The notes under the pieces are model-generated. The model saw only the letters and a program-made list of their open reading frames with translations. It made no database searches and was not told the origin of the DNA. Of a stretch of DNA of 64,000 nt, positions 1 through 64,000 are shown in pieces. The stretch is from Tubulanus polymorphus (taxonomy: Eukaryota; Animalia; Nemertea). Numbering within the stretch: the stretch's first letter is position 1; the number at the start of each line of letters is the position of its first letter. The stretch is from the NCBI RefSeq assembly GCF_964204645.1, contig NC_134033.1, positions 14,454,655-14,518,654 on the forward strand. Reading direction: 5' to 3'. The translations under genes were made by a program, and so were the position numbers.

Positions 1-2129
1 ATCGTGGTCGAAGTCCTCCAGGAACCAGCCCATATTTTTGGCCCATTCGTGTTTCGTCGTGCCGGCCATCACCGGAACTTTGTTGAACAGGCCGCCTTTT
101 AGTAACATGTCGACGCTAGATGGCAGCACATGACCGTCGATCCACGGCTTTAAATCGGTCGCTGATGGCGTTATTCTCGGAAACTGTGACCACCCCCAAG
201 AACAATGCAAAGTAACTCGATTATCGTTGTCAACAATATCAGGATCATTCAAAGCCTAACGCGCACGAGGCAGGGAACCCGAAAACAGGAAACAAGGAAC
301 TTGTTTCCGCACGTTTCGCTCTGTCCAGTGCGTTAACGATGTTTCATTGTTTCCACATGTTTCCCGTCGTCGTATGCGTTTGGCTAAAATGAAGCTGGAT
401 GTACCAGGGGTTTGGCCCCGGTTTTCTCGGAGCCCCGAAGTGTGTTACGTGTAGGTTACTGTGCTGCCGTCCCCTTCAATTATATCATTTTGATTTTTTC
501 TTTTATCTTACCCTTATCCACATTGTGTGTACTTTATTGACTTCATACTCGAAGTTTTTTATCGTAAAATTTTAGAGCTCAATAAATTTCTATTGTATTG
601 TACTTTATTGTATTGTGTACCTACTCTATGTTCGAAGAATTTTATCCAAGGCGTCGTTTTCAGGCATCGTTTTATTTCGGCCATCTCGTCGTGTTTACAG
701 TCGACGATGTTAGCCACCTCGTAGAAATAGGAACTAAGATCAGTGGATTCTTTATGGACGGCCCAGAATGAGTTCATCGCACCGCTTTCTATAATTGCTC
801 GATGAAATAAACCTGAATACGAACAAAAAAGTATTTTGAGGAGAAGAGAACACGGTGTGCGTGGATTCAATATGACTACTGCACTATGGTGTCGTTAGTA
901 AACACGATTGACCAAATGACTAGAATTATTGGTCTTGCAATACTCCTCTAACCACCAGTGCTAGGAGGGGGCCTTGCCATACATACCAACAAAAGTTAAT
1001 CGTGGGGATTACATACTTCGAGAGTAAGCCATCTAAACAAATCATCTCAAGTCAAAAACGCTAATGGCTGGTAGAAAACTATAGTTGGACAAGAAGTTAC
1101 TGATCCGAAAAGCTGAATTCCAAATATTGGGCCAAATGATTGCTTCGTTATCAATATTGCTGTGTGGTGGCGCCACCGTGCATCTGGCGGGATCTTCGTC
1201 AACCAAATTCGGATTATGGAATTTTACAATTGAAGAAACTTATTTACAATCATATTTACATAAACGTCCTTACCCATTGGCAACCGCAAGCGTAGATGCC
1301 AAGCTGCTGGACTGGGATATCTTGTGAATAAGATCGGTCATTAAGTTCAGCTAACTTATACTAAACCATCGTTTACCTTTTGACATCGGAGAAATCGTAA
1401 GCAGTCCGACGCTGGCGCCACCTGCGCTGTTTCCGAAAATCGTCACTTGATTTCTATCTCCCCGAAACGCGTATATATTCTCCTGTATCCACTTCAGCGC
1501 GAATATCTGGTCGGACAAGCCGTAATTGCCGGCCATATTTTTATCGCCGGTCGTCAGGAATCCTGCAATATTACGAACAAATAAAGCAAGGCGTTATTTC
1601 TCGGCGAATCGACGGAGGCGCTATCTCGACCGCGCACGCGTTCCTGAATCATAATCGCGCGCATATAGTCAAGAGTCGCCGACCTCCGACGACGACGACG
1701 ACAACCGACGACGAGCTGAGAGAGAGAAAAAAAATAGAAACGACACGATCGTTCGACAGAATTATTGAACACGCTCGAATAGGCTTCGTCGTTTAGAGTC
1801 GATTTAACGGAACTCGGGTGAAAGAAACGAGAAAATAGCCTGCTGTATTTTATCACCGCGCACAGGTAGTTATCGAGATGGTTAATGACTCGATGACGGC
1901 GCGGACGAGTATATACGCGTTCACGATCGACAGTCACCCGTGAAATTAGAGATATTACTCGTGTATGATTTTTGATAGATTTTCTCTTGATTTGCGCTGG
2001 TTAAGAATTTCGTAGCCTTTTCCGTACGTAATACGTTCAGAGCCGACTTTATACAAATTCAAAAGATTAAAAGCAAACTTTATTAAGAAAGAACGAAGGA
2101 CACGATCGAACTCTCTCTCTCCCTCTCTT

Positions 2130-2164
<35 letters not shown>

Positions 2165-4879
2165 CCTTCTCAAGTTGTAAATTTGGTTTTAATCAAATAA
2201 TCCACTCTCCATGTCTGAGTGTGGCTATTCTACTTTCAAGATCTTTAATTCTAATCAAATCGAAGAAATTTGCTTTTTTATCCATGTTTTTCGTGAAATG
2301 TGAATAGGCATATCTCAATAGGAAGTCAAGTGTTGAGTTTGGGTTGAGTTTTATTTGAAATGACCAAATGAATTCCAGCAGTTGAATGTGCATTTAACCT
2401 AGGTCACGCCGACTGAATCTTGCAGGCGCCTTGTCGCACCTGTCGCCGCGGCTGTCACATTACATACCTAAGACTCCGAGACGATAATTTAGAGTTATCA
2501 CGACGACTCCATATTGCGCGAGCACGTGGCCATCATAGTCACCCCCAGCGCCACCGCTGTAAGAACCGCCATGGATGTACAGCATCACTGGATAGCGGGC
2601 GTTAGGGCGGTCAATCTGCAAACATGAAGAGACATTACTGAAAACGAAGGGGCAAACCATCGGTGTAACAAGTTAGTGGTGTGCTGGGATAAATAGGACA
2701 CAGTCAAAGGGCCGCACGTAGAGAAGATATCAAGAATACGTTAAGAATGGGAAGCGTTTTGTTAGGATTCGAGCTCAACGACGATTCGGAGTACTAGGCA
2801 AGCAACCCGGGGAACTAGCTCAGATGGTAGAGCGCTCGCTTAGCATGCGAGAGGTACCGGGATCGATGCCCGGGTTCTCCACATATTTTTTTTTTATGTG
2901 TCGACTCAACGACAATCCGAAAGGAAAGTGCACGGGGAACCTACGAGAGGCAGCGGGGTCGTCCATTTTGTCCCTTTTAGTTTACCTGGAAAGGGCTGTA
3001 TATATTGACGTATAGACAATCCTCACTTCGGTCGTCTTCTAGGTCCGGATTCAACAGTTGAGGACATCTTCGAGGTAATTTCGTTGCGTCTAATACTTGC
3101 GTCCACGGCCGGCATCGCTCCGGATTCTGAAATAATATTACACGAATATATGTCAGGACAAAACGCGGTAGAACAAACACCTGATGACGCGCCCTCATGG
3201 TGGTGCGAATAAATATTCAATTGTGTGCTTGAATCTACAATCAAACTCGCGCATCTCCTCATGGTATTAGCCACCACAGCACCAAAGCTGTCCTTACTTT
3301 TTTGAGTTCAAATTTTATTTCCAATTCAATTTACTAAGTGTACGGCAAGCCATCAAATTCGAAAAGGTCATCGACATAATGACGGTCACAACTTCAACGA
3401 CTAAAGCAAGTTTGACTGGTATATTTACCTCGAATCTGAGCTCATCAACTGGAGGTTGTGCGTATGGAACACCGAGGAAGATGTCAACGGTTTCTGTCAC
3501 TTCACCTGTTCCGAGGGATAGAAATGAATTCAGACAGGCTGAGAGCAACCATCATCATTAGACATTATTTCATAACGCGCCGTCGATATACACGTCAGTG
3601 ACCGCAGGAATGGGGCAGAAATCCAGGGTTTGGTTTATAGTGTATCTTAAACCCTGATGCATAGGTGAACCATAGGTGGGGCTGGGTTTATAGATTTTGG
3701 TATCTACTTGATGATAAAAATGCTAATAATAATTGTCATTTATAGCTAGGCGCAGGTATCCCAACCAGTGTCAGTTCAAATGCGCTACAAATTCGGTATT
3801 TTTACCCCCAGCCTCCGGTCATCTCATATATCAGTATCATATACTTGAATCCGGAGGCTAACTCAATTCATTCTCAATTCAGCTAACCCGTCGAGTTGAT
3901 GCGAGTCTATGAAACCGGACCCAGGTGTCTCCCGCCTTCCCATTTAGGTCGGCCAGTTTGTTAAGACGTCAATTTGAAACCTTTGACACGCCTCAACCGA
4001 GAAACAGAACCTCTCGTATACCACCTCGTTGTTTTGGCGGCTCTTTTCCATCCCGCCTTTTCTTTTTAACTTCACTTTCTGATTTTCCTTGATTCATATC
4101 AGATGAGGTTCAGCCGATTGACAAATAGTTTTGAGAGAAATCGTGTGGGTGTGTGAACGCATGGGTAAAGAGTGAAGTGGGAATTCTGGTTCCTGCCGCT
4201 ACTAGTGATAACTTTCAAAAGGCTCACTCTGCCACATCCTCCCTCTGCAGGGACTCGAACCTGATGGCATCGCTACACTCAGCCACGGCACGAACCCCTG
4301 CATCAGTAGACCGGGTGCGCAGGTACATGCGCAGCTTTCCGAACGAAAACTGGCAGCACCAATCAGATTGCTCGTTGTATAATCGTTGAGGCAAATTTCA
4401 AGGAAGAACTATAAATGGGAAAACCCGGGTTAAAATAAAACGGGATTTCTGATTGGCTAAAAATCACATCACCTGAACTGCGCATGTATCTGCGCTCACG
4501 GTCGATTATGGCATGGTTTCGTGCCGTGGCAATCTCGATGCCATCAGGTTCGAATCCCTACCGGGGGAGGATGACTCTGCCGGTGCGTATAATTCAATAT
4601 TTCATTGTTTCATTGTTCAGGTTATTTGATTTATAATTAAATGGCAAATCATAAATCGACAATAGGATAATCACTTCATCCTTTGAAGGCTGAAATATCG
4701 AAATATTCGTGAGCCGGTGCCGGTATCCGTCGACGCTTACCGATTCCATACTTCTTCGTCGTACGAGATCCTCTGATCTGACCGAATCGTGTCTCGATAA
4801 CTGCGTATTCCGACGTGCATTTCCCCACTAACAGAAACCATACAACTAAAAACCGCAGCAATTCAGATATCTTCACCAT
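1..4879 (-). CDS. Type-B carboxylesterase/cholinesterase-family protein (neuroligin/BSAL-like fold), 5' portion; gene continues past the left window edge
   Basis: Phase-consistent GT-AG exons 4741-4879, 3429-3505, 2986-3126, 2468-2615, 1377-1562, 625-812, 1-183. They give a signal peptide ([23 protein letters not shown]) and the motifs [59 protein letters not shown] (nucleophile elbow with Ser), [10 protein letters not shown] and GTTKHE. An AG immediately precedes the ATG, so an upstream non-coding exon is implied. Confidence 0.95.
2113..2168. repeat. (CT)n/poly-C microsatellite
   Basis: Seen directly in sequence. Confidence 0.9.
2809..2881 (+). tRNA. tRNA-Ala (anticodon AGC)
   Basis: 73-nt cloverleaf GGGGAAC...GTTCTCCA with D-arm AGCTCAGATGGTAGAGC, anticodon loop TTAGCAT and T-loop GATCGATGCC. 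It is followed by an oligo-T Pol III terminator and lies antisense within an esterase intron. Confidence 0.95.
4234..4573. mobile_element. Foldback/MITE with ~100-bp terminal inverted repeats containing GGTTCGAATCC-like boxes; second copy at ~49020-49312
   Basis: ATCCTCC..GGGACTCGAACCTGATGGCATCG..GCCACGGCACGAACC..GTGCGCAGGTACATGCGCAG is mirrored by CTGCGCATGTATCTGCGC..GGTTTCGTGCCGTGGC..CGATGCCATCAGGTTCGAATCCC..GGAGGATG. Confidence 0.75.
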
Positions 4880-5663
4880 CTAGAAAGAAGAAGAAAATCA
4901 ATTAGAATTTCGACGATGAAGTCCACAACGTAGCATCGTGGTAGGGAGACAAAGTTTCATAACACGGCGTCAAGGACGTTTCTTATCGAGAATCAAATAT
5001 CCTAGGATCCCACGTGACGTACGAGGATGTCTGCCGGGTTCCATAGATATCGTCAAGTGACCTGGGCCCAGTTACACAGGCGTCCAAAATGGTTTTAATT
5101 CTCAAGACTGGTCTTCCGTCGTTTGTTTGGCTATAGAACTAAGTTGGTCTGGTCTTAGGCAGATTTCTATCGATCTCTTCCGATTTTGGAATTCTCCTCT
5201 GACCAGAATAAGCTGAATGGTGTCTGGAGTGAATAGAATATCTATTTGACATCAGTAGAAACTCCCCTTAAATTGAGAAGGATTTACTTTCTAACTATTT
5301 AACGTCATCAAGACGGAATCCAGTATCTGTTCATGCTAAGCGCATGTGTAGTTGTATTTTGACGCGAGTTGGGAGGGAGGAGAACAATCAAAGTGGTCAT
5401 ATTCGCGCGCCCACGCGACATCATGCCCCGGCCGGTGCGTGTTGATATCCGATCCGGTGTCTGACTTCTCGAATAGATTGGTGTACGCGCAAACATTACA
5501 GCGCCAAAATAAACGAAAAAGTTAGTGAAGTTTGACAAAAATCACCTCTGAAAAACAGTCCACGATATACTACAAAAACGGCGTGCGTGACCAGATTTCG
5601 AAAATGATTATTCCATAGCCATCACTCAGCATACGTAGAGAATGGAAAGGTAGGATTAATACC

Positions 5664-5856
<193 letters not shown>

Positions 5857-8800
5857 AATATACAAGATTAAAAACTTAAGCACTCATCACAGATTGAAAT
5901 ATTTATGAAAATCTCCTAAGAGTCCCTCTCAATGAAATTGAAAAATTGTCATTCGCTGAGCAAGTGGAATATACACGTTTATATACCTTACGACCCTGTA
6001 TCAAGTGCATACCTATCAGATTCGCGCGATGTCAAACGCAGATATCGCCCGAATCGTTTAAGGGTTCAATCAACGCCGATACTAACTTCACTATTCATCA
6101 CTTAGTCGGTTAATACCGCCGTAATACGCCGTAATACGCCGTAATACCTATAACCGAACGTCCGGGAATTAGGTCTATCGATCTTTCGGTTTATATACTG
6201 CGCGATTAAAGTAGTAGCGGGCATCCTCTGTCTCTCGGCAGGACGATAAACAATCGTCAGCTAGTAATGCGCTTTTTCTCCCCGAAGCCGACAAAAGCGG
6301 CGATTAACCATCGGTCGTGATCGTTAATAGACGGACCGTGACAATAAATCCTCGGCAAGGATCTGAAAACACGAACGCGAAGGCAGATTTCCCAGCGCCG
6401 TGTGGATACGGAACTACGTACACGCTCGGCAATCACGGAACGGCGCGAGGTCAGTCGAGATGAGGTATATATTATAATACGTACGACGAGGGACAAATTG
6501 CTCGCTGATAGATCTACGATTTACTACTTCCCCGCGAACTCGCCGACGATCACGATGTAGCGAACATCCATCAATGATACATTTTATCACTACTCGACGC
6601 TATTTTCAGCTATGACGCGAGGTTTACAAGCAACAAAGTGTTGATATAAAAATAAATCAGACGCTCTGAAATTGTTCATTACGATCTTAGCTACTTGAAG
6701 TTAATTGATTGATTGCAAAATTGATATAGAGAATTCATTCAAAGTTGTCAAGGGCGTCCCTAGGAGGGGGGTTTGGTAGTTGGAACGAACCCCCTTTTTG
6801 AATTTATAAACGTCGACGAACGTCGGCACATAGTCTGCATTTGCTAAATTAGCAAAATAAAATCGATACCCGCAAGTAAACGGTAACCAGTCTATCGGCC
6901 TCAGATTGCACCAGAATGCGCCTGCTTGCTTGAAATTTTCAAAAATTTTTCTGGGGGAGGAGGACCCTCTATTCCTAAAAACGAACTCCTCAAAGAAAAT
7001 CCTGGGAAAGCACATGGTTGTTCGTCGTCAAGTTCGCCTTGATGATTGTATACGTGTCTGTGACAGGTTAGAACTTATGTAGTATAAGTAAGGATGAGAG
7101 CGAAGTACGAGAAGGACAAATGAACGAATATGAAGAAGACCGACAATTCGAATTCTGTGCAATAGAATTATTAATCAGAATGGAATGATTCACCATCCCA
7201 TTTTTATGAATTAAGAAGTCGAGCAGTTCGAATGATTCCATCCACCTGATGAAGGCTGTTAGTCAACAGCCCCGAAACCGTGATTTCATTTTGATAAATT
7301 CTATCGCGAGAAATTCGATTTCTGGAACTTCTTCGTCGATCTACAGTTAAAACCGGATTAGAGTGTTTTGTCATGCAACTATACTAAAATGAAATATTGT
7401 GGCGCCGCCGCCGCCGCATCGGCCACAGGTATACGTTTGCATTTCATAAAACGCGATCGAATGTAAAACAATTACCCGTAATACACCCATCTAACCTATT
7501 ACCTGAGTGATGATGTTCATTCAGCTGTGTTTGTCGTCGCCGATAAGCCGGTGGCAGTATAGTATGAACCGCAGAACTTGCTGAATTCCACACTTCCCTT
7601 AATAGTGCCTCGTCTAAGCGATCATAGGATCTCTACCCTTTTTCCCAGACCTCGCTCGAAGAACAACTGTGTCAAACTATATACAGTCAGTTCAGAATAC
7701 CCAGTCAGAAATTCAACTGTCGTCGGGTCACCTGCCTAACGATAATTGATGAGTCGATTTTTTGAAAAATGGATCTATTGAAAATGCGTACATTAATCGG
7801 AATAAAAAAGGGGGAAGGTCGATAAGACGCGTGCGCGCGCGCATCGTTATCTTTCTTCTAGAGATCGAAAACGAATTATACGTCACGTCAAAATGTATAG
7901 ATACGGGATGTCTGCTGATACTGCGACCGACACGTGTGCGTCCGTACGTAGATCCGCCGCCTCGGTATCGGAGCTAACGTCTTCGAAATGAATGATGATC
8001 AAAGAACTTTTAATGGCTTCATTCTGCGTGCGAAAATCGAATACACGATATATACGTAATGCCTGAAAGCCGGGGACGCACTCGGGACGATATCGATTTC
8101 CGATAGCCGCGATTTGTAACCTAATGTCGCCTCGGGCCAGTTGCAAATTCATGGCCTAGATTTTTGGACCAGTCTAAGATCGACTTCCTTCTATAACCAA
8201 TCTAACAACTTGAGACTAGTATTAGGATTTATGACAAATTTTGGACTTAAGTTGCGACTGTGCAACCGGGCCTGAGTTGTCAGCGATCTCGATCGGGCGT
8301 TTTACAGAATTCACCTCTTTTTTATCGTGAAATCGATTAGACCTTTTTGCGTACCCATCAGTCGCACCTGCCCCAGAACGAAATAAGAGGTTTGATTAAA
8401 AATCGGAAATCTAAGTACAGAATAGTTGGATGTTCGATATACAGCATATCACATCTTTCACGTTCTATTTTTTTTCATAAATCGAAGTTAATTGGAAATT
8501 TGCTAGCCCTGCATCTTTTTCTCCCGATACGCGCCGCCATCATCAACAACAACATCGCCATGAGAGATGAGAGTCCCAGCCGAAGCCTTCTCGGCAAAAG
8601 TCGGCGATATTGATATTTCAGATTTGATAATTACTCGAAATGAGTATACTGAACGTACGGTATTCACAAATGAAATTCACTTACTGTCAATCGTTATAAT
8701 GAATTCGACGCAGTAAATCCTATGACACCGACTGGCTGAGTACTGTACAATACAGCAATTAAATAGCTAATAAATAATGAATGCTAGCGCGTATTGTACA

Positions 8801-9009
8801 TATGAAGAACTTCGAGTATTTTATTCAATAGTTTTTAAGTGCTGTTCTTCTTACCGGCGTATATTGTGGGAAAAGTCACTCGGGTCAGTAATAAGAGCTT
8901 TCCAGAAAGGTTAACCGGGCCTCGGCTTTCGTAGTCTATCCGTAATACTTTAATCCCAACCATTCGAAATTTGTCTCCGAAACGACGAGGAGAATCAAAC
9001 GACAATTAC

Positions 9010-9250
9010 GGAAAAAAAATCAAAAAATGTTTCCTTGAGCTAGTAGTTTATTCAATGTGTCAATTCCATCCTAATGGCCATCTTCAGCGATACTGACTTA
9101 CAACAGAAATCATGAGATTTAGACTTATCATGTAAACAAAAGTGAAGAAAACTAAGTAATAATATAACATAGAAACATTAACAAGCTAAACTGATAAACG
9201 TTGAATACATTACTAGTTCAAGGAAACATTTTCGGACTTTATTTTTCCCT
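9010..9250. mobile_element. Short foldback element (MITE-like)
   Basis: AAAATGTTTCCTTGAGCTAGTA is mirrored by TACTAGTTCAAGGAAACATTTT, with further imperfect outer pairing. Confidence 0.5.
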
Positions 9251-10848
9251 ATGATTGTGGGATTCTCAATATAGGTTCTTTTTTCTTGTTGAATTCTCTA
9301 TAGATTTTTTTCCGTTAAATGCAAGGCTTGAATTCATAAACTAATTTCAACTAGGCCTTTACATGATCCGAGGCATTCAGATATTAAAAGTTGATATACT
9401 AGGTCTATGTTACAGTCCACTCGCGTACGTTCATCAACTTCCCGGGAATTCTAATATGGAAATAAATCCAACACTCGGACAGAAAAAAACCGAGTCCGAT
9501 GAGGTTTCAATTAGTTCATGAGCCTGAAAATGACATAAGACGAAAGAACATAAGAAGAAAGACATAAGACTATAAGAAGAAACGTCGAAAATAAATCGGT
9601 AACTAAAAGTAACATTTTCTTTCTTTTTTATCTTTCTAAGCGTGGGATTCTTCTCTCCATAGTCGTTACAACACCGTCACAATGGACGTTATTCTAGTCA
9701 AGAAAATCCCGAGACAAGGGGTTTGCTTAACGTACATAATAAGTCATCTATGCCAACTCGATCGGAAATCCGTCTGGTATATATACAAGCTTGCTAACAG
9801 TAACCGTTCTCAATGTGTACCGGTAACACACTGAGCTCCGTGTTCTTTTAATCGGTTTGACGTTTTTATAATCACTCGCAGAACACGAAGCAGTTTTCGT
9901 TCGTCGTTCGATTCGCTGTAATTGGAACGACAAGCGCTTTTTTATGGAACTTTATTAACCGGGTAATTACAAACCGCGCGCTATCTAACGACGAGATCAA
10001 TATATCCAATCACCCGTAAATTACCAATGGTCGCCGAACATACATCTGCGCACAGCACGGTGGAGTCTGTAGCTGTTAGCAATGCAGGAATCTCGTCGTA
10101 GATTATTTTCCGTCGATTATTATGTAATTTGTGATGTTTACGAATGCTTGAAATTGTATTAGCTGTTTTGCTGAACGTGTATAACAAATGATTGTAAATT
10201 TGGCGCAATACCGATTAGTTATTTGAAGAATTGAGAAATTTGATGTCAAAGTTGTCCATTTTTAGTTCAGATATTAGAATAAACCAAACCTGTAACTTCC
10301 TCAGTATCGAATACTGACCATCATGACAATCATGGGACAAGAAGAATATTCAGTTTCAGGTAAGCTAACGTCTATTGTGACATAAAATTGCTCGAAATGA
10401 CCCTATATTACCTCACATTAACACCTGTTCGCACTGATTATTAGGTTGAATAATAATGCTACTAGATTGCTCTAAGTCAGTCAGGAAACACGAAGCAACT
10501 TAACATATCCTTGCATGGGTATCGGTCAATTTCAACAGAAAGGGACCTTGCGTTGGACCAATTACTTATAACCAATGTTGTGTTGTAACCAATAACGCAT
10601 TAGATTATCTCCATTCTTATTCCCAATTTCTATTTCTATTTCTGAAACGGCCTTTCGATAAGCCGGTTCCACGTAACAATGGTCCTAAATTAGGTGACTG
10701 AAGCAAGGTCTACTAACCACTCTGTCCTTCGCCGAATAATTTTCATCCATCAACTCCAGGTGGCTGGTTTCGCAAGGTAATCAAACATGTAATGAAATGA
10801 GATTGCCACTTGATATCAGAATGATATCACTTAGGCTAAAAAATTACT

Positions 10849-11050
10849 GCTTTGTTTCTCATTAATTCTGCTGAGCTTAAAAGTTGTCCCTGCCGGCCGC
10901 CTATCTACCTTGTACATTACTTTTTCAAGATCACGATCTGACAATAACAGACCCGCCAGTTATAAAAATGGAATGATTAAAAATCTTAGTACAGTTTATA
11001 AAATGACCCGGCCGATTAGGAGAAACACGGCGCGATTTTGTTTTAGCCTT
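10849..11050. mobile_element. ~200-bp dispersed repeat (MITE-like). Other copies ~24380-24590, 34665-34770, 54818-55020(-), 56818-56978, 58510-58690(-), 61718-61840(-)
   Basis: The core CTGAGCTTAAAAGTTG...GCCGGCCGCCTATCTACC...ATGACCCGG(C/T)CGATTAGGAGAAAC recurs about 7 times in both orientations. Confidence 0.8.
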
Positions 11051-12097
11051 TTCAGGTCCAAAGCTGCCGGGTAGACGTAACTCTAAAAAGTGTGATCACG
11101 GTGTTACTACGCACCTCAAAATAACGAACCAGAAATCGAGACTCTCTGGGTATAATTAATAGCACGTGTTTTCCCCCAAATGAGGATTCAAATGAAACTA
11201 ATTTCTACGGAAGCGTCCTCGGGACATACTGTTCTATTTTCTACGGAAGCGCCCTCGGGACGTACTGTTCTATTTTCCATTCTAAGCTGAAGAAAAGAAT
11301 ATTTTTCCAATTTTTGCGAAATGTCGTCTGTTACACCTGTCCGTGACGTCCAATCTACTTGGATAGTTTCGCTATGAAGGGAACGGATTTTCTTTTTTTC
11401 TTAATAGAGAATTATGTCCTTAGGGTCATCCTGAAAATTACATCCAGCATCTATCGACGTTTCGTAACGAACAAATCATGCGGTCCCCTGAAGTTCACTG
11501 TAACGAGATTTAACCGCAGTACACCGGTGTTTATACGCGCAAATAAGATAACCCCCTCTAGTTCAAATTTCTTTTAAAACGCACTATATTTTACGTCATT
11601 TCCAGGTACAGAAGGTAACGTCTACAGGACACGCAACTAAGGAATCCTTGCCAAAACGTGGAGCTTCAGCTTAGTGTCTTAGAATTCAGACTTCACCAGG
11701 AAATGAATCCTTACCGAGCATATGCGGAGACCCCAGCGTGGCATCTGAAGGGCAGTGTCTACGGATGCGTCTTTTTAACGAGAATTCCCGGAAAACAGCG
11801 TCCACAGGACACACTTCAAGATCGTCGCTGCTATGCACACGCACACGACGCCGTCGCTGATGTGCTGGAATGGCCCGCAGCGGTTATGCTTACGTGTGTG
11901 CATCGAGTCTCCGTGATTGGCGTAATTAGTCAATACTGCATCGCGACGACCGCCGCTGAACACGTGTGTTGTACGTTGTCCTGGTGTCTTATCATCTTTT
12001 TGCAAAGTGGTGTATCCGTAACTAGCACCGTCACCTGCACCGCAACCAACGTGCGTTATACCAGGTACCACCTCCCTGGTTATACCTTAATACTTCG

Positions 12098-12545
12098 TGT
12101 AGGCCTACCGCCGTTAGTACCATGTAGGCCTACCAGCTGCAGTACCGTGTAGGCCTACCACCTGCAGTACCGTGTAGACCTACCTCCTGCAGTACCGTAT
12201 AGGCCTACCACCTGCAGTACCGTGTAGGCCTACCACATGTAGTACTGTGCAGGCCTACCAGCTGCGGTACCGTGTAGACCTACCACCTGCAGTACCGTGT
12301 AGACCTACCACCTGCAGTACCGCGTAGGCCTACCAGCTGCAGTACCGTGTAGACCTACCACCTGCGGTACCGTGTAGACCTACCACCTGCGGTACCGTGT
12401 AGACCTACCACCTGCAGTACCGTGTAGGCCTACCACCTGCGGTACCGTGTAGACCTACCACCTGCGGTACCGTGTAGGCCTACCACCTGCAGTACCGTGT
12501 AAGCCTACCACCTGTAGAACCATGTAGGCCTACCACCTGCAGTGC
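12098..12545. repeat. 25-bp minisatellite (AGTACCGTGTAG(G/A)CCTACCACCTGC)n, ~18 copies
   Basis: Tandem 25-bp units; many contain the palindrome GTAGGCCTAC. Confidence 0.95.
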
Positions 12546-14636
12546 CACCGAAGTGCCGCAATAAGTATCAACGTCTTTATCGAATATACGTCAGTAAAAC
12601 TCAATTATATGTTGCACCAGGCCTCCGATGCTAAAGTTCTTTTTTCTCGTGTCAGAAGTTTTTGATAGCCACTTCAATAAACTACCGAGTAGTTCTTTGA
12701 AATCGGTCCCGGTTTTAAAACCAATATTCTATTCTATCGTTATCCATATAGTCGATAAGAACTTCTCATTTCAACTTTCCTACAATTGCATATTGTCACC
12801 CACGCGGCAGTGCGATACGCTCCGGTTTAGGACTTGTTAGCTATCGGAAAATATATTGAATTTCATCTCGGAGCTATGAAATTCATTCAGACAAGTTTTA
12901 TCCATTTGCCGCGTCGTGGAAAGGGCTTGCCATTGAGCGACGCTATACTTCAAAAATACCCCGGGAAACGTATTTTAAACAAACAACGTGCGTAAGAGAT
13001 CTGAGTGATATACATATCGGATTGGTACATCTGATGCAAATGAATGACTCAAATACTTTTTCGCAGACGTTACGCGGAAATTAACCATTTTATGTATACG
13101 TGCATGTAGTTTTTTTATGTATACTTTATCGCCGGTTAAAGTAATGGAAAGAAGCCATCTTATAAGCGATAAAAAGTTGATTAAAGAAGAAGTAGTCTTG
13201 CCTAACGATAATTGATATCGTGAGAAGGCCGTATTTATTAAATACTTACCGAGTAGCTTGTGATAATTAATCCATGCATGTGGCTAAACTGCATCCATCC
13301 ACCTTAGGTTAGGGCTGAACTGCGATTAAAGACGAAGGAGGTGAACCAATAAAGCTTGAATATATACTTGAAATATAGTTGTTGTGAGAATAGCGCCGAT
13401 GGTGTAGTTGTAATTCCTCATCGGAGAATCCCGTACACCGCGAGAACCTTACCGTCGTTGTCACCGGCAGCATCGCCACTGCGGCATCGTCGCGAAAACC
13501 GTCACTCAATGATAGGTCGCGAAAGAGGGAGATGATACGCACGTGAAACGACAACGCTCGAAACCCCGTTGAAGTCTCAGAGTCCCGTGTGTGAAACAAC
13601 CTATTAATTACTGTCAGCGGTACTCGCGAAGCTCCTGTCGCAGGCGGCACTGGTGGCAGAACTACTTGACCACGCGGCGTTCGTAACCTAAGAGCTCGCG
13701 TAATGCGTCGCATTATGCACTTAAGCAATCTGGTTTGTTGGCGGATGGGAACTCAGTGGGCACTGTAGAATTAACTCGAAACACTTAAATGCTACTAGAA
13801 ACCCCATTAACAATGGTCAAACACATTAACAGGTCGATATTATGTATTGCCGATAATGTATAAAGACTTATATTCAATTTTGTCTCTGCAGTCTAATGGG
13901 TTTCGGTTGTTGGTTGGTTCTGTGTCCTTGAGAGTCGACTAATTTTTGTCATGTATGCAACTTTGGTAGGTCTGAGTTGGCGTGATAAGATTTGAAAAGC
14001 TACGCGTCGAAGATATCGGTGCTTCGTCTAATGAATATGGGTTTGAATATATACATCGTATAAATCGGTTTAAATCACCTTCATCATAAACCATGTACGT
14101 ATTCGATTTCTAACTTGTCGAGTCGAATTTCAGATCGGAAAGCTATAACACGAAAATCCATATATTTCAATCTTCGTTCTCCGTTCGTTGTGACGAATAA
14201 AGCCAATCAATCGGCTTGTATGGACAATACTAGAATTTTCAAAGCCTTTGATGGAACGAATAATGAAGACGATTCGCTAAATTGCTGCTGATGTAATAAA
14301 GAAAAAATGATCCACTCAACATTTAGATTACGTTGTTGCAGATGTAAAACTGAAATTTATATAAGTAAAATACAATATCCTAGGTCCATCGTTCAGATTG
14401 GTTTAGATTTAAGATACGTGTATTCCGTTGAAGCTGATGTAAGCTCTGAGGATAGTGTATGAATATGATATGTAATCCATTTCTCGTAAGTCCGTTGTTC
14501 TTATCGGTCAATATGCAAGTGATCTCCAATCTGAAATCAATCGGTCAATACATTATGATTGCATATTGAGAATTATATTTTACCAAGTAAGCTGATGAAA
14601 TATGGAGAAAAAAGTATACAAAACGAACCTATGCTA

Positions 14637-17600
14637 TCATTTCGAGTACCAGGTCCAGGTTTGACCACTTTTCTTCGCTTTTCCGGGCTTCTCTTCATAA
14701 TATGGTCCGCTACTCCAAGTCCAAGACGTACTGCCACCTGTTTTTCCAGTACCTTTCGTCGTCCATTTACTATTTTTTCTTCTTTTATTCCATTTTCCAT
14801 TCTTCCCACTTGATTTCCATTGACCATTGGAATTCTTAATCAATGAGTTCATTCCACCCTTACCACCATAAGTAAATGGTTTTAGAATCGTTCCAGATCT
14901 AACTTTTTTTCCATTCTCGTCAATGTACGACCACTGCCAGCGTCCAGCGCCACCACGTCCAGCCTTTTTGTTTAATGTACCTCCGCTATATTTGCCGCTT
15001 TGATATCTCTTTACCTTTACCTTTCCGCCCCAGAGTCCATTCTTGGAACCTATGTGACTCTGTTTACGGTTTTTCAATGAGCCGTATTTACCCAGTCTAT
15101 ATCTCATTTTCGGCCTAAATGTATAGCGTGTCTTAGCTCCAGTTCCTCCGTATCCGTACTTCCATCCACCACCACCTATCCCATGGCCTAATCCATGTTT
15201 ACCACCATGACCACCAGTTTTGAATCCTTTCCTTCTGTGTTTACCATTCATCTTAAAGCCACCGATTTGACTTCCACCGCCTCCCTTATAGCCTAATCCT
15301 TTGACACCACCAATTTTATAACCTTTCCTTCCGTGTTTACCATTCATCTTAAAGCCACCGATTCGACTTGCACCGCCTCCCTTATAGCCTAATCCTTTTC
15401 CACCACCAATTTTATAACCTTTTCTTCTGTGTTTACCATTCATCTTAAAGCCACCGATTCGACTTGCACCGCCGCTCTTATAGCCCAATCCTTTTCCACC
15501 ACCAATTTTATAACCTTTCCTTCTGTGTTTACCGTTCATCTTAAAGCCACCGATTCGACTTGCACCGCCGCTCTTATAGCCCAATCCTTTGACACCACCA
15601 ATTTTATAACCTTTTCTTCCGTGTTTACCATTCATCTTAAAGCCACCGATTCGACTTCCACCGCCTCCCTTATAGCCCAATCCTTTGACACCACCAATTT
15701 TATAACCTTTCCTTCCGTGTTTACCATTCATCTTAAAGCCACCGATTCGACTTGCACCGCCTCCCTTATAGCCCAATCCTTTGACACCACCAATTTTATA
15801 ACCTTTCCTTCCGTGTTTACCATTCATCTTAAAGCCACCGATTCGACTTCCACCGCCTCCCTTATAGCCCAATCCTTTGACACCACCAATTTTATAACCT
15901 TTTCTTCCGTGTTTACCATTCATCTTAAAGCCACCGATTCGACTTCCACCGCCTCCCTTATAGCCCAATCCTTTGACACCACCAATTTTATAACCTTTCC
16001 TTCTGTGTTTACCATTCATCTTAAAGCCACCGATTCGACTTCCACCGCCGCTCTTATAGCCTAATCCTTTTCTACCACCAATGTTATACCCTTTCCTTCC
16101 ATGTTTACCATTCGTTTTGGTACCACCCATCCAGCCCGAACCACCTTCAGTGTGGCCTAATCCCAGTCTACCACCATGAACAACAGTTTTGTATCTTCCA
16201 GTTCCATGTTTACCAATCATTCTTAAGCCACCAATGCGACCTCGACCACCTCCATTATAGCCGAATCCTTGTCTTTCACCATGGCCACCGCGTTTGTATA
16301 TTTTGGTTCCATGCTTTTTATGACGCTGTCCCTTGTGAGGCATCACATGTTTTCCTGCATGGTGTCCACGGTGTCCATGATATCCGTGATGGCTTGGTTT
16401 TCTATGGTAGTGTCCCTTGTGTGGCTTCATATGTTTTTCTGGATGATGTCCATGATGTCCTGGTTTCCGGCGATGGTGTCCCTTGTGAGGAATCATATGT
16501 TTTTCTGGATGATGTCCATGATGTCCTGGTTTTCCGTGATGGTGTCCCTTGTGAGGCATCATATGTTTTACTGGATGATGTCCATGATGTCCTGGTTTTC
16601 CGTGATTGTGTCCCTTCTGAGGCATCATATTTTTTTCTGGATGATTTTCATGATGTCCTGGTTTTCCGTGATGGTGTCCCTTGTGAGGCATCATATGTTT
16701 TTCTGGATGATGCCCATGGTTTCCTGGTTTTCCGTGAAGGTGTCCCTTGTGAGGCCTCATATGTTTTTCTTGATGATGTCCATGATGTCCCGGTTGTCCG
16801 TGATGGTGTCCCTTGTGAGGCATCATATGTTTTTCTGGATGATGCCCATGTCCCTTATGAGGCATCATATGTTTTTCTGGATGATGTACATGATGTCCAA
16901 GTTTTCCATGATTGTGTCGCTTCTGAGGCATCATATTTTTTACTGGATGATGTCCATGATGTCCTGGTTTTCCGTGATGATGTCCCTTGTGAGGCATCAT
17001 ATGTTTTTCTGGATGATGTCCATGATGTCCTGGTTTTCCGTGATGGTGTCCCTTGTGAGGCATCATATGTTTTTCCGGATGATGCCCATGATGTCCTGGT
17101 TTTCCGTGATGGTGTCCCTTCTGAGGTATCATATTTTTTACTGGATGATGTCCATGATGTCCCGGTTGTCCGTGATGGTGTCCCTTGTGAGGCATCATAT
17201 GTTTTTCTGGATGATGCCCATGTCCCTTATGAGGCATCATATGTTTTTCTGGATGATGTACATGATGTCCAAGTTTTCCATGATTGTGTCGCTTCTGAGG
17301 CATCATATTTTTTACTGGATGATGTCCATGATGTCCTGGTTTTCCGTGATGGTGTCCCTTGTGAGGAATCATATGTTTTTCTGGATGATGTCCATGATGT
17401 CCTGGTTTTCCGTGATGGTGTCCCTTGTGAGGCATCATATGTTTTTCCGGATGATGCCCATGATGTCCTGGTTTTCCGTGATGGTGTCCCTTCTGAGGTA
17501 TCATATTTTTTACTGGATGATGTCCATGATGTCCTGGTTTTCCGTGATGGTGTCCCTTGTGAGGCCTCATATGTTTTTCTGGATGATGTCCATGATGTCC

Positions 17601-20600
17601 TGGTTTTCCGTGATGGTGTCCCTTCTGAGGTATCATATTTTTTACTGGATGATGTCCATGATGTCCTGGTTTTCCGTGATGGTGTCCCTTGTGAGGCATC
17701 ATATGTTTTTCTGGATGATGTTCATAATGTCCTGGTTTTCCGTGATGGTGTCCCTTGTGAGGCTTCATATGTTTTTCTGGATGATGTCCATGATGTCCTG
17801 GTTTTCCGTGATGGTGTCCCTTGTGAGGCATCATATGTTTTTCTGGATGATGTCCATGATGTCCTGGTTTTCCGTGATGGTGTCCCTTGTGAGGCATCAT
17901 ATGTTTTTCTGGATGATGCCAATGATGTCCTGGTTTTCCGTGATGGTGTCCCTTGTGAGGAATCGTATGCTTTTCTGGATGATGTCCATGATGTCCTGGT
18001 TTTCCGTGATGGTGTCCCTTGTGAGGCATCATATGTTTTTCTGGATGATGTCCATGATGTCCCGGTTTTCCGGGATGGTGTCCCTTGTGAGGCCTCATAT
18101 GTTTTTCTGGATGATGTCCATGATGTCCCGGCTTTCCGTGATGGTGTCCCTTGTGAGGCCTCATATGTTTTTCTGGATGATGTCCATGACGTCCTGGTTT
18201 TCCGTGATGGTGTCCCTTGTGAGGCCTCATATGTTTTTCTGGATGATGTCCATGATGTCCTGGTTTTCCGGGATGGTGTCCCTTGTGAGGCATCATATGT
18301 TTTTCTGGATGATGTCCATGATGTCCTGGTTTTCCGGGATGGTGTCCCTTGTGAGGCCTCATATGTTTTTCTGGATGATGTCCATGACGTCCTGGTTTTC
18401 CGTGATGGTGTCCCTTGTGAGGCCTCATATGTTTTTCTGGATGGTGTCCATGATGTCCTGGTTTTCCGTGATGGTGTCCCTTGTGAGGCCTCATATGTTT
18501 TTCTGGATGATGTCCATGATGTCCTGGTTTTCCGTGATGGTGTCCCTTGTGAGGCATCATATTTTTTACTGGATGATGTCCATGATGTCCTGGTTTTCCG
18601 TGATGGTGTCCCTTGTGAGGCATCATATGTTTTTCAGGATGATGTCCATGATGTCCTGGTTTTCCGTGATGGTGTCCCTTGTGAGGCATCAAATGTTTTT
18701 CTGGATGATGTCGATGATGTCCTGGTTTTCCGGGATGGTGTCCCTTCTGAGGCATCATATGTTTTTCTGGATGATGTCCATGATGTCCTGGTTTTCCGTG
18801 AAGGTGTCCCTTGTGAGGCATCATATTTTTTACTGGATGATGTCCATGATGTCCTGGTTTTCCGTGATGGTGTCCCTTGTGAGGCATCATATGTTTTTCT
18901 GGATGATGTCCATGATGTCCTGGTTTTCCGTGATGGTGTCCCTTGTGAGGCATCATATGTTTTTCTGGATGATGTCCATGATGTCCTGGTTTTCCGTGAT
19001 GGTGTCCCTTGTGAGGCATCATATGTTTTTCTGGATGATGTCCATGATGTCCTGGTTTTCCGTGATGGTGTCCCTTGTGAGGCATCATATGTTTTTCTGG
19101 ATGATGTCCATTATGTCCGTGATGGCCTGGTTTTCTGTGGGTCTTGAGAGGCTTCATATGTTTTCCTGGAAGATGGTCATGATGTCCGTGATGTCCTGGT
19201 TTTCGATGACGATGTGCCTTTTGAGGCTTCATATGTTTTCCTGGATGATGTTCATGCTGCTCTGGTTGTGTATGATGGTAACCTTGCTTTCTAGGATTTT
19301 TTTTCGGTGGCCTATTAAATGAAGTTATCGGCAGTTTTGATGCAGGGGATAGAATGGGTCCGATTAACCGTGTTGGTCTTTCAACACGGGGCTGTGTCAG
19401 CTGAGCACTAGATGAAGGTACCGGAGCGGGAGCGTTTGACTTGTGCCTTGCACCAGGATGTTCTGATGGTCCATGCCCTTTTCCTAGTGGCTTCTTACCT
19501 TGTGGTTTTGCAGCAGGCTTCTTTGTCTCCTGCCCCTTTGGTTGAGGCTTCCTACCTTCTGGTTTCTTAGTCTCGGTTGGTTTCGGTTGTAGCCCCGCAC
19601 CAGGCAGCTGCATTGTTTCATGTATCTTTGGTTGAGGCTCTCTACCAACCGGTCTCCTAATTTCAGGTCTATTTGGTTGTGGCTTAGCACCAGGGGGCTT
19701 CCTTATTTCATGCCTCCTTTGTTTTTTCTTCATGCTAACAGGTTTCTTAGTTTTAGGTTTTGACTTCTCACCAGGTGGCTTCCGTGTTTTATGCCCCTTC
19801 TGTTGAAGTGTCGTACCGCTAGGCTTCTTTGTTTCGGGTCCATTTGGCTGTGGCCTCGCACCATGTGTCTTCATTATTTTTGGCCTCTTTGGTTGTTTTT
19901 TCGGTTTCTCAGCTTTAGGTTTTGACTTCGCACCAGGTGGCTTCCGTGTTTTATGACCATCTGCTTGTTTTCTCGTTTCAGGTACATTTGGTTGCTGTTT
20001 CATACCTGGAGATTTATTTGTTTTACGCCCACGTGGAGGCTTCGTAGCGTGTGCATACGAGGGTGGCTTGATCGGTCGTACAGTGACTGGTGCAGTTTTA
20101 TACCAAGGATATCGCGGTGACCAGTACGGGTAGTTGGGGTATGGTCCTATTGATTGCCTGTAAACTGGTTCACCGTTATAACCAATCAAAGGTTTGCCAC
20201 CTCGGTCGATTAGGGGACGGATCGGATACCCGCTAGAGCTGTAAATCATCCTACCGTTTGGACCTCGCACGAAATCACGCCATGGCATTCCGGGCCATGT
20301 TGGATTATCGTTGTTTCGATATCCCCGTTGGAGGGGATATCTCGGTGAAAACCGAAAATATCGTTGTTGTCTAAAGAAGGGTTCATATCTACTTGATGGA
20401 GACATCGGATACCATCGATCGCCGGGACTTCCATAATTCTTAGGAAAGTGATCTTCTGGAAGCCTTTTCGGAACAGGCTTTCTACGTTTATCGTTCGGAT
20501 TTTCTTCCCCGGCGCAATTGAATATTTTGTCCCTCACGAATGCCGGATTCTGGGCGTTACCAGCAGTCATTGTGACAAATCTATCACCAAAGAAGTCAAT

Positions 20601-22070
20601 ATCTTTAATCGGCTTATGCTTACCGATGAGGACGATTGTCACACCGAGACGTTTCAACACAGCCAATTCGTGCGAGCCTAAGTAATTATGTTTGACATCA
20701 CTGGTGAAAATAACGACATACTTGCGCGCGCCAGCTCTACCGTATCGCTTAAACATTACCCCTGCCTGGTTGTGTAATGAAGAAAGAAAATTGAGCGTAA
20801 AGGACTCGACAAGGCATATGGTCAAATATTCAAAATCATCTAGAACTGTTATGTATTTGTATAAATCTGTCTATTCAATAGTTCAATAATGTGTGTCATC
20901 ACACTTCTGATCTAAGAGGCAGAAAACAATGTAGTTTAATACAGCATTAGACAATCTCAACGTCATTTTGATTACAATAAGTTAAATCATCAGCGTGAAA
21001 GCTCCATTTCTTTGACTTTCACAATGCAGTTATGCCTCTTACTAAGGTATATACATATTTGTAATCCTTCCGATATATATGATGTCACGGTTCTGTGATA
21101 TACAGACCTGATAGAGACTCTCTTGAAGTCCGACCTGTTCAAATGGTGACGAACGCACGACGCACCATGCTGAAATCCGCTTAATAGCGCGGCGTAGGTC
21201 ACCCATACATCCGAACTCATTCATAGAGAATTCAACCTATAAAACATTTAAATTTCAACTAATAAGCAATCATATTTCGATCGGAAATTGAGGTGCAGCA
21301 GTTGACGATTAGTCCATAGGTTTCTCTGTCCCGATGACCTCACCCATACAGTGAGAGATATGGAAGTCACGAACGATGCTATGATTGGTTTAGCGATGGA
21401 AGTCAGATTTCCAGTTATTTTCAGTTTCACCTCATACTTACAGTAGGTTTGTAGGTGTATCTCATTACACCGATCCGCACGGTATCTTCATCTTCACCGG
21501 CGTTTACCGACTTCAACAGCGCGTTCGCCACATCCCGCAAGCTACCCGACATTCCCTGTGTCCCGCATCGAGCATCTTTTATAAACACTATATCTGCTTT
21601 GTAATCAGCCGGACAGCCATCTATTGATAAATAAGAAAATAATTTAGAAATGGAATAAGAATTGCATAAGCGTACGAAGTCAAACGAATAAAACATTTAG
21701 TGTTTGGAAGAGGCCCACCCTATATGCTGTCTTCGTATCGCATGGCTTTATCTAACATTCGCTGCTCTAGAAGGCAGTGACTACTGGAAAAGTGTGTTCG
21801 TTCATCTCTTAATACTGCGAAGAAACTAACCATAGACATCTACCATTCATTAAATAGGAAAAACAGAAAAATCAATGGATAGCTCATCTGTTATTAACAA
21901 TCAACTATTATTGTTGTACTGCACTGAATCTATGCTCTTATGGTTTACGTATTTTGTGGGCTATCGTAAAGATTATCTACGTCATTCGATCTAAACACTA
22001 ACTTACCATCGGCGATGATCAGTTGGTAATTCCAGACAACTGCCAACACGAAGAATAGTGTGGACGGCAT
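14637..22070 (-). CDS. Secreted ~2166-aa VWA-domain protein with His-rich and Gly/Lys/Tyr-rich tandem repeats (putative structural/adhesive protein)
   Basis: Exons 22007-22070 (MPSTLFFVLAVVWNYQLIIAD, signal peptide), 21442-21620, 21108-21236 and 14637-20765 are phase-consistent. They join into a VWA fold: ADIVFIKD..VRIGVMRYTYKPT|VEFSMNEF..LRRAIKRI..LYQ|AGVMFKRYGRAGARKYVVIFTSD..LKRLGVTIVLIG. A 6.1-kb terminal exon carries the repeats. A probable 5' UTR exon has its donor at ~22233. Confidence 0.9.
15210..16130 (-). repeat. Coding 96-bp tandem repeat (GGFKMNGKHGRKGYKIGGVKGLGYKGGGGSRI)n, 9 units plus degenerate flanks
   Basis: TCTTAAAGCC recurs every 96 bp from 15251 to 16019. Confidence 0.97.
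16330..19260 (-). repeat. Coding 66-bp tandem repeat (HHPEKHMMPHKGHHHGKPGHHG)n, ~43 units
   Basis: 22-aa unit with 9 His, plus a few 14-aa truncated units. Confidence 0.97.
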
Positions 22071-25000
22071 CGCTAGCCTGTGTCAAGGCTGAAATATATA
22101 TAATGCCCCTTTACATTAATTGTCATCGTCAAAAATGATTATCAATTAAAAGGATGATACGTAATATAAATGATAATGCATGTATGAAATGTAAAATTCA
22201 TACGTTTATGCTTCTTCGATCAAAAAAACTTACCTTTCGTCCACAGGTCTACAATAAAGAGACGTCTTTATGTCACTATTCGACCTGAATAGACCGGCGC
22301 TCATTTTATTTCGTGGTTTCTACTTGAGGTACGATGGGAGCATCTGTCGAAGGAACTTGAAATAGTTCGTGATTTGCTTTAGACATGAGTACGTGTTTTC
22401 ATTTTCGTACGCATCTCGACAAATATATATATATATATATATATAATACAATACATTAATTCTTTTAAGTCGTTTTTGCTTGAAAATTGTTAATTAATAT
22501 GTGGGGCGGGTTTCCCCGATCTAGCAGCTCTTAGCCACGGAATTACGACCGATTATAATGCGTATAAGGGCTATTAGAACGCACGCGCGCTGTGAATTCA
22601 AATTAGCCACAGAATTGAACGCAATATATTAACTAATTGCGTGAAACAAAAGACTTTCACGAAACTTCTCGCTATGTCGAAAACGTTATAAATCACTTCA
22701 ACAAATCGATTTCCCATTCTACATGACTTAAGCTTTATTCGTTGGCAAATCCACCGTAAAACGTGAAAATCCTACAACTGTAACTTAGGCTAACAGTTGA
22801 ACAGTTGATATGAAATAGGACACGAATCACTGTACAAATTACGGTAACTGACGTGTGTAGAAATAAGATCATTTCAAGGAGTGAAACCTTTGTTAAGGTT
22901 CACACAGAGGGATCGGAAAGAGTTACAATCGAAGCGGGTCAATAATATGTCTTTTCGAAAGGTTGCTGTTGTTTGCGAAATAAAATTTGAGCATTGAAAA
23001 TTATGTCAATCGGTGTTCTCGTCATTTGCCTCGTCATCTGATTGTTAGAAATCCGTCATCCGATCGATTTTATTTGATAAGGTTTTGAAGCGATAAACAA
23101 CGAAAAGATGAAAGATTTCGAAGTTTTAATTTGAACTGCTGGAATCATACGGTACCTAGATCAGCTTGCGCTGCTGATCCTAGTTGTCTAATTTCCTTCG
23201 ATTAAACTAAGCTCCGATGAACCACGCCGTTTCGATTTCCGTTTCATACATGAAAATGAAAGAAAAGTTTAATTAGTCTCCGAGCGCGGGGTTGATTGAT
23301 GTCAAACCTAGCGATTAGTTTGAGTTACCGGTCGTCCGTTTCAAATTACACGTGATTCACAATATTACAAATATCGCTTATACCCTAAATGTCAAGTAAA
23401 AATACAATGAAAATACAGTCGCGGATCCGGGAGGGGTCATTTGGGTGCAAGCACCCGGGAGAAAATTACTTCAGGTGCCTGGGCACCCCCTTAGGGAATT
23501 TGCCTAGGGATTCTTGATTATTTAGTTCAAGTTTTTCAACGCTACATTGCGAAATATACGTGCTATAATTTTGAATATTATTATGATTTAACAATGACGA
23601 AAAACACCTAGAATGCATGAAAGTAAGTAAGTAAGTAAGCCATCTCCACTTTGAAAACCTGCACCCAACCCTGAAATACCCCTAGTATTCTTGTTATGAA
23701 GTGTATACTTATTTTCAATACACTTTTATGAAAATCGCATTTAACTGAAAAAAACTAGTTTATTCCGAGATACAAACTCGGAATTAACGTCGGAAATTTT
23801 CGTAAAAATACATATGTCCCCAGGACGCTTCTGTAGACATCAATATATACTTTATTCGAGCGATCGCTTCTAACGGTGATATCATGATATTAATCTTCAT
23901 TCATTCGTCGTTTTAAGATTTCAGTAAATGTCTTCTTATACGTCTCATTTTCAGGACGCTCAGTTAGTTCATTTTCAATGTTTTAAGTCAAATTTAACTC
24001 GGAACTGTGGAACTGGGTCCACATAGTATCAGGTATGAAGCAGTCGCTTCCGCAATTCAGTCTGATTTCGTATGAATTTTGTTATGTGATGACACTCGTC
24101 GATAAACCGCTTAAAGATCGAGGCTAACAACACGGCGCGCGATATACAATTATCCTTAAAACAATCAGCGCGACGATGCATCGATCATCTTTTTTTTCTC
24201 GCCGCAGAAAAGGCAGGCAGGCGACGACGATCTGAACCAATCGAAGCGACAGTAGGATTAGCGCCGATGAAGAGAAATAAGATTTGATTACAAGATCGGC
24301 GATAGCTTTTTCAGTTTTTAACGTCTGCTCTGTCACGCGATAATCAAACGCTTAAAGGTCTGTATGTATGTAAGTTTAGGCTAGAAAATGATACCCTGTC
24401 TCTTCGTCCGCTGATCCGTCTTAAAAATTGACCCGGCTGGCCACCTCTGTACAACATTTTTTTTAAATCTATATCATGCTAACCATAACATACCCGGCAG
24501 CTATAGAAATGAACTGATTACAAATTCTTTTGCTCTTTACAAAAGTGACCCGGTCGATTAGGAGAAACCAGGTATCATTTTTAGCCTAATTTCCATGAAT
24601 AATACGTTTACAAGGATTTAAAGGAATGGGCTGAGCTTGTGGGACGAATGATACAGTAGGTCCTAGCCCACGAATGAGAAACTTCGGCTGTAAACTGTTT
24701 TACTTAGAAGTTGACACCAATTAAGTGACCATTCAGAAGAGCTTAAGAAAAAATCAGAGATCGAGAGAGACGTGTGTCTTTGGGTTTTATATCCATGTAG
24801 ACTTTGTTATCGTAACATCTAAAGCAATAACCAGGAATTATCAATACTGACCGTGATGACCAGTACGCAGGACTTTCTTGATTGATCAGGACGTCACGTG
24901 TCCTGAGCAATCGTCTTACGGAACAGTAATCTCCATAGATTGAAAAAAAGTTTTCTGTTTTGTTCGATATATTGGTACTTAACAAGAAATTAATCCAATA

Positions 25001-25644
25001 AAACATATATGAATAACGTAAAAATCATAAAAAACATTTTTTCTCTAAATCTCTGACTCGTTCTTAAACACTTTCGAGTTGTGGCAAAAATTCCGAATGC
25101 ACTTATTTTATTCGATCAATTTTCGATGAAGCCGATTCATACGAACTTGTCTAACAGTCGTGTCTGGTAAATGCGTTCGACGGGTTCTAAACGATATTTC
25201 TGAAAGGAAACATACTTGCTGCATCCTTCAACCCTTCAACCGGCACGTACTTATCGAGCATTTTATCAGAGCACATCGGGGATGGTCCCTGCCGAACGCC
25301 GTCGCCAATTAGTAGTTGTAAAAAAGAAGTAACAATTAATTTTCTTGAAGCGACCATGAGCAGAAGATTCCCGATAGATGTCTCTGCTAAAATGATTAAA
25401 TGTTGTCCGAGAATAACGATAGATGTCGCTGATGATCGCATGGTTCTCGTAACAGCTCCCTCAGATACCTCTTCTAAATACCGGATTCCCTTCTCGAGTG
25501 CAGGATTCTTATCTTAATTTGCACATAAACGCCAGTATCTGTAAAGCCTAGCGTGCATCGGAATAGCCACTGATCGTATCCGCTATCCACTATCCAATAT
25601 CCAATATCCCGGTATCGCATTTGAGATTTTCAGGACTTTCCAGA

Positions 25645-25860
25645 AGTGATATGTTGTGCCATGAAATGGGCGATGAGTTTCATGTGCTCCTGAAATGTAA
25701 TTAATATTCTGATTTGCGCCAGAAACATATACCAAAGTTTGATTGGCAGTGGCCAAACGTTATCAAGTCCAGGACATTGCTTAATTAAAGAAAAAGTATC
25801 CTTATTTTTGAAGTTAATTTTGCAAGCTAGAAAAATGATGCAGAACTATCTTCTACAAAC
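25645..25860 (+). mobile_element. Decayed 3' end of a non-LTR retrotransposon ORF2 (C-terminal CCHC-like region)
   Basis: Translates to MGDEFHVLLKCN*YSDLRQKHIPK, resembling the (G/E)DExHxLLxC..LRxKY motif at LINE ORF2 C-termini; contains an in-frame stop. Confidence 0.55.
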
Positions 25861-26427
25861 TAGCGCAGACATTTATATATTTCCTCATTTTCTTGTAATG
25901 AAAATACGGGATAAAGTTGAAATGCTGACTTTTACAATAAATAGCCACTCGCTAGTGAGTGAGTGCTCTGCAAACATCGAAACATCGAAAAACTGGTGTA
26001 AACCGGCAATTGCATGGCTCCGAGCTTCGTGCTTCGTGGGGGCCAAGCAAAAACCAGAAGGCCAGAAGAACACATTCAAGCAGCTGATTGCATCCAGCCA
26101 GTTCCTCTCATGCGCCGAAAACTGCCTTGCAACTTGTTGTCTCCGGTTAGCTTAAACGCAGGTCAACTCCACCGAGTGAGGAAAATAAAGAAAAAAGACA
26201 ATTACTCCGGTTTAACCTACAGAGCGTTTATCGATTTATTGTCATACTCGTTTAAAGTCGAATTCTCATTCGAAATAGCGTCAAATTTTTATATATCATC
26301 AGATTGTATGTGAAATTACATGAAGTTTTATTCAAAAGGTTGACTTTGATAAATCTTGGTTACTATACGTTCGGCTTATCAAATTGAACGGTAAGCGTGT
26401 GTTCCGAGGCATCTAGTAAATTCGCTT

Positions 26428-27002
26428 TTACTTCCGTTTAGCTGCTTCTGCCTTTCGTCTTTCAATCTCTTCTTTTTCCGCTTTGCCTACAGATACGTAG
26501 AAAGAACAAATATTTCGATATTTTTACCACATCAAGTCGGGCATGATTCCTATCGATGGGTCTCTACATTCAGTGAAGGATTCATTTTCTATCTAATTGT
26601 GGGTGTAAGATTAGGATTGTTCGACATACATAATTTTCCTCATATTTCCTTCTGGCATTTTCCCCTGGCATTTTTACCTATGGCGTGAATTTTCCTTTGG
26701 CATTTTTACCTCTCGCATTTTTACTTCTGGCATTATTGCCTATGGCATTTTTACCTCTGGATTCACAGGGTCCAGTTCCACCGTTCTGAGTTATATGACT
26801 TTTAACTCAGAGTTAACTTGAACTCACAGCTGTGGAACTGGATCCAGTTGATTTTGTTGTATATCATAGTTTTAAACTTACTCAGCGGCTTATCCGCGCG
26901 ATAAACGTCACTTGCCGGTTGTGACGTCATTCCAACTGCCATAGTAAGAGCGGTGCCATCTTGCGGTGGTCTTTGATCGGGCTGTTCTTGTTTTTCAGAC
27001 AT
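26428..27002 (-). CDS. Small unknown protein (~59 aa, 2 coding exons), paralog of the gene at 44229-45151
   Basis: Exons 26882-27002 and 26428-26486 (phase 1): MSEKQEQPDQRPPQDGTALTMAVGMTSQPASDVYRADKPLS|KAEKEEIERRKAEAAKRK*. The start codon is uncertain. Confidence 0.65.
26650..26760. repeat. Degenerate ~15-bp tandem repeat (TGGCATTTTTACCTA-like)
   Basis: About 6-7 imperfect units. Confidence 0.7.
26768..26845. mobile_element. Short palindromic MITE with GG(A/G)(T/C)CCAGTT termini (PIF/Harbinger-like). Relatives at ~27430-27522, 23960-24020, 47678-47770, 50400-50790, 51576-51688
   Basis: TIRs GGxCCAGTTCCACAG ... CTGTGGAACTGGxTCC, or GGxCCxGTTTTATAGACT ... AGTCTATAAAACxxGG, around an internal GAGTTAACTC motif. 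Superfamily assignment is inferred. Confidence 0.7.
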
Positions 27003-29129
27003 CGGTGTATCGACTGGCGATTCGAAAGACAAAAAAGGCGTATTGTATATACAGAATAGTATGCGATTGCGATTTGCATATGCAAATGAGCCAGCATACG
27101 ACCATATTCAACAGTTATCGATCAGGAAATTCACCAAAAAATGAAAACACAAATAAATCTTAATCTTCCTAATATTATTTTCAGATGTTAGAATAAACTA
27201 CGCATTAATCAATTAAACAGGAGTGTTATTTCTGATTATTCAACAATAAATCTAAATCGTTAATTGGAGAATATGTTGATTTAAAGGCATGGACAATTTT
27301 CAAATGAGATATCTATGTTCATTTTCACCGGATCAATGCGTTACATTAATGTAAGCCATAACGATATGAATACAACAGTAAATATTCAGTCGACATTGTA
27401 AAAAAACATCAAAATTATATTTATACTTCCGGATCCAGTTCCACAGTTGTGAGTCAGAGTTAATTCTGAGTTAAAATCAGTTCATTTTCAATGACTTAAC
27501 TCATAGCTGTGGAACTGGGTCCTGGCGATCTATTCACATAAGTATTTCAGGTCGCACAATGATTAGGTAAAACGGGATAGTGAAACGTTCTCACGGATTT
27601 CTATTCAGTCGATAGATTATACATTTTCTTTCGCATGTTATCGATTTACAATTTTTATCTCGATAGCAAATACGCACCAGGCGTCTATTTGCATAACAAG
27701 GGTCTCTAGTGTTCTGTGAATTATTTTGCGCTCATTTTCACCGAACGTGTCGGAACACGGCTAAATGTTATGACTGCGAGTAGGGCGTTTATATGTGCGC
27801 GATAGTGACGCGGCGAACCGCACCACTAAAACTCAGTACTACTTCGTATGGAAACTTGCACTTTCTGGTTTACATTCCCCGAAGAGACTATAACCCTGTA
27901 ACTACCATATGTTTCAATGCAACATCGGATAGTTTTAACTCGTGCAATCGTGTCGTAGTTGTGCGCATTCGTATTTGCGATAGTTTCTTGGAATTTAATT
28001 CATTCGTAAACAAGTAAGTTCATTTCTTTTTTTTGTATCATAGGGCAGCCCTGAAGGTCGTATGACATAATAAAGCCGTAAACTTCGGTTTTCACGCAAG
28101 TCAGCCATTTTGTGTAACAGGTGTTGACGAATTTAGAGCACGAAGAAACTTTTTACGTTAGTTTAATTAATTTCTGGTCCTGAAACAGAATTCATACATA
28201 ATTTATGGCTCACCTGCTGTTTCCGATATGGCTGTCGTTCGGTTAAGTTTTGATCGTGGCAATGTCGGCTCGTGACGTGGACCCTTCAAATCTAGGACAC
28301 ATTAATATCACGTGATGCAAAAATTCCAGACTACAACAGTTTCATATTGCGAAATAATATCCGAAACGAACTAAACAGAACAAAGGATTTTGATATGAAG
28401 AATTATTTCATCATTTTAATTTCAATTTCCTTAGTTATTTCTACCATTCAAGCGGTTACAGTGATTATTTATTACTATATCAAATTTAACAAAATTATTG
28501 GAAACTATCGGGCACTAGAAAATCGTCACAACCGACGGATAGTTCGTTGTATCCAGGAAAGAAATGTCTTGAACTTTTTAATTTGGTTTAAATTCTGAGA
28601 TTGTTATATCCAATCGTCGTATACAAGTTCTTCGTTGCAATGTTTAAGTATAGGAATCCTTGTGGAATCACTCCATAAAAATCAAAACTTCATATCATTT
28701 TTCACTAAATCCAACACCAACTATCGTGGACGTGCTTTCATTTCGCTTATCTGAAAATACAGTTATGAAAATTAATCAAATGCAGTTGAATCTTGAAACT
28801 ACAAAAAACTCTACTTGGTGCAGGGAAAATATCATCGTTCGCAAAATAACATTAATCCCAATTTTTCCACTAAGGCATATTATTTCTAGACGATAAGGTT
28901 TAGATCAGTTTTTTTTTTGTTTCGGCTCCTAGAATGATATCACGATGCAATCTCGGATATATCTATCTATAACTTCGTTCGTAAATCGAATGAATGAAAA
29001 GGCAGCGGTAATCTCCTAACGAGGTAAAAATGTAACTTCGCTTTAAACGACATTGTCTTTTTAAGGTAGCAAAATATTTCGAATTATCAGTACGACATTG
29101 TTTGATACGGATGAAATCTTCTGAAAGAG

Positions 29130-29426
29130 CTATCTAGATAAAAAGTGCACCCACCAACGACGATTTGCATCAAAACCGGGAATATTTGAATCTTTAATCC
29201 CTACATTGTAACCGCGGATTCTTCCGCAGAAACAGGTGACGATCAGAATGTTTCGTTGACGGTAGTACCAGTCAAGACTTCCATACGAACATTGTGGCGA
29301 ATGTTCTTCGTCGATGTCGTTCCGATACAACCAACAGTAACATGCTCTGTAAAAACGTCCACCTTTCTGCCAATAATGGCATGCATCGTGGTAATGGTCT
29401 TCGCGTCGATAGCCGGTGGGTAACAT
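29130..29426 (-). CDS. Cluster gene A: ~90-98-aa Cys/His micro-protein (2x H-C-C-C module + SNIP motif); CaaX tail lost
   Basis: MLPTGYRREDHYHDAC..CYC..HSPQC..CFCGRIR..SNIPGFDANRR. Exon 1 (29155-29426) is 272 nt, the same as gene B. Splicing to the homologous exon at ~28700-28750 creates TG|A stop. TATA and octamer lie upstream. Confidence 0.75.
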   Translation of the reverse strand: MLPTGYRREDHYHDACHYWQKGGRFYRACYCWLYRNDIDEEHSPQCSYGSLDWYYRQRNILIVTCFCGRIRGYNVGIKDSNIPGFDANRRWWVHFLSR

Positions 29427-29499
29427 TTTCGTAAAATCGGTGACAATATTTGCTCAAAGAAACTTCTTGAATGCAATTCCAAGTTTCCCACTTGGCAAT

Positions 29500-29592
29500 T
29501 TATAGTCAACACAAAAGAAAGAAGACGTGTCTTTATTTGCATATTGCGTACTCACGCCCTTTTCAGTTATTCTTAGTTCGGCGGAAAACCCT
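29500..29592 (-). promoter_or_regulatory. Conserved proximal promoter of cluster genes (kB-like GGGTTTTCC, octamer ATGCAAAT, TATAAA); equivalents upstream of B, C, D and H
   Basis: Octamer at 29535-42, 31158-65, 35110-17 and 38624-31, with variant ATGTAAAT at 32894-901. GGG(T)4-5CC at 29583-91, 31197-206 and 35213-21. TATAAA lies ~70-80 nt before the ATG in A, B and C. Confidence 0.55.
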
Positions 29593-30357
29593 TCGTTTTC
29601 TTGCGCAAAGCTTTATTAAAGCGAGAAAATTTTGACAATAATTCGTTCTAAAAAATACTTTAAGAAATTTTCACGATTCGTAGTTTTAAAAATCATCGTC
29701 TATCTTCGACAATTGTATCGAATTAATTTTCAATATGATATTTCATGCGATCTTCAATTTTTATTCGTCAAAAAACATAACATTTATAGTCACCGTTCTC
29801 AAAATTCCCAGTTCTTCTCAATGACTAATTTTAATATGATATTTCGTGTGATCTTTAATCTTGATTCGTCAAAGAATCATAAAATCTGTCGCCGTTCCCA
29901 GTTCCTCTCACCAAAGACGACATTGACTTCAGAAATGGGAATAATCACGTCAGCGGATTCCTGCACAATAGCATTTCATAGCCAAGATCCGAAACAAACA
30001 AAACAGAACAAAACCCTTCGATATAAAGAGTTAATTCATCACTTTAATCTGATTTCAATTTTCTTCGTTATTTCACTACACATTTTAAGCAATAACATTG
30101 ATTCTTTATTACGATATTAAGCTATTAAGATAAAATTACTAGAGAAACTATGGGACATTAGAAAATCTGTTCCTTATAACCGATAGTTCGTCGTATCCGG
30201 AAAAGAATTGTCTGGAACTTTAAATTCTAAGCTTGTTGTATCAGATTAATCGTTATGTCCAATAAGCATCCACGGCAAGTTCTTCATTACAATTCGAAAG
30301 TATCGGAATCCTAGTAGAATCACTCCATAAGAATAAAAATATTAATATCAGAATTGT

Positions 30358-31052
30358 TCACAAAATCCGACACCAACTATCATCGTCGTTCCTTCTTTCC
30401 GCTTCTCTGAAAATATATTTATGAAAATAATTAGATACAGTTGACTCTTGAAACTGCCAGGAAATCTATTTGGGTGGGCGAAAATATTAGTGTTCTCGGA
30501 CATTATTCCGCACTTTCCTCTAATGTATACCATTTCCACATGAGAATTTCCTCTGGATTCCATTTATAAATTTGTTTATAAAATAAATGTGGCGGGATCA
30601 CCAAAAAGACAGTACAGATGCAACTGCGCTCTAAACTAAATCGTCGTTAAAGTTTCGACAATAATTCTAACCATCAATAAAGCATAGTTCGACACGGTTG
30701 AAAAACATTTGGCAAAATTGTGTCGATTGTTTCGATTTATTTAAACTATCAACGTTCTATCAGCTCCCAGCATCACTCACCTATTACGGCATACATCTAT
30801 GTTGGGCAGATTTGATTCCCTATGCTGATGGTAATGACCACGGATCCGTCCACAGTAACAGGTGACGATGAGACGATATTTACCTTCATGGATGTAGTAT
30901 TTTCCATGCAAACATTTTGGGCCGTGTTTCTCGCGATTCACAATTTCACGCGAAGAATCGCAACAGCATTTTCTGTAAAAATACTTGCATTGTCTCCAAT
31001 AACGGCATCGATTATTATAATGCTCCTCGCGTCGAGAACCGGTGGCAGACAT
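30358..31052 (-). CDS. Cluster gene B: 106-aa protein, 2x H-C-C-C module + SNLP motif + CaaX (CRIL)
   Basis: Exons 30781-31052 and 30358-30406 (phase 2): ...HYNNRC..CCC..HGPKC..CYCGRIR..SNLPNIDVCRNR|EAERRNDDDSWCRIL*. Confidence 0.85.
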
Positions 31053-31932
31053 TTTTCGTAAAATCAGTGGTAAGATTTGCTACAAGAAACTTCTCGAATG
31101 CAACTCCGAGTGTCCCGCCTGGCAATTTATAGTCAACACGAAACACGACGTGTCCTTATTTGCATATTGCGCCCTTTCAGTTATTCTTAGGTCGGTGGAA
31201 AAACCCTCGATTTCTTACGCAACTTTTTTATGAAAAAGCGAGAGAATTTTGACAATAATTCCTTTAAAAAAATACTTTTAGAAATTTCTGCGATTTGTAG
31301 ATTTAAATCATCGTCTATCCTCGAAAGATTGTATCGAATTAATTTCATTCAATCAATTCTAGTATGATATTTCATGTCATCTTTAATCTTAATTCGTCAA
31401 AAAACATTACATTTATAGTGACCGTTCTCAAAATTCCCAGTTCCTCTCAATGACTGGGATATACATCAAAAATGGGAGTATTTGACGTCCCCTGTCGTAT
31501 TATTGCTACTGTTGCTACTTTGACTAGATTTTTTTTTTACAATCATTATTCGAATTCCTTGCGCTCAACACAAAAACAGTTTCAGATTTCGAAATGGATC
31601 AGAAACGACAAACAAACCACCAAAGAAATACTTTTAAGCCTTAAATTAAGTATTAATAGATAATTTTATTCTTTTCTTCTCTTAAACTATTTCAGTGGAA
31701 CCTCGTTACATTGAATTCCAGTGCAGAAAAAAATCTGTGCTTTTTAAGTGATTATTCGTCGATAGTTCGTCGCATTCGGTATGGAATTAACTAAATTTTC
31801 TATCTTGGGATGAAGTCGTATGGCCGTAATGTCCGATAAATCGTTTTATTCAATAGTTATATGCAATATTTATATCCAAGTTCGTCAAAAGTAGGTTTCA
31901 CTGTAGAATTAGAGAGAATACATCGGAATTCC

Positions 31933-32803
31933 TTACAGCACACTGCACCAACCACTTAACCAATCGCTGTCTTCTTCTTCTGCCATTTCTTTCCTTTTCA
32001 TTTCCCTTTCTTTTGCCTTTTCTGCCTCCTCGTCCCTGAACATAAACACATAGAAATAAATCAAACGCGGTTAATAACTAAATCTGTGAGACGTCTAAGT
32101 ATTTGGCTGGGTGACACGGTGGTGAAGTTCCTTAACCAGTGGTTAAATCATTTATCCACTGGTTAGCCTCTTTTTCATTCGCCCAGCCTCACTTTGAAAT
32201 TAATCACTCATATGATTAAAATGGAGTCGGTTTTGATTGATATCGACAAAAAATTTTTTTCAAACCAATTTAACAGAACAAATTTCAACGTTATTAAAAC
32301 TTGGCTGAAAGGTGATATTCTAGCGTGACTTCTATCCGTGACTCCTCGCATAAAAGTTCAGCTATAAAGTTTATCCGATCTCTTTCAAAACGCAATCTTT
32401 CTCTTAAACATTCATCCGAAAATTTATTTAGATGCTCGAATCGATTAACTCTGTCAAGCCAAATGCAGGCAATAAAAACTACGTCGGCCATTTTAACCAC
32501 TGGTTGAGAACTTAACATAACCCTATAGGTCGTTTAACTTTAACCGATGGTTGGACAATTAAACCATAGGTTAAATTTTTGAGCAACCCAATCTAACCAA
32601 CGGTTAAGAGTTTAACCTGGCTTTGAGCAACCGCCAGCCCCTCGTGTTCAAATGTGCACTCACCTCACCGCACGATCCGTAGGCAATGCATCATAAGTAG
32701 CAACATTTGAAGGCTTAATCTCGTTGTTACTTTTCGGTTTTGGGGTCTCACTATCCAAATTCGAATGGGGTTTTACTCTCAGTTGAGAACTGTTGGAAGA
32801 CAT
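31933..32803 (-). CDS. Cluster gene C: 80-aa protein lacking the Cys modules, with PSNV motif + charged helix + CaaX (CSVL)
   Basis: Exons 32664-32803 and 31933-32035 (phase 2): MSSNSSQLRVKPHSNLDSETPKPKSNNEIKPSNVATYDALPTDRAVR|DEEAEKAKEREMKRKEMAEEEDSDWLSGWCSVL*. Not present in the ORF track. Confidence 0.75.
32110..32640 (-). mobile_element. PIF/Harbinger-derived element remnant in the intron of gene C; partial copy at ~38215-38335
   Basis: ORF fragment FSDECLRERLRFERDRINFIAELL resembles the N-terminal DxxFRxRFRFxRxxxxxLxxLL segment of HARBI1/PIF transposases. The terminus reads GGCGGTTGCTCAAAGCCAGGTTAAAC. Confidence 0.6.
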
Positions 32804-33229
32804 TTCCGTAAACTTCGATGGCAACTTGGGATCAGCTCGAATTCAGAAATGTCCAACATGAACATTATATTTATAGTCAGCGAAAGAATCGATATTTACA
32901 TGATAATTGAATAGACATTTGCGCCATTGGCTAATAAATTTAATGTATTACCTACCACGCCCCTTCGAGTGATTTATAGCTCAACGAAAAAAAAACAACT
33001 TCAATGAATTAAGAAAAAAAGTTCGTTTAAGAATTTAGAACATTTTCATCATAGATTTCATAAGATCTACAATGGTCGTGTATCTTTGATACTGGTCTTA
33101 AATTGATTTTCTCTCGAAATCAAAATCCTTTTGCCCAAAATGATTTACTCCTTTTCTCTTTGTATATCGCAAAAAGAAAGCGATATATTTTCGGTTATCT
33201 ATTTTAGCATTCGACAGCCTCCGAAATCG

Positions 33230-33460
33230 ATCGGTGCTGACGATTCTAAACAGACTACTCGCCATACTTGTGGGGAAAACATCGGTTAGAATTGTGCTAA
33301 ACCGGTGGCACTACCCAACATTCGCAATGAATTCTAGTCGTTTTTCGACCCGCGTAACAATAATCTTACATCATCGCTCTAAACTCTTTAACAGTGAACT
33401 TTGTGAAGTCTTTCTGAAAAAATATCGCTTTCTTATCGATAACACATTCCCTTTATTCGA
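33230..33460 (-). pseudogene. Decayed paralog of cluster gene E
   Basis: DNA similarity to 35590-35710 (CACTACCC.ACATTCGCAAT.AATTCTA.TCGTTTTT..CCCGCGTAACAA); no intact ORF. Confidence 0.65.
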
Positions 33461-33744
33461 AGCCGAATCTCCTCAATGCGTCTCCTGTCGTATCGTTGCT
33501 ACTGTGACAAGATTTTTGTTTACAATCATTATTCGAATTCCGAGTTTTGCACTACACACAAAAACAGACTGTTTCGGATTGCGAAATGAGATCAGAAACG
33601 ACCAAGAAACAGAAAAAAAAAATACTTTTACGGCTTAAATGAAGTGTTAATTGAACATTTCATTTTTCAATCATTTTCATCTTTTTTTAAGCGATTGGTT
33701 ACAATGTTTGTTCATTCCAATACAATTATCATTAACTAACCTAT

Positions 33745-34237
33745 TATTTATTTTTGATTGTCCACGAACTTTTTGGGATATTTCGCTTAATTTTGGGTGC
33801 GCATACCTCAAATATGTCTTAATCGAATCAGTAGAGTTGTGCAGTCAAGATGAATCATCGTTTTTATATCCATTTTGTTCCGAGTTGGCCTATGATAGCG
33901 CAACCATTGCGGCCGTGCCCGCGTAGTGAAACACGTGCGAGCAATGTACTCTCCCCATAGAAAATAAACTTACCCAGGTCACATGGTACACACTGCTCAT
34001 TAGCATAAAGAAGTAAACAAACTGGAACAAAATGGCGGTCTCTCTTGCCGATTTAAAGCTCAATTTTCGAGAATATCAATCCTTCAACTCGGAACAAAAT
34101 GGATATAAGAACGATGATTTATCTGGACTGCACAACTCTGCTGTCTGCTGGTTCGATTAAGACATATTTGAGGTATGCACACCCAAAATTAAGCGAAATA
34201 TCCCAAAAAGATCGTGGACAATCAAAAATAAATAGAC
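33745..34237. mobile_element. MITE with ~145-bp terminal inverted repeats
   Basis: TTTATTTTTGATTGTCCACGA..TTTTGGGATATTTCGCTTAATTTTGGGTG..ATACCTCAAATATGTCTTAATCGAA..CCATTTTGTTCCGAGTTG is mirrored at 34085-34237. It interrupts the duplicated 3' flank of gene D. Confidence 0.85.
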
Positions 34238-34458
34238 TTTAGAATTAAACTATTTCAGTGGAACCTCGTTACAGAGTGCCCCAGAAAATGTGTGCTTTAT
34301 TATTCGTCGATAGTTCGTCGCATTCAGCATAGAATTAACTAAATTGTCTTTCATGGGTTGAAGTCGTATAAATCGTTACATCCAATAGTTACATGCAATC
34401 ATGAAGTTCGTCAAAACCAGGTTTCACTGTAGAATCAGAGAGAATACATCGGAATTCC

Positions 34459-35006
34459 TTACAGCACACTGCACCAACCACTTAACCAACCACCATAACC
34501 GCCTTTTCTTCCCCGTCCTCTGAAAATATACATATAGAAATAAATTGAACGCGGTTAATCATTAAGTCTGCGGGTGACAATATGATATGTGGCTGGCAGA
34601 TGTTATCCACCATTTCGATTTATAACCAATCATTCATAACTAAAAAAGCTAAAAAAAATTGATACCTTGTTTCTCCTTTCTGCTGAGCTTAAAAGTTGAT
34701 ACTTTTTTCTTAAATTATGATCAAGACATACAATAAGAGACCCGGCAGCTATTGAAACGACCCTGTCTATGGAGATATGACAACAATTCCATCCTATATT
34801 TGTCCTCGTAAAATAGTTTCATGTACGAAAGACTTTTGAAGAAATTGAATCTGGATTTGTTAAGATGATCAAAAGCGCACTCACCGATAACGAGCTACAT
34901 CCCAACTTGGAATATTTGAAGGCTTAATCCGCATAAGACTGCGGGAAACGTTATTAATCTGATGGATCACACGATTCCACTCTGTATTGTTACCGTTGGA
35001 AGGCAT
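34459..35006 (-). CDS. Cluster gene D: ~60-aa protein, PSNIP motif + Gly/Arg linker + CaaX (CSVL)
   Basis: Exons 34885-35006 and 34459-34519 (phase 2): MPSNGNNTEWNRVIHQINNVSRSLMRIKPSNIPSWDVARYR|GRGRKGGYGGWLSGWCSVL*. The ATG was chosen by homology to the other genes; an upstream in-frame ATG at 35078 is possible. Confidence 0.75.
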
Positions 35007-35566
35007 TTTATTTTCCGTAAATTCGATGGCGAGATTCGTTAAGGGCAGTTTAAATTCAAAAACCTCCGCTCTGGACATTCATATTCATACGTACGCAGCA
35101 AAGACCGATATTTGCATAACTATGAGCGAAGAAATCGTGTATTCGCGCTATTTGCTGGTGAACTAATTTATTATTATATATTCACATTCCTTCGAGTTAT
35201 TTATAGTTCGACGGAAAACCCGACGGAATCACGAAACATCGCAAAAAAGTCATAAAAGAGTGGATTTAGAAATAGTTCGTTCAAGAACAACGAACATTTT
35301 CACCACAGATTTCATAAGATCTATAATTGTCATGTATATTTGATACTATTGTATTGAATCGATTTTCACTTGGAATTCATCCTATTTCAACACTCCGCGC
35401 ATCCGAGAATAGTGACATTCAAAGAATTATTTGACCAGAAATATTTGTCCACTTTTTTTGTTTCAAAATCGCATCAAGAATGATAATTTTGGTTATTTGT
35501 TTTATTCGATTGGCGCTGACGATTCTAAGGAGAACACGAATTTCGTCTGAAAACTTACCATTTTTT

Positions 35567-35830
35567 CTATTTGCGATAAGTGTCGGCAGTAGGAAGGTTA
35601 GAACTACGCTGATCCGGTGACACTACCCCACATTCGCAATTAATTCTAATCGTTTTTAGTCCCGCGTAACAACAATCAAGCGTCGTCGCCCAACACTCTT
35701 TCGCAGTATGATTCTGCTGGCCGTTTGGATATTTCTGATATTCGCAACAAGTTGAAGTACATTGTGTAATCAATCTGCCGTTCTTCGTTTCAAACGAGCA
35801 TTCTTTCTCGTGTGTGAAATTGTTCTTCAT
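35567..35830 (-). CDS. Cluster gene E: 87-aa single-exon Cys/His micro-protein
   Basis: HEKEC..CTSTC..HTAKEC..CECG..SNLPTADTYRK*; no signal peptide. Confidence 0.8.
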   Translation of the reverse strand: MKNNFTHEKECSFETKNGRLITQCTSTCCEYQKYPNGQQNHTAKECWATTLDCCYAGLKTIRINCECGVVSPDQRSSNLPTADTYRK

Positions 35831-36327
35831 TTTGTCAAACCAATATTCAACTGAACTCGATATTCGTCCTCACATTGCCGTATTCAATTCAATGCATTGC
35901 AGAGGACAATGTTGATTGGTTATTTTCAATCACGTGACAGCTATTGGAATGGATACCATTTAACCAATCGCCTTTATAAATCGCGCCATTCAGACGAGTT
36001 TTTTATCATTTAAACCTTTGTATGGTGAAAAACTATATTCGTTCAGAGTTCCTCAAATTCCAAATATTTACAATCAAATTCCTTATATTTTCACTCGACC
36101 TGGGCTTAACTTTCTTTTCATATATCTTCAAAAACTGCAATTAACTTAGAACTACGACGGGTATTTTTACCGGACTTTTTGCCGATTGCTTTTTGTTCCA
36201 AATGATATATTTCAACTGAATGAATATCGGTAGATTTATTCAAATGTTTAATCGCATTCACTTCGTCAAATTCAATCGATCCTGACCATACTAAAAAGGA
36301 CCTCATTCTCGCCAACTACTTACCTTA

Positions 36328-36579
36328 TTATTTTCTGATTTGATCAAAAACAGGCAGGTTGGAATTCCGCACTTCGCTCCCGGTCCATTTCCCACATACA
36401 CAATTAATTTTCATCGTTTTGTCTACCCCGTTGGTATATTTCACCTCTGCCAGACAATACTTATCATTATGAGTTAGAACATCCGGATATTTTCTAAATT
36501 CATCACAACTTTGATCACATTGTTGCACCAATTTGTCGCCCTTCCTTTCGAACGAGCACGCATTTGAGTGAACGGACAT
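36328..36579 (-). CDS. Cluster gene F: 83-aa single-exon Cys/His micro-protein
   Basis: HSNAC..CDQSC..HNDKYC..CVCG..SNLPVFDQIRK*; clearly homologous to E; TATATATA upstream. Confidence 0.8.
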   Translation of the reverse strand: MSVHSNACSFERKGDKLVQQCDQSCDEFRKYPDVLTHNDKYCLAEVKYTNGVDKTMKINCVCGKWTGSEVRNSNLPVFDQIRK

Positions 36580-36999
36580 TTTGCTTGGTCAATCGAAAGT
36601 TTACCCGAATATTTGCGAATATTCGCCTGATATATATAGGCAAATTTGATGCATCGCGAGTGGCGTTGATTGGCCAATGTTTTATCTCGTGACAGCTCTT
36701 GGCCTACTAATTGATAAGATTTATCACCCATAAAACTGAAAACCAGTGCTCTACTTCAAGTCGAAATAGAATTCTTTATTTGCACTCGGTGTGCACTCGA
36801 TTTTCCATTCATTTAAGAAATTGCTATCAATTTCCTTTTTCAAAGAACATCTATTCGTTAGACGAATGTTTAAAGCGCGTTTGTTTTACCTAATTAGGTT
36901 TTGCATCAGAGATGAAAGACCTACGAGTATTTGCCGTACAGTTCTGCTAGTTTCTTGTTTTGAAAACGATTCATTCCAAATTTGTTTTAAATAATTCCC

Positions 37000-37180
37000 T
37001 CAAACCACTGAGCGCCATGCAGGGCATTATTAGCAGTTTAGGTGTTATTTTTTCCCAATGGGGAGAGACCAGAGAATAACTTTCGACCAAGAAATTCTGT
37101 CGCCGCCAGGGTTGAACCTATAAACCCTGGATTGACGAGACCAGCGATCGGTGGCTTAAACCACCCTGCCACTGCGCCTC
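37000..37180 (-). mobile_element. tRNA-derived SINE-like fragment
   Basis: Minus strand GCGCAGTGGCAGGGTGG (A-box-like) ... GGTTCAACCC (B-box-like); no complete cloverleaf. Confidence 0.45.
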
Positions 37181-37782
37181 AAAAAGTAATTATCAGTATA
37201 TTCAAGTATTTGATATTTCTTCTCTGGCAGACCTTTTTGATGATATCTTTGTGAAGGTTTTTTTCGGGGCGTTTTGAAAATTATCGTTTTCTTATCGATA
37301 GCACTTTCCCTTAATTCGTAGTCGAATCTCCTCATTGCGTCTCCTGTCGTGATGTTGCTAATGTTGCTACTGTGACTAGATTTTTGTTTACAATCATTAT
37401 TCGAATTACAAGTTTTGCGCTCCACATAGAAACAGTTTCAGATTGCGAAATGAGATCAGAAACGACCAATAAACCGAAAAAATACTTTTAAGGCTTAAAT
37501 TAAGTATTAATTGATCATTTTATTCTTTTTTCTCTTAAACTATTTCAACCTCGGAACCTCGTTACAATGAACGTGCACCAGAAAATCTGTGATTTATAAG
37601 CGATTATTCGTCGATAGTTCTTCGCATTCATTATAGAATCAACTAATTTGTCTTTCTTGGGATGAAGTCCTAAGTCCGTAATGTCCGATAAATCGTTATA
37701 TCCAAAAGTTACATGCAATCATGAAGTTCGTCAGGTTTCACTGTAGAATCAGAGAGCATACATCGGAATTCCTTACAATTCG

Positions 37783-38501
37783 TTATTTTTTAGACCACCA
37801 ACCTCCACCACTGCCTTTTTCTTCTGGCTTCTCTACCGGATCCCTGAACATAAACGTATGAAAATAAATCAAGACTCGTTACTGATTCTCTCAGTGGGAC
37901 TCAATTCGGCTGGGTGTCTGAATATGATATAATCGTTCGCAGACACGTTATCCCCCATCTCGATTTATAACTATAATTCATAACTAATGCAATAAATCGA
38001 AAATCATGAAATGAAACTGTGCTTGAAACGACCGTGTCTGACAACAATTTCAACCATAAGTTCGAGTTTGCCTTCTCGTAAAATAGTTGATACGGATGAG
38101 AAATTATACGGACTAATTCAGATTTTCAAACGCGCACTCACCTCCGATATACATCATTACCGCCAATATTTGAAGGCTTAATCTTTATATCACTACGGGG
38201 TTCTCGGGTTTAGGCAATTTAACCATCGGTTAAATTTTTGAGCAACCCGATCTAACCGACGGTTAAAAAGCTTAACGGTCGGTTGGGGATTAAACCAACG
38301 GTTAAGAGTTTAACCTGGCTTCGAGCAACCGCCGGTCCCTCATGTTCAAATGTACACTCACCTCATCGCACGATCCGTAGGCAATGCATCATAAGTAGCA
38401 ACATTTGAAGGCTTAATCTCGTTGTTACTTTTGGGTTTTGGGGTCTGACTATCCAAATAATCATGGCGTTTCACTTCCTTTAGATGACTGTTGGAAGACA
38501 T
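37783..38501 (-). CDS. Cluster gene H: chimeric paralog of C without CaaX
   Basis: Exon 1 38362-38501 (MSSNSHLKEVKRHDYLDSQTPKPKSNNEIKPSNVATYDALPTDRAMR). The nearest phase-2 exon, 37783-37843, gives DPVEKPEEKGSGGGWWSKK*. An orphan exon-1 3' fragment (IKPSNIGGNDVYRR|GT) lies at ~38142-38205. Confidence 0.6.
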
Positions 38502-38989
38502 TTCCGTAAAATTTCGATGGATAGTTTCGATGCTATGAGTGACTAGAATTCAATTTGAAATCAGCTTGAATTCAGAAACTTCCAATCTGACCATAAAGTT
38601 ATAAAGTCAGCGTAAGAGCCGATATTTGCATAATTGGATAGACATGTCTTCGCGTCATTTGCTGATAGATTAATGCATTACTAGTCACGCCCCCTTCGAG
38701 TTAGAGCTCAACGGAAAAACCAAAAACCAAAATATTTGATTGAACTAAGAAAAAAGTTCGTTCAAGAATTTAGAACATTTTCATCATAGACTTCATAAAA
38801 TCTATAATTGTCGTATATCTTTGATACTTGTCTTGAATTGATTTTCTATCGAAATTAAAATCCTTTTGACCAAAATGATTTATTTACTTTTTGCATCAAA
38901 ATCGCAAAAATAATGCGATACATTTTCGATTATTTATTTCAGCAATCGACAGCCTCCGAAATCGATCGGTGCTGACGATTCTAAACAGA

Positions 38990-39247
38990 CTACTTTATCT
39001 GCGGGGAAAACGTCGTATAAGTAGGACGGTTAGAATTGTGCCTAACCGGTAGCACTACCCCAATTCTAATCTTTTTTAGCCCCGCGTAACAGCAATTTTA
39101 CATCATCGCGCAAAACTCTTTAACAGTATGTCTCTGCGGGTCGTGTGGATACTTCTGATATTCGTAACAAGTTGGAATACATTCTATTATCAACCTATCG
39201 TTTTTCCTTTCAAACAAGCCTTATTTCCTGTGTTTGAAATCGGTCAT
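38990..39247 (-). pseudogene. Pseudogenised paralog of gene E
   Basis: MTDFKHRK*GLFERKNDRLIIECIPTCYEYQKYPHDPQRHTVKEFCAMM* aligns to E but has in-frame stops. Confidence 0.75.
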
Positions 39248-39361
39248 TTTGTTTGTGTAAAACTACTGGCCGTGTTTGCACCGCATGTATGTCTACATAC
39301 GTGGCGATTTTTCCGTGAAAAAAACTTTCCTTAATCGCGAGCTTGTTTAGATACTGACCAT

Positions 39362-39667
39362 TTACGTACGATATTTTCGTGTCGCGTCTGTCGTCGGTAG
39401 GTTGCTTCCACCTGTTATACGATCATCCCCTTTTATCACATCACAATAGCAGAAAATCAGCGTTTTACGGTCACGTTTTATGAATTGGCAATCTGTTCTG
39501 AAATGTTCTTGCGCGTAATTCTTCCCTCCGCAGTTACAGAGCAGTGTTAGAACGCGTCTCGTATCGATTCGCCACTTGTGCCTGCAGCTTGGACCGTGCA
39601 ATTCGGTTTTAACACCGGTAATAGGCATGTTTTCGTTTTGATAAATCTGAAATGCCGGTGCATTCAT
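39362..39667 (-). CDS. Cluster gene I: ~88-101-aa Cys/His micro-protein
   Basis: HGPSC..CNC..HFRTDC..CYC..GSNLPTTDATRKYRT*; the start may be Met1 or Met14. Confidence 0.8.
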   Translation of the reverse strand: MNAPAFQIYQNENMPITGVKTELHGPSCRHKWRIDTRRVLTLLCNCGGKNYAQEHFRTDCQFIKRDRKTLIFCYCDVIKGDDRITGGSNLPTTDATRKYRT

Positions 39668-42600
39668 TGTTTTATATTTTCTGTATTTCTACGAAAAGAA
39701 AAGCTCACAACGAACTCTATCATTTAAAAGCAAGTTGTGAAATGGAAACTAAAAAAATACAGAATATGAATTAGAAGTAAAATTTATTGCGCTACAAAAG
39801 TTATGATTGCTTAGAACACAAAAACAAATATTACTATAACAATTATGAAAAACGAAACTAAGCAATTCACAAGCATTTACAAGCAAACATTCGTTTAAAA
39901 ACGCAATTGTTCATTCATTCATTCTGGCTGATTTTAAATGAAAAATGAATCATATCACTTCATATCACGGAAGTTGGACCATGAACAAAAATAAAAGCGA
40001 CATAGAGTAGTTTTGAAGCAGCCTTAATAAGATGAAATAATTGGCAAAGCCCTCTGTCTCCGTTCTGAACTGCAATCGATAAATCGACAAAGAATGTTCA
40101 CATGATTTTTATTATTCCTTCTTTCCTTATTACGTAGTAGTGATAATGAACGGGTAATCTTACATTTCATTTTTTACGCGTGATTATCTTAATTATATAG
40201 CATTCGATCAACAATAATCGTTTTAGTTTTTGTTAGCAATCCACACAAATTCCGGTAGATGAAACCTGGTTATTTCTAATTACACCGAAGCAGTGGGAAT
40301 TCGTCGTATCGTGTGTGAATGTATATATGTATATATACCGCGTATTGTCGAGCTCGATACCTCCGGCATTCGCGTGGGATGCATTTATATTGATAAATGC
40401 ACCGCTCAATAATCAAGCACTTGGGTTTCAGATGCGTCAAACAGAAATTGAAATAAACACGTTACTATAGAGTTTGAATACGTAAGGAATCGTTATATTA
40501 TTCCGATACAACGCGGAGGATATTTGTCACCAGCTGCATCTTGCAGCAGCTGAACCAGACGCAGAGAGTGCTGTGTATATTGTATTCGCTCGTCTCAAGG
40601 ACGCCGTTTCAGTCGACGAGGGACGTTGATTAGTCGATTATACGATTCAGTCGTTAGATACAGTGTTTGTCTGACAATTCCGACTTATTGTCAGACAACG
40701 ACTCGGAACGTATGTGTCTGAAAATACGCACATTATCCTCATCAGGCATATACACGCATTGTTTTCAGTGAAATCGCTGTTCATAGAAAGAATCGGATTC
40801 TATTGGATTGTCGTAGCTACGTACAAGGTATGTCGTGTTGTATACGTGGTACTAAGTAATTTCGTTAGATTATTTCAACGTTCTATGCGGGCTTGTCGTT
40901 GGTTTTCGATTTCAAGCGTTCTTGTTTTGTACGTGAAGTGATACTTCTCTGTCGATTTTCATCGAATCGATCGTCGTCACTTAAAACGGAGTCACGTGAC
41001 CGCGCGGTTAGCTTCGCGGAGCAGACGGGCAAATGTCGAACGAGTGAAAACGAGGTTTTGACGGATAAATTCTTTTTTCATTTCGTCAACCAGAAATGAA
41101 TAATGTTGTTTTTTCCTTTCGTTATTTTTCATTATTGCTTCATAAGAAATGATTTATTTGACAAATGACTGAATTCTGAAGATTTTTTTCTTGAGAAATT
41201 GGTAATTTTTATCACGACGTTTTGACGGATAAACTATTTTCTAGTTTGTTCACCAGGAATAACTCTGATTTTTCCACCTCATTTTATTCCTTTAATGATC
41301 CCACTTAGAAATATTTGTCGCTACAAAGCGAATGGTATTTTCAGCCGTCAATATTCACACGGCCAATAATTGAATAACAACGAGAACATTAAAACATCGA
41401 CCATTCATGCGTGTATTTTGACTTACTGAATAGATTTTGTTACGACTCGTATTTTTTTTTCTATAGCGCCCTTGATATATTTGTTCCTTTTCGACTGGCC
41501 TTTCTCAAATTGTGTTTTTATTTTCGTTGTTTCTGTTGCATTTTGCTGCGAATGTCAATGACGACATTCGTCTGGTCATTCGTGCCATGTTGGTCACGAT
41601 GAATATTCATCTCGAGGAGTGGAGCGGGAATAAATTATGCAAAGTAGCACGTTCTTGAGAATGACTTCATATCTTTGGTATTCGAAAATTTTTGATAATG
41701 CTGTTATCAATTTAGACCGGAAATCGTTATCGTAACTGGTTATCTGAATGAGGGATATTTTATGAGCAGTTAAATGATAAACAAAAAACTCGAAAATGTC
41801 AGTGAAAGACCTAATATTATGTTTTAGAAGGGGGTTTCCTTGGGACATTATTCATCAACTGTTGCATGTATATAATCATTTAAACGTTCTAATTACTTGT
41901 CTATGTAGCTGGTATTTTAATTTATCCCTTGCTTGGTTTGTATCGAGGTAATATTGATATAAGAGCTCATTAACTTTCTGCAAAAAATAATTTTTAGGTT
42001 ACTGCGTTAATGCTTTTTCCTGTTAGCCAAATCCGTTCTGACGTTTATTTTTTGCTGTAGTATTGTAGTGCGTGCATGTGTTTTATATATGCCTTTCGCC
42101 TTATCTTTCTTCTGCATTATTTCTAAACCAATTATCCCGTGGAGAATCCACACGAGTCTTTACACCATATCAACACGTTAACGTAACCAATAACGATGAC
42201 CTAAAATCATATATTTGAACGGCTTCTTGTTTTGATTGCCAATGAGCGGTATGTGAAAGTGCTTGTATGATTGCTTAGTCACTGCAATTGCTACGTATAC
42301 GGCAGCACGATATCACCAATAAAACTTGAAACTGCTGTGATACCATCTAATGCCACAATTATCTTAGTTGTCTGCAAAATCTTTTTCCAAGGAAAGGTCT
42401 AAACGGCTTGTCCCTTCATTAGTCAAATTAAGTTGTGATTTCTGAAGCTAACGCACAAGAAAACCGTTCCACGGTCCTCAATGAAGTTTGTTGAACTTTG
42501 AACCGACTCACTCTTAACGATTATTCGATAATAAGTCGGGATTCATCAAGTTCAGTATCATTATGACTCGATTGAATTCATAAGCACAAATACTATCTAG

Positions 42601-44228
42601 TATATTGAGTCAATCATATATTTGTCGAAAATTTTTGGATTTTTGCATTTTGAGTTATATAATCATATTTATAATTATTATCATTATTATTATTATGAAA
42701 TAGTCATTATGATTATAGCTATAATGTGAAATAGTTTTAATATTATAATCAACATCTGCGGTAGTATTTGCGGTGTTCTGATGTCTTTTGATACTTATAG
42801 CTTATAGCGGAGGCTCAGTTACATCATCTCAATGAATTACCTTCAAAGCGTAGCTTATTGATTAAGTGTCAATAATATTGATTAATACATGAGAAAGTAA
42901 GTAGATTGCTAATGTTCTGTTTATATTTTATAAAGAAAATCAAAAATGTTGAAGAATCTTTATTATTATGTAGCAGAGTATGGAATATTTGTAAAGATAT
43001 CCTATTGATTTATGCGTAAATACTAGACAGATTTGCAGCCCTGTAGTGAATTGTTGGTCGAATAGAATTTCATGAAACATACACCACCACACTCAGAATT
43101 TTCTTGTCTTTTCGGAAAAAATAAGTTCATTGTATTAAACGCTGTCGTTTCTGCCCTACAGTTGGCAAAAGAATGCGCTTGGTACGCGCTAACTCGAACG
43201 CGTGTGTAAACGCGCGCACAGCGTGTTAACTTTAAATGACAGGAGTGTTGAATAAAACCTGTGTCTTGAAACATCGTTAAATGATACTTTGCCAGTGAAA
43301 AGATGTATCTTTGAAAATGAAATAGATTATTTCAAATGATGTATTGTATACTTTAAGCTGCTAACGTTTCCCGAGCAGGCACTCGCATCCGCTATCGCGA
43401 AATATTGATTGTATGAAATTTCAATGTTCTTCATTGTTCTCTACTTTCATCTTGGATCAGACTACTGTACCAGCTAGATTTGATATTTCAACTAATTCAT
43501 TTGATGTATACCTGTAAAACTAGAAAACAGAATAGATTTGCGATCCCGCAGATTGATTTTCCGTGAATCGACAATAATAATTATTTATTTATAAACAGCA
43601 TTTTGATATTATTTGATTAGTTTCATTTTTGCTGCAACGAAGAATTCTTTTAACGTGTAGTAGTATAGTTTATAGGCGAATAGAGCTTAAAGGTTGATTT
43701 CTAGTTGACCTATATCTTATGCAACTGCACTAAAATACATTAGTCACGACAACTTGTCCGGGCAAATGTTTCTTTGCCATTTCCGTCGATTGTGAAATGT
43801 TGATCTATCCACTTACAAAATTCCAATTTAGTGAATAATATGATAATGTATTATCAAATGTGGGAAATACGCTACATTTTTATTTGGAAATGGTTCAGAA
43901 AAAAACACAAGCAAGTTTTGTCCGATTGTTGTATTTTCATCCAATGGTTATATTTGCATAGATAACGTTTTCCACTCTTAGACGACGGTACGGTTTGAAA
44001 ATGAAATTCATTCATCAGGATTCGAAATAAAGAAAATATAAGACAAATATTGGGTTTTAATCTTTTTATCTCCACACATGAGTGTGGCTTTATTACTAAT
44101 ACGGTATATTATCAATTTGATTAAGCCACGTCTTCATTCACTAGATGTTACTTATTCCAGTTATACGCTATGCAAGTAACGGATTGTATCTCACATTTGG
44201 TTCAATTGGTTTTGTCTTGTAGTTTCTC

Positions 44229-45151
44229 ATGTCTCCGACGGAAAAACGGATCGCCAGTGAGTCTAGTACGAATACGAATAAGAAGTCATCGAGAACGTCA
44301 GAAATGCAGCCGTCTACTAGATCTCAAACGAGTACGACATCGATGCGTCCTAGACCCAGAGATACACCTCCGCAGTTTGTATTGGACAATGAAAGCTTAG
44401 CTTTGACATTCGCGACAGCGTTGACTTCACCGGTCTGCACCAGTATATACAGGACAAGTAAGCCTTTAAGTGAGTAAAGCTTTGAAAATTAACTCTGAAC
44501 TCGAATTGAATACTTCAACAATTCAGTCTTATATTAAATCGATTGAAGAGTTTATTCTCATTTGCATGACCCCAAAAGAAGAATAAGTCATTTATTGTCG
44601 TATACCGCATTGTTCATGGGCATTTAATTTTGAATATTCTATCGAACTAAAAGTAGAAAATTAAACACTGACTAATCTGAACAACCGTAATCTTCGGTTA
44701 ATTGACTGGTGGTATACAGTTGACTGGTTATCGATTGGATTTCTGAAAATCAAAACCACATGCAATGAGTAAATCAAATACAATGTATAGTGCATATTAG
44801 GGTCCTGGCAATAAGAAAAATATGAAACATTTGTTAGTTTATTCCAAAACACTCTGAATGTCTGAATCCTGGAGTGATTCTCTGAAACGTATCTTTTTTC
44901 ATTTCTTTTTAATTCTTTTGTTGGTTTTTTAAAGGTTTTTCCGTAAAATCCAGGGTACGAGGTTGGTAAACATCTTTGTGAATGTAAATATGCTCTCATT
45001 TTCAGCCGAGGCAGAAAAAGAACTTATCCGACAGCAACGTGTGCGGTTTGAGAAAAAGGCGAAACGAAAAAGAAAACAGCGCAGGAAATCTGAAAAGTCA
45101 GACGTTAGTAAATCAAACGCTGGAGATGACAATTTACGGAAATTGAAGTGA
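44229..45151 (+). CDS. Small unknown basic protein (~128 aa, 2 coding exons), paralog of 26428-27002
   Basis: Exons 44229-44469 and 45006-45151 (phase 1): ...ESLALTFATALTSPVCTSIYRTSKPLT|EAEKELIRQQRVRFEKKAKRKRKQRRK...*. An acceptor AG lies just upstream of the ATG. Confidence 0.65.
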
Positions 45152-45681
45152 ATGACTCATTTATCAGTGCGCGAGTTTGTGGGTCGATGGTGACGCAATA
45201 GTTCGTAGTGTTCGCTTCGCCAACTAGATGGCATCAAAGGACAATATCGCGATCATTCATAAAAACAAAGCTTCGCTTATGAATTTTTTCTAATTTCATA
45301 AAAAACATGGACAAGCAAAATACATTTGGAATGAACAGCTAGAATTTAATTTTGCGGGCTTTTTTATACCTGAATCCCCTAAAAATAAAGTATATTTTAA
45401 ATAATCAAACGAATAGAACGTGGTCGTTGCGTGATATTTGTTTCTTTTGTTTCGCCGTTCTCGTGACTCATTGAATATGACATACATATTAATTTCTGCA
45501 ATGGCTTCACGTATCAGCAGGTGGTGTAAAACATATTACATCCATTGATCACCGGGTCACAGGTGGCTTCAATATAGCACTCAACAGTCTCAAATATAGA
45601 GCTTGTTAATATATTTCCTGTAAGATACCTGTAAGCGCAACACGTACGCGTTGTATTTTAACCTGAACGAATTTTTCAACG

Positions 45682-46641
45682 ATGAAGATTTTCATTATTT
45701 TTACCCTCGTTGGAGCCGTTTCTAGTTATGGCTATTCAGGAATGAGTGAGTACCAATTATACGTACTATATGAAACCCCTTTCTTTCTTGCCAAGCTTCA
45801 ATTGACTCCGAACGACGCACGAATACCGATCGCAAGCCCGTTTTCTCTAAGTTGTCGCGGGTTACAGCATCCCCTGGAGACCATGTTATCCGTAAGGAAA
45901 CAATCTGGGGCATTCACAGGGAAACCGTGTTAGTGCTAACCTTGGATTGCAAACAGTGGAAATGGGCGCAGGAAAAACGTTGTTATCTATCCATTATCTT
46001 CGTGTGGCTTCTTATTTAGAGCTGCTAAGCCTAAACGCGGTTAAGCCACAAACCACGGTTAGGATAACAAGGTTTTCCTGCACCCGCCCAGGTCTTTGCG
46101 CGAGCTTACAGCAGGGAGGACTGGAATTTGGCAGTAGATGGCCAAGAAACTAAACGTTCGTAAATATAGTTCTGCGAGCTACACGAGAAAGAGAAGACCA
46201 TTTCCCACCGTATCTGATTAATCGGTAGCATTTCTTGCTCGAAATTTGTTCGTTGACTACGGGATTATTCCTGGTTTTGTTTTTTTTACCAATGATACTA
46301 TTTCAGATGGCTACGGTTACGGCAATGTTGGCGGTGCGCGAATGGGTGGCGGTTATTCCGGTTACGCGTTAGGTTACGGTATACCATACTCGGACGGAGG
46401 TTACCATCATTACGGATCGGCAGGACCGCACGGCAGCGTACAGAGTGGTGGATCGTACGGCACTATGGGCGGACCTGGTTATACTTCGAGCAGCGGGGTG
46501 TACGGTACAATGTCTGCCGGGCCAGCTGAAAACTATATGCCGGCTGGACTAGTGGCTCATATGGGTGGTCCTGGAGCTCATATCAGACATGTCGGTAACA
46601 CTTTACCGAGAGTATATAATTACTTCGGTAACCGACGATAA
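45682..46641 (+). CDS. Secreted Gly/Tyr-rich 132-aa protein
   Basis: Exons 45682-45745 (MKIFIIFTLVGAVSSYGYSGM, signal peptide) and 46307-46641 (phase 1; GYGYG..GGGYSGY..GGYHHYG..YNYFGNRR*). AATAAA at ~46791. Confidence 0.85.
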
Positions 46642-47265
46642 GAAGCGACATATTCCATCAAATATGTCACCAACTTCTCCCACCTTTTTTGAACTTTGTT
46701 TAATCACATGCGATTAGTAATTATATTGCTTGAATAGACGATTTCTGAAATTCTCTTTTGAAATGCAAATTCAATTCAGCATGGGAAATCAATAAAAGAT
46801 TTCGGACAAATTCCGTGACGAAAAATTCAAACCAACAGTTTTTAAATAAAGACCGTTTGAAATGTATTTATCACTTCAGTATCCTTTCACTATCATCTTA
46901 CTTTTTTACCAATAACCTTAGTGTCTGATGTAGGGTCGTAGAGCAACGTAGATCACTGTGGAGACAACCACTGACAGGACAGGGTGAACTTACTATATCC
47001 TTGGCCGAGGTTTATTCATAATGTATCAATATTGAAAACTCATTCAGTATATTAGAAGTTTCGTTTCATTGGTTTGGTTCAACATTTAGTTTGTTGAACG
47101 TCTTACAATTTCACCAATAACCTTAGTGTCTAATGTAGGATCGTAGAGTAATGAAGATCACTGTGGAGACAACCACTGGCAGGACAGGGTGAACTGATAA
47201 TACCCGTGTTGATTCATTCAAAATTGAAAACGCATTTACTAAGTTTGTTGAACTTCATAGATTTA

Positions 47266-50200
47266 TTAGTTGTTTGAACAAACGTTAGGGATACAATAAC
47301 CATTCGGACCGAATACGTGTTGTTTCTGTCCGCACTGCTGAGGTCTGCCGCACTGGTGACATTGATTTCGGTTGCGTTCGGGACAAAGGCAGCCGTAATT
47401 CTGACAACAAGCGCAATCGCTACTGTCCGGAGCCCACGGGCAAGAGCAGCCGGTCTCAGTACGAGTCCACGGGTCGATCTGTATCGAACGCGGTTTTATT
47501 TCCACTGAAACAAAATAAACAAGAAAACTAACTTGATTGACGCCTTGAAAACTAACAAAGGTATTGCTTAATATTTTCTGCAATGAATAATATGATGAAT
47601 ACAAATAATACATCATTAAGGATTTTAAAAAAATTCGGATTTGAATGTATCAATTGACCAACAACCAGTCTAGCCCCGGACCCAGTTTTATAGACTGGTA
47701 TTAAGGGGTTAACTCAATTGAATTGGGTAGGCCTCGGGGTTAAAGTTAATACCAGTCTATAAAACTAGGCACAGATACATTGATAACGTCAAAAATAAAA
47801 TAATAAATATATTTGGTTACAAAATGAACGCCAAAATTCGCAATTGTAATTGTTGCTTTGAAACGCCAATATTGATGACGTAGTCCACATCGACTCACAT
47901 TTCCCTTACATATGTAACGCATACTAGGTATGAATGCATATAAACGTTAATGTAACGGTTTTTACGGCGTCAGAAAACACCATTTAACAAATAGCTTCTA
48001 GTCGGCGGGCATTCGCTCGTAGGTGCTGCCACCAGTCGATAGTTACTGGAGGCAATTTACAACATTTTATCAGCATAAGAGAATCAGGATTCAATGAAAG
48101 GTTCGGAGCTTTAGATACAATTAAAAATCTACATCTTTCGAGTCTACATCTACATCGGGCCTTCAATGAAGATCAATTCACCATTTTACTTTTCACCATT
48201 TCAACATTTATTTGTGAATTCTACGAGCTTAAGAATTACGAAACCACGCCGTGCGTACACAAACGCGTATACAGTCGTTTCTTTATGCCAGAGAATTGCC
48301 GATTTGACATCCACAAAACTATTTCAGTACTTACGTGTGCCACAGTTGCCGGCGTATCCGCATTGTACGCACTGATGTCGGTACGAGCGCGGGCACTGAC
48401 AACCTCCCGGCTCACAACAAGCGCAACCCTTTTCACCAGGAGCGAAGTAGCAAGCACATCCCGTGACGTTCGATGTCCACGCATCCTTCGCCGACGCTGG
48501 AAAAACATGAAATCATTTACAGTTTTGATATAAAAATTTAAGTCATCATTCTACATGTGCAGTAATGCCACTATTGGTACCAGTGAAAACATGGCGTTAA
48601 AACGGATTTGGCGTTAATGATGTTTTCATTGAATTTGAGTTGGATTGAGTAAAAATGTTGGCGTTAAGTGAGCAGTTGCATTAAAAAGGATGGCAGCGTT
48701 CAGACCTTTAATGTATATCTAGGGCTTAGCCGTTATTTGAATTTCAACTGAGTGACTGTGATACTGGGTTAAGAATATCTGATTAATATACTACTAAACC
48801 TGCGATCATTTCGTATCCGTTGCCGTCTCTATATCCGTACAACTCAATTCTCATCCCTATCCACCTGTGGAACGTGCTGACGACTAGCTTGATGTAACGG
48901 GCATTGATTGGGTGACCGTAGTAACGATGGAAACAATACCGTTTCCAAACATTATTGTTTTCGTTGCCTTGCCAAACCTAGACGAGAATGATTGAAAATG
49001 ATTCCACAGCGTCAGCCGTAACATCCTCCTTCGCAGGGATTCGAACCTGGTAGCATCGCGAGACTGCCACGGCCGACACGACACGAACCCTGCCGGATGA
49101 ATTTGAGTGCGCACGTAGCGCAGCTTAGGCCATTAGCCAATCAGATACGGCGTTTTATTTACTTTAGCCCACATTATTCTATTTATATGCGTCAAAATAT
49201 GCCCCATTGGCTATATAACAGGTAAACTAATTGGTGCTGTACCTGCGCACTCGGGAATAATTAGTCATTTCGTGCTATGCCATCAGGTTCAAATCCCAGC
49301 TGAGGGAGAATGCAACGATATGTCGGCAGACTACCGAAATGTTCTTATGCCCTAAAATCTGTTGTCTTACAAGTACTAACCTTAATGGAATCGGTGTTAT
49401 TCCTTTTGAGTTGTACCCAATTCACACCGTCGATGCTAATATGAATAACAAACCGAGTAACCCAGTACTCGTAATGCGAATGCCCGAGAATTCCTAGTCC
49501 GTGGATATCCATTGCCCGACCCAAATCAACCTACAAAATGTAATTAAGTGCAAACAGTTTATGATGATTTTCTTTTAACAGTTAAAAGCCCGACAAGACA
49601 TAGAAATAAGCGTTACCTGTATCCATCGCTGATTATCACGTGGATTTGGAACCCAGCCACTTCCGCTGAGAGGTCGGGCGGTTTTAGCTTCGTTTTTAGT
49701 AGTTTCGCTCGACGCCGTGATGAAAGCATCTCCGATTATTCCTGAAATGAAATACGATGATTCAACATGGGAGTTATTGAGCCACGACAACTTGAGCAAC
49801 TCGGGGTCCAGTAGATGATCAATCGAGTTACCTGATTCCATTCCTAGCGCATGGGGGCGCTTTCTGAAGATCTGAACTTTGGTCGTTGAGAAATACGGAT
49901 CTCCGTCGTCAATCGGCACGACAGGTTTATTCAGATCGGGGGAAACTGGTGCGATGGGTACGCCGATAGGTGGCGGCTCTATTTCATCGCTTTGCGACGC
50001 TTCAAGCAAAATGAACGAAATAAAACGATATGTTGAATAGATATGTCACATAATACATGTTTCTTAACAGATCTGCATGTTATTCATTTGCTCATGACGG
50101 CGGAAGTCATCGGACTGACTGACTGACCTTTAGGTCGGCAACTACCGCTAGGTGTCTCCACGTGAGTATCGGGACAGAAACATCCTCGCGTTCCGTTTCT

Positions 50201-53200
50201 AACACGGCAGTGTTTGTTGCCCTCGCATTTTAAGTCTATTCGGGTAATGAAACCGTCGATGTTGCATTCGTAGCCAACGCCGCACACCTTTTCTCCCCAA
50301 CTTTCTCCTGGCTATTTTAATACGAAAATGTATAAAAAGAAAATGGTTCTCATTTGAGCTGTTTCGACTCGATCCAAGCATTAAAGACAGAGTAAGGAGT
50401 CGAGTCCAGTTCCACAATCGCGAGTTAGAATTAACGCCGAGTTGAGATTTTTTCATTTTTAATGAGTTGACTTTTTTGTGTGAGATCTATAACTCTTAAT
50501 ATAACCATGGACGTTTTCTGAAGAGTCGATGCTTAAATTTAGGCCTACCCAGCTCTGAGTTGGTTTTGACTGTAAATACGTAGATGAGATACATAAATAC
50601 AACTGATCTAAACAATGGGTTGACTTTAAGACACAACTGTGGATCTGATCCCTGAACGAACAATCTCTGCCCAGTTATCGAGGATTCCACAATTGTGAGT
50701 TGGAGTAAACTCCGAGTTAAGATTAGTGCATTTTCAATGAGTTAACTCCGAGTCAAATCTTTACACAGAACTGTGGAACTGGGTCCAGATGATTTACCAA
50801 ATAATACGAGTTATTGAATAGACAGCCGCATTTCGATTCTTCAACGCAGTGTTTATCGCTGAGAACGTATCCCGGTTTGCACTGACATCCTTCTACGCAC
50901 GCTTCGTGGCATATGACGTCAGCGGTGCCTTGTACGTCTGCGCATGTGCGCGGGCAGGCGGAAATACACGAGCCGAATACGGTGTTGCTATCGCGGCAGT
51001 TGTACGCTGAAATCAATATAGTTCACAAGAATTTGGTAGCTTAAAGTTGACGACGAAAATGCGACGACGACTTCGTGAAATTTGTACAAAATGCATGTAT
51101 CTATTGGATCGACGCTTTTCACTCACGACATTTTTCGATAACGGATCTCCAGTTCAGATTAACCCCTTTCTCTCGACACTGGTCGGCGTACCCTTCCAGA
51201 GCCCGACAGAGGGTGCTGTCATTGCGGTTGAAGTAGCACATGTCGTACACACAACTGTCAAACGTCATTTTCGGGTCGACCTAGTGAATGAAATGAATCA
51301 TATCAAATAGGGAAAATATGTTCACTGTTTTTAATTGCCAATAAAGGGCCCTCATTTTTACTTATGCAACTTGGTGAAAGTCACCATTGATTTCGAATCT
51401 TAGTTTACCTTTGAATGACAACTTGAGAATGGTCCGTTCGGATTAGTCAAGACACCACACGATGTATCGCTAGTAATTTCAGACCTCAATTTCTCGTCAC
51501 ATTTGTCAACGGGTTCTTCAGCATTCGCACATCTTCAGGATCAGATAATGAAATATTAAACATGAAATTACCTAGGGGCCCGGTTTTATAGACTAATGTT
51601 ACCTTGAACCCGTGGGCTAACGTAATGCATTTTCAATTGAGTTAACCCCCGGGTAAAAGGTAATACCAGTCTATAAAACCAGGTCCAGATTTTGAATGTC
51701 CACGATTTGTTTTTCCGTTTCGATTGAACTTACTCGCCAGATTCAGTGACTAGTTTATAACTGTTACCGATGTCCGATCCGCGGTTTGTTTTCATGCCGT
51801 ATTTCGTTACTTTATCGTTAGAACTATCGCCGTCACAATCGCCGCAAATACCGCACATTTTAGTTTTATACTCGTCCGATATCTCGACCTACAATTTACG
51901 CAATATTATCGCAATTTTCGATCAAAATGTCAAAATATATGTCGACGTTTAGGTCTTGATGGCTAAAATGTTCACAAAATGACAGTTTTTACAAATTTGT
52001 TTAAATTTTTTCAATTTTCTTACCGTCGATGAAAATGTCGAAATGTATGTCGACCTTTATTTTTAAGTCCTAATGGCTAAAATTTTCCAAAAGTGACATT
52101 TTTACAAATGTGTTTTTTTTTCTTACCTTTACGACGCTATCGCCGTCGAATGTGACTACCAGACCGAATTCGGTGCTCAACACGACATTTTCTCCGCTGA
52201 TACGGATAGAAATAGTATTTTCCGGCATCGCAGGAACGGTCGTCAAAACACCATCGACCTATATGCGTATGAAGCCGGTTAAGTCAAATTAGCATAGATA
52301 TTTGCATGATATGCAAATTATATCAGGTCTTACATGAGATCCATAGCAAAGAATATCTCATTCAGGCTGAACACATAGCATTTCGGGTATGCAACAATGT
52401 CGGTATATTTCCACTATGGCCCATAATGAATTCAAAGATTCAGGGTTTGCATTCACTTGAAATAAACCGTTGCAGTATATCATTAAACTTACAAATACGT
52501 CCTTGTCTTTTGCTAGTTTGATCACGTGCCCGTGCACGTGCACGATCACGTGTTCTATATAGGAGACTGACGTCACACCGTTTCGATTTTCGTTTTTAAC
52601 GTACACCTTAAAATCCGGCAACGAGCCCCTGGCAGTCGAGCACGGTTCGGCCAGCGTGTACGCGCACGTGCCTTGGAACGTAATGACGGCGTCATCGAAT
52701 GTCCGAAAATGCGGGTCACCGTATCCGATGCAGAAGTTTTTTTCTAAATCGAGAGAAAATTATTTTGTTCTAAGTTTGCAAAGGTAAATATCGAGAATGG
52801 AACCCGGGTATGGGACTTAAACGGCAAATGCGCTAACCAGTGGACCAACAGATATATAGGAGCAGTTATTATACAAATTCATGCCATAATTCGGAATTCA
52901 CGTGATTACACTGTTGATTGTAAAGGGTGACATTGGGGATAGATGGTTTGAGATGATGTTTGACTCTTACCGACTTTGGATTGTAGAGGGATATCAGATT
53001 AAGGATAAATTGGGGAAATTCCGGTAATTACTAAGGATAAGATTGGATATAGATGGTTTTAGGTGATGTTTGACTCTTACCGACTTTGATGCAGGCTCCT
53101 TTCAGCAGGTAGTAACCTTTACCACATTGGCACTCGTACCCTATCGGTTTATCGATACACTTCGTTCCGATCGGACACGACATCGGGAACTCTTCGCATT

Positions 53201-56200
53201 CGTTCATGGCTATAAAACAAAGATGACTTAACTTGGTTAATTCTTCGCCCCTAGCCTAGATCCTTCGGTTGCGAATAAGTCAACCGAATATTTGGGCTTT
53301 GGGCTTTAATATTACTGTAGTTCATGTTGATTTTGCCAAAAATGTTACCAATTTTACGATTCAGTCATGACTGCGTCTCAGGACCCAGATCCAAAGTGTA
53401 TGTAAATGCATCACTATTTGATGAATAATTCAAATATCGAATCAACATTGCATATGTTTTTAATATTTTATTACTCGGACAAAGCTGGAATCGAATCTAA
53501 AATTCCATTACAGTTAGACTTTGATTGTATAATGCATTTTCCGGTATTTCCAATTTATGCTAAAATAAATATCTATATGTATATATTCTTCAATACGCGC
53601 CGAATTCGTTTATAAAGCCTTTATCGAGGCATTGCCTCCAAGCGTTAAACTGACATCGGTAGCGTTTATTCATCCGATGCTGGAATAAACGTTTAGAGAA
53701 AATGCGATGGGAAACGATGCTACGATAAAAGCAACATTTCGCGCAAAATAACGACACAAGCTTCGGATCAGCAAAAACCGAAAACAACCAGTGAAACGTC
53801 GGAAGCATATACAAAAAATGGGAAATGCATCCGTAAACGTAGATTGTCCACCGAAATCGGCAAGATTCGTGTTCGTTCATTACATATTCGTCTACGGAAT
53901 AGGAAGTGTTTGTGCGATTGGTATAGTCGGTAACGTGCTCAATTTGATCGTGTTCAGTTTCGAAAAACAAGTCTTATTATCGGTGAAAATACTGAAGGTG
54001 TTGGCTTGTTGCGATATGTCGTTTCTGACAGTGTGTTTCGTGTACTTTTTCGTCAGACACGTTCGACACAGAATTGAATTCGGAGATATGGTTTACAGGT
54101 ATGGCGACTACAACATCGGCGCGAAATTGGCATATTCAACTGTCGTGTTGTGTTATATCACGCAACAAACCAGGAACTGGATAACCGCTTATATTTCTGT
54201 CGTTCGATTCTTGAATGTAAAATTCCCACTCTGGTCCAGACGAGTTTTGACGTGGAAGTTATCTAAAGTTAGCATTGGTTTCATGTTTTTGCTTGCCGTC
54301 ACGTGTCACGGCCCGCGTTATCTATTTTTCCACATCGAATACGAGCTACTGCGAGACTGCTCATTCTCTATATTGATACCTATTATAAAAACCACGCCTG
54401 TTTTATTAACTCGTTATGATGTGACGATCTATTTCGGATTTCTGGTCGGATTTCCGATGCTTATCCTCTACGTTACGAATCTAGCCTTGTTGAGTTCAGT
54501 TAATTTTGCTCGCTCTAAGCGTTCGAAAATTCTCGCAAGTGGTCCACCACGAAAAGGCAGCGAACGACAAGCCGATAAAATGGTGACAGCAATTTTGCTG
54601 ATTTTTACAATTTGTGAAACGCCAGCCTGCATCGACCGAGTTGCAAGCGTAGCGGGTTTTAAATTCAAATCGGTCGATTTCATACAATTTGCCAGAAAGT
54701 CTGGGCTCTTTCTGGTAGTTCTCGATTCGGCGTTGAATTTCTTTGTCTATCTCTCCATAAATGCCAAATTCAGACAAAATTTAAAAAGGCTAATTAAAGG
54801 CTAAACAAAAACGAAACCTTGTTTCTCCGCAGCGGCCGGGTCATTTTGTAAAATGCAATATAATTTGTAATCAATTTATTTCTACCGGTGCCGGCTCTGT
54901 TATGGTGAAATTGGTCACGATTTTAAAAAGAAGTAATGTACAGGGTAGATAGGCGGCCGGTCGGGTAAACTTTTAAGCTCAGCAGAAATGAGAAACAAAG
55001 TATCAATTTTATAGCCTAAAAGCATAAATATCACTAATATTGGTCACAAGTGTTATCATTCATCCGTATCAAAAGCATGATGTAAAAAGTCAAATGTGTT
55101 AAATATGAAACAAAAGAGAATGAATGGGAGTATAATGTATCACAGCACGAAAAAAAAACAAAGAATATTCCAGCAAAAGATTTTGTATAGAAAGCGAAGA
55201 TCTGTATGATATCAGTAAATGATAAATACAATATTCCGAAAACTTACATTGACTGTTCTTGGAAGCAAAATCCAGGCATCTTGCTGCATAGAGTGGCTAA
55301 ACCTTGTGGATATATACCGGTATTCATATTAATTTCTATGTATTTGACTTACGTTTGCAGGTTCGGCCGTTTTCGTCTGGTCGCTTGAATTTCGGGCATC
55401 TCATTTCGCATAAACCGCACGATATCGGACACAGTTTGAACATATTGTTCTGTAAAGTGCATTTCTTGAAATACTTCTTCAAACCGGGGCAATTCGGCGA
55501 CTTGTCGTAACAAGCTAAAATTAAGAAAGAGAGATCGGTAGCTCAGTGGGGATAAGGCTTGGAGTTTGTAAAACGATAACTCCAAGGATCAGGCGCGATG
55601 ATGATGCTTTCGCTAACAGGGCTGTAGTGATTAGTGGGTTCGAGTCCTGGTGGCTGCTAAATTGAGTGCGCGGGCAACAATTCAAAGGCCTTGGTCCCGT
55701 TAAGGTTAAATGAATAATCCAATAGGGTTTTAGTCTTGGGAAACCAAATCCAAACAAACGTCTAGAAGGGATCACGAAGCAAATAAATCCACAAAATCAC
55801 AAAATTCCCTTCATTAAAAGATGTTTAGCCCACTATGACCAGGGAGGTGGCAGTGCTGTGACTTACTCGTGTATTTTTCGCATCCGTTCGGTGAAAGTCG
55901 TGAATATTCGTAATTCTTACGACACGAACAGTAAAACGTGCCGTTTCCGTTCGTACAATTAGCCTGACCAGCGCACGCCTTCTCCAGGTCGCATTCGTTG
56001 ATATCTACGAGAAATAAACACCGAAAAACCCATGAGTTCAAGTGACTGAAAATAATCTTTCAATCCTGTATCAAACTGATTTAACAGTTTCTATATATTT
56101 CAGTAGCTTTACCTTCGCATTTTCCATTGTTATTTCGGTGACCTCTACCGCATTGCAGCGCTTGAAAAATAAAGAGCCTACATTTATTGGTTTCAATAGA

Positions 56201-59059
56201 CAAGAAGTGACTTCCTAATATCTAAAAAGTGAAAAACCCACAATAAGACGAAAAAACTAGGGGATAACTGAGCCATTTTCAAAATCTGATTTTTAAAAAT
56301 GGCTCATAGATTTGGGTTGAAACGTCTGATTCTCCCCTAGTTTTTTCATCTTATTGTAGGTTTTTCAATAATGTTTTTCTATTTATGTTTACCCGGTTCT
56401 ATACTATATACAAGGGTCGGTTAAAGTTGACCGGATTATAGTTTATTCAATAACTTACCGTCGCAGAGTTTTGCAGACATTTCAGGTGCGATGTTTTTCA
56501 GGTCGTCGAATGAGTTCACGTGTTTGAAATGGGTAAGGAACGGTTCCGACGCGTATCGGTAGGTGGCGGATGTGTTGGCGGCTACACCGACCCCTACGAC
56601 GAATATTTCTACCCAGCTGCTGACCCTGAGCCTGCACATTAGAAAGATTCGATTGAGTTACTTCGAATTTAGAAGTTCGAGAGCTCTGGGTCCGGTGCCA
56701 TTACGTGCCTTAGAGACTCGACTCGGGTATTTAGAATCACTGGGCTCAAACGGTGCATATTTTCTTTTGTATTTAAGGTACAATTAAATTGTAACACTAG
56801 GCTACTAAAACTGATACCGTGTTTCTCATAACGCTGAGCTTAAGATTTGACACGGCTGGCCGCCTATCTACCCTTTACATTATTTTTTTTCAAATCATGA
56901 TTAATTTCACCCATAGAAATGAACTGGATTACAAATGACCCAGTCGATTAGGAGAAACAAGGTGTCATTTTAAGCCTTACTGTTTGCCTTTGTGATTTAG
57001 TTTATGAATGAATTCTGTATGATTTCTTACTTTCGAGTGAAACTGATGGCCACTTGTTGTTGCGCGGGTATTGAATTAGTCACGACCACGAGGATGCGCG
57101 GATTCGCCGCCTTCTCTTTAAACGCTGTGTTCCACAACAGTTTAAACCCCTCATTCAGATAACGGAAACCTATTTGAAAACAGCTCAACTTATATTCCAT
57201 TCATACGACATACGCAGAAATCGATCTTTTGCCAAGTTATTAAAAGAGTAAAATCCCACAATAGATGAATTATAAACTAAAAAGATTATTTGAAATACGA
57301 GAGATATTTCGGGTGGTTTCTACCGCCCTTCAACGGTCTAAAATGAGAGTCATTTTAGACTGAAGCAGGGTGACAGGAACCACCCGAAATATTCTTAGTA
57401 TTTCAGTAAGTAATTCATCTATTGTGGGATTTCACTCTTACTCTCTTATCATGATTATTGTGATCTGTTGATTCAACAAGTTTTCAAAGTTTAAAGTTTT
57501 AAAAGTTAAAAAGTTAAAAAGTCTAAATATCCTTTCGGGGAAAGCAGAAAATATGCCTACAGATAGATTAAAGAACTAAAAAGAACAAAAAGTAGAATTT
57601 CAAGTATTTCAATAAGCAAAATCACGCGTAATAAGAACTAAGAGCAGAAGACTTCTGCGTGGATCAAGCAACGCCTTAAGAAGCCGCTGTTGCACACACC
57701 GAGTAGGATAGAAGTGACAGGTAGAAAACAGAAAATAGAGCGAAGTAAATACACGAGAATCGATGATTGGTGAACACGAAGTCTGGAGGAACAACTAACG
57801 CTTCAATTCAGGTCATACCTGGAGTATACGTGATCTTATCCAACTCGTCGAGAACGCTTTCCTTCGACGCCAGTTTTCCCGCTTCGATCATCATATTGGC
57901 GTTCGTAGAAGTACGGACGACTCCGACGTTTACCGAGTCCGGTCCGACGTCGAACGCGCCGATTAGGTCGTGATAAAATTGCCGGACTTTGCCGAACTGC
58001 TCGAGCGAAACGGCGTCGGAAGAATCGAGAATGAACTGAATTTCTGACAATCTTCCCTCTCCGCAGCCTCCTTTTTATAAATGTGATATCATTTTTGAGA
58101 AGTCATGCATTGAAACCAATGTACAGCAAAACAGCTGATATTTTCAATAATTTCCATTTTCTATTCAAATTTTTTTTCTTTTTTATCAATTTTTTCGATC
58201 AATTTCAATTCGTGCAGATACAATGAAAGTATCTACATTCGTATCAATGTAAAATCTTATTGAAAACTAAGTTGAACTATAATCGTGTGCTTTGCTTTTC
58301 GTTATTTCTACAGACCAAATATAAAAGTGTCTTACCACCAGTAGCGGCTAGGGCAGTGCCGATAGCGATGAGCAAAAAAACTAAACAATTAATCTGCAAG
58401 TAAAAGTTCGATTTCTAAGTGAACGAAACAGCGTGAACGACCCCGAGCTGTTCATATTTTGCATATCGTAAATAAGCAAACGGTATACTAGGCTAAACAA
58501 AATGATACCATGTTCTCCGCAGCGGTAAAATTATTTTTGTAAAATATAATGAAATTTGTAATCATTTCTATAGCTGCCGGGTCTGTTATGGTAAAATAAA
58601 TCACAATTTGATAACAAGTGTAATGTACATGGTAGATATAGGCGGCCGGCTGGGTCAACTTTTAAGCTCAGCAAAGCGGGGAAACAAGGTCTTATGATAG
58701 GCAATTTTTGATGTTTATAAAACATGCGTAAATCGATAGCAGTTGCTCAATTCACTGGGAATTCATAAACGGGCATGTTGTGCGGAGCTGAGGAAGGATA
58801 AGCTCTCCCACGATATTTCGGTTCTTGTTTCGGGTCGCATAACAAAGAAGTAAATTCTTTAACCATATATGAATTTTCAAATTACACAAAATCACAAAAT
58901 GTAGTTCCTATTTCTGATTATGCGCTTAGAATTCTTTTAGGATTTTTTAACTCATAACGTAGACGTTTTTATGATTTTACTCATCACAAATGATTCAGCG
59001 AATTCAATCTAATTTGTTAAATTGCAGATAAAAGCGAAATTGGAGAAAATTCGTACCAT
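47266..59059 (-). CDS. Secreted multidomain protein: VWA - EGF(Ca) x2 - VWD(GDPH) - C8 - TIL - TILa/EGF-like - F5/8C - two 10-Cys modules (zonadhesin/FCGBP/hemolectin/Sfp1-like)
   Basis: ATG exon ends at 59057; signal peptide exon 58336-58393 (INCLVFLLIAIGTALA). VWA ~57819-58070, 57030-57170, 56458-56627 (IQFILDSSDAV, VNVGVV, IFVVGVG). EGF DINEC ~55866-56004 and MNEC ~53081-53210. VWD CIGYGDPHFRTFD..FQGTCAY ~52493-52743 and CGICGDCDG ~51840. C8 ~51127-51535, TIL ~50797-51007, F5/8C ALGMESG/IGDAFITASS/WIQVDLG ~48800-49850. Terminal exons 48335-48496 and 47266-47504. Some internal boundaries are approximate. Confidence 0.9.
53818..54804 (+). CDS. Intronless class A (rhodopsin-family) GPCR, FMRFamide-receptor/srw-like, 328 aa
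   Basis: Seven hydrophobic segments; TM1 GIVGNVLNL, TM2 LACCD, TM3 ISVVRFLNVKFP (DRY replaced by VRF), TM5 P, TM6 FTICETP, TM7 DSALNFFVY; N-glycan site NAS. Nested antisense in an intron of the VWD gene. Confidence 0.93.
   Translation: MGNASVNVDCPPKSARFVFVHYIFVYGIGSVCAIGIVGNVLNLIVFSFEKQVLLSVKILKVLACCDMSFLTVCFVYFFVRHVRHRIEFGDMVYRYGDYNIGAKLAYSTVVLCYITQQTRNWITAYISVVRFLNVKFPLWSRRVLTWKLSKVSIGFMFLLAVTCHGPRYLFFHIEYELLRDCSFSILIPIIKTTPVLLTRYDVTIYFGFLVGFPMLILYVTNLALLSSVNFARSKRSKILASGPPRKGSERQADKMVTAILLIFTICETPACIDRVASVAGFKFKSVDFIQFARKSGLFLVVLDSALNFFVYLSINAKFRQNLKRLIKG
55535..55720 (+). mobile_element. tRNA-derived SINE-like fragment
   Basis: GTAGCTCAGTGG (A box) and GGGTTCGAGTCC (B box) with non-tRNA spacing. 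Confidence 0.45.
57243..57440. mobile_element. ~200-bp palindromic foldback element; a similar-sized foldback lies at 56230-56366
   Basis: AAGAGTAAAATCCCACAATAGATGAATTA..GATATTTCGGGTGGTT is mirrored by AACCACCCGAAATATT..TAATTCATCTATTGTGGGATTTCACTCTT. Confidence 0.75.
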
Positions 59060-62000
59060 TTTATTTGCATCCAAGCGGTTATCCACTCCACAAGAATTAT
59101 TCCTATGATTTGCAAGATTTTACGCGTATTGATTTTTGGGCGACTAATATGAGCTGTATTAAGAAACCAATGCCACTGAATGGCTCGATTCGATAAAACA
59201 ACTCGCTTTCTATTTTCGACGAAAAACAGCTCGCCTATTTTAATTGGTTGAAACTAATCGTGACGTCATTGACATATGGTGTTGATTAATGCGCACGGGT
59301 TTGTGATCGTCTGCGATATTCAATCCCATCCCGACTTTAGTCATTCGTTAAAAAATCAAAATCACCGGATACGAATTTCGCTGTATTTTCGGTAGAATTC
59401 GTGTACGGAAGTTCTATCGTTAAGTTTTGAATGCATTATCTATTTAATCATTAGAGTTTAACGATTTTAGATGTGGTGTTAGTATTTGTTCAATATGTGA
59501 ATGTTTTGAAATAGAATTTACGAAAGTACTTTTTACGAAAGAAATTTTCATTTTTGCACAAAAGACATTCAACGCTATCATTTCCGCTTTTTCAAACTTA
59601 CTTAATTTTACTCATTAAAGTATCCTAAATATAGATCAAACTCGGATTCATCCGCAAAAATACGTTTTTCCACCTTTTTTCCCGATTGATTCTGACAAAT
59701 TTTGAATCTCGCGCCAATAGAACTTCATAACGAACTCGTTCGTTCTAGTATATACCTACAGATGGCGCTGTGTGAATAATGTGACGTCACGTCAGAGAGT
59801 GGACTCGTTAAAGGAAACGTCGTTGCGGGAAAATGAATTTTATCGAACGCGATCTTCGTCAACTTGGATTAATGCATTTCGCAAAACGGACGAAAAGAAG
59901 AGAAAATAGTTTTTTGAATATGATTCTGTATTTCGTTGATAAACTACCATTAAAATATGGAATAACATACAATATGGTACGTGGCTCGAACGAATAGAAC
60001 AATCTTTGACAACGTTTTTCGATTATTGATTGTTCCGCGCAGTTGGGCATTGATTCCCATTTGCTTTTACTTAAGTATCTTTTAGAAAGGCAGGGAAATG
60101 ATTCAAATGAAATGAAATGATTAAAACGCTTCAAATTTTTTCGGCGACACTTCGCACATGCTGCGATCACGAATGGGTTCCGGCCTCACTCCTTCCCCAA
60201 TGCGCACGGGCCGTGCGGGTTCACCTATAATGGTCGTTTAATTTCGATAGCCCGTCAGCTGCAAAAGCTACCTAAAACTTAAAAACTATCAAAGATTTTA
60301 GGGAACCGTCAGATATTTATTTTGCTTTTTAATTGTAAATTTCTTCAGCAAAATTACGAGCCTGAGAACGAATACATTCGACATAATGTGTTTCCCTATC
60401 CTTGATTTTGCGAATCTAGATCATATTGCAATGACTTCAAAGAGTCCCTCCCGATTATTTAATATAGTGAATTTTCTCTGACGTGATAAAAGTTTGTATT
60501 CATTCAATCATGCAAAAAATGCATCTGAATAATATCTTGGAATTAAATTTGAAAAAGATCTATATTTCAAATTCGTCAATTGTCAACTTGGGTGGTTGGA
60601 CATAGATCAAAAATCGAGCAATTCAGTGTGGATCGTATTTGCTTTCAAAAATTACATGTCCATGTAGTTAGATATTCGTGGCAGTGTTTAAACGAATGTT
60701 TGTACAAGAGTTCTGTGGGAAAGTTAAACAAATTGATCTCTGATTCGACAAAATTCGATGTTTTCTGCTGTTTTATTACGGTTGAACCATGCAGCTGTCC
60801 CAGTTCACTCCTAATGAGCTATCAGTCACTATCCGACCGGTAATAGGTCGACTCGCCTGTAGGGTCGGAGCATGAGACTATAGGCCTTTGACTTTTTGAT
60901 TTATAAATCTAATTTTAGAAAAAACTTATTGTATTTTGCACCCAATTTTGTGTGTCAACAAAAACTAGTGTTAGTATAGCTTAGTTATATATCTAACTTA
61001 TTCATGAGTCGACGTGTCCATTTAAAATTCATCTATCGTAAGGGATTTTCGGCCTTTTTCAATTAGCTTTCGTCTCCAGTGTCTTATCTATTTCAAGGCT
61101 GGGTCTATATTAGCCAATCCTCCCAGGGTTTTGAACCTGAGCCCGTACACGTCATAATGTACCATGGTGCTAATCGGATGGCTTTCATGTCGTGGGAGAG
61201 TCTTCGAGGTTCGACTTCATGCTGGGGGGGGGGGGGGAGGAATATTGTATCTATAACCTCGTGCCGAGCTCATGAATCCTCCGTCCTATGGCTCCACAAC
61301 ATGGTGGACTGTACCGGTCATGGGTAAAGATCGGACTTAGATCCCGGACCGCGACCAGTATTTCAGTATACCGGGATGTGACAACAGCGGTCAAGTCGAT
61401 TTATCTTGAATGAATTTCTCAGCAGCTCATGATCTACATATCTGTTTGTATAATGATCTCAGTATATTTAATGAACATGGCGGTAATAAGAGCCACACAG
61501 TCGATCAGGTTTTTTTTTATTCAATGCTTGTCACGTCCGATTGTAAAATTATTCTATATCAAACAATGGAACATATGTCGTTTTAAATCCGTTTTCAGTT
61601 ATTGATCCACATTCAGGCAATGCGCTCATTTATCTTTAACACAAGTTGGCATCAAATCTAACTCAGGACCGGGGCCACAGTTGCACACTTCATTTTGAGA
61701 TATCGCGAAGAAATGACGTTGTTTCTCCTAATCGGTCGGGTCTGTTATAGTTAACTCGATCATGATCTTTAAAAAGTATACAGGGTAGATAGGCGGCCGG
61801 GTCGTCTTCTTAGCTCAGCAGAAAGGAGAAACAAGGTCAATTTCCTTACCTAAACTTTGTTTATTTAAGTAGTAAGATAAAGTTCAAAAGATAGAGTTCA
61901 GATATAAGAAATATTTCTGGTCTATGGTTGAACTGGGGCCGAAACTGTTCGATCCCGAATCTCAAAAATGCGACATCAGTAAAACACATTTTAATCTCTC

Positions 62001-63127
62001 TTGGAATAATACGATATTATACTATGTATTTATTCAATGAATCAGTTCATGAGTTAAAATACAAAATTAGATATTCATAATCGTTATAAATCGAATCGAT
62101 CAATCAATCAACCATTGAATACAAATATCAATCAACTATTAAAAGAATTACAACAAATCATCTCGAATCAAGTAAACATCACTAAATATCTTTATAACGA
62201 TAAATACGATTAATTATCCTAAATGATTGCCTTTCATTAAAAACAAAATACTAAAGCAACTTCGAATGTGTACGACCACCATGCAGTAATACACGTGGCT
62301 AACTTGGTCCCGCTTTATGAAACTTAAATCGGGATTAATCCTAATTTTGTAGGTAATTCATACATATACATGTATAATCTTTAACCATGTACTCTAAAAC
62401 GTTCTAGACTCCATGCCTTAACTAAGGCAGGTTTCGATTGATCTCTATCGATTCAGGAATTCTCTTCTGGCGCGTTCGTTCCGACCAGACAAGATTCTAC
62501 CCATTCATGAATAGCTTAATCTGTAAACCTGATCGAAGCGGCCGGTAGAGAGTTCGTAATCCGGGTTTTGCTATTCCTAAAACTGTAATGTAACGTACAA
62601 TCGAAACCTGCCTAATTATCTGGACGATAAAACCGGCTCCTAATTCTCTTTTTGGACGGATGAGAATTTGTTCTACGCGCAGTAATTCCGGAATGCAAAT
62701 CATGATAGTGAAATAGTTTGAAGACAATCGGGGAAACGGTACAACAAATAACACTATCGTATCCAGAGAGCATCAATCAAAAGGCTCATCTCCGATAAAA
62801 TTTAGAAATGATCAAAATTAAAAGTGACGGCCTATCCAAATGACGAATTAAACTTGACAAATTGAATTCGAAATTCGAGGCGAGACTCAAAAATGGCGAC
62901 GACTTAAAGTAAGATCAGCAACTCATAACTTAAGAAATTACGATATCTAGCGCTCCTAGCGTATCCTCGACTGCCAGAGTAAGACTTTGTCGCGTTTCCC
63001 CGTCTGTCTTCAAGTGCACATGATGCTTTTAATTATAACAATAACTGATTATGGTTATTAGACACGCGTGTTTTATCAACCCGAGACACCGGCCCTGGTG
63101 AGTGAGTGAGTAGGTCGGTACGTGGCC

Positions 63128-64000
63128 CTATGTCAGTCCGAGTCCCATCTCTTCCAGCAGACTGCGAGGTTCTTCCGATTCCTGAAAAACAATCGATAAA
63201 ACGCGGTTAGTTCAACGTGTTAGACAGTGACGTGTGATTAGAGCCGCAGAGAGAGAACAGTTTACTACGAACAGATTCCACATTCGAGTTACGTTGTTAA
63301 ATGTTAACCTATTGGAACCGAGTCCATTCACCCCAGAGTCGATTGCATCGCGCGCCCTGCCTGGTAATATGTTACAAATTGTCTTACTCCACCGGTGTTT
63401 TCATCACGCTCTAATTCATCGTGATAACAACCCATCCCCGCGGCTCTGACTGCAACGGGCGCACCACGGGAGCGAATTATGGGTATCACATGAGATCCGG
63501 TGCAAGCAGAGTCTACATTACAGTCCGTTATAACGCTGCCATCCTTTTTAATACCACTGCTCGCCTTCATTTTTACAGAGAACAAATTTGCCCGATTTTA
63601 CTCAAATTTAATGACAATATCATTCTTTATAACCCTGCCAAGTTCATTTGAACGCCATGTTTTTCATTGGTCCCAACAGTGACATTTCAAACTGACACTT
63701 TTACTGCAGTTATTTCTCCAAAAAAAATATTATGGACGTCCAAAAAGATCAACTTAATTCAAATATGTACTATATCCCTAATTTAGGGATTTTGGGATAA
63801 AAAGCTGTTTTGAAGGGAAATTGCAATCTGATTTGTCCAGTTCAATCAACACACTTCTATAACCATGTACAATTCGTATACCTCAACCAAAATTTTCCAA
63901 GTCTATAAGCATTGGCGTTACTAAGAGGCTCTATTCCAGACATACCGGTTTGCATGTGGTGGCAGTTAGGACTGAGCGCACTGCTCTGTAAGCCGAGGGT
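63128..64000 (-). CDS. Probable 3' terminal exons of an unidentified gene entering from the right edge
   Basis: Candidate exons ~63946-64000 (G|GTATG donor), ~63388-63565 (DGSVITDCNVDSACTGSH..ENTGG|GTAAG) and 63128-63181 (ESEEPRSLLEEMGLGLT*); no recognisable domain. Confidence 0.4.

Follow-up and report, generated by a model that had tools for sequence, protein, structure and literature searches.

A gene on the minus strand of the 64,000-nucleotide stretch of Tubulanus polymorphus DNA analysed here (the window) is predicted to encode a giant secreted-type protein, in which a divergent VWA domain is followed by a series of low-complexity blocks, among them a long histidine-rich repeat. We interpret the product as a polycationic scaffold, specific to this lineage and secreted by glands, for an extracorporeal material, most likely the self-secreted tube, and put the probability of this reading at about 0.45; the sequence itself does not distinguish between tube, proboscis glue, pseudocnida, mucus and egg mass. 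The gene is intact and real, and the original prediction, made from the DNA alone, described it largely accurately.

A four-exon gene with an intact reading frame

A stop-free frame of 2,077 codons runs along the minus strand from 20870 to 14640. Together with upstream exons joined at GT-AG boundaries in compatible phase, it gives a histidine-rich protein gene of four coding exons (minus strand, 22070-14637), whose predicted product measures 2,157 or 2,166 aa, depending on the choice of the exon-3 donor, and about 240 kDa, with exon 4 alone accounting for 229 kDa. The features are as follows.

22089..22233, minus strand: possible 5′-UTR intron predicted from the sequence, with a perfect AAG/GTAAGT donor and a TTTCAG acceptor 18 nt before the ATG
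22007..22070, minus strand: coding exon 1, ATG and 21-aa signal-peptide-like leader (9-aa hydropathy 2.99), phase-1 donor (8/9 consensus)
21442..21620, minus strand: exon 2, VWA strand 1 to strand 2, 2 Cys (VWA profile positions 1-49; collagen VI alpha-3)
21108..21236, minus strand: exon 3, VWA middle, 2 Cys (VWA profile positions 54-74, weak)
20765-14637, minus strand: exon 4, the largest exon, with TGA stop
20505..20765, minus strand: VWA C-terminal half and closing Cys, start of exon 4 (Pfam VWA, profile positions 94-143, PTMP1, fold search)
20070..20504, minus strand: Tyr/Arg/Pro/Trp block, 145 aa, 18% aromatic, 13% Arg (composition)
19278..20069, minus strand: Pro/Lys spacer, 264 aa, 19% Pro, 19% Lys (composition)
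16320..19277, minus strand: His block, 986 aa, 66-nt unit (41 core units at 19100-16443)
16113..16319, minus strand: Gly/Lys/Arg linker, 69 aa (composition)
15249..16112, minus strand: nine Gly/Lys/Tyr 32-mers, 96-nt unit, zero acidic residues, Tyr nearly always in G-Y-K
14637..15248, minus strand: Gly/Lys/Ser/Thr/Trp C-terminal block, 203 aa, three W-x-W motifs, ending at the TGA

Exon 3 starts at 21236 and has two candidate donors, 21135 (34 aa) and 21108 (43 aa), both GT and both in phase. By its hydropathy, the leader in exon 1 is a putative signal peptide, and no transmembrane segment was found in exon 4. The gene is single-copy, as paralogue searches of its own genome returned only the gene itself.

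Arrays can be open by accident, and two plus-strand frames are also open across the 66-nt array. Over the 699 non-tandem codons of exon 4, only the minus-strand coding frame is open (chance ~2e-18), the other five frames containing 6-51 stops each. Long plus-strand ORFs over the arrays were rejected as repeat shadows: they stop at the array edges and have no significant synonymous excess. Among the repeat copies, pS was higher than pN (0.093 versus 0.057, and 0.107 versus 0.041). With transitions and transversions fixed, synonymous variants outnumbered expectation (12 versus 7.4, p = 0.028; 7 versus 3.7, p = 0.045), an excess confined to the coding frame, with p-values that are modest and repeat copies that share history and are not independent. 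The repeats are under mild purifying selection. In a second haplotype and a second individual, 19290-22700 contained silent and missense changes and no stops, and indels between alleles were confined to intron 1. No RNA run contained the gene, and the three sequencing runs aligned to it are DNA; of these, X2 and X3 cover introns and carry a ligation linker, which we take to be a proximity-ligation linker.

A divergent VWA head without a MIDAS

Protein searches and folding were run exon by exon. Using a VWA profile built from 13 VWA domains of the same genome, we found collinear matches in exons 2, 3 and 4 (positions 1-49, 54-74 and 94-143); exons 2 and 4 scored above all 500 shuffles, whereas exon 3 did not. 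Exon 2 also matched the A domains of collagen VI alpha-3 (E 1.3e-7, summed over repeats). For the exon-4 half, the Pfam VWA match reached E 0.13 and 12.9 bits on the C-terminal half of the domain alone (PF00092 gathering score 23.8), and mussel PTMP1 was the sole PDB sequence match (E 0.058). The Atlas leads were VWA clusters and integrin I domains topped a weak fold search, all below significance, and the single-sequence fold of this half was of low confidence (pLDDT 49). As judged from the profile, a VWA domain is present but divergent.

The MIDAS motif is DxSxS...T (PMC4597212). Here, DxSxS reads D-A-R-C-G, there is no Thr at the loop-2 position and T-S-D replaces T-D-G, so that on alignment the domain has lost the MIDAS metal site. 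It contains five Cys. By alignment, one of two extra Cys falls in the DxSxS loop and the other three residues ahead of the MIDAS Thr position, and this pair may staple the MIDAS-loop face. The first and the last Cys presumably occupy the place of the usual N-to-C disulphide, and the fifth may be free for an inter-chain bond. The head is a single domain, to which some 1,950 aa of low-complexity blocks are attached, making up more than 90% of the chain. The last Cys of the chain is exon-4 residue 84, at the end of the VWA domain; the claim that no Cys follows this domain was correct.

A histidine-rich repeat flanked by aromatic and cationic blocks

The proposed block order of leader, VWA, Tyr/Arg/Pro/Trp, Pro/Lys, His, 32-mers and Trp-rich end was borne out, the VWA domain by profile and the leader by hydropathy. 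The His block (exon-4 residues 497-1482) is composed of 37% His, 17% Gly, 14% Lys, 13% Pro and 7% Met, with 3 Tyr in 986 aa (0.3%). It had been described as about 950 aa of a 22-mer with 41% His; the long His-rich repeat is there, at 986 aa, whereas 41% is the figure for the consensus 22-mer (9/22) and not for the block. Similarly, the Met-Met pair ascribed to the 22-mer is present in about 24 of 39 units but is not a strict feature, the first Met being kept in 37/39 units and the second in 24/39. Each 22-mer unit has three Pro. The core is made of 39 units of 22 aa and 2 units of 14 aa, with 28 distinct DNA sequences among the 41, and a recent 372-nt internal duplication lies inside the array. 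Tandem Repeats Finder reported the 66-nt array at 16377-19267 (43.3 copies) and the 96-nt array at 15210-16113 (9.4 copies), with array lengths as in the assembly.

The nine cationic Gly/Lys/Tyr 32-mers were confirmed, including their lack of acidic residues; this block has 38% Gly, 18% Lys, 7% Arg and 6% Tyr. Aromatic content is 18%, 9% and 13% in the blocks that flank the His segment, versus 0.4% in the His block. A paired W-T-W DNA pattern had a frequency no higher than that of its control. As predicted, acidic residues are few (Asp+Glu 76 of 2,042 residues in exon 4), and exon 4 has a calculated net charge of about +690 at pH 5.5 and about +330 at pH 8.1.

Searches for relatives

The original prediction had recognised neither the repeat nor the architecture, and homology searches of the VWA half and the C-terminal regions were likewise blank. 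No relative was found for exon-4 residues 1-240 and 500-2042 in a word-indexed protein library (proteins of 0.55-1.75 times the query length), and no homologue for the VWA half and aromatic block in a search of 1.84 billion proteins, in which three matches (plectin-repeat, low-complexity and FERM proteins) were discarded as reflecting composition only. The Atlas search gave no significant relative, the metagenome search no relative, and Pfam no match on the repeat blocks. Within the genome, no paralogue of the gene was found; a match on contig C7 was a simple satellite, and other His/Met/Lys repeat genes (on C9, C2 and C3), in so far as their exons were compared one by one, had no alignable homology. 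We found no match for the repeat or for the architecture, and the protein belongs to none of the families tested, except that it carries a MIDAS-less VWA domain. This absence of relatives is provisional, since the big search spans the VWA half and aromatic block only and nemerteans are thinly sampled. In searches bearing on the host, a tyrosinase exon of the genome was 100% identical to the T. polymorphus protein at NCBI, no COI was found in the assembly and a GPCR of the window gave no match.

Of two other genes for secreted-type block-repeat proteins, at distances of 0.29 and 1.4 Mb, one is extremely rich in Lys and the other combines a His-Met-Asp block with an acidic tail; both are similar in style to the gene, and neither shares alignable sequence with it. 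Judging from such sequences, the protein is one of several unrelated secreted-type block-repeat proteins in the genome, a kit, and the presence of several comparable candidates tempers the surprise.

A proposed metal-responsive scaffold

The originally proposed role as a secreted structural material fits the anatomy; Tubulanus is a genus with self-secreted, cellophane-like tubes, as described for T. sexlineatus (PMC11167275). In marine materials, His serves as pH switch and metal ligand (PMC9999432), the cationic Gly/His proteins of tubeworm cement are complexed with polyanions (PMC12621633) and VWA proteins are recurrent in adhesives (PMC12817120). The literature that we searched held no metal, tissue or tube-composition description for Tubulanus, nor any account of which proteins make up the tubes or glues of nemerteans.

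On this basis, we propose that the protein would be stored in acidic granules, with some 400 His protonated and an exon-4 net charge near +690, and would condense in the granule or on release with a polyanion, such as a sulphated glycan, a phosphoprotein or an acidic partner protein. A partner is proposed because the chain has no acidic block of its own; the protein encoded 1.4 Mb away, which is unrelated, secreted-type and has an acidic Glu/Asp/His tail, would be compatible with this. In seawater, His would deprotonate and the net charge would halve to about +330, leaving the His/Met 22-mers as potential reversible cross-link sites for Zn or Cu. The three Pro per unit, which argue against a Zn-induced amyloid like that of Nvjp-1 and for an extensible segment, would keep the His block non-amyloid. 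The terminal blocks, rich in aromatic residues and Arg, could serve as stickers in the manner of a telechelic gel former, and the VWA head as an assembly module rather than a metal-dependent binder, so that heads and sticky ends would form the network junctions.

The original prediction also envisaged coacervation of the protein with pH. His-Tyr self-coacervation of the squid-beak type is unlikely, since the chain would remain a strong polycation in seawater (about +330 at pH 8.1) and its His block is 0.3% Tyr and 13% Pro; condensation with a polyanion, as in tubeworm cement (PMC12621633) or the flatworm cohesives (PMC9229212), is, from the composition, more likely than coacervation alone. The most specific form of the proposal would make the protein the main metal-cured scaffold of the Tubulanus tube, with a disulphide-stapled, MIDAS-less VWA head, a Pro-rich, self-healing His/Met segment of about 350 nm and aromatic cationic sticky ends. 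We regard this full combination as possible but doubtful.

Alternative interpretations

The best-surviving alternative, which we nevertheless consider unlikely, is a proboscis secretion, either a glue that holds prey or a constituent of the pseudocnida wall or core, cationic and cohesive like flatworm ap1/ap3. Tubulanids carry pseudocnidae with a proposed adhesive role (PMC7897414), and non-hoplonemerteans generally have no stylet, the proboscis of unarmed nemerteans releasing glue-like secretions (PMC6410017). Moreover, about 70% of the residues in both repeat blocks are G, R, K, H or S, compared to 88% in flatworm Tmed-ap3 (PMC9229212). However, the literal GRKHS motif of the flatworm proteins is absent (0 matches, with 9 GRK tripeptides and no homology), and, although pseudocnidae occur widely in Palaeonemertea and Pilidiophora, the searches gave no relative.

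Less probable than a proboscis product is a soluble protein of the epidermal mucus with no structural role, a heparin- or metal-binding antimicrobial or metal scavenger resembling kininogen domain 5, histidine-rich glycoprotein or histatin. In its His/Gly/Lys composition and in an N-G-K-H stretch, the protein resembles the antifungal kininogen D5 peptides, which, however, lose most of their activity in physiological salt (PMC3173955), and seawater is saltier. Several RxK/RR sites could release fragments, but the size of about 240 kDa, the strict block order and the VWA head suit a material better, and there is no sequence homology to kininogen-type proteins.

An egg-mass, sperm-coat or internal matrix protein of the same chemistry would likewise be secreted-type, cationic and VWA-bearing, and reproductive coats commonly include the products of orphan genes that evolve fast; none of the features indicates the gonad specifically, and we think this improbable. 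Lower still stands an adhesive cured by DOPA or dityrosine, in which bonding would be the task of the G-Y-K block, on the model of mussel foot proteins or Pc-1/Pc-2, and which would be compatible with a tube by a different curing route. As expected of DOPA adhesives, Tyr adjoins Lys in the cationic repeats (17 G-Y-K; 25 of the 33 Tyr of the C-terminal part adjoin Lys or Arg), and haem peroxidase loci are present in the genome. On the other hand, Tyr amounts to only 6% of the C-terminal part and 2.7% of exon 4, and the one tyrosinase locus detected (a count of at least one, as exon-split genes may be missed) has a C-terminal transmembrane segment. Hence, the earlier suggestion of DOPA cross-linking is weakly supported. 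Finally, a silent or decaying gene, or an array inflated by assembly, is very improbable: the gene is known from DNA alone, its array length is as assembled and it has no self-match in protein libraries (which may leave out its own record), but its splice sites and frame are intact, its changes show synonymous bias, its 41 units include 28 distinct sequences and no disruptive allele occurs in 19290-22700.

Comparison with known systems

Returning to the tube scaffold, mussel PTMP1, ascidian ASP-1 and Pinctada P-UF1 are likewise secreted VWA-bearing proteins. In PTMP1, two tandem VWA domains form most of the protein, whereas the Tubulanus protein has one VWA domain without a MIDAS and long low-complexity blocks. 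Mussel mfp-4 and the preCols with their His domains are secreted proteins of thread or plaque that also contain a block of His-rich repeats, and reversible Zn cross-links have been shown for the mfp-4 domain (PMC12817120); the Tubulanus protein has no collagen domain, another repeat and no homology that we could find.

The jaw proteins Nereis Nvjp-1 and Glycera MTP likewise combine very high His with Gly as candidate Zn/Cu ligands, and the His content of the Tubulanus repeat region (37%) is above the 25% expected of such proteins. The other jaw-protein traits are not seen: Gly is 17% (versus about 36% or more), Asp+Glu 4%, GYGHG, GYGGH and DYG motifs have no matches and exon 4 alone reaches 229 kDa. 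We know of no nemertean with jaws; a jaw protein, one of the roles first suggested, is excluded by anatomy, and the motif tests for nereid jaw and squid beak failed. Nvjp-1 has 32-40 kDa, 36% Gly, 9% Asp, 6% Glu and 7% Tyr, and forms amyloid with Zn (PMC9999432), whereas the Tubulanus protein is about 240 kDa and its His block has 17% Gly, 14% Lys, 13% Pro and almost no Asp or Tyr. As for the squid beak HBPs, a His-dependent pH response would be expected in both, but the GHGxY pentapeptide has 0 matches here, His and Tyr lie in separate blocks and the net charge is high.

The sandcastle-worm cement proteins Pc-1, Pc-2, Pc-4 and Pc-5 are also basic, rich in Gly, Tyr, Lys or His, and complex with polyanions (PMC12621633); they are separate small proteins, whereas in Tubulanus a single chain joins a VWA domain to Gly/Tyr/Lys and His blocks, and support for DOPA is weak. 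Flatworm Mlig-ap1 and Tmed-ap3 are likewise giant secreted G/R/K/H/S polycations, Mlig-ap1 also with folded domains (PMC9229212), but the Tubulanus protein is dominated by His, not Lys/Arg, and carries another folded domain.

In summary, the Tubulanus protein probably works like known His-rich, cationic biomaterial proteins, and by analogy its chemistry of secreted, His-rich, cationic, VWA-bearing blocks is well precedented. It provides a concrete, testable candidate for nemertean secretions, with two short synthesisable repeat units. If the most specific reading is true, a film-forming underwater material would have evolved independently in nemerteans, a phylum in which we found no structural secretion protein described. 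If it is a tube protein, His-metal materials would have arisen independently once more, here with an elastic design rich in Pro and Lys that differs from the jaw and beak proteins.

Variation between haplotypes in the His-rich gene

Within the long fourth exon of the His-rich polymer gene, the animal that was sequenced carries two haplotypes that differ by 6 SNPs in 58 bp (window 20016-20073). Half of these (3/6) are missense, and one SNP abolishes the sole N-glycosylation sequon in this exon.

A further candidate material protein and other genes of the window

The window also contains the following features:

1-2700, minus strand: carboxylesterase exons
2809-2882, plus strand: tRNA-Ala(AGC) gene
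25190-27107, minus strand: exon-like ORFs
26651-26760: 15-nt tandem repeat, preceding these exon-like ORFs
29133-31079 and 35570-36588, minus strand: small Cys/His-rich ORFs, duplicated
45682-46638, plus strand: small gene of two exons encoding a secreted protein rich in Gly, Tyr and His (the leader is at 45682, and the ORF 46222-46638 contains exon 2)
about 47200-58100, minus strand: multi-exon VWA/EGF/VWD gene
53818-54801, plus strand: intronless rhodopsin-family GPCR gene

The Gly/Tyr/His-rich protein is a further candidate for a material protein; a Pfam search gave no match for it, nor for the exon-like ORFs. The GPCR gene is nested in the VWA/EGF/VWD gene, on the opposite strand.

Other genes elsewhere in the genome

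The following loci lie elsewhere in the host genome (G000), with L-numbers denoting extracted stretches in local coordinates:

C7, 4.25 Mb (L039 4058-5119): tyrosinase locus
C8, 10.76-10.98 Mb (L027, L033): about ten small VWA genes, similar to one another, arrayed in tandem
C3, 5.43 Mb (L052 4516-5484), plus strand: ORF encoding poly-His and a repeat of 11 aa made up of Gly, His, Pro, Met and Phe
C2, about 20.49-20.50 Mb (L050 4375-5883 and L051), minus strand: secreted multi-domain gene

Only one tyrosinase locus was detected, a count that is a lower bound, since exon-split genes may escape detection; its 593-aa protein carries a transmembrane segment. A relative of the arrayed VWA genes lies at 13.74 Mb on C9. 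His-Met repeats are recurrent in this genome, the C3 ORF being among the instances. The C2 gene includes a 503-aa Met/Gly/Lys exon bearing a 20-aa His/Met/Pro/Lys/Trp repeat, and its Cys modules look, by eye, like protease inhibitors.

Follow-up and report, generated by a model that had tools for sequence, protein, structure and literature searches.

A tandem array of micro-protein exons

The window, a 64,000-nucleotide (nt) stretch of the genome of the palaeonemertean Tubulanus polymorphus, contains eight first exons (A to F, H, and I), all on the minus strand and within 11 kb. Their products, as read from the donor and acceptor of each open reading frame (ORF), are 60 to 106 amino acids (aa) long (Table 1). 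An earlier prediction from the sequence alone (here, the original prediction) had described at least eight co-oriented genes. Eight minus-strand ORFs do lie at this place, but they are not eight independent genes, since D, E, and F have a common terminal exon. The parts are combined as it had listed: two Cys modules plus SNLP in A, E, F, and I; these with a CaaX tail in B; SNLP plus CaaX in C and D; and SNxx alone in H. Three of the interspersed remnants were confirmed and a fourth is probable (pseudogenes were translated with stops left in). Segmental duplication is evident, and the birth-and-death pattern that it had proposed is supported.

Consistent with a cytosolic family, as predicted, no hydrophobic stretch was found in the first 30 aa of the products (best 9-mer hydropathy, ≤0.77; for I, a further upstream exon is possible). 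The cluster proteins are apparently transcribed, and their codons suggest that they are translated. A GPCR protein is also encoded in the window, and the neighbors of the cluster, a 2,000-aa VWA repeat protein and a Gly/Tyr-rich ORF, resemble secreted biomaterial proteins.

Table 1. Exons, remnants, and promoter-like blocks of the cluster, in window positions
Feature	Position	Strand	Description
A exon 1 coding	29155..29426	-	Modules 29334-29396, 29226-29303; SNIPGFD 29169-29189; 90 aa, soluble
A exon 2, decayed	28703..28750	-	Homologous to B CaaX exon (79% identical to B exon 2); stops; ends SWCWI, stop
B exon 1 coding	30781..31052	-	Modules 30960-31022, 30852-30926; SNLPNID 30795-30815; product 106 aa
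B intron	30407..30780	-	374 nt, GT..AG, phase 2
B exon 2 coding	30358..30406	-	Ends SWCRIL, stop (CaaX, geranylgeranyl type)
C exon 1 coding	32664..32803	-	No Cys, low complexity; SNVATYD 32690-32710; product 80 aa
C exon 2 coding, predicted	31933..32035	-	Charged E/K/R run; ends GWCSVL, stop (CaaX)
D exon 1 coding	34885..35006	-	No Cys; SNIPSWD 34899-34919; product 60 aa
D2 terminal exon	34459..34519	-	D coding: basic/Gly run, ends GWCSVL, stop; 3' UTR for F (observed) and E (probable)
E exon 1	35559..35830	-	Modules 35747-35812, 35630-35710; SNLPTAD; 87 aa, soluble
F exon 1	36324..36579	-	Modules 36505-36570, 36394-36471; SNLPVFD; 83 aa, soluble
H exon 1 coding	38362..38501	-	Paralog of C (80% aa); SNVATYD 38388-38408; product 66 aa
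H exon 2 coding	37783..37843	-	Ends GWWSKK, stop; CaaX lost
I	39359..39667	-	Modules 39530-39598, 39443-39505; SNLPTTD; 101 aa (88 from Met14)
E-like pseudogene fragment	33285..33395	-	Stops
E-like pseudogene	39008..39241	-	Stops; several ligand Cys lost; motif now SNRP
H'	38142..38209	-	Remnant of D-like exon end in H intron; own GT donor; IKPSNIGGND
Further motif remnant, probable	31460..31487	-	SNTPIFD; no donor behind
Class-1 block	29499..29542	-	Octamer ATGCAAAT + TATA
Class-1 counterparts	31165/31133 (B), 35117 (D, octamer only), 38631 (H)	-	Variant upstream of C
Class-2 block	35911..35942 (E); 36697, 36673 (F)	-	E-box-like AGCTGTCACG + CCAATCAAC

First exons are joined to few terminal exons

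Transcript evidence comes from the contigs of one public run, here X2, which behaves as RNA; such contigs cannot rank the genes. Nothing from a second run, X5 (2015), could be placed on the cluster, which does not prove absence. B is spliced onto the exon encoding CRIL (joint 30406/30781, in X2 only), with a depth of 1839 versus 65 for the intron contig. The B joint, with its phase-2 intron, and spliced loose ends of H-type transcripts in X2 bear out the prediction of spliced genes. F splices to 34519, skipping E and D exon 1: in X2, the contig with a loose end at 34521 continues into the end of the F exon, uniquely at 36326. D2 is thus used by at least two first exons, and we infer that E is spliced to it as well. 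Because one terminal exon is common to the three, D, E, and F form a single unit with alternative first exons.

Four contig branch points in X2 are exact. The intron-side contigs of E and C end where expected (35588 and 32692, respectively), supporting both donors, with the C-to-C2 joint predicted. The A donor is weak (TG/GTGGGT), but it too is supported by an X2 contig whose end, assuming colinearity, falls exactly at 29155. For D, the contig spanning 34670-35588 crosses the donor unbroken, and in the one sample D looks barely spliced. H-type letters dominate the depth at 32735, two further H-type variants maintain an open frame across the splice joint, and the summed depth of H-type and D2 contigs is roughly 1e4-1e5, versus 30-500 in introns. 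H' is possibly an in-frame cassette.

First exons, each ending in the motif and a donor, thus form an array at this locus and are joined to a few terminal exons. A product goes without the CaaX tail when a stop lies at the joint or shortly before it (A, E, F, and I) or when exon 2 has decayed (H), and the prenyl tail has been lost at least three times. Joining of A creates a TGA at the joint itself, while the stops of E and F lie 8 and 4 nt before their donors. In I, which is outside the read test, 3 nt separate the stop from a possible donor at 39359.

Most first exons have a conserved promoter-like block upstream, of one of two classes (Table 1). Octamers number 5 on the cluster minus strand versus 0.6 expected, and four of the five sit 111-130 nt upstream of an ATG; D retains the octamer, with the TATA missing at the usual distance. 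The class-2 9-10-mers each occur at just these two places in the window. The common last exon, the low splicing of D, and the two promoter classes were all absent from the original prediction.

A shared motif and paired His/Cys modules under constraint

The SN(L/I/V)(P/A)xxDxxR-like sequence that had been proposed as common to the family is present in all eight ORFs, reading SNVA rather than SNLP in C and H. Across the ~128,000 six-frame codons of the whole window, SN[LIV][PA]xxD occurs eight times, every time at the end of one of the eight ORFs, and in all eight first exons it closely precedes a splice donor. A, B, E, F, and I each carry two copies of the module H-x3/4-C-x12/18-C-x1/3-C; the window's 10 occurrences of the single pattern all fall in these five, and when the residues of each protein were shuffled 20,000 times, the double module arose in ≤0.015% of cases. 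Because the pattern was defined from these same sequences, such counts guard against chance but are no blind test. The two-module members have 6-9 Cys per 83-101 aa and many aromatics, and exon 1 of C, D, and H has no Cys.

Ligand residues are invariant in 10/10 modules with both codons in use (CAT 6/CAC 4, TGT 18/TGC 12); the motif Ser is encoded by TCN and AGC, and the motif Pro by all four codons. This codon usage shows protein-level constraint on ligand and motif residues, in support of the claim that ligands stay fixed amid divergent sequence. In the pseudogenes, ligands and motif decay; one of the listed X2 variants removes Cys22 of B, which is not a ligand. The CaaX Cys, terminal L, and stop are likewise maintained between B2 and C2/D2 despite synonymous changes.

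The dN/dS comparison suggested with the original prediction gave a divided answer. Among two-module members (omega ~0.5), pN was below pS in 9/9 tested pairs, with omega 0.27-0.55 where dS was computable, but exon 1 in C/H and C/D gave a nonsignificant omega of 1.2-1.4, with no purifying signal outside the motif. For the two-module members, with this omega and with splicing observed, none of the refuting outcomes named with the original prediction arose. Between A and B, coding DNA is 55-68% identical, versus 86-87% upstream and 74% downstream, a pattern that conversion of the flanking DNA could equally produce; fourfold sites have not changed significantly more than the promoter (4/16 versus 13%; P = 0.25). 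A tree of the five proteins resolves only E+F.

Homology and fold searches

Single exons rather than joined proteins were used for searching and folding. No significant match was found in Pfam (eight exon-1 ORFs plus C exon 2; no HMA or metallothionein match at E up to 1), NCBIfam and PHROGs (best E, 0.018), a profile search of 5.8 billion proteins and 1.84 billion representatives, the ESM Atlas (B and F), PDB sequences (protein and module profiles; B18 alone at E 0.94), or metagenome and viral contigs, and exact look-up in the protein collection gave no match to the family. The prediction that the family matches nothing known thus holds in these collections, although weakly, because the proteins searched with are short and because the protein collection also lacks the GPCR and VWA proteins of this very window. 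PF00444 (L36) matched I alone, at E 0.2 (12.2 bits versus a cutoff of 26.1).

Two AlphaFold models both have a pLDDT of ~42. One of them, a low-confidence model of A, places hairpins at 16-33 and 46-67, one per module; fold matches from these models (best Z, 5.2; TM, ≤0.55) are not interpretable because of that pLDDT. The motif had no clean match to any known motif, and thymosin/WH2, PY, LIR, CRIB, F-box, and GoLoco motifs were set aside by inspection. A TRAF/SINA-type finger (C-x2/4-C-x11/12-H-x3/4-C) was rejected: its cross-module spacing fits E and F by eye, but it leaves both end ligand pairs unused, and there is no Pfam zf-TRAF/Sina match. Secreted cysteine-rich toxins and defensins were rejected for the lack of a signal peptide, and an Rfam match to U6atac (E 0.049, below gathering) was taken as chance.

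A tentative mechanism and its alternatives

That the locus is a first-exon array on terminal exons, the structural part of our explanation, we regard as very likely correct. The mechanism as a whole, to which we give somewhat less than an even chance, is that the cluster is a lineage-restricted tandem family of intracellular micro-proteins in which variable zinc-pinned hairpins and a common docking motif make soluble or membrane adaptors or decoys. Each H-C...C-C module would be a beta-hairpin pinned by one Zn(II), zinc-ribbon-like, serving as a rigid scaffold whose surface could vary freely. SN[LI]PxxDxxR, kept even where modules are lacking, may dock on one common partner, with two-module forms acting as variable recognition adaptors and the module-less C, D, and H as competitors or membrane tethers for it. 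The tails of B (CRIL, joint seen) and of C and D (CSVL, predicted) have the Cys fourth from the end, aliphatic a2, and terminal Leu of predicted type-I geranylgeranylation sites, and Leu at the CaaX X position favors that modification (PMC12609287), which would put B, C, and D on a membrane. Diversifying pressure might come from, e.g., microbes or parasites; the A/B divergence pattern is the sole evidence for such an immune or conflict role, and flank gene conversion could give the same pattern. The very large contig depths would suit adaptors, but structural or buffering proteins just as well.

Among small proteins that self-assemble in abundance, SPRR/LCE clusters offer a comparison. The cluster could likewise encode abundant, self-assembling precursors that build a structure in a single cell type (epidermal gland, envelope, or sperm structure), the motif docking on another chain's hairpins and prenylated members nucleating a layer on membrane. 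The H-type and D2 contig depths (rough values), the two-exon, signal-less tandem arrangement with POU-type octamers, and biomaterial-like neighbors all point this way, yet the proteins have no Gln/Lys/Pro repeat character and few Cys, at fixed ligand spacing, and it is the neighbors, not they, that are secreted; we judge this unlikely, if worth serious weight. We think it improbable that the proteins are metallothionein- or HIPP-like buffers or metallochaperones, soluble ones binding Zn/Cu/Cd and prenylated ones handing metal over at membranes. They are small, cytosolic, His/Cys-rich, and apparently abundant, and a site plus CaaX, with or without the anchor, parallels HIPP/HPP (PMC10459601). 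Such a role leaves rapid surface divergence unexplained, however, and fits poorly with 6-9 Cys among many aromatics, the absence of an HMA or metallothionein Pfam match, two of three CaaX members without a metal site, and H-type transcripts that look among the deepest even though C, D, and H have no Cys in exon 1.

We give little credence to the locus being mostly duplication debris, with few expressed genes among segmental copies and C, D, and H nonfunctional or noncoding by-products. Segmental duplication, the C/H and C/D omega values, the barely spliced D, and three to four remnants would suit it; against it stand the synonymous differences among codons for ligands, motif, and CaaX, the omega of ~0.5 in two-module members, and the open frames of the two further H-type variants. 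Very little indeed goes to the motif being an SxIP/SxLP signal by which EB1 carries proteins on microtubule plus ends, prenylated members linking those ends to membranes. In six of the eight members the motif fits S-x-[IL]-P and is followed by Arg/Lys, and LP variants of SxIP work in SLAIN2 (PMC3115796). The EB1 surface is negative, and hydrophobic and basic residues after SxIP supply affinity (PMC12695022), whereas here an acidic residue, Asp, is invariant three residues after the Pro; the invariant Asn and Asp would go unexplained, and C and H have no IP/LP.

Returning to the adaptor mechanism, we consider a broader proposal rather doubtful: that a His-Cys3 zinc-hairpin domain and a linear docking motif, both undescribed, form a variable-plus-constant intracellular recognition system in which alternative promoters, all feeding one CaaX exon, determine how many soluble adaptors are made for each membrane-anchored decoy. 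If the inference is right, the zinc-finger catalogue would gain a zinc-pinned hairpin of 21-27 residues, a short docking motif would be new, and prenylation would have a compact switch, namely, a stop beside the joint of a CaaX exon used in common. In a phylum that has been little studied, apparently abundant transcripts would encode sub-110-aa proteins missing from protein databases. The reach of these claims is limited so far to one species; they are cheap to test, since proteins of this length are within range of synthesis, NMR, and pull-down.

Comparison with known systems

Like metallothioneins, the cluster proteins are small, cytosolic, Cys-containing, and apparently highly expressed. 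Metallothioneins are about one-third Cys with few aromatics, however, and the cluster proteins have 7-10% Cys, versus about 30% in CxC/CC clusters, together with aromatics, His ligands, and Cys-free members. The C-x12-C hairpin spacing found in 5/10 modules recalls the L36 zinc ribbon (PF00444), whose ligand order is C-C...C-H; the cluster has H-C...C-C, modules doubled in tandem, and a Pfam match that is not significant. In UGT1A and the clustered protocadherins, several first exons with their own promoters use one common downstream exon, as first exons with their own promoter-like blocks do here. The cluster differs in that D2 is coding when joined to D but serves the other first exons as 3' UTR, with three sharers in a unit of ~2.3 kb.

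In the Hessian-fly SSSGP-1 cluster, 15 kb hold seven small genes whose promoter and UTRs are conserved and whose coding regions are hypervariable (PMC2955719). The A/B pair shows the same conserved flanks and divergent coding DNA, but SSSGPs are secreted salivary proteins, while the cluster has no signal peptide, has invariant ligands, and shows the pattern in one pair only. HIPP/HPP are small proteins restricted to vascular plants, with one or two HMA domains (PF00403, CxxC, about 70 aa) and with or without CaaX (PMC10459601). Both are expanded families whose small intracellular members carry a single or double Cys metal module (here predicted) and a C-terminal CaaX, and both have anchor-less sisters. 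Unlike HIPP/HPP, the cluster has no HMA domain and no ferredoxin-like fold, a His-Cys3 hairpin in place of CxxC, and an animal host; it also has an extra linear motif, and its anchor is switched by stops at a common exon joint.

A tandem cluster of modular micro-protein genes

The window is animal DNA with a GC content of 33-47%, probably from Tubulanus polymorphus or a species very near it, to judge by its GPCR matches and shared repeats, and the original prediction that it carries an eight-member cluster with a shared SN motif and combinable modules proved accurate, as judged from ORF positions and window-wide pattern counts. The eight minus-strand first-exon ORFs (A, B, C, D, E, F, H, and I) each end in the motif SN[LIV][PA]xxD, which has exactly 8 matches in the ~128,000 six-frame codons of the window, and in all eight a GT donor follows ~15-30 nt past it. 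The His/Cys module, H-x3/4-C-x12/18-C-x1/3-C, has 10 matches, two apiece in A, B, E, F, and I and none elsewhere in the window; a double module arose by chance in at most 3 of 20,000 shuffles. When the modules are aligned, all four ligand positions are invariant despite a mean identity of 35%. As had been claimed, no member has a signal-like N-terminus.

C, D, and H, which are without modules, retain the A/B-type promoter, start context, and motif. An octamer lies 98-130 nt 5' of the ATG in A, B, C (a one-letter variant), D, and H. A TATA-like box accompanies it in A, B, C, and H; D keeps the octamer and has no TATA at the normal spacing. A distinct block, made up of an E-box-like element and CCAAT, is common to E and F. 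I, in which a pyrimidine tract and AG are present and the octamer/CCAAT block is absent, may have an upstream exon; its Met14 (MPITG) resembles the starts of A (MLPTG) and B (MSATG). Its module order looks swapped, with the long-hairpin module first and the short one second, and this first module has its highest scores with the second module of A (26) and of B (20).

To look for relatives, we searched with the spliced models exon by exon. We found neither a family nor a homolog among Pfam, NCBIfam, and PHROGs models, in collections of 5.8 billion proteins and 1.84 billion representatives, in the ESM Atlas or PDB sequences, or in contigs from metagenomes and viruses, in keeping with the original prediction that no characterized family would match. 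These blanks rule out close relatives within the searched collections only, and the window's own proteins are absent from the protein collection. The sole lead was a subthreshold L36 match that has C-x12-C spacing in common. AlphaFold reached a pLDDT of 42 for A (five-sequence alignment) and for F; the low-confidence A model places a single hairpin in each module, and fold searches from these models were uninformative (best Z, 5.2; TM of ≤0.55).

Splicing and shared terminal exons

Two public sequencing runs were read as contigs over part of the cluster, a range that leaves I outside. X1 is flat at a depth of ~30, as for DNA. X2, a sample of no recorded kind, behaves as RNA, since its depth is ~30 in introns versus 10^4 to 10^5 on exons and it has an exclusive GT..AG joint. 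It is a single sample carrying no strand, level, or start site, and its depths indicate orders of magnitude.

That joint, seen only in X2 (depth 1839 versus 65 for the intron), is the predicted B intron and brings CRIL into frame. At a word length of 31 letters, contigs on the intron side are expected to end 29 bases inside the exon, and those of B, C, and E end exactly there. H-type transcripts are also spliced, as two X2 loose ends carry H exon 2; because these ends resemble the C exon end, the joining of C to its terminal exon C2 stays predicted. Another loose end matches the end of F exon 1 (a 13-mer found at no other place in the window, together with 2 shared bases), so F skips E and the D first exon and splices onto D exon 2. 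The splicing proposed for the cluster was thus seen for B, F, and H-type transcripts. The E donor is in use and X2 depth is flat behind it, so E most likely uses the same acceptor as F. The D donor leaves the crossing X2 contig unbroken, and D exon depth is at the level of intron background (420 versus 408). A 1,248-letter X2 contig would end at the A donor if colinear.

Two H-type spliced ends in X2 each carry replacement changes adjoining the joint (DRPRR/DPVE and R/DAVE versus the reference DRAMR/DPVE; slash, joint) and represent either alleles or additional paralogs. Replacement variants are seen in E as well, namely T49M and L51I.

When donors were read against the nearest acceptors, B (106 aa) ended in CRIL and H (66 aa) in WWSKK, C (80 aa) and D (60 aa) were predicted to end in CSVL, and A, E, F, and I stopped at or ahead of the splice joint. 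The locus thereby comprises five terminal exons (A2, B2, C2, D2, and H2) served by eight or more first exons. A2 is 79% identical to B2 yet full of stops, and H2 is truncated, with a 3' untranslated region 87% like that of C; the CaaX frame is therefore ancestral for at least A and H. The E donor, which follows a stop, is in frame with CaaX. Loss of the anchor has thus occurred on at least three occasions, in A, in H, and in E/F, with the loss in I perhaps the same event as in E/F.

TABLE Positions of cluster features, splice points, and surrounding elements
Feature	Position	Strand	Remark
Eight first-exon ORFs	29133-39667	minus	
Range of read test	30300-36299		
A donor	29155		
B joint	30406/30781		GT..AG
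Intron-side contig ends	B 30810, C 32692, E 35588		
Loose ends with H exon 2	32663/32672		
Loose end of F exon 1	34521		
E acceptor	34519		Inferred
Flat X2 depth at E	35100-35499		
H-type joint	38362/37843		
Modules of I	39443-39598		
5' region of I	39628-39710		AG at ~39689
MITE-like element	33745-34234		~150-bp terminal inverted arms, 93-96%; directly behind 3' end of D2; DNA depth tens to >100x background; summed X2 depth very high
TTAACC-rich interspersed repeat	32100-32620, 38210-38330		In C and H introns; multicopy by DNA depth; first 501 letters of S2 contig depart from reference
Interspersed repeats	37050-37186, 27432-27502, 50685-50788		82-90% identity to T. polymorphus RefSeq locus L001; in favor of species assignment
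Broken LINE reverse-transcriptase-like remnant	25190-26150	minus	GVRQG motif, by eye
U6atac match	36730-36850	minus	Below threshold, 22 bits (gathering 33), E 0.049; probably chance
Secreted-looking VWA protein	14637-22070	minus	2,077-codon repeat exon; no homolog found for residues 20-400
Gly/Tyr-rich open stretch	46222-46638	plus	139 codons; looks like structural protein exon; no Pfam match
Large vWD/discoidin-like Cys-rich protein, exons	47270-53200	minus	By eye
FMRFamide-receptor-like GPCR	53818-54801	plus	Single exon, 14 kb from cluster; only strong matches, three T. polymorphus proteins (65-67%); itself absent from protein collection

Constraint and divergence

The ligands, the motif, and the CaaX tail are under constraint. 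Both synonymous codons occur at the ligand positions. TCA, TCT, TCC, and AGC all encode the motif Ser, and every Pro codon is represented, so it is the protein sequence of the motif, and not a splice signal, that is conserved; ligands and motif alike have decayed in the pseudogenes. The dN/dS comparison proposed among paralogs gave a divided answer. Two-module members are constrained, with pN < pS in 9/9 pairs tested omega values of 0.51 (A/B) and 0.55 (E/F), and a bootstrap share of ≤0.033, but C/H and C/D gave 1.2-1.4, not significant.

A and B are 55-68% identical in coding sequence, 86-87% over the 400 nt upstream, and 74% in the 3' region. Their dN of 0.53 exceeds the neutral distance given by the flanks, which would mean either positive selection or homogenized flanks; taken alone, four-fold sites (4/16 changed) do not differ significantly from the promoter (13%; p 0.25). 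Hessian-fly salivary genes have the same pattern of conserved flanks and diverged coding sequence, and both causes have been proposed there (PMC2955719). The C/H pair lacks it (coding, 89%; upstream, 82%).

A possible adaptor system and its alternatives

Given the absent signal peptide and the invariant His-Cys3 set, each set would most plausibly hold a structural Zn(II) ion that closes a hairpin. CaaX members, which end in Leu, would be geranylgeranylated, the modification associated with a terminal Leu (PMC12609287). Since the motif outlives loss of the modules, it would have to work independently of them, and docking on a shared partner would be the simplest way. A variable surface with a constant motif would make an adaptor layout, in which members lacking modules would act as competitors for the partner or as its tethers. 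The rapid divergence of coding sequence may reflect a biological antagonist. We regard this whole mechanism as possible, if somewhat short of an even chance; that it constitutes a new zinc-hairpin recognition system is more doubtful.

The proteins could instead build a cell-type structural assembly, which we consider unlikely, or buffer or chaperone metal, which is less likely still. That the locus is mostly duplication debris seems improbable. The motif might also serve EB1 tracking, but its invariant Asp speaks against this (PMC12695022), and we give that reading very little weight.

Comparison with known systems

Identities as metallothioneins, L36 proteins, or secreted toxins were all rejected for the cluster proteins, and we found no earlier description of the His/Cys module, the SN motif, or their combination. 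Closest in working to the adaptors proposed here are the plant HIPP/HPP proteins, in which a metal module likewise occurs with or without CaaX (PMC10459601), although the cluster proteins fail the HMA test that defines that family. Precedents are known individually for tandem arrays of orphan micro-genes, for gain and loss of CaaX, and for terminal exons used in common.
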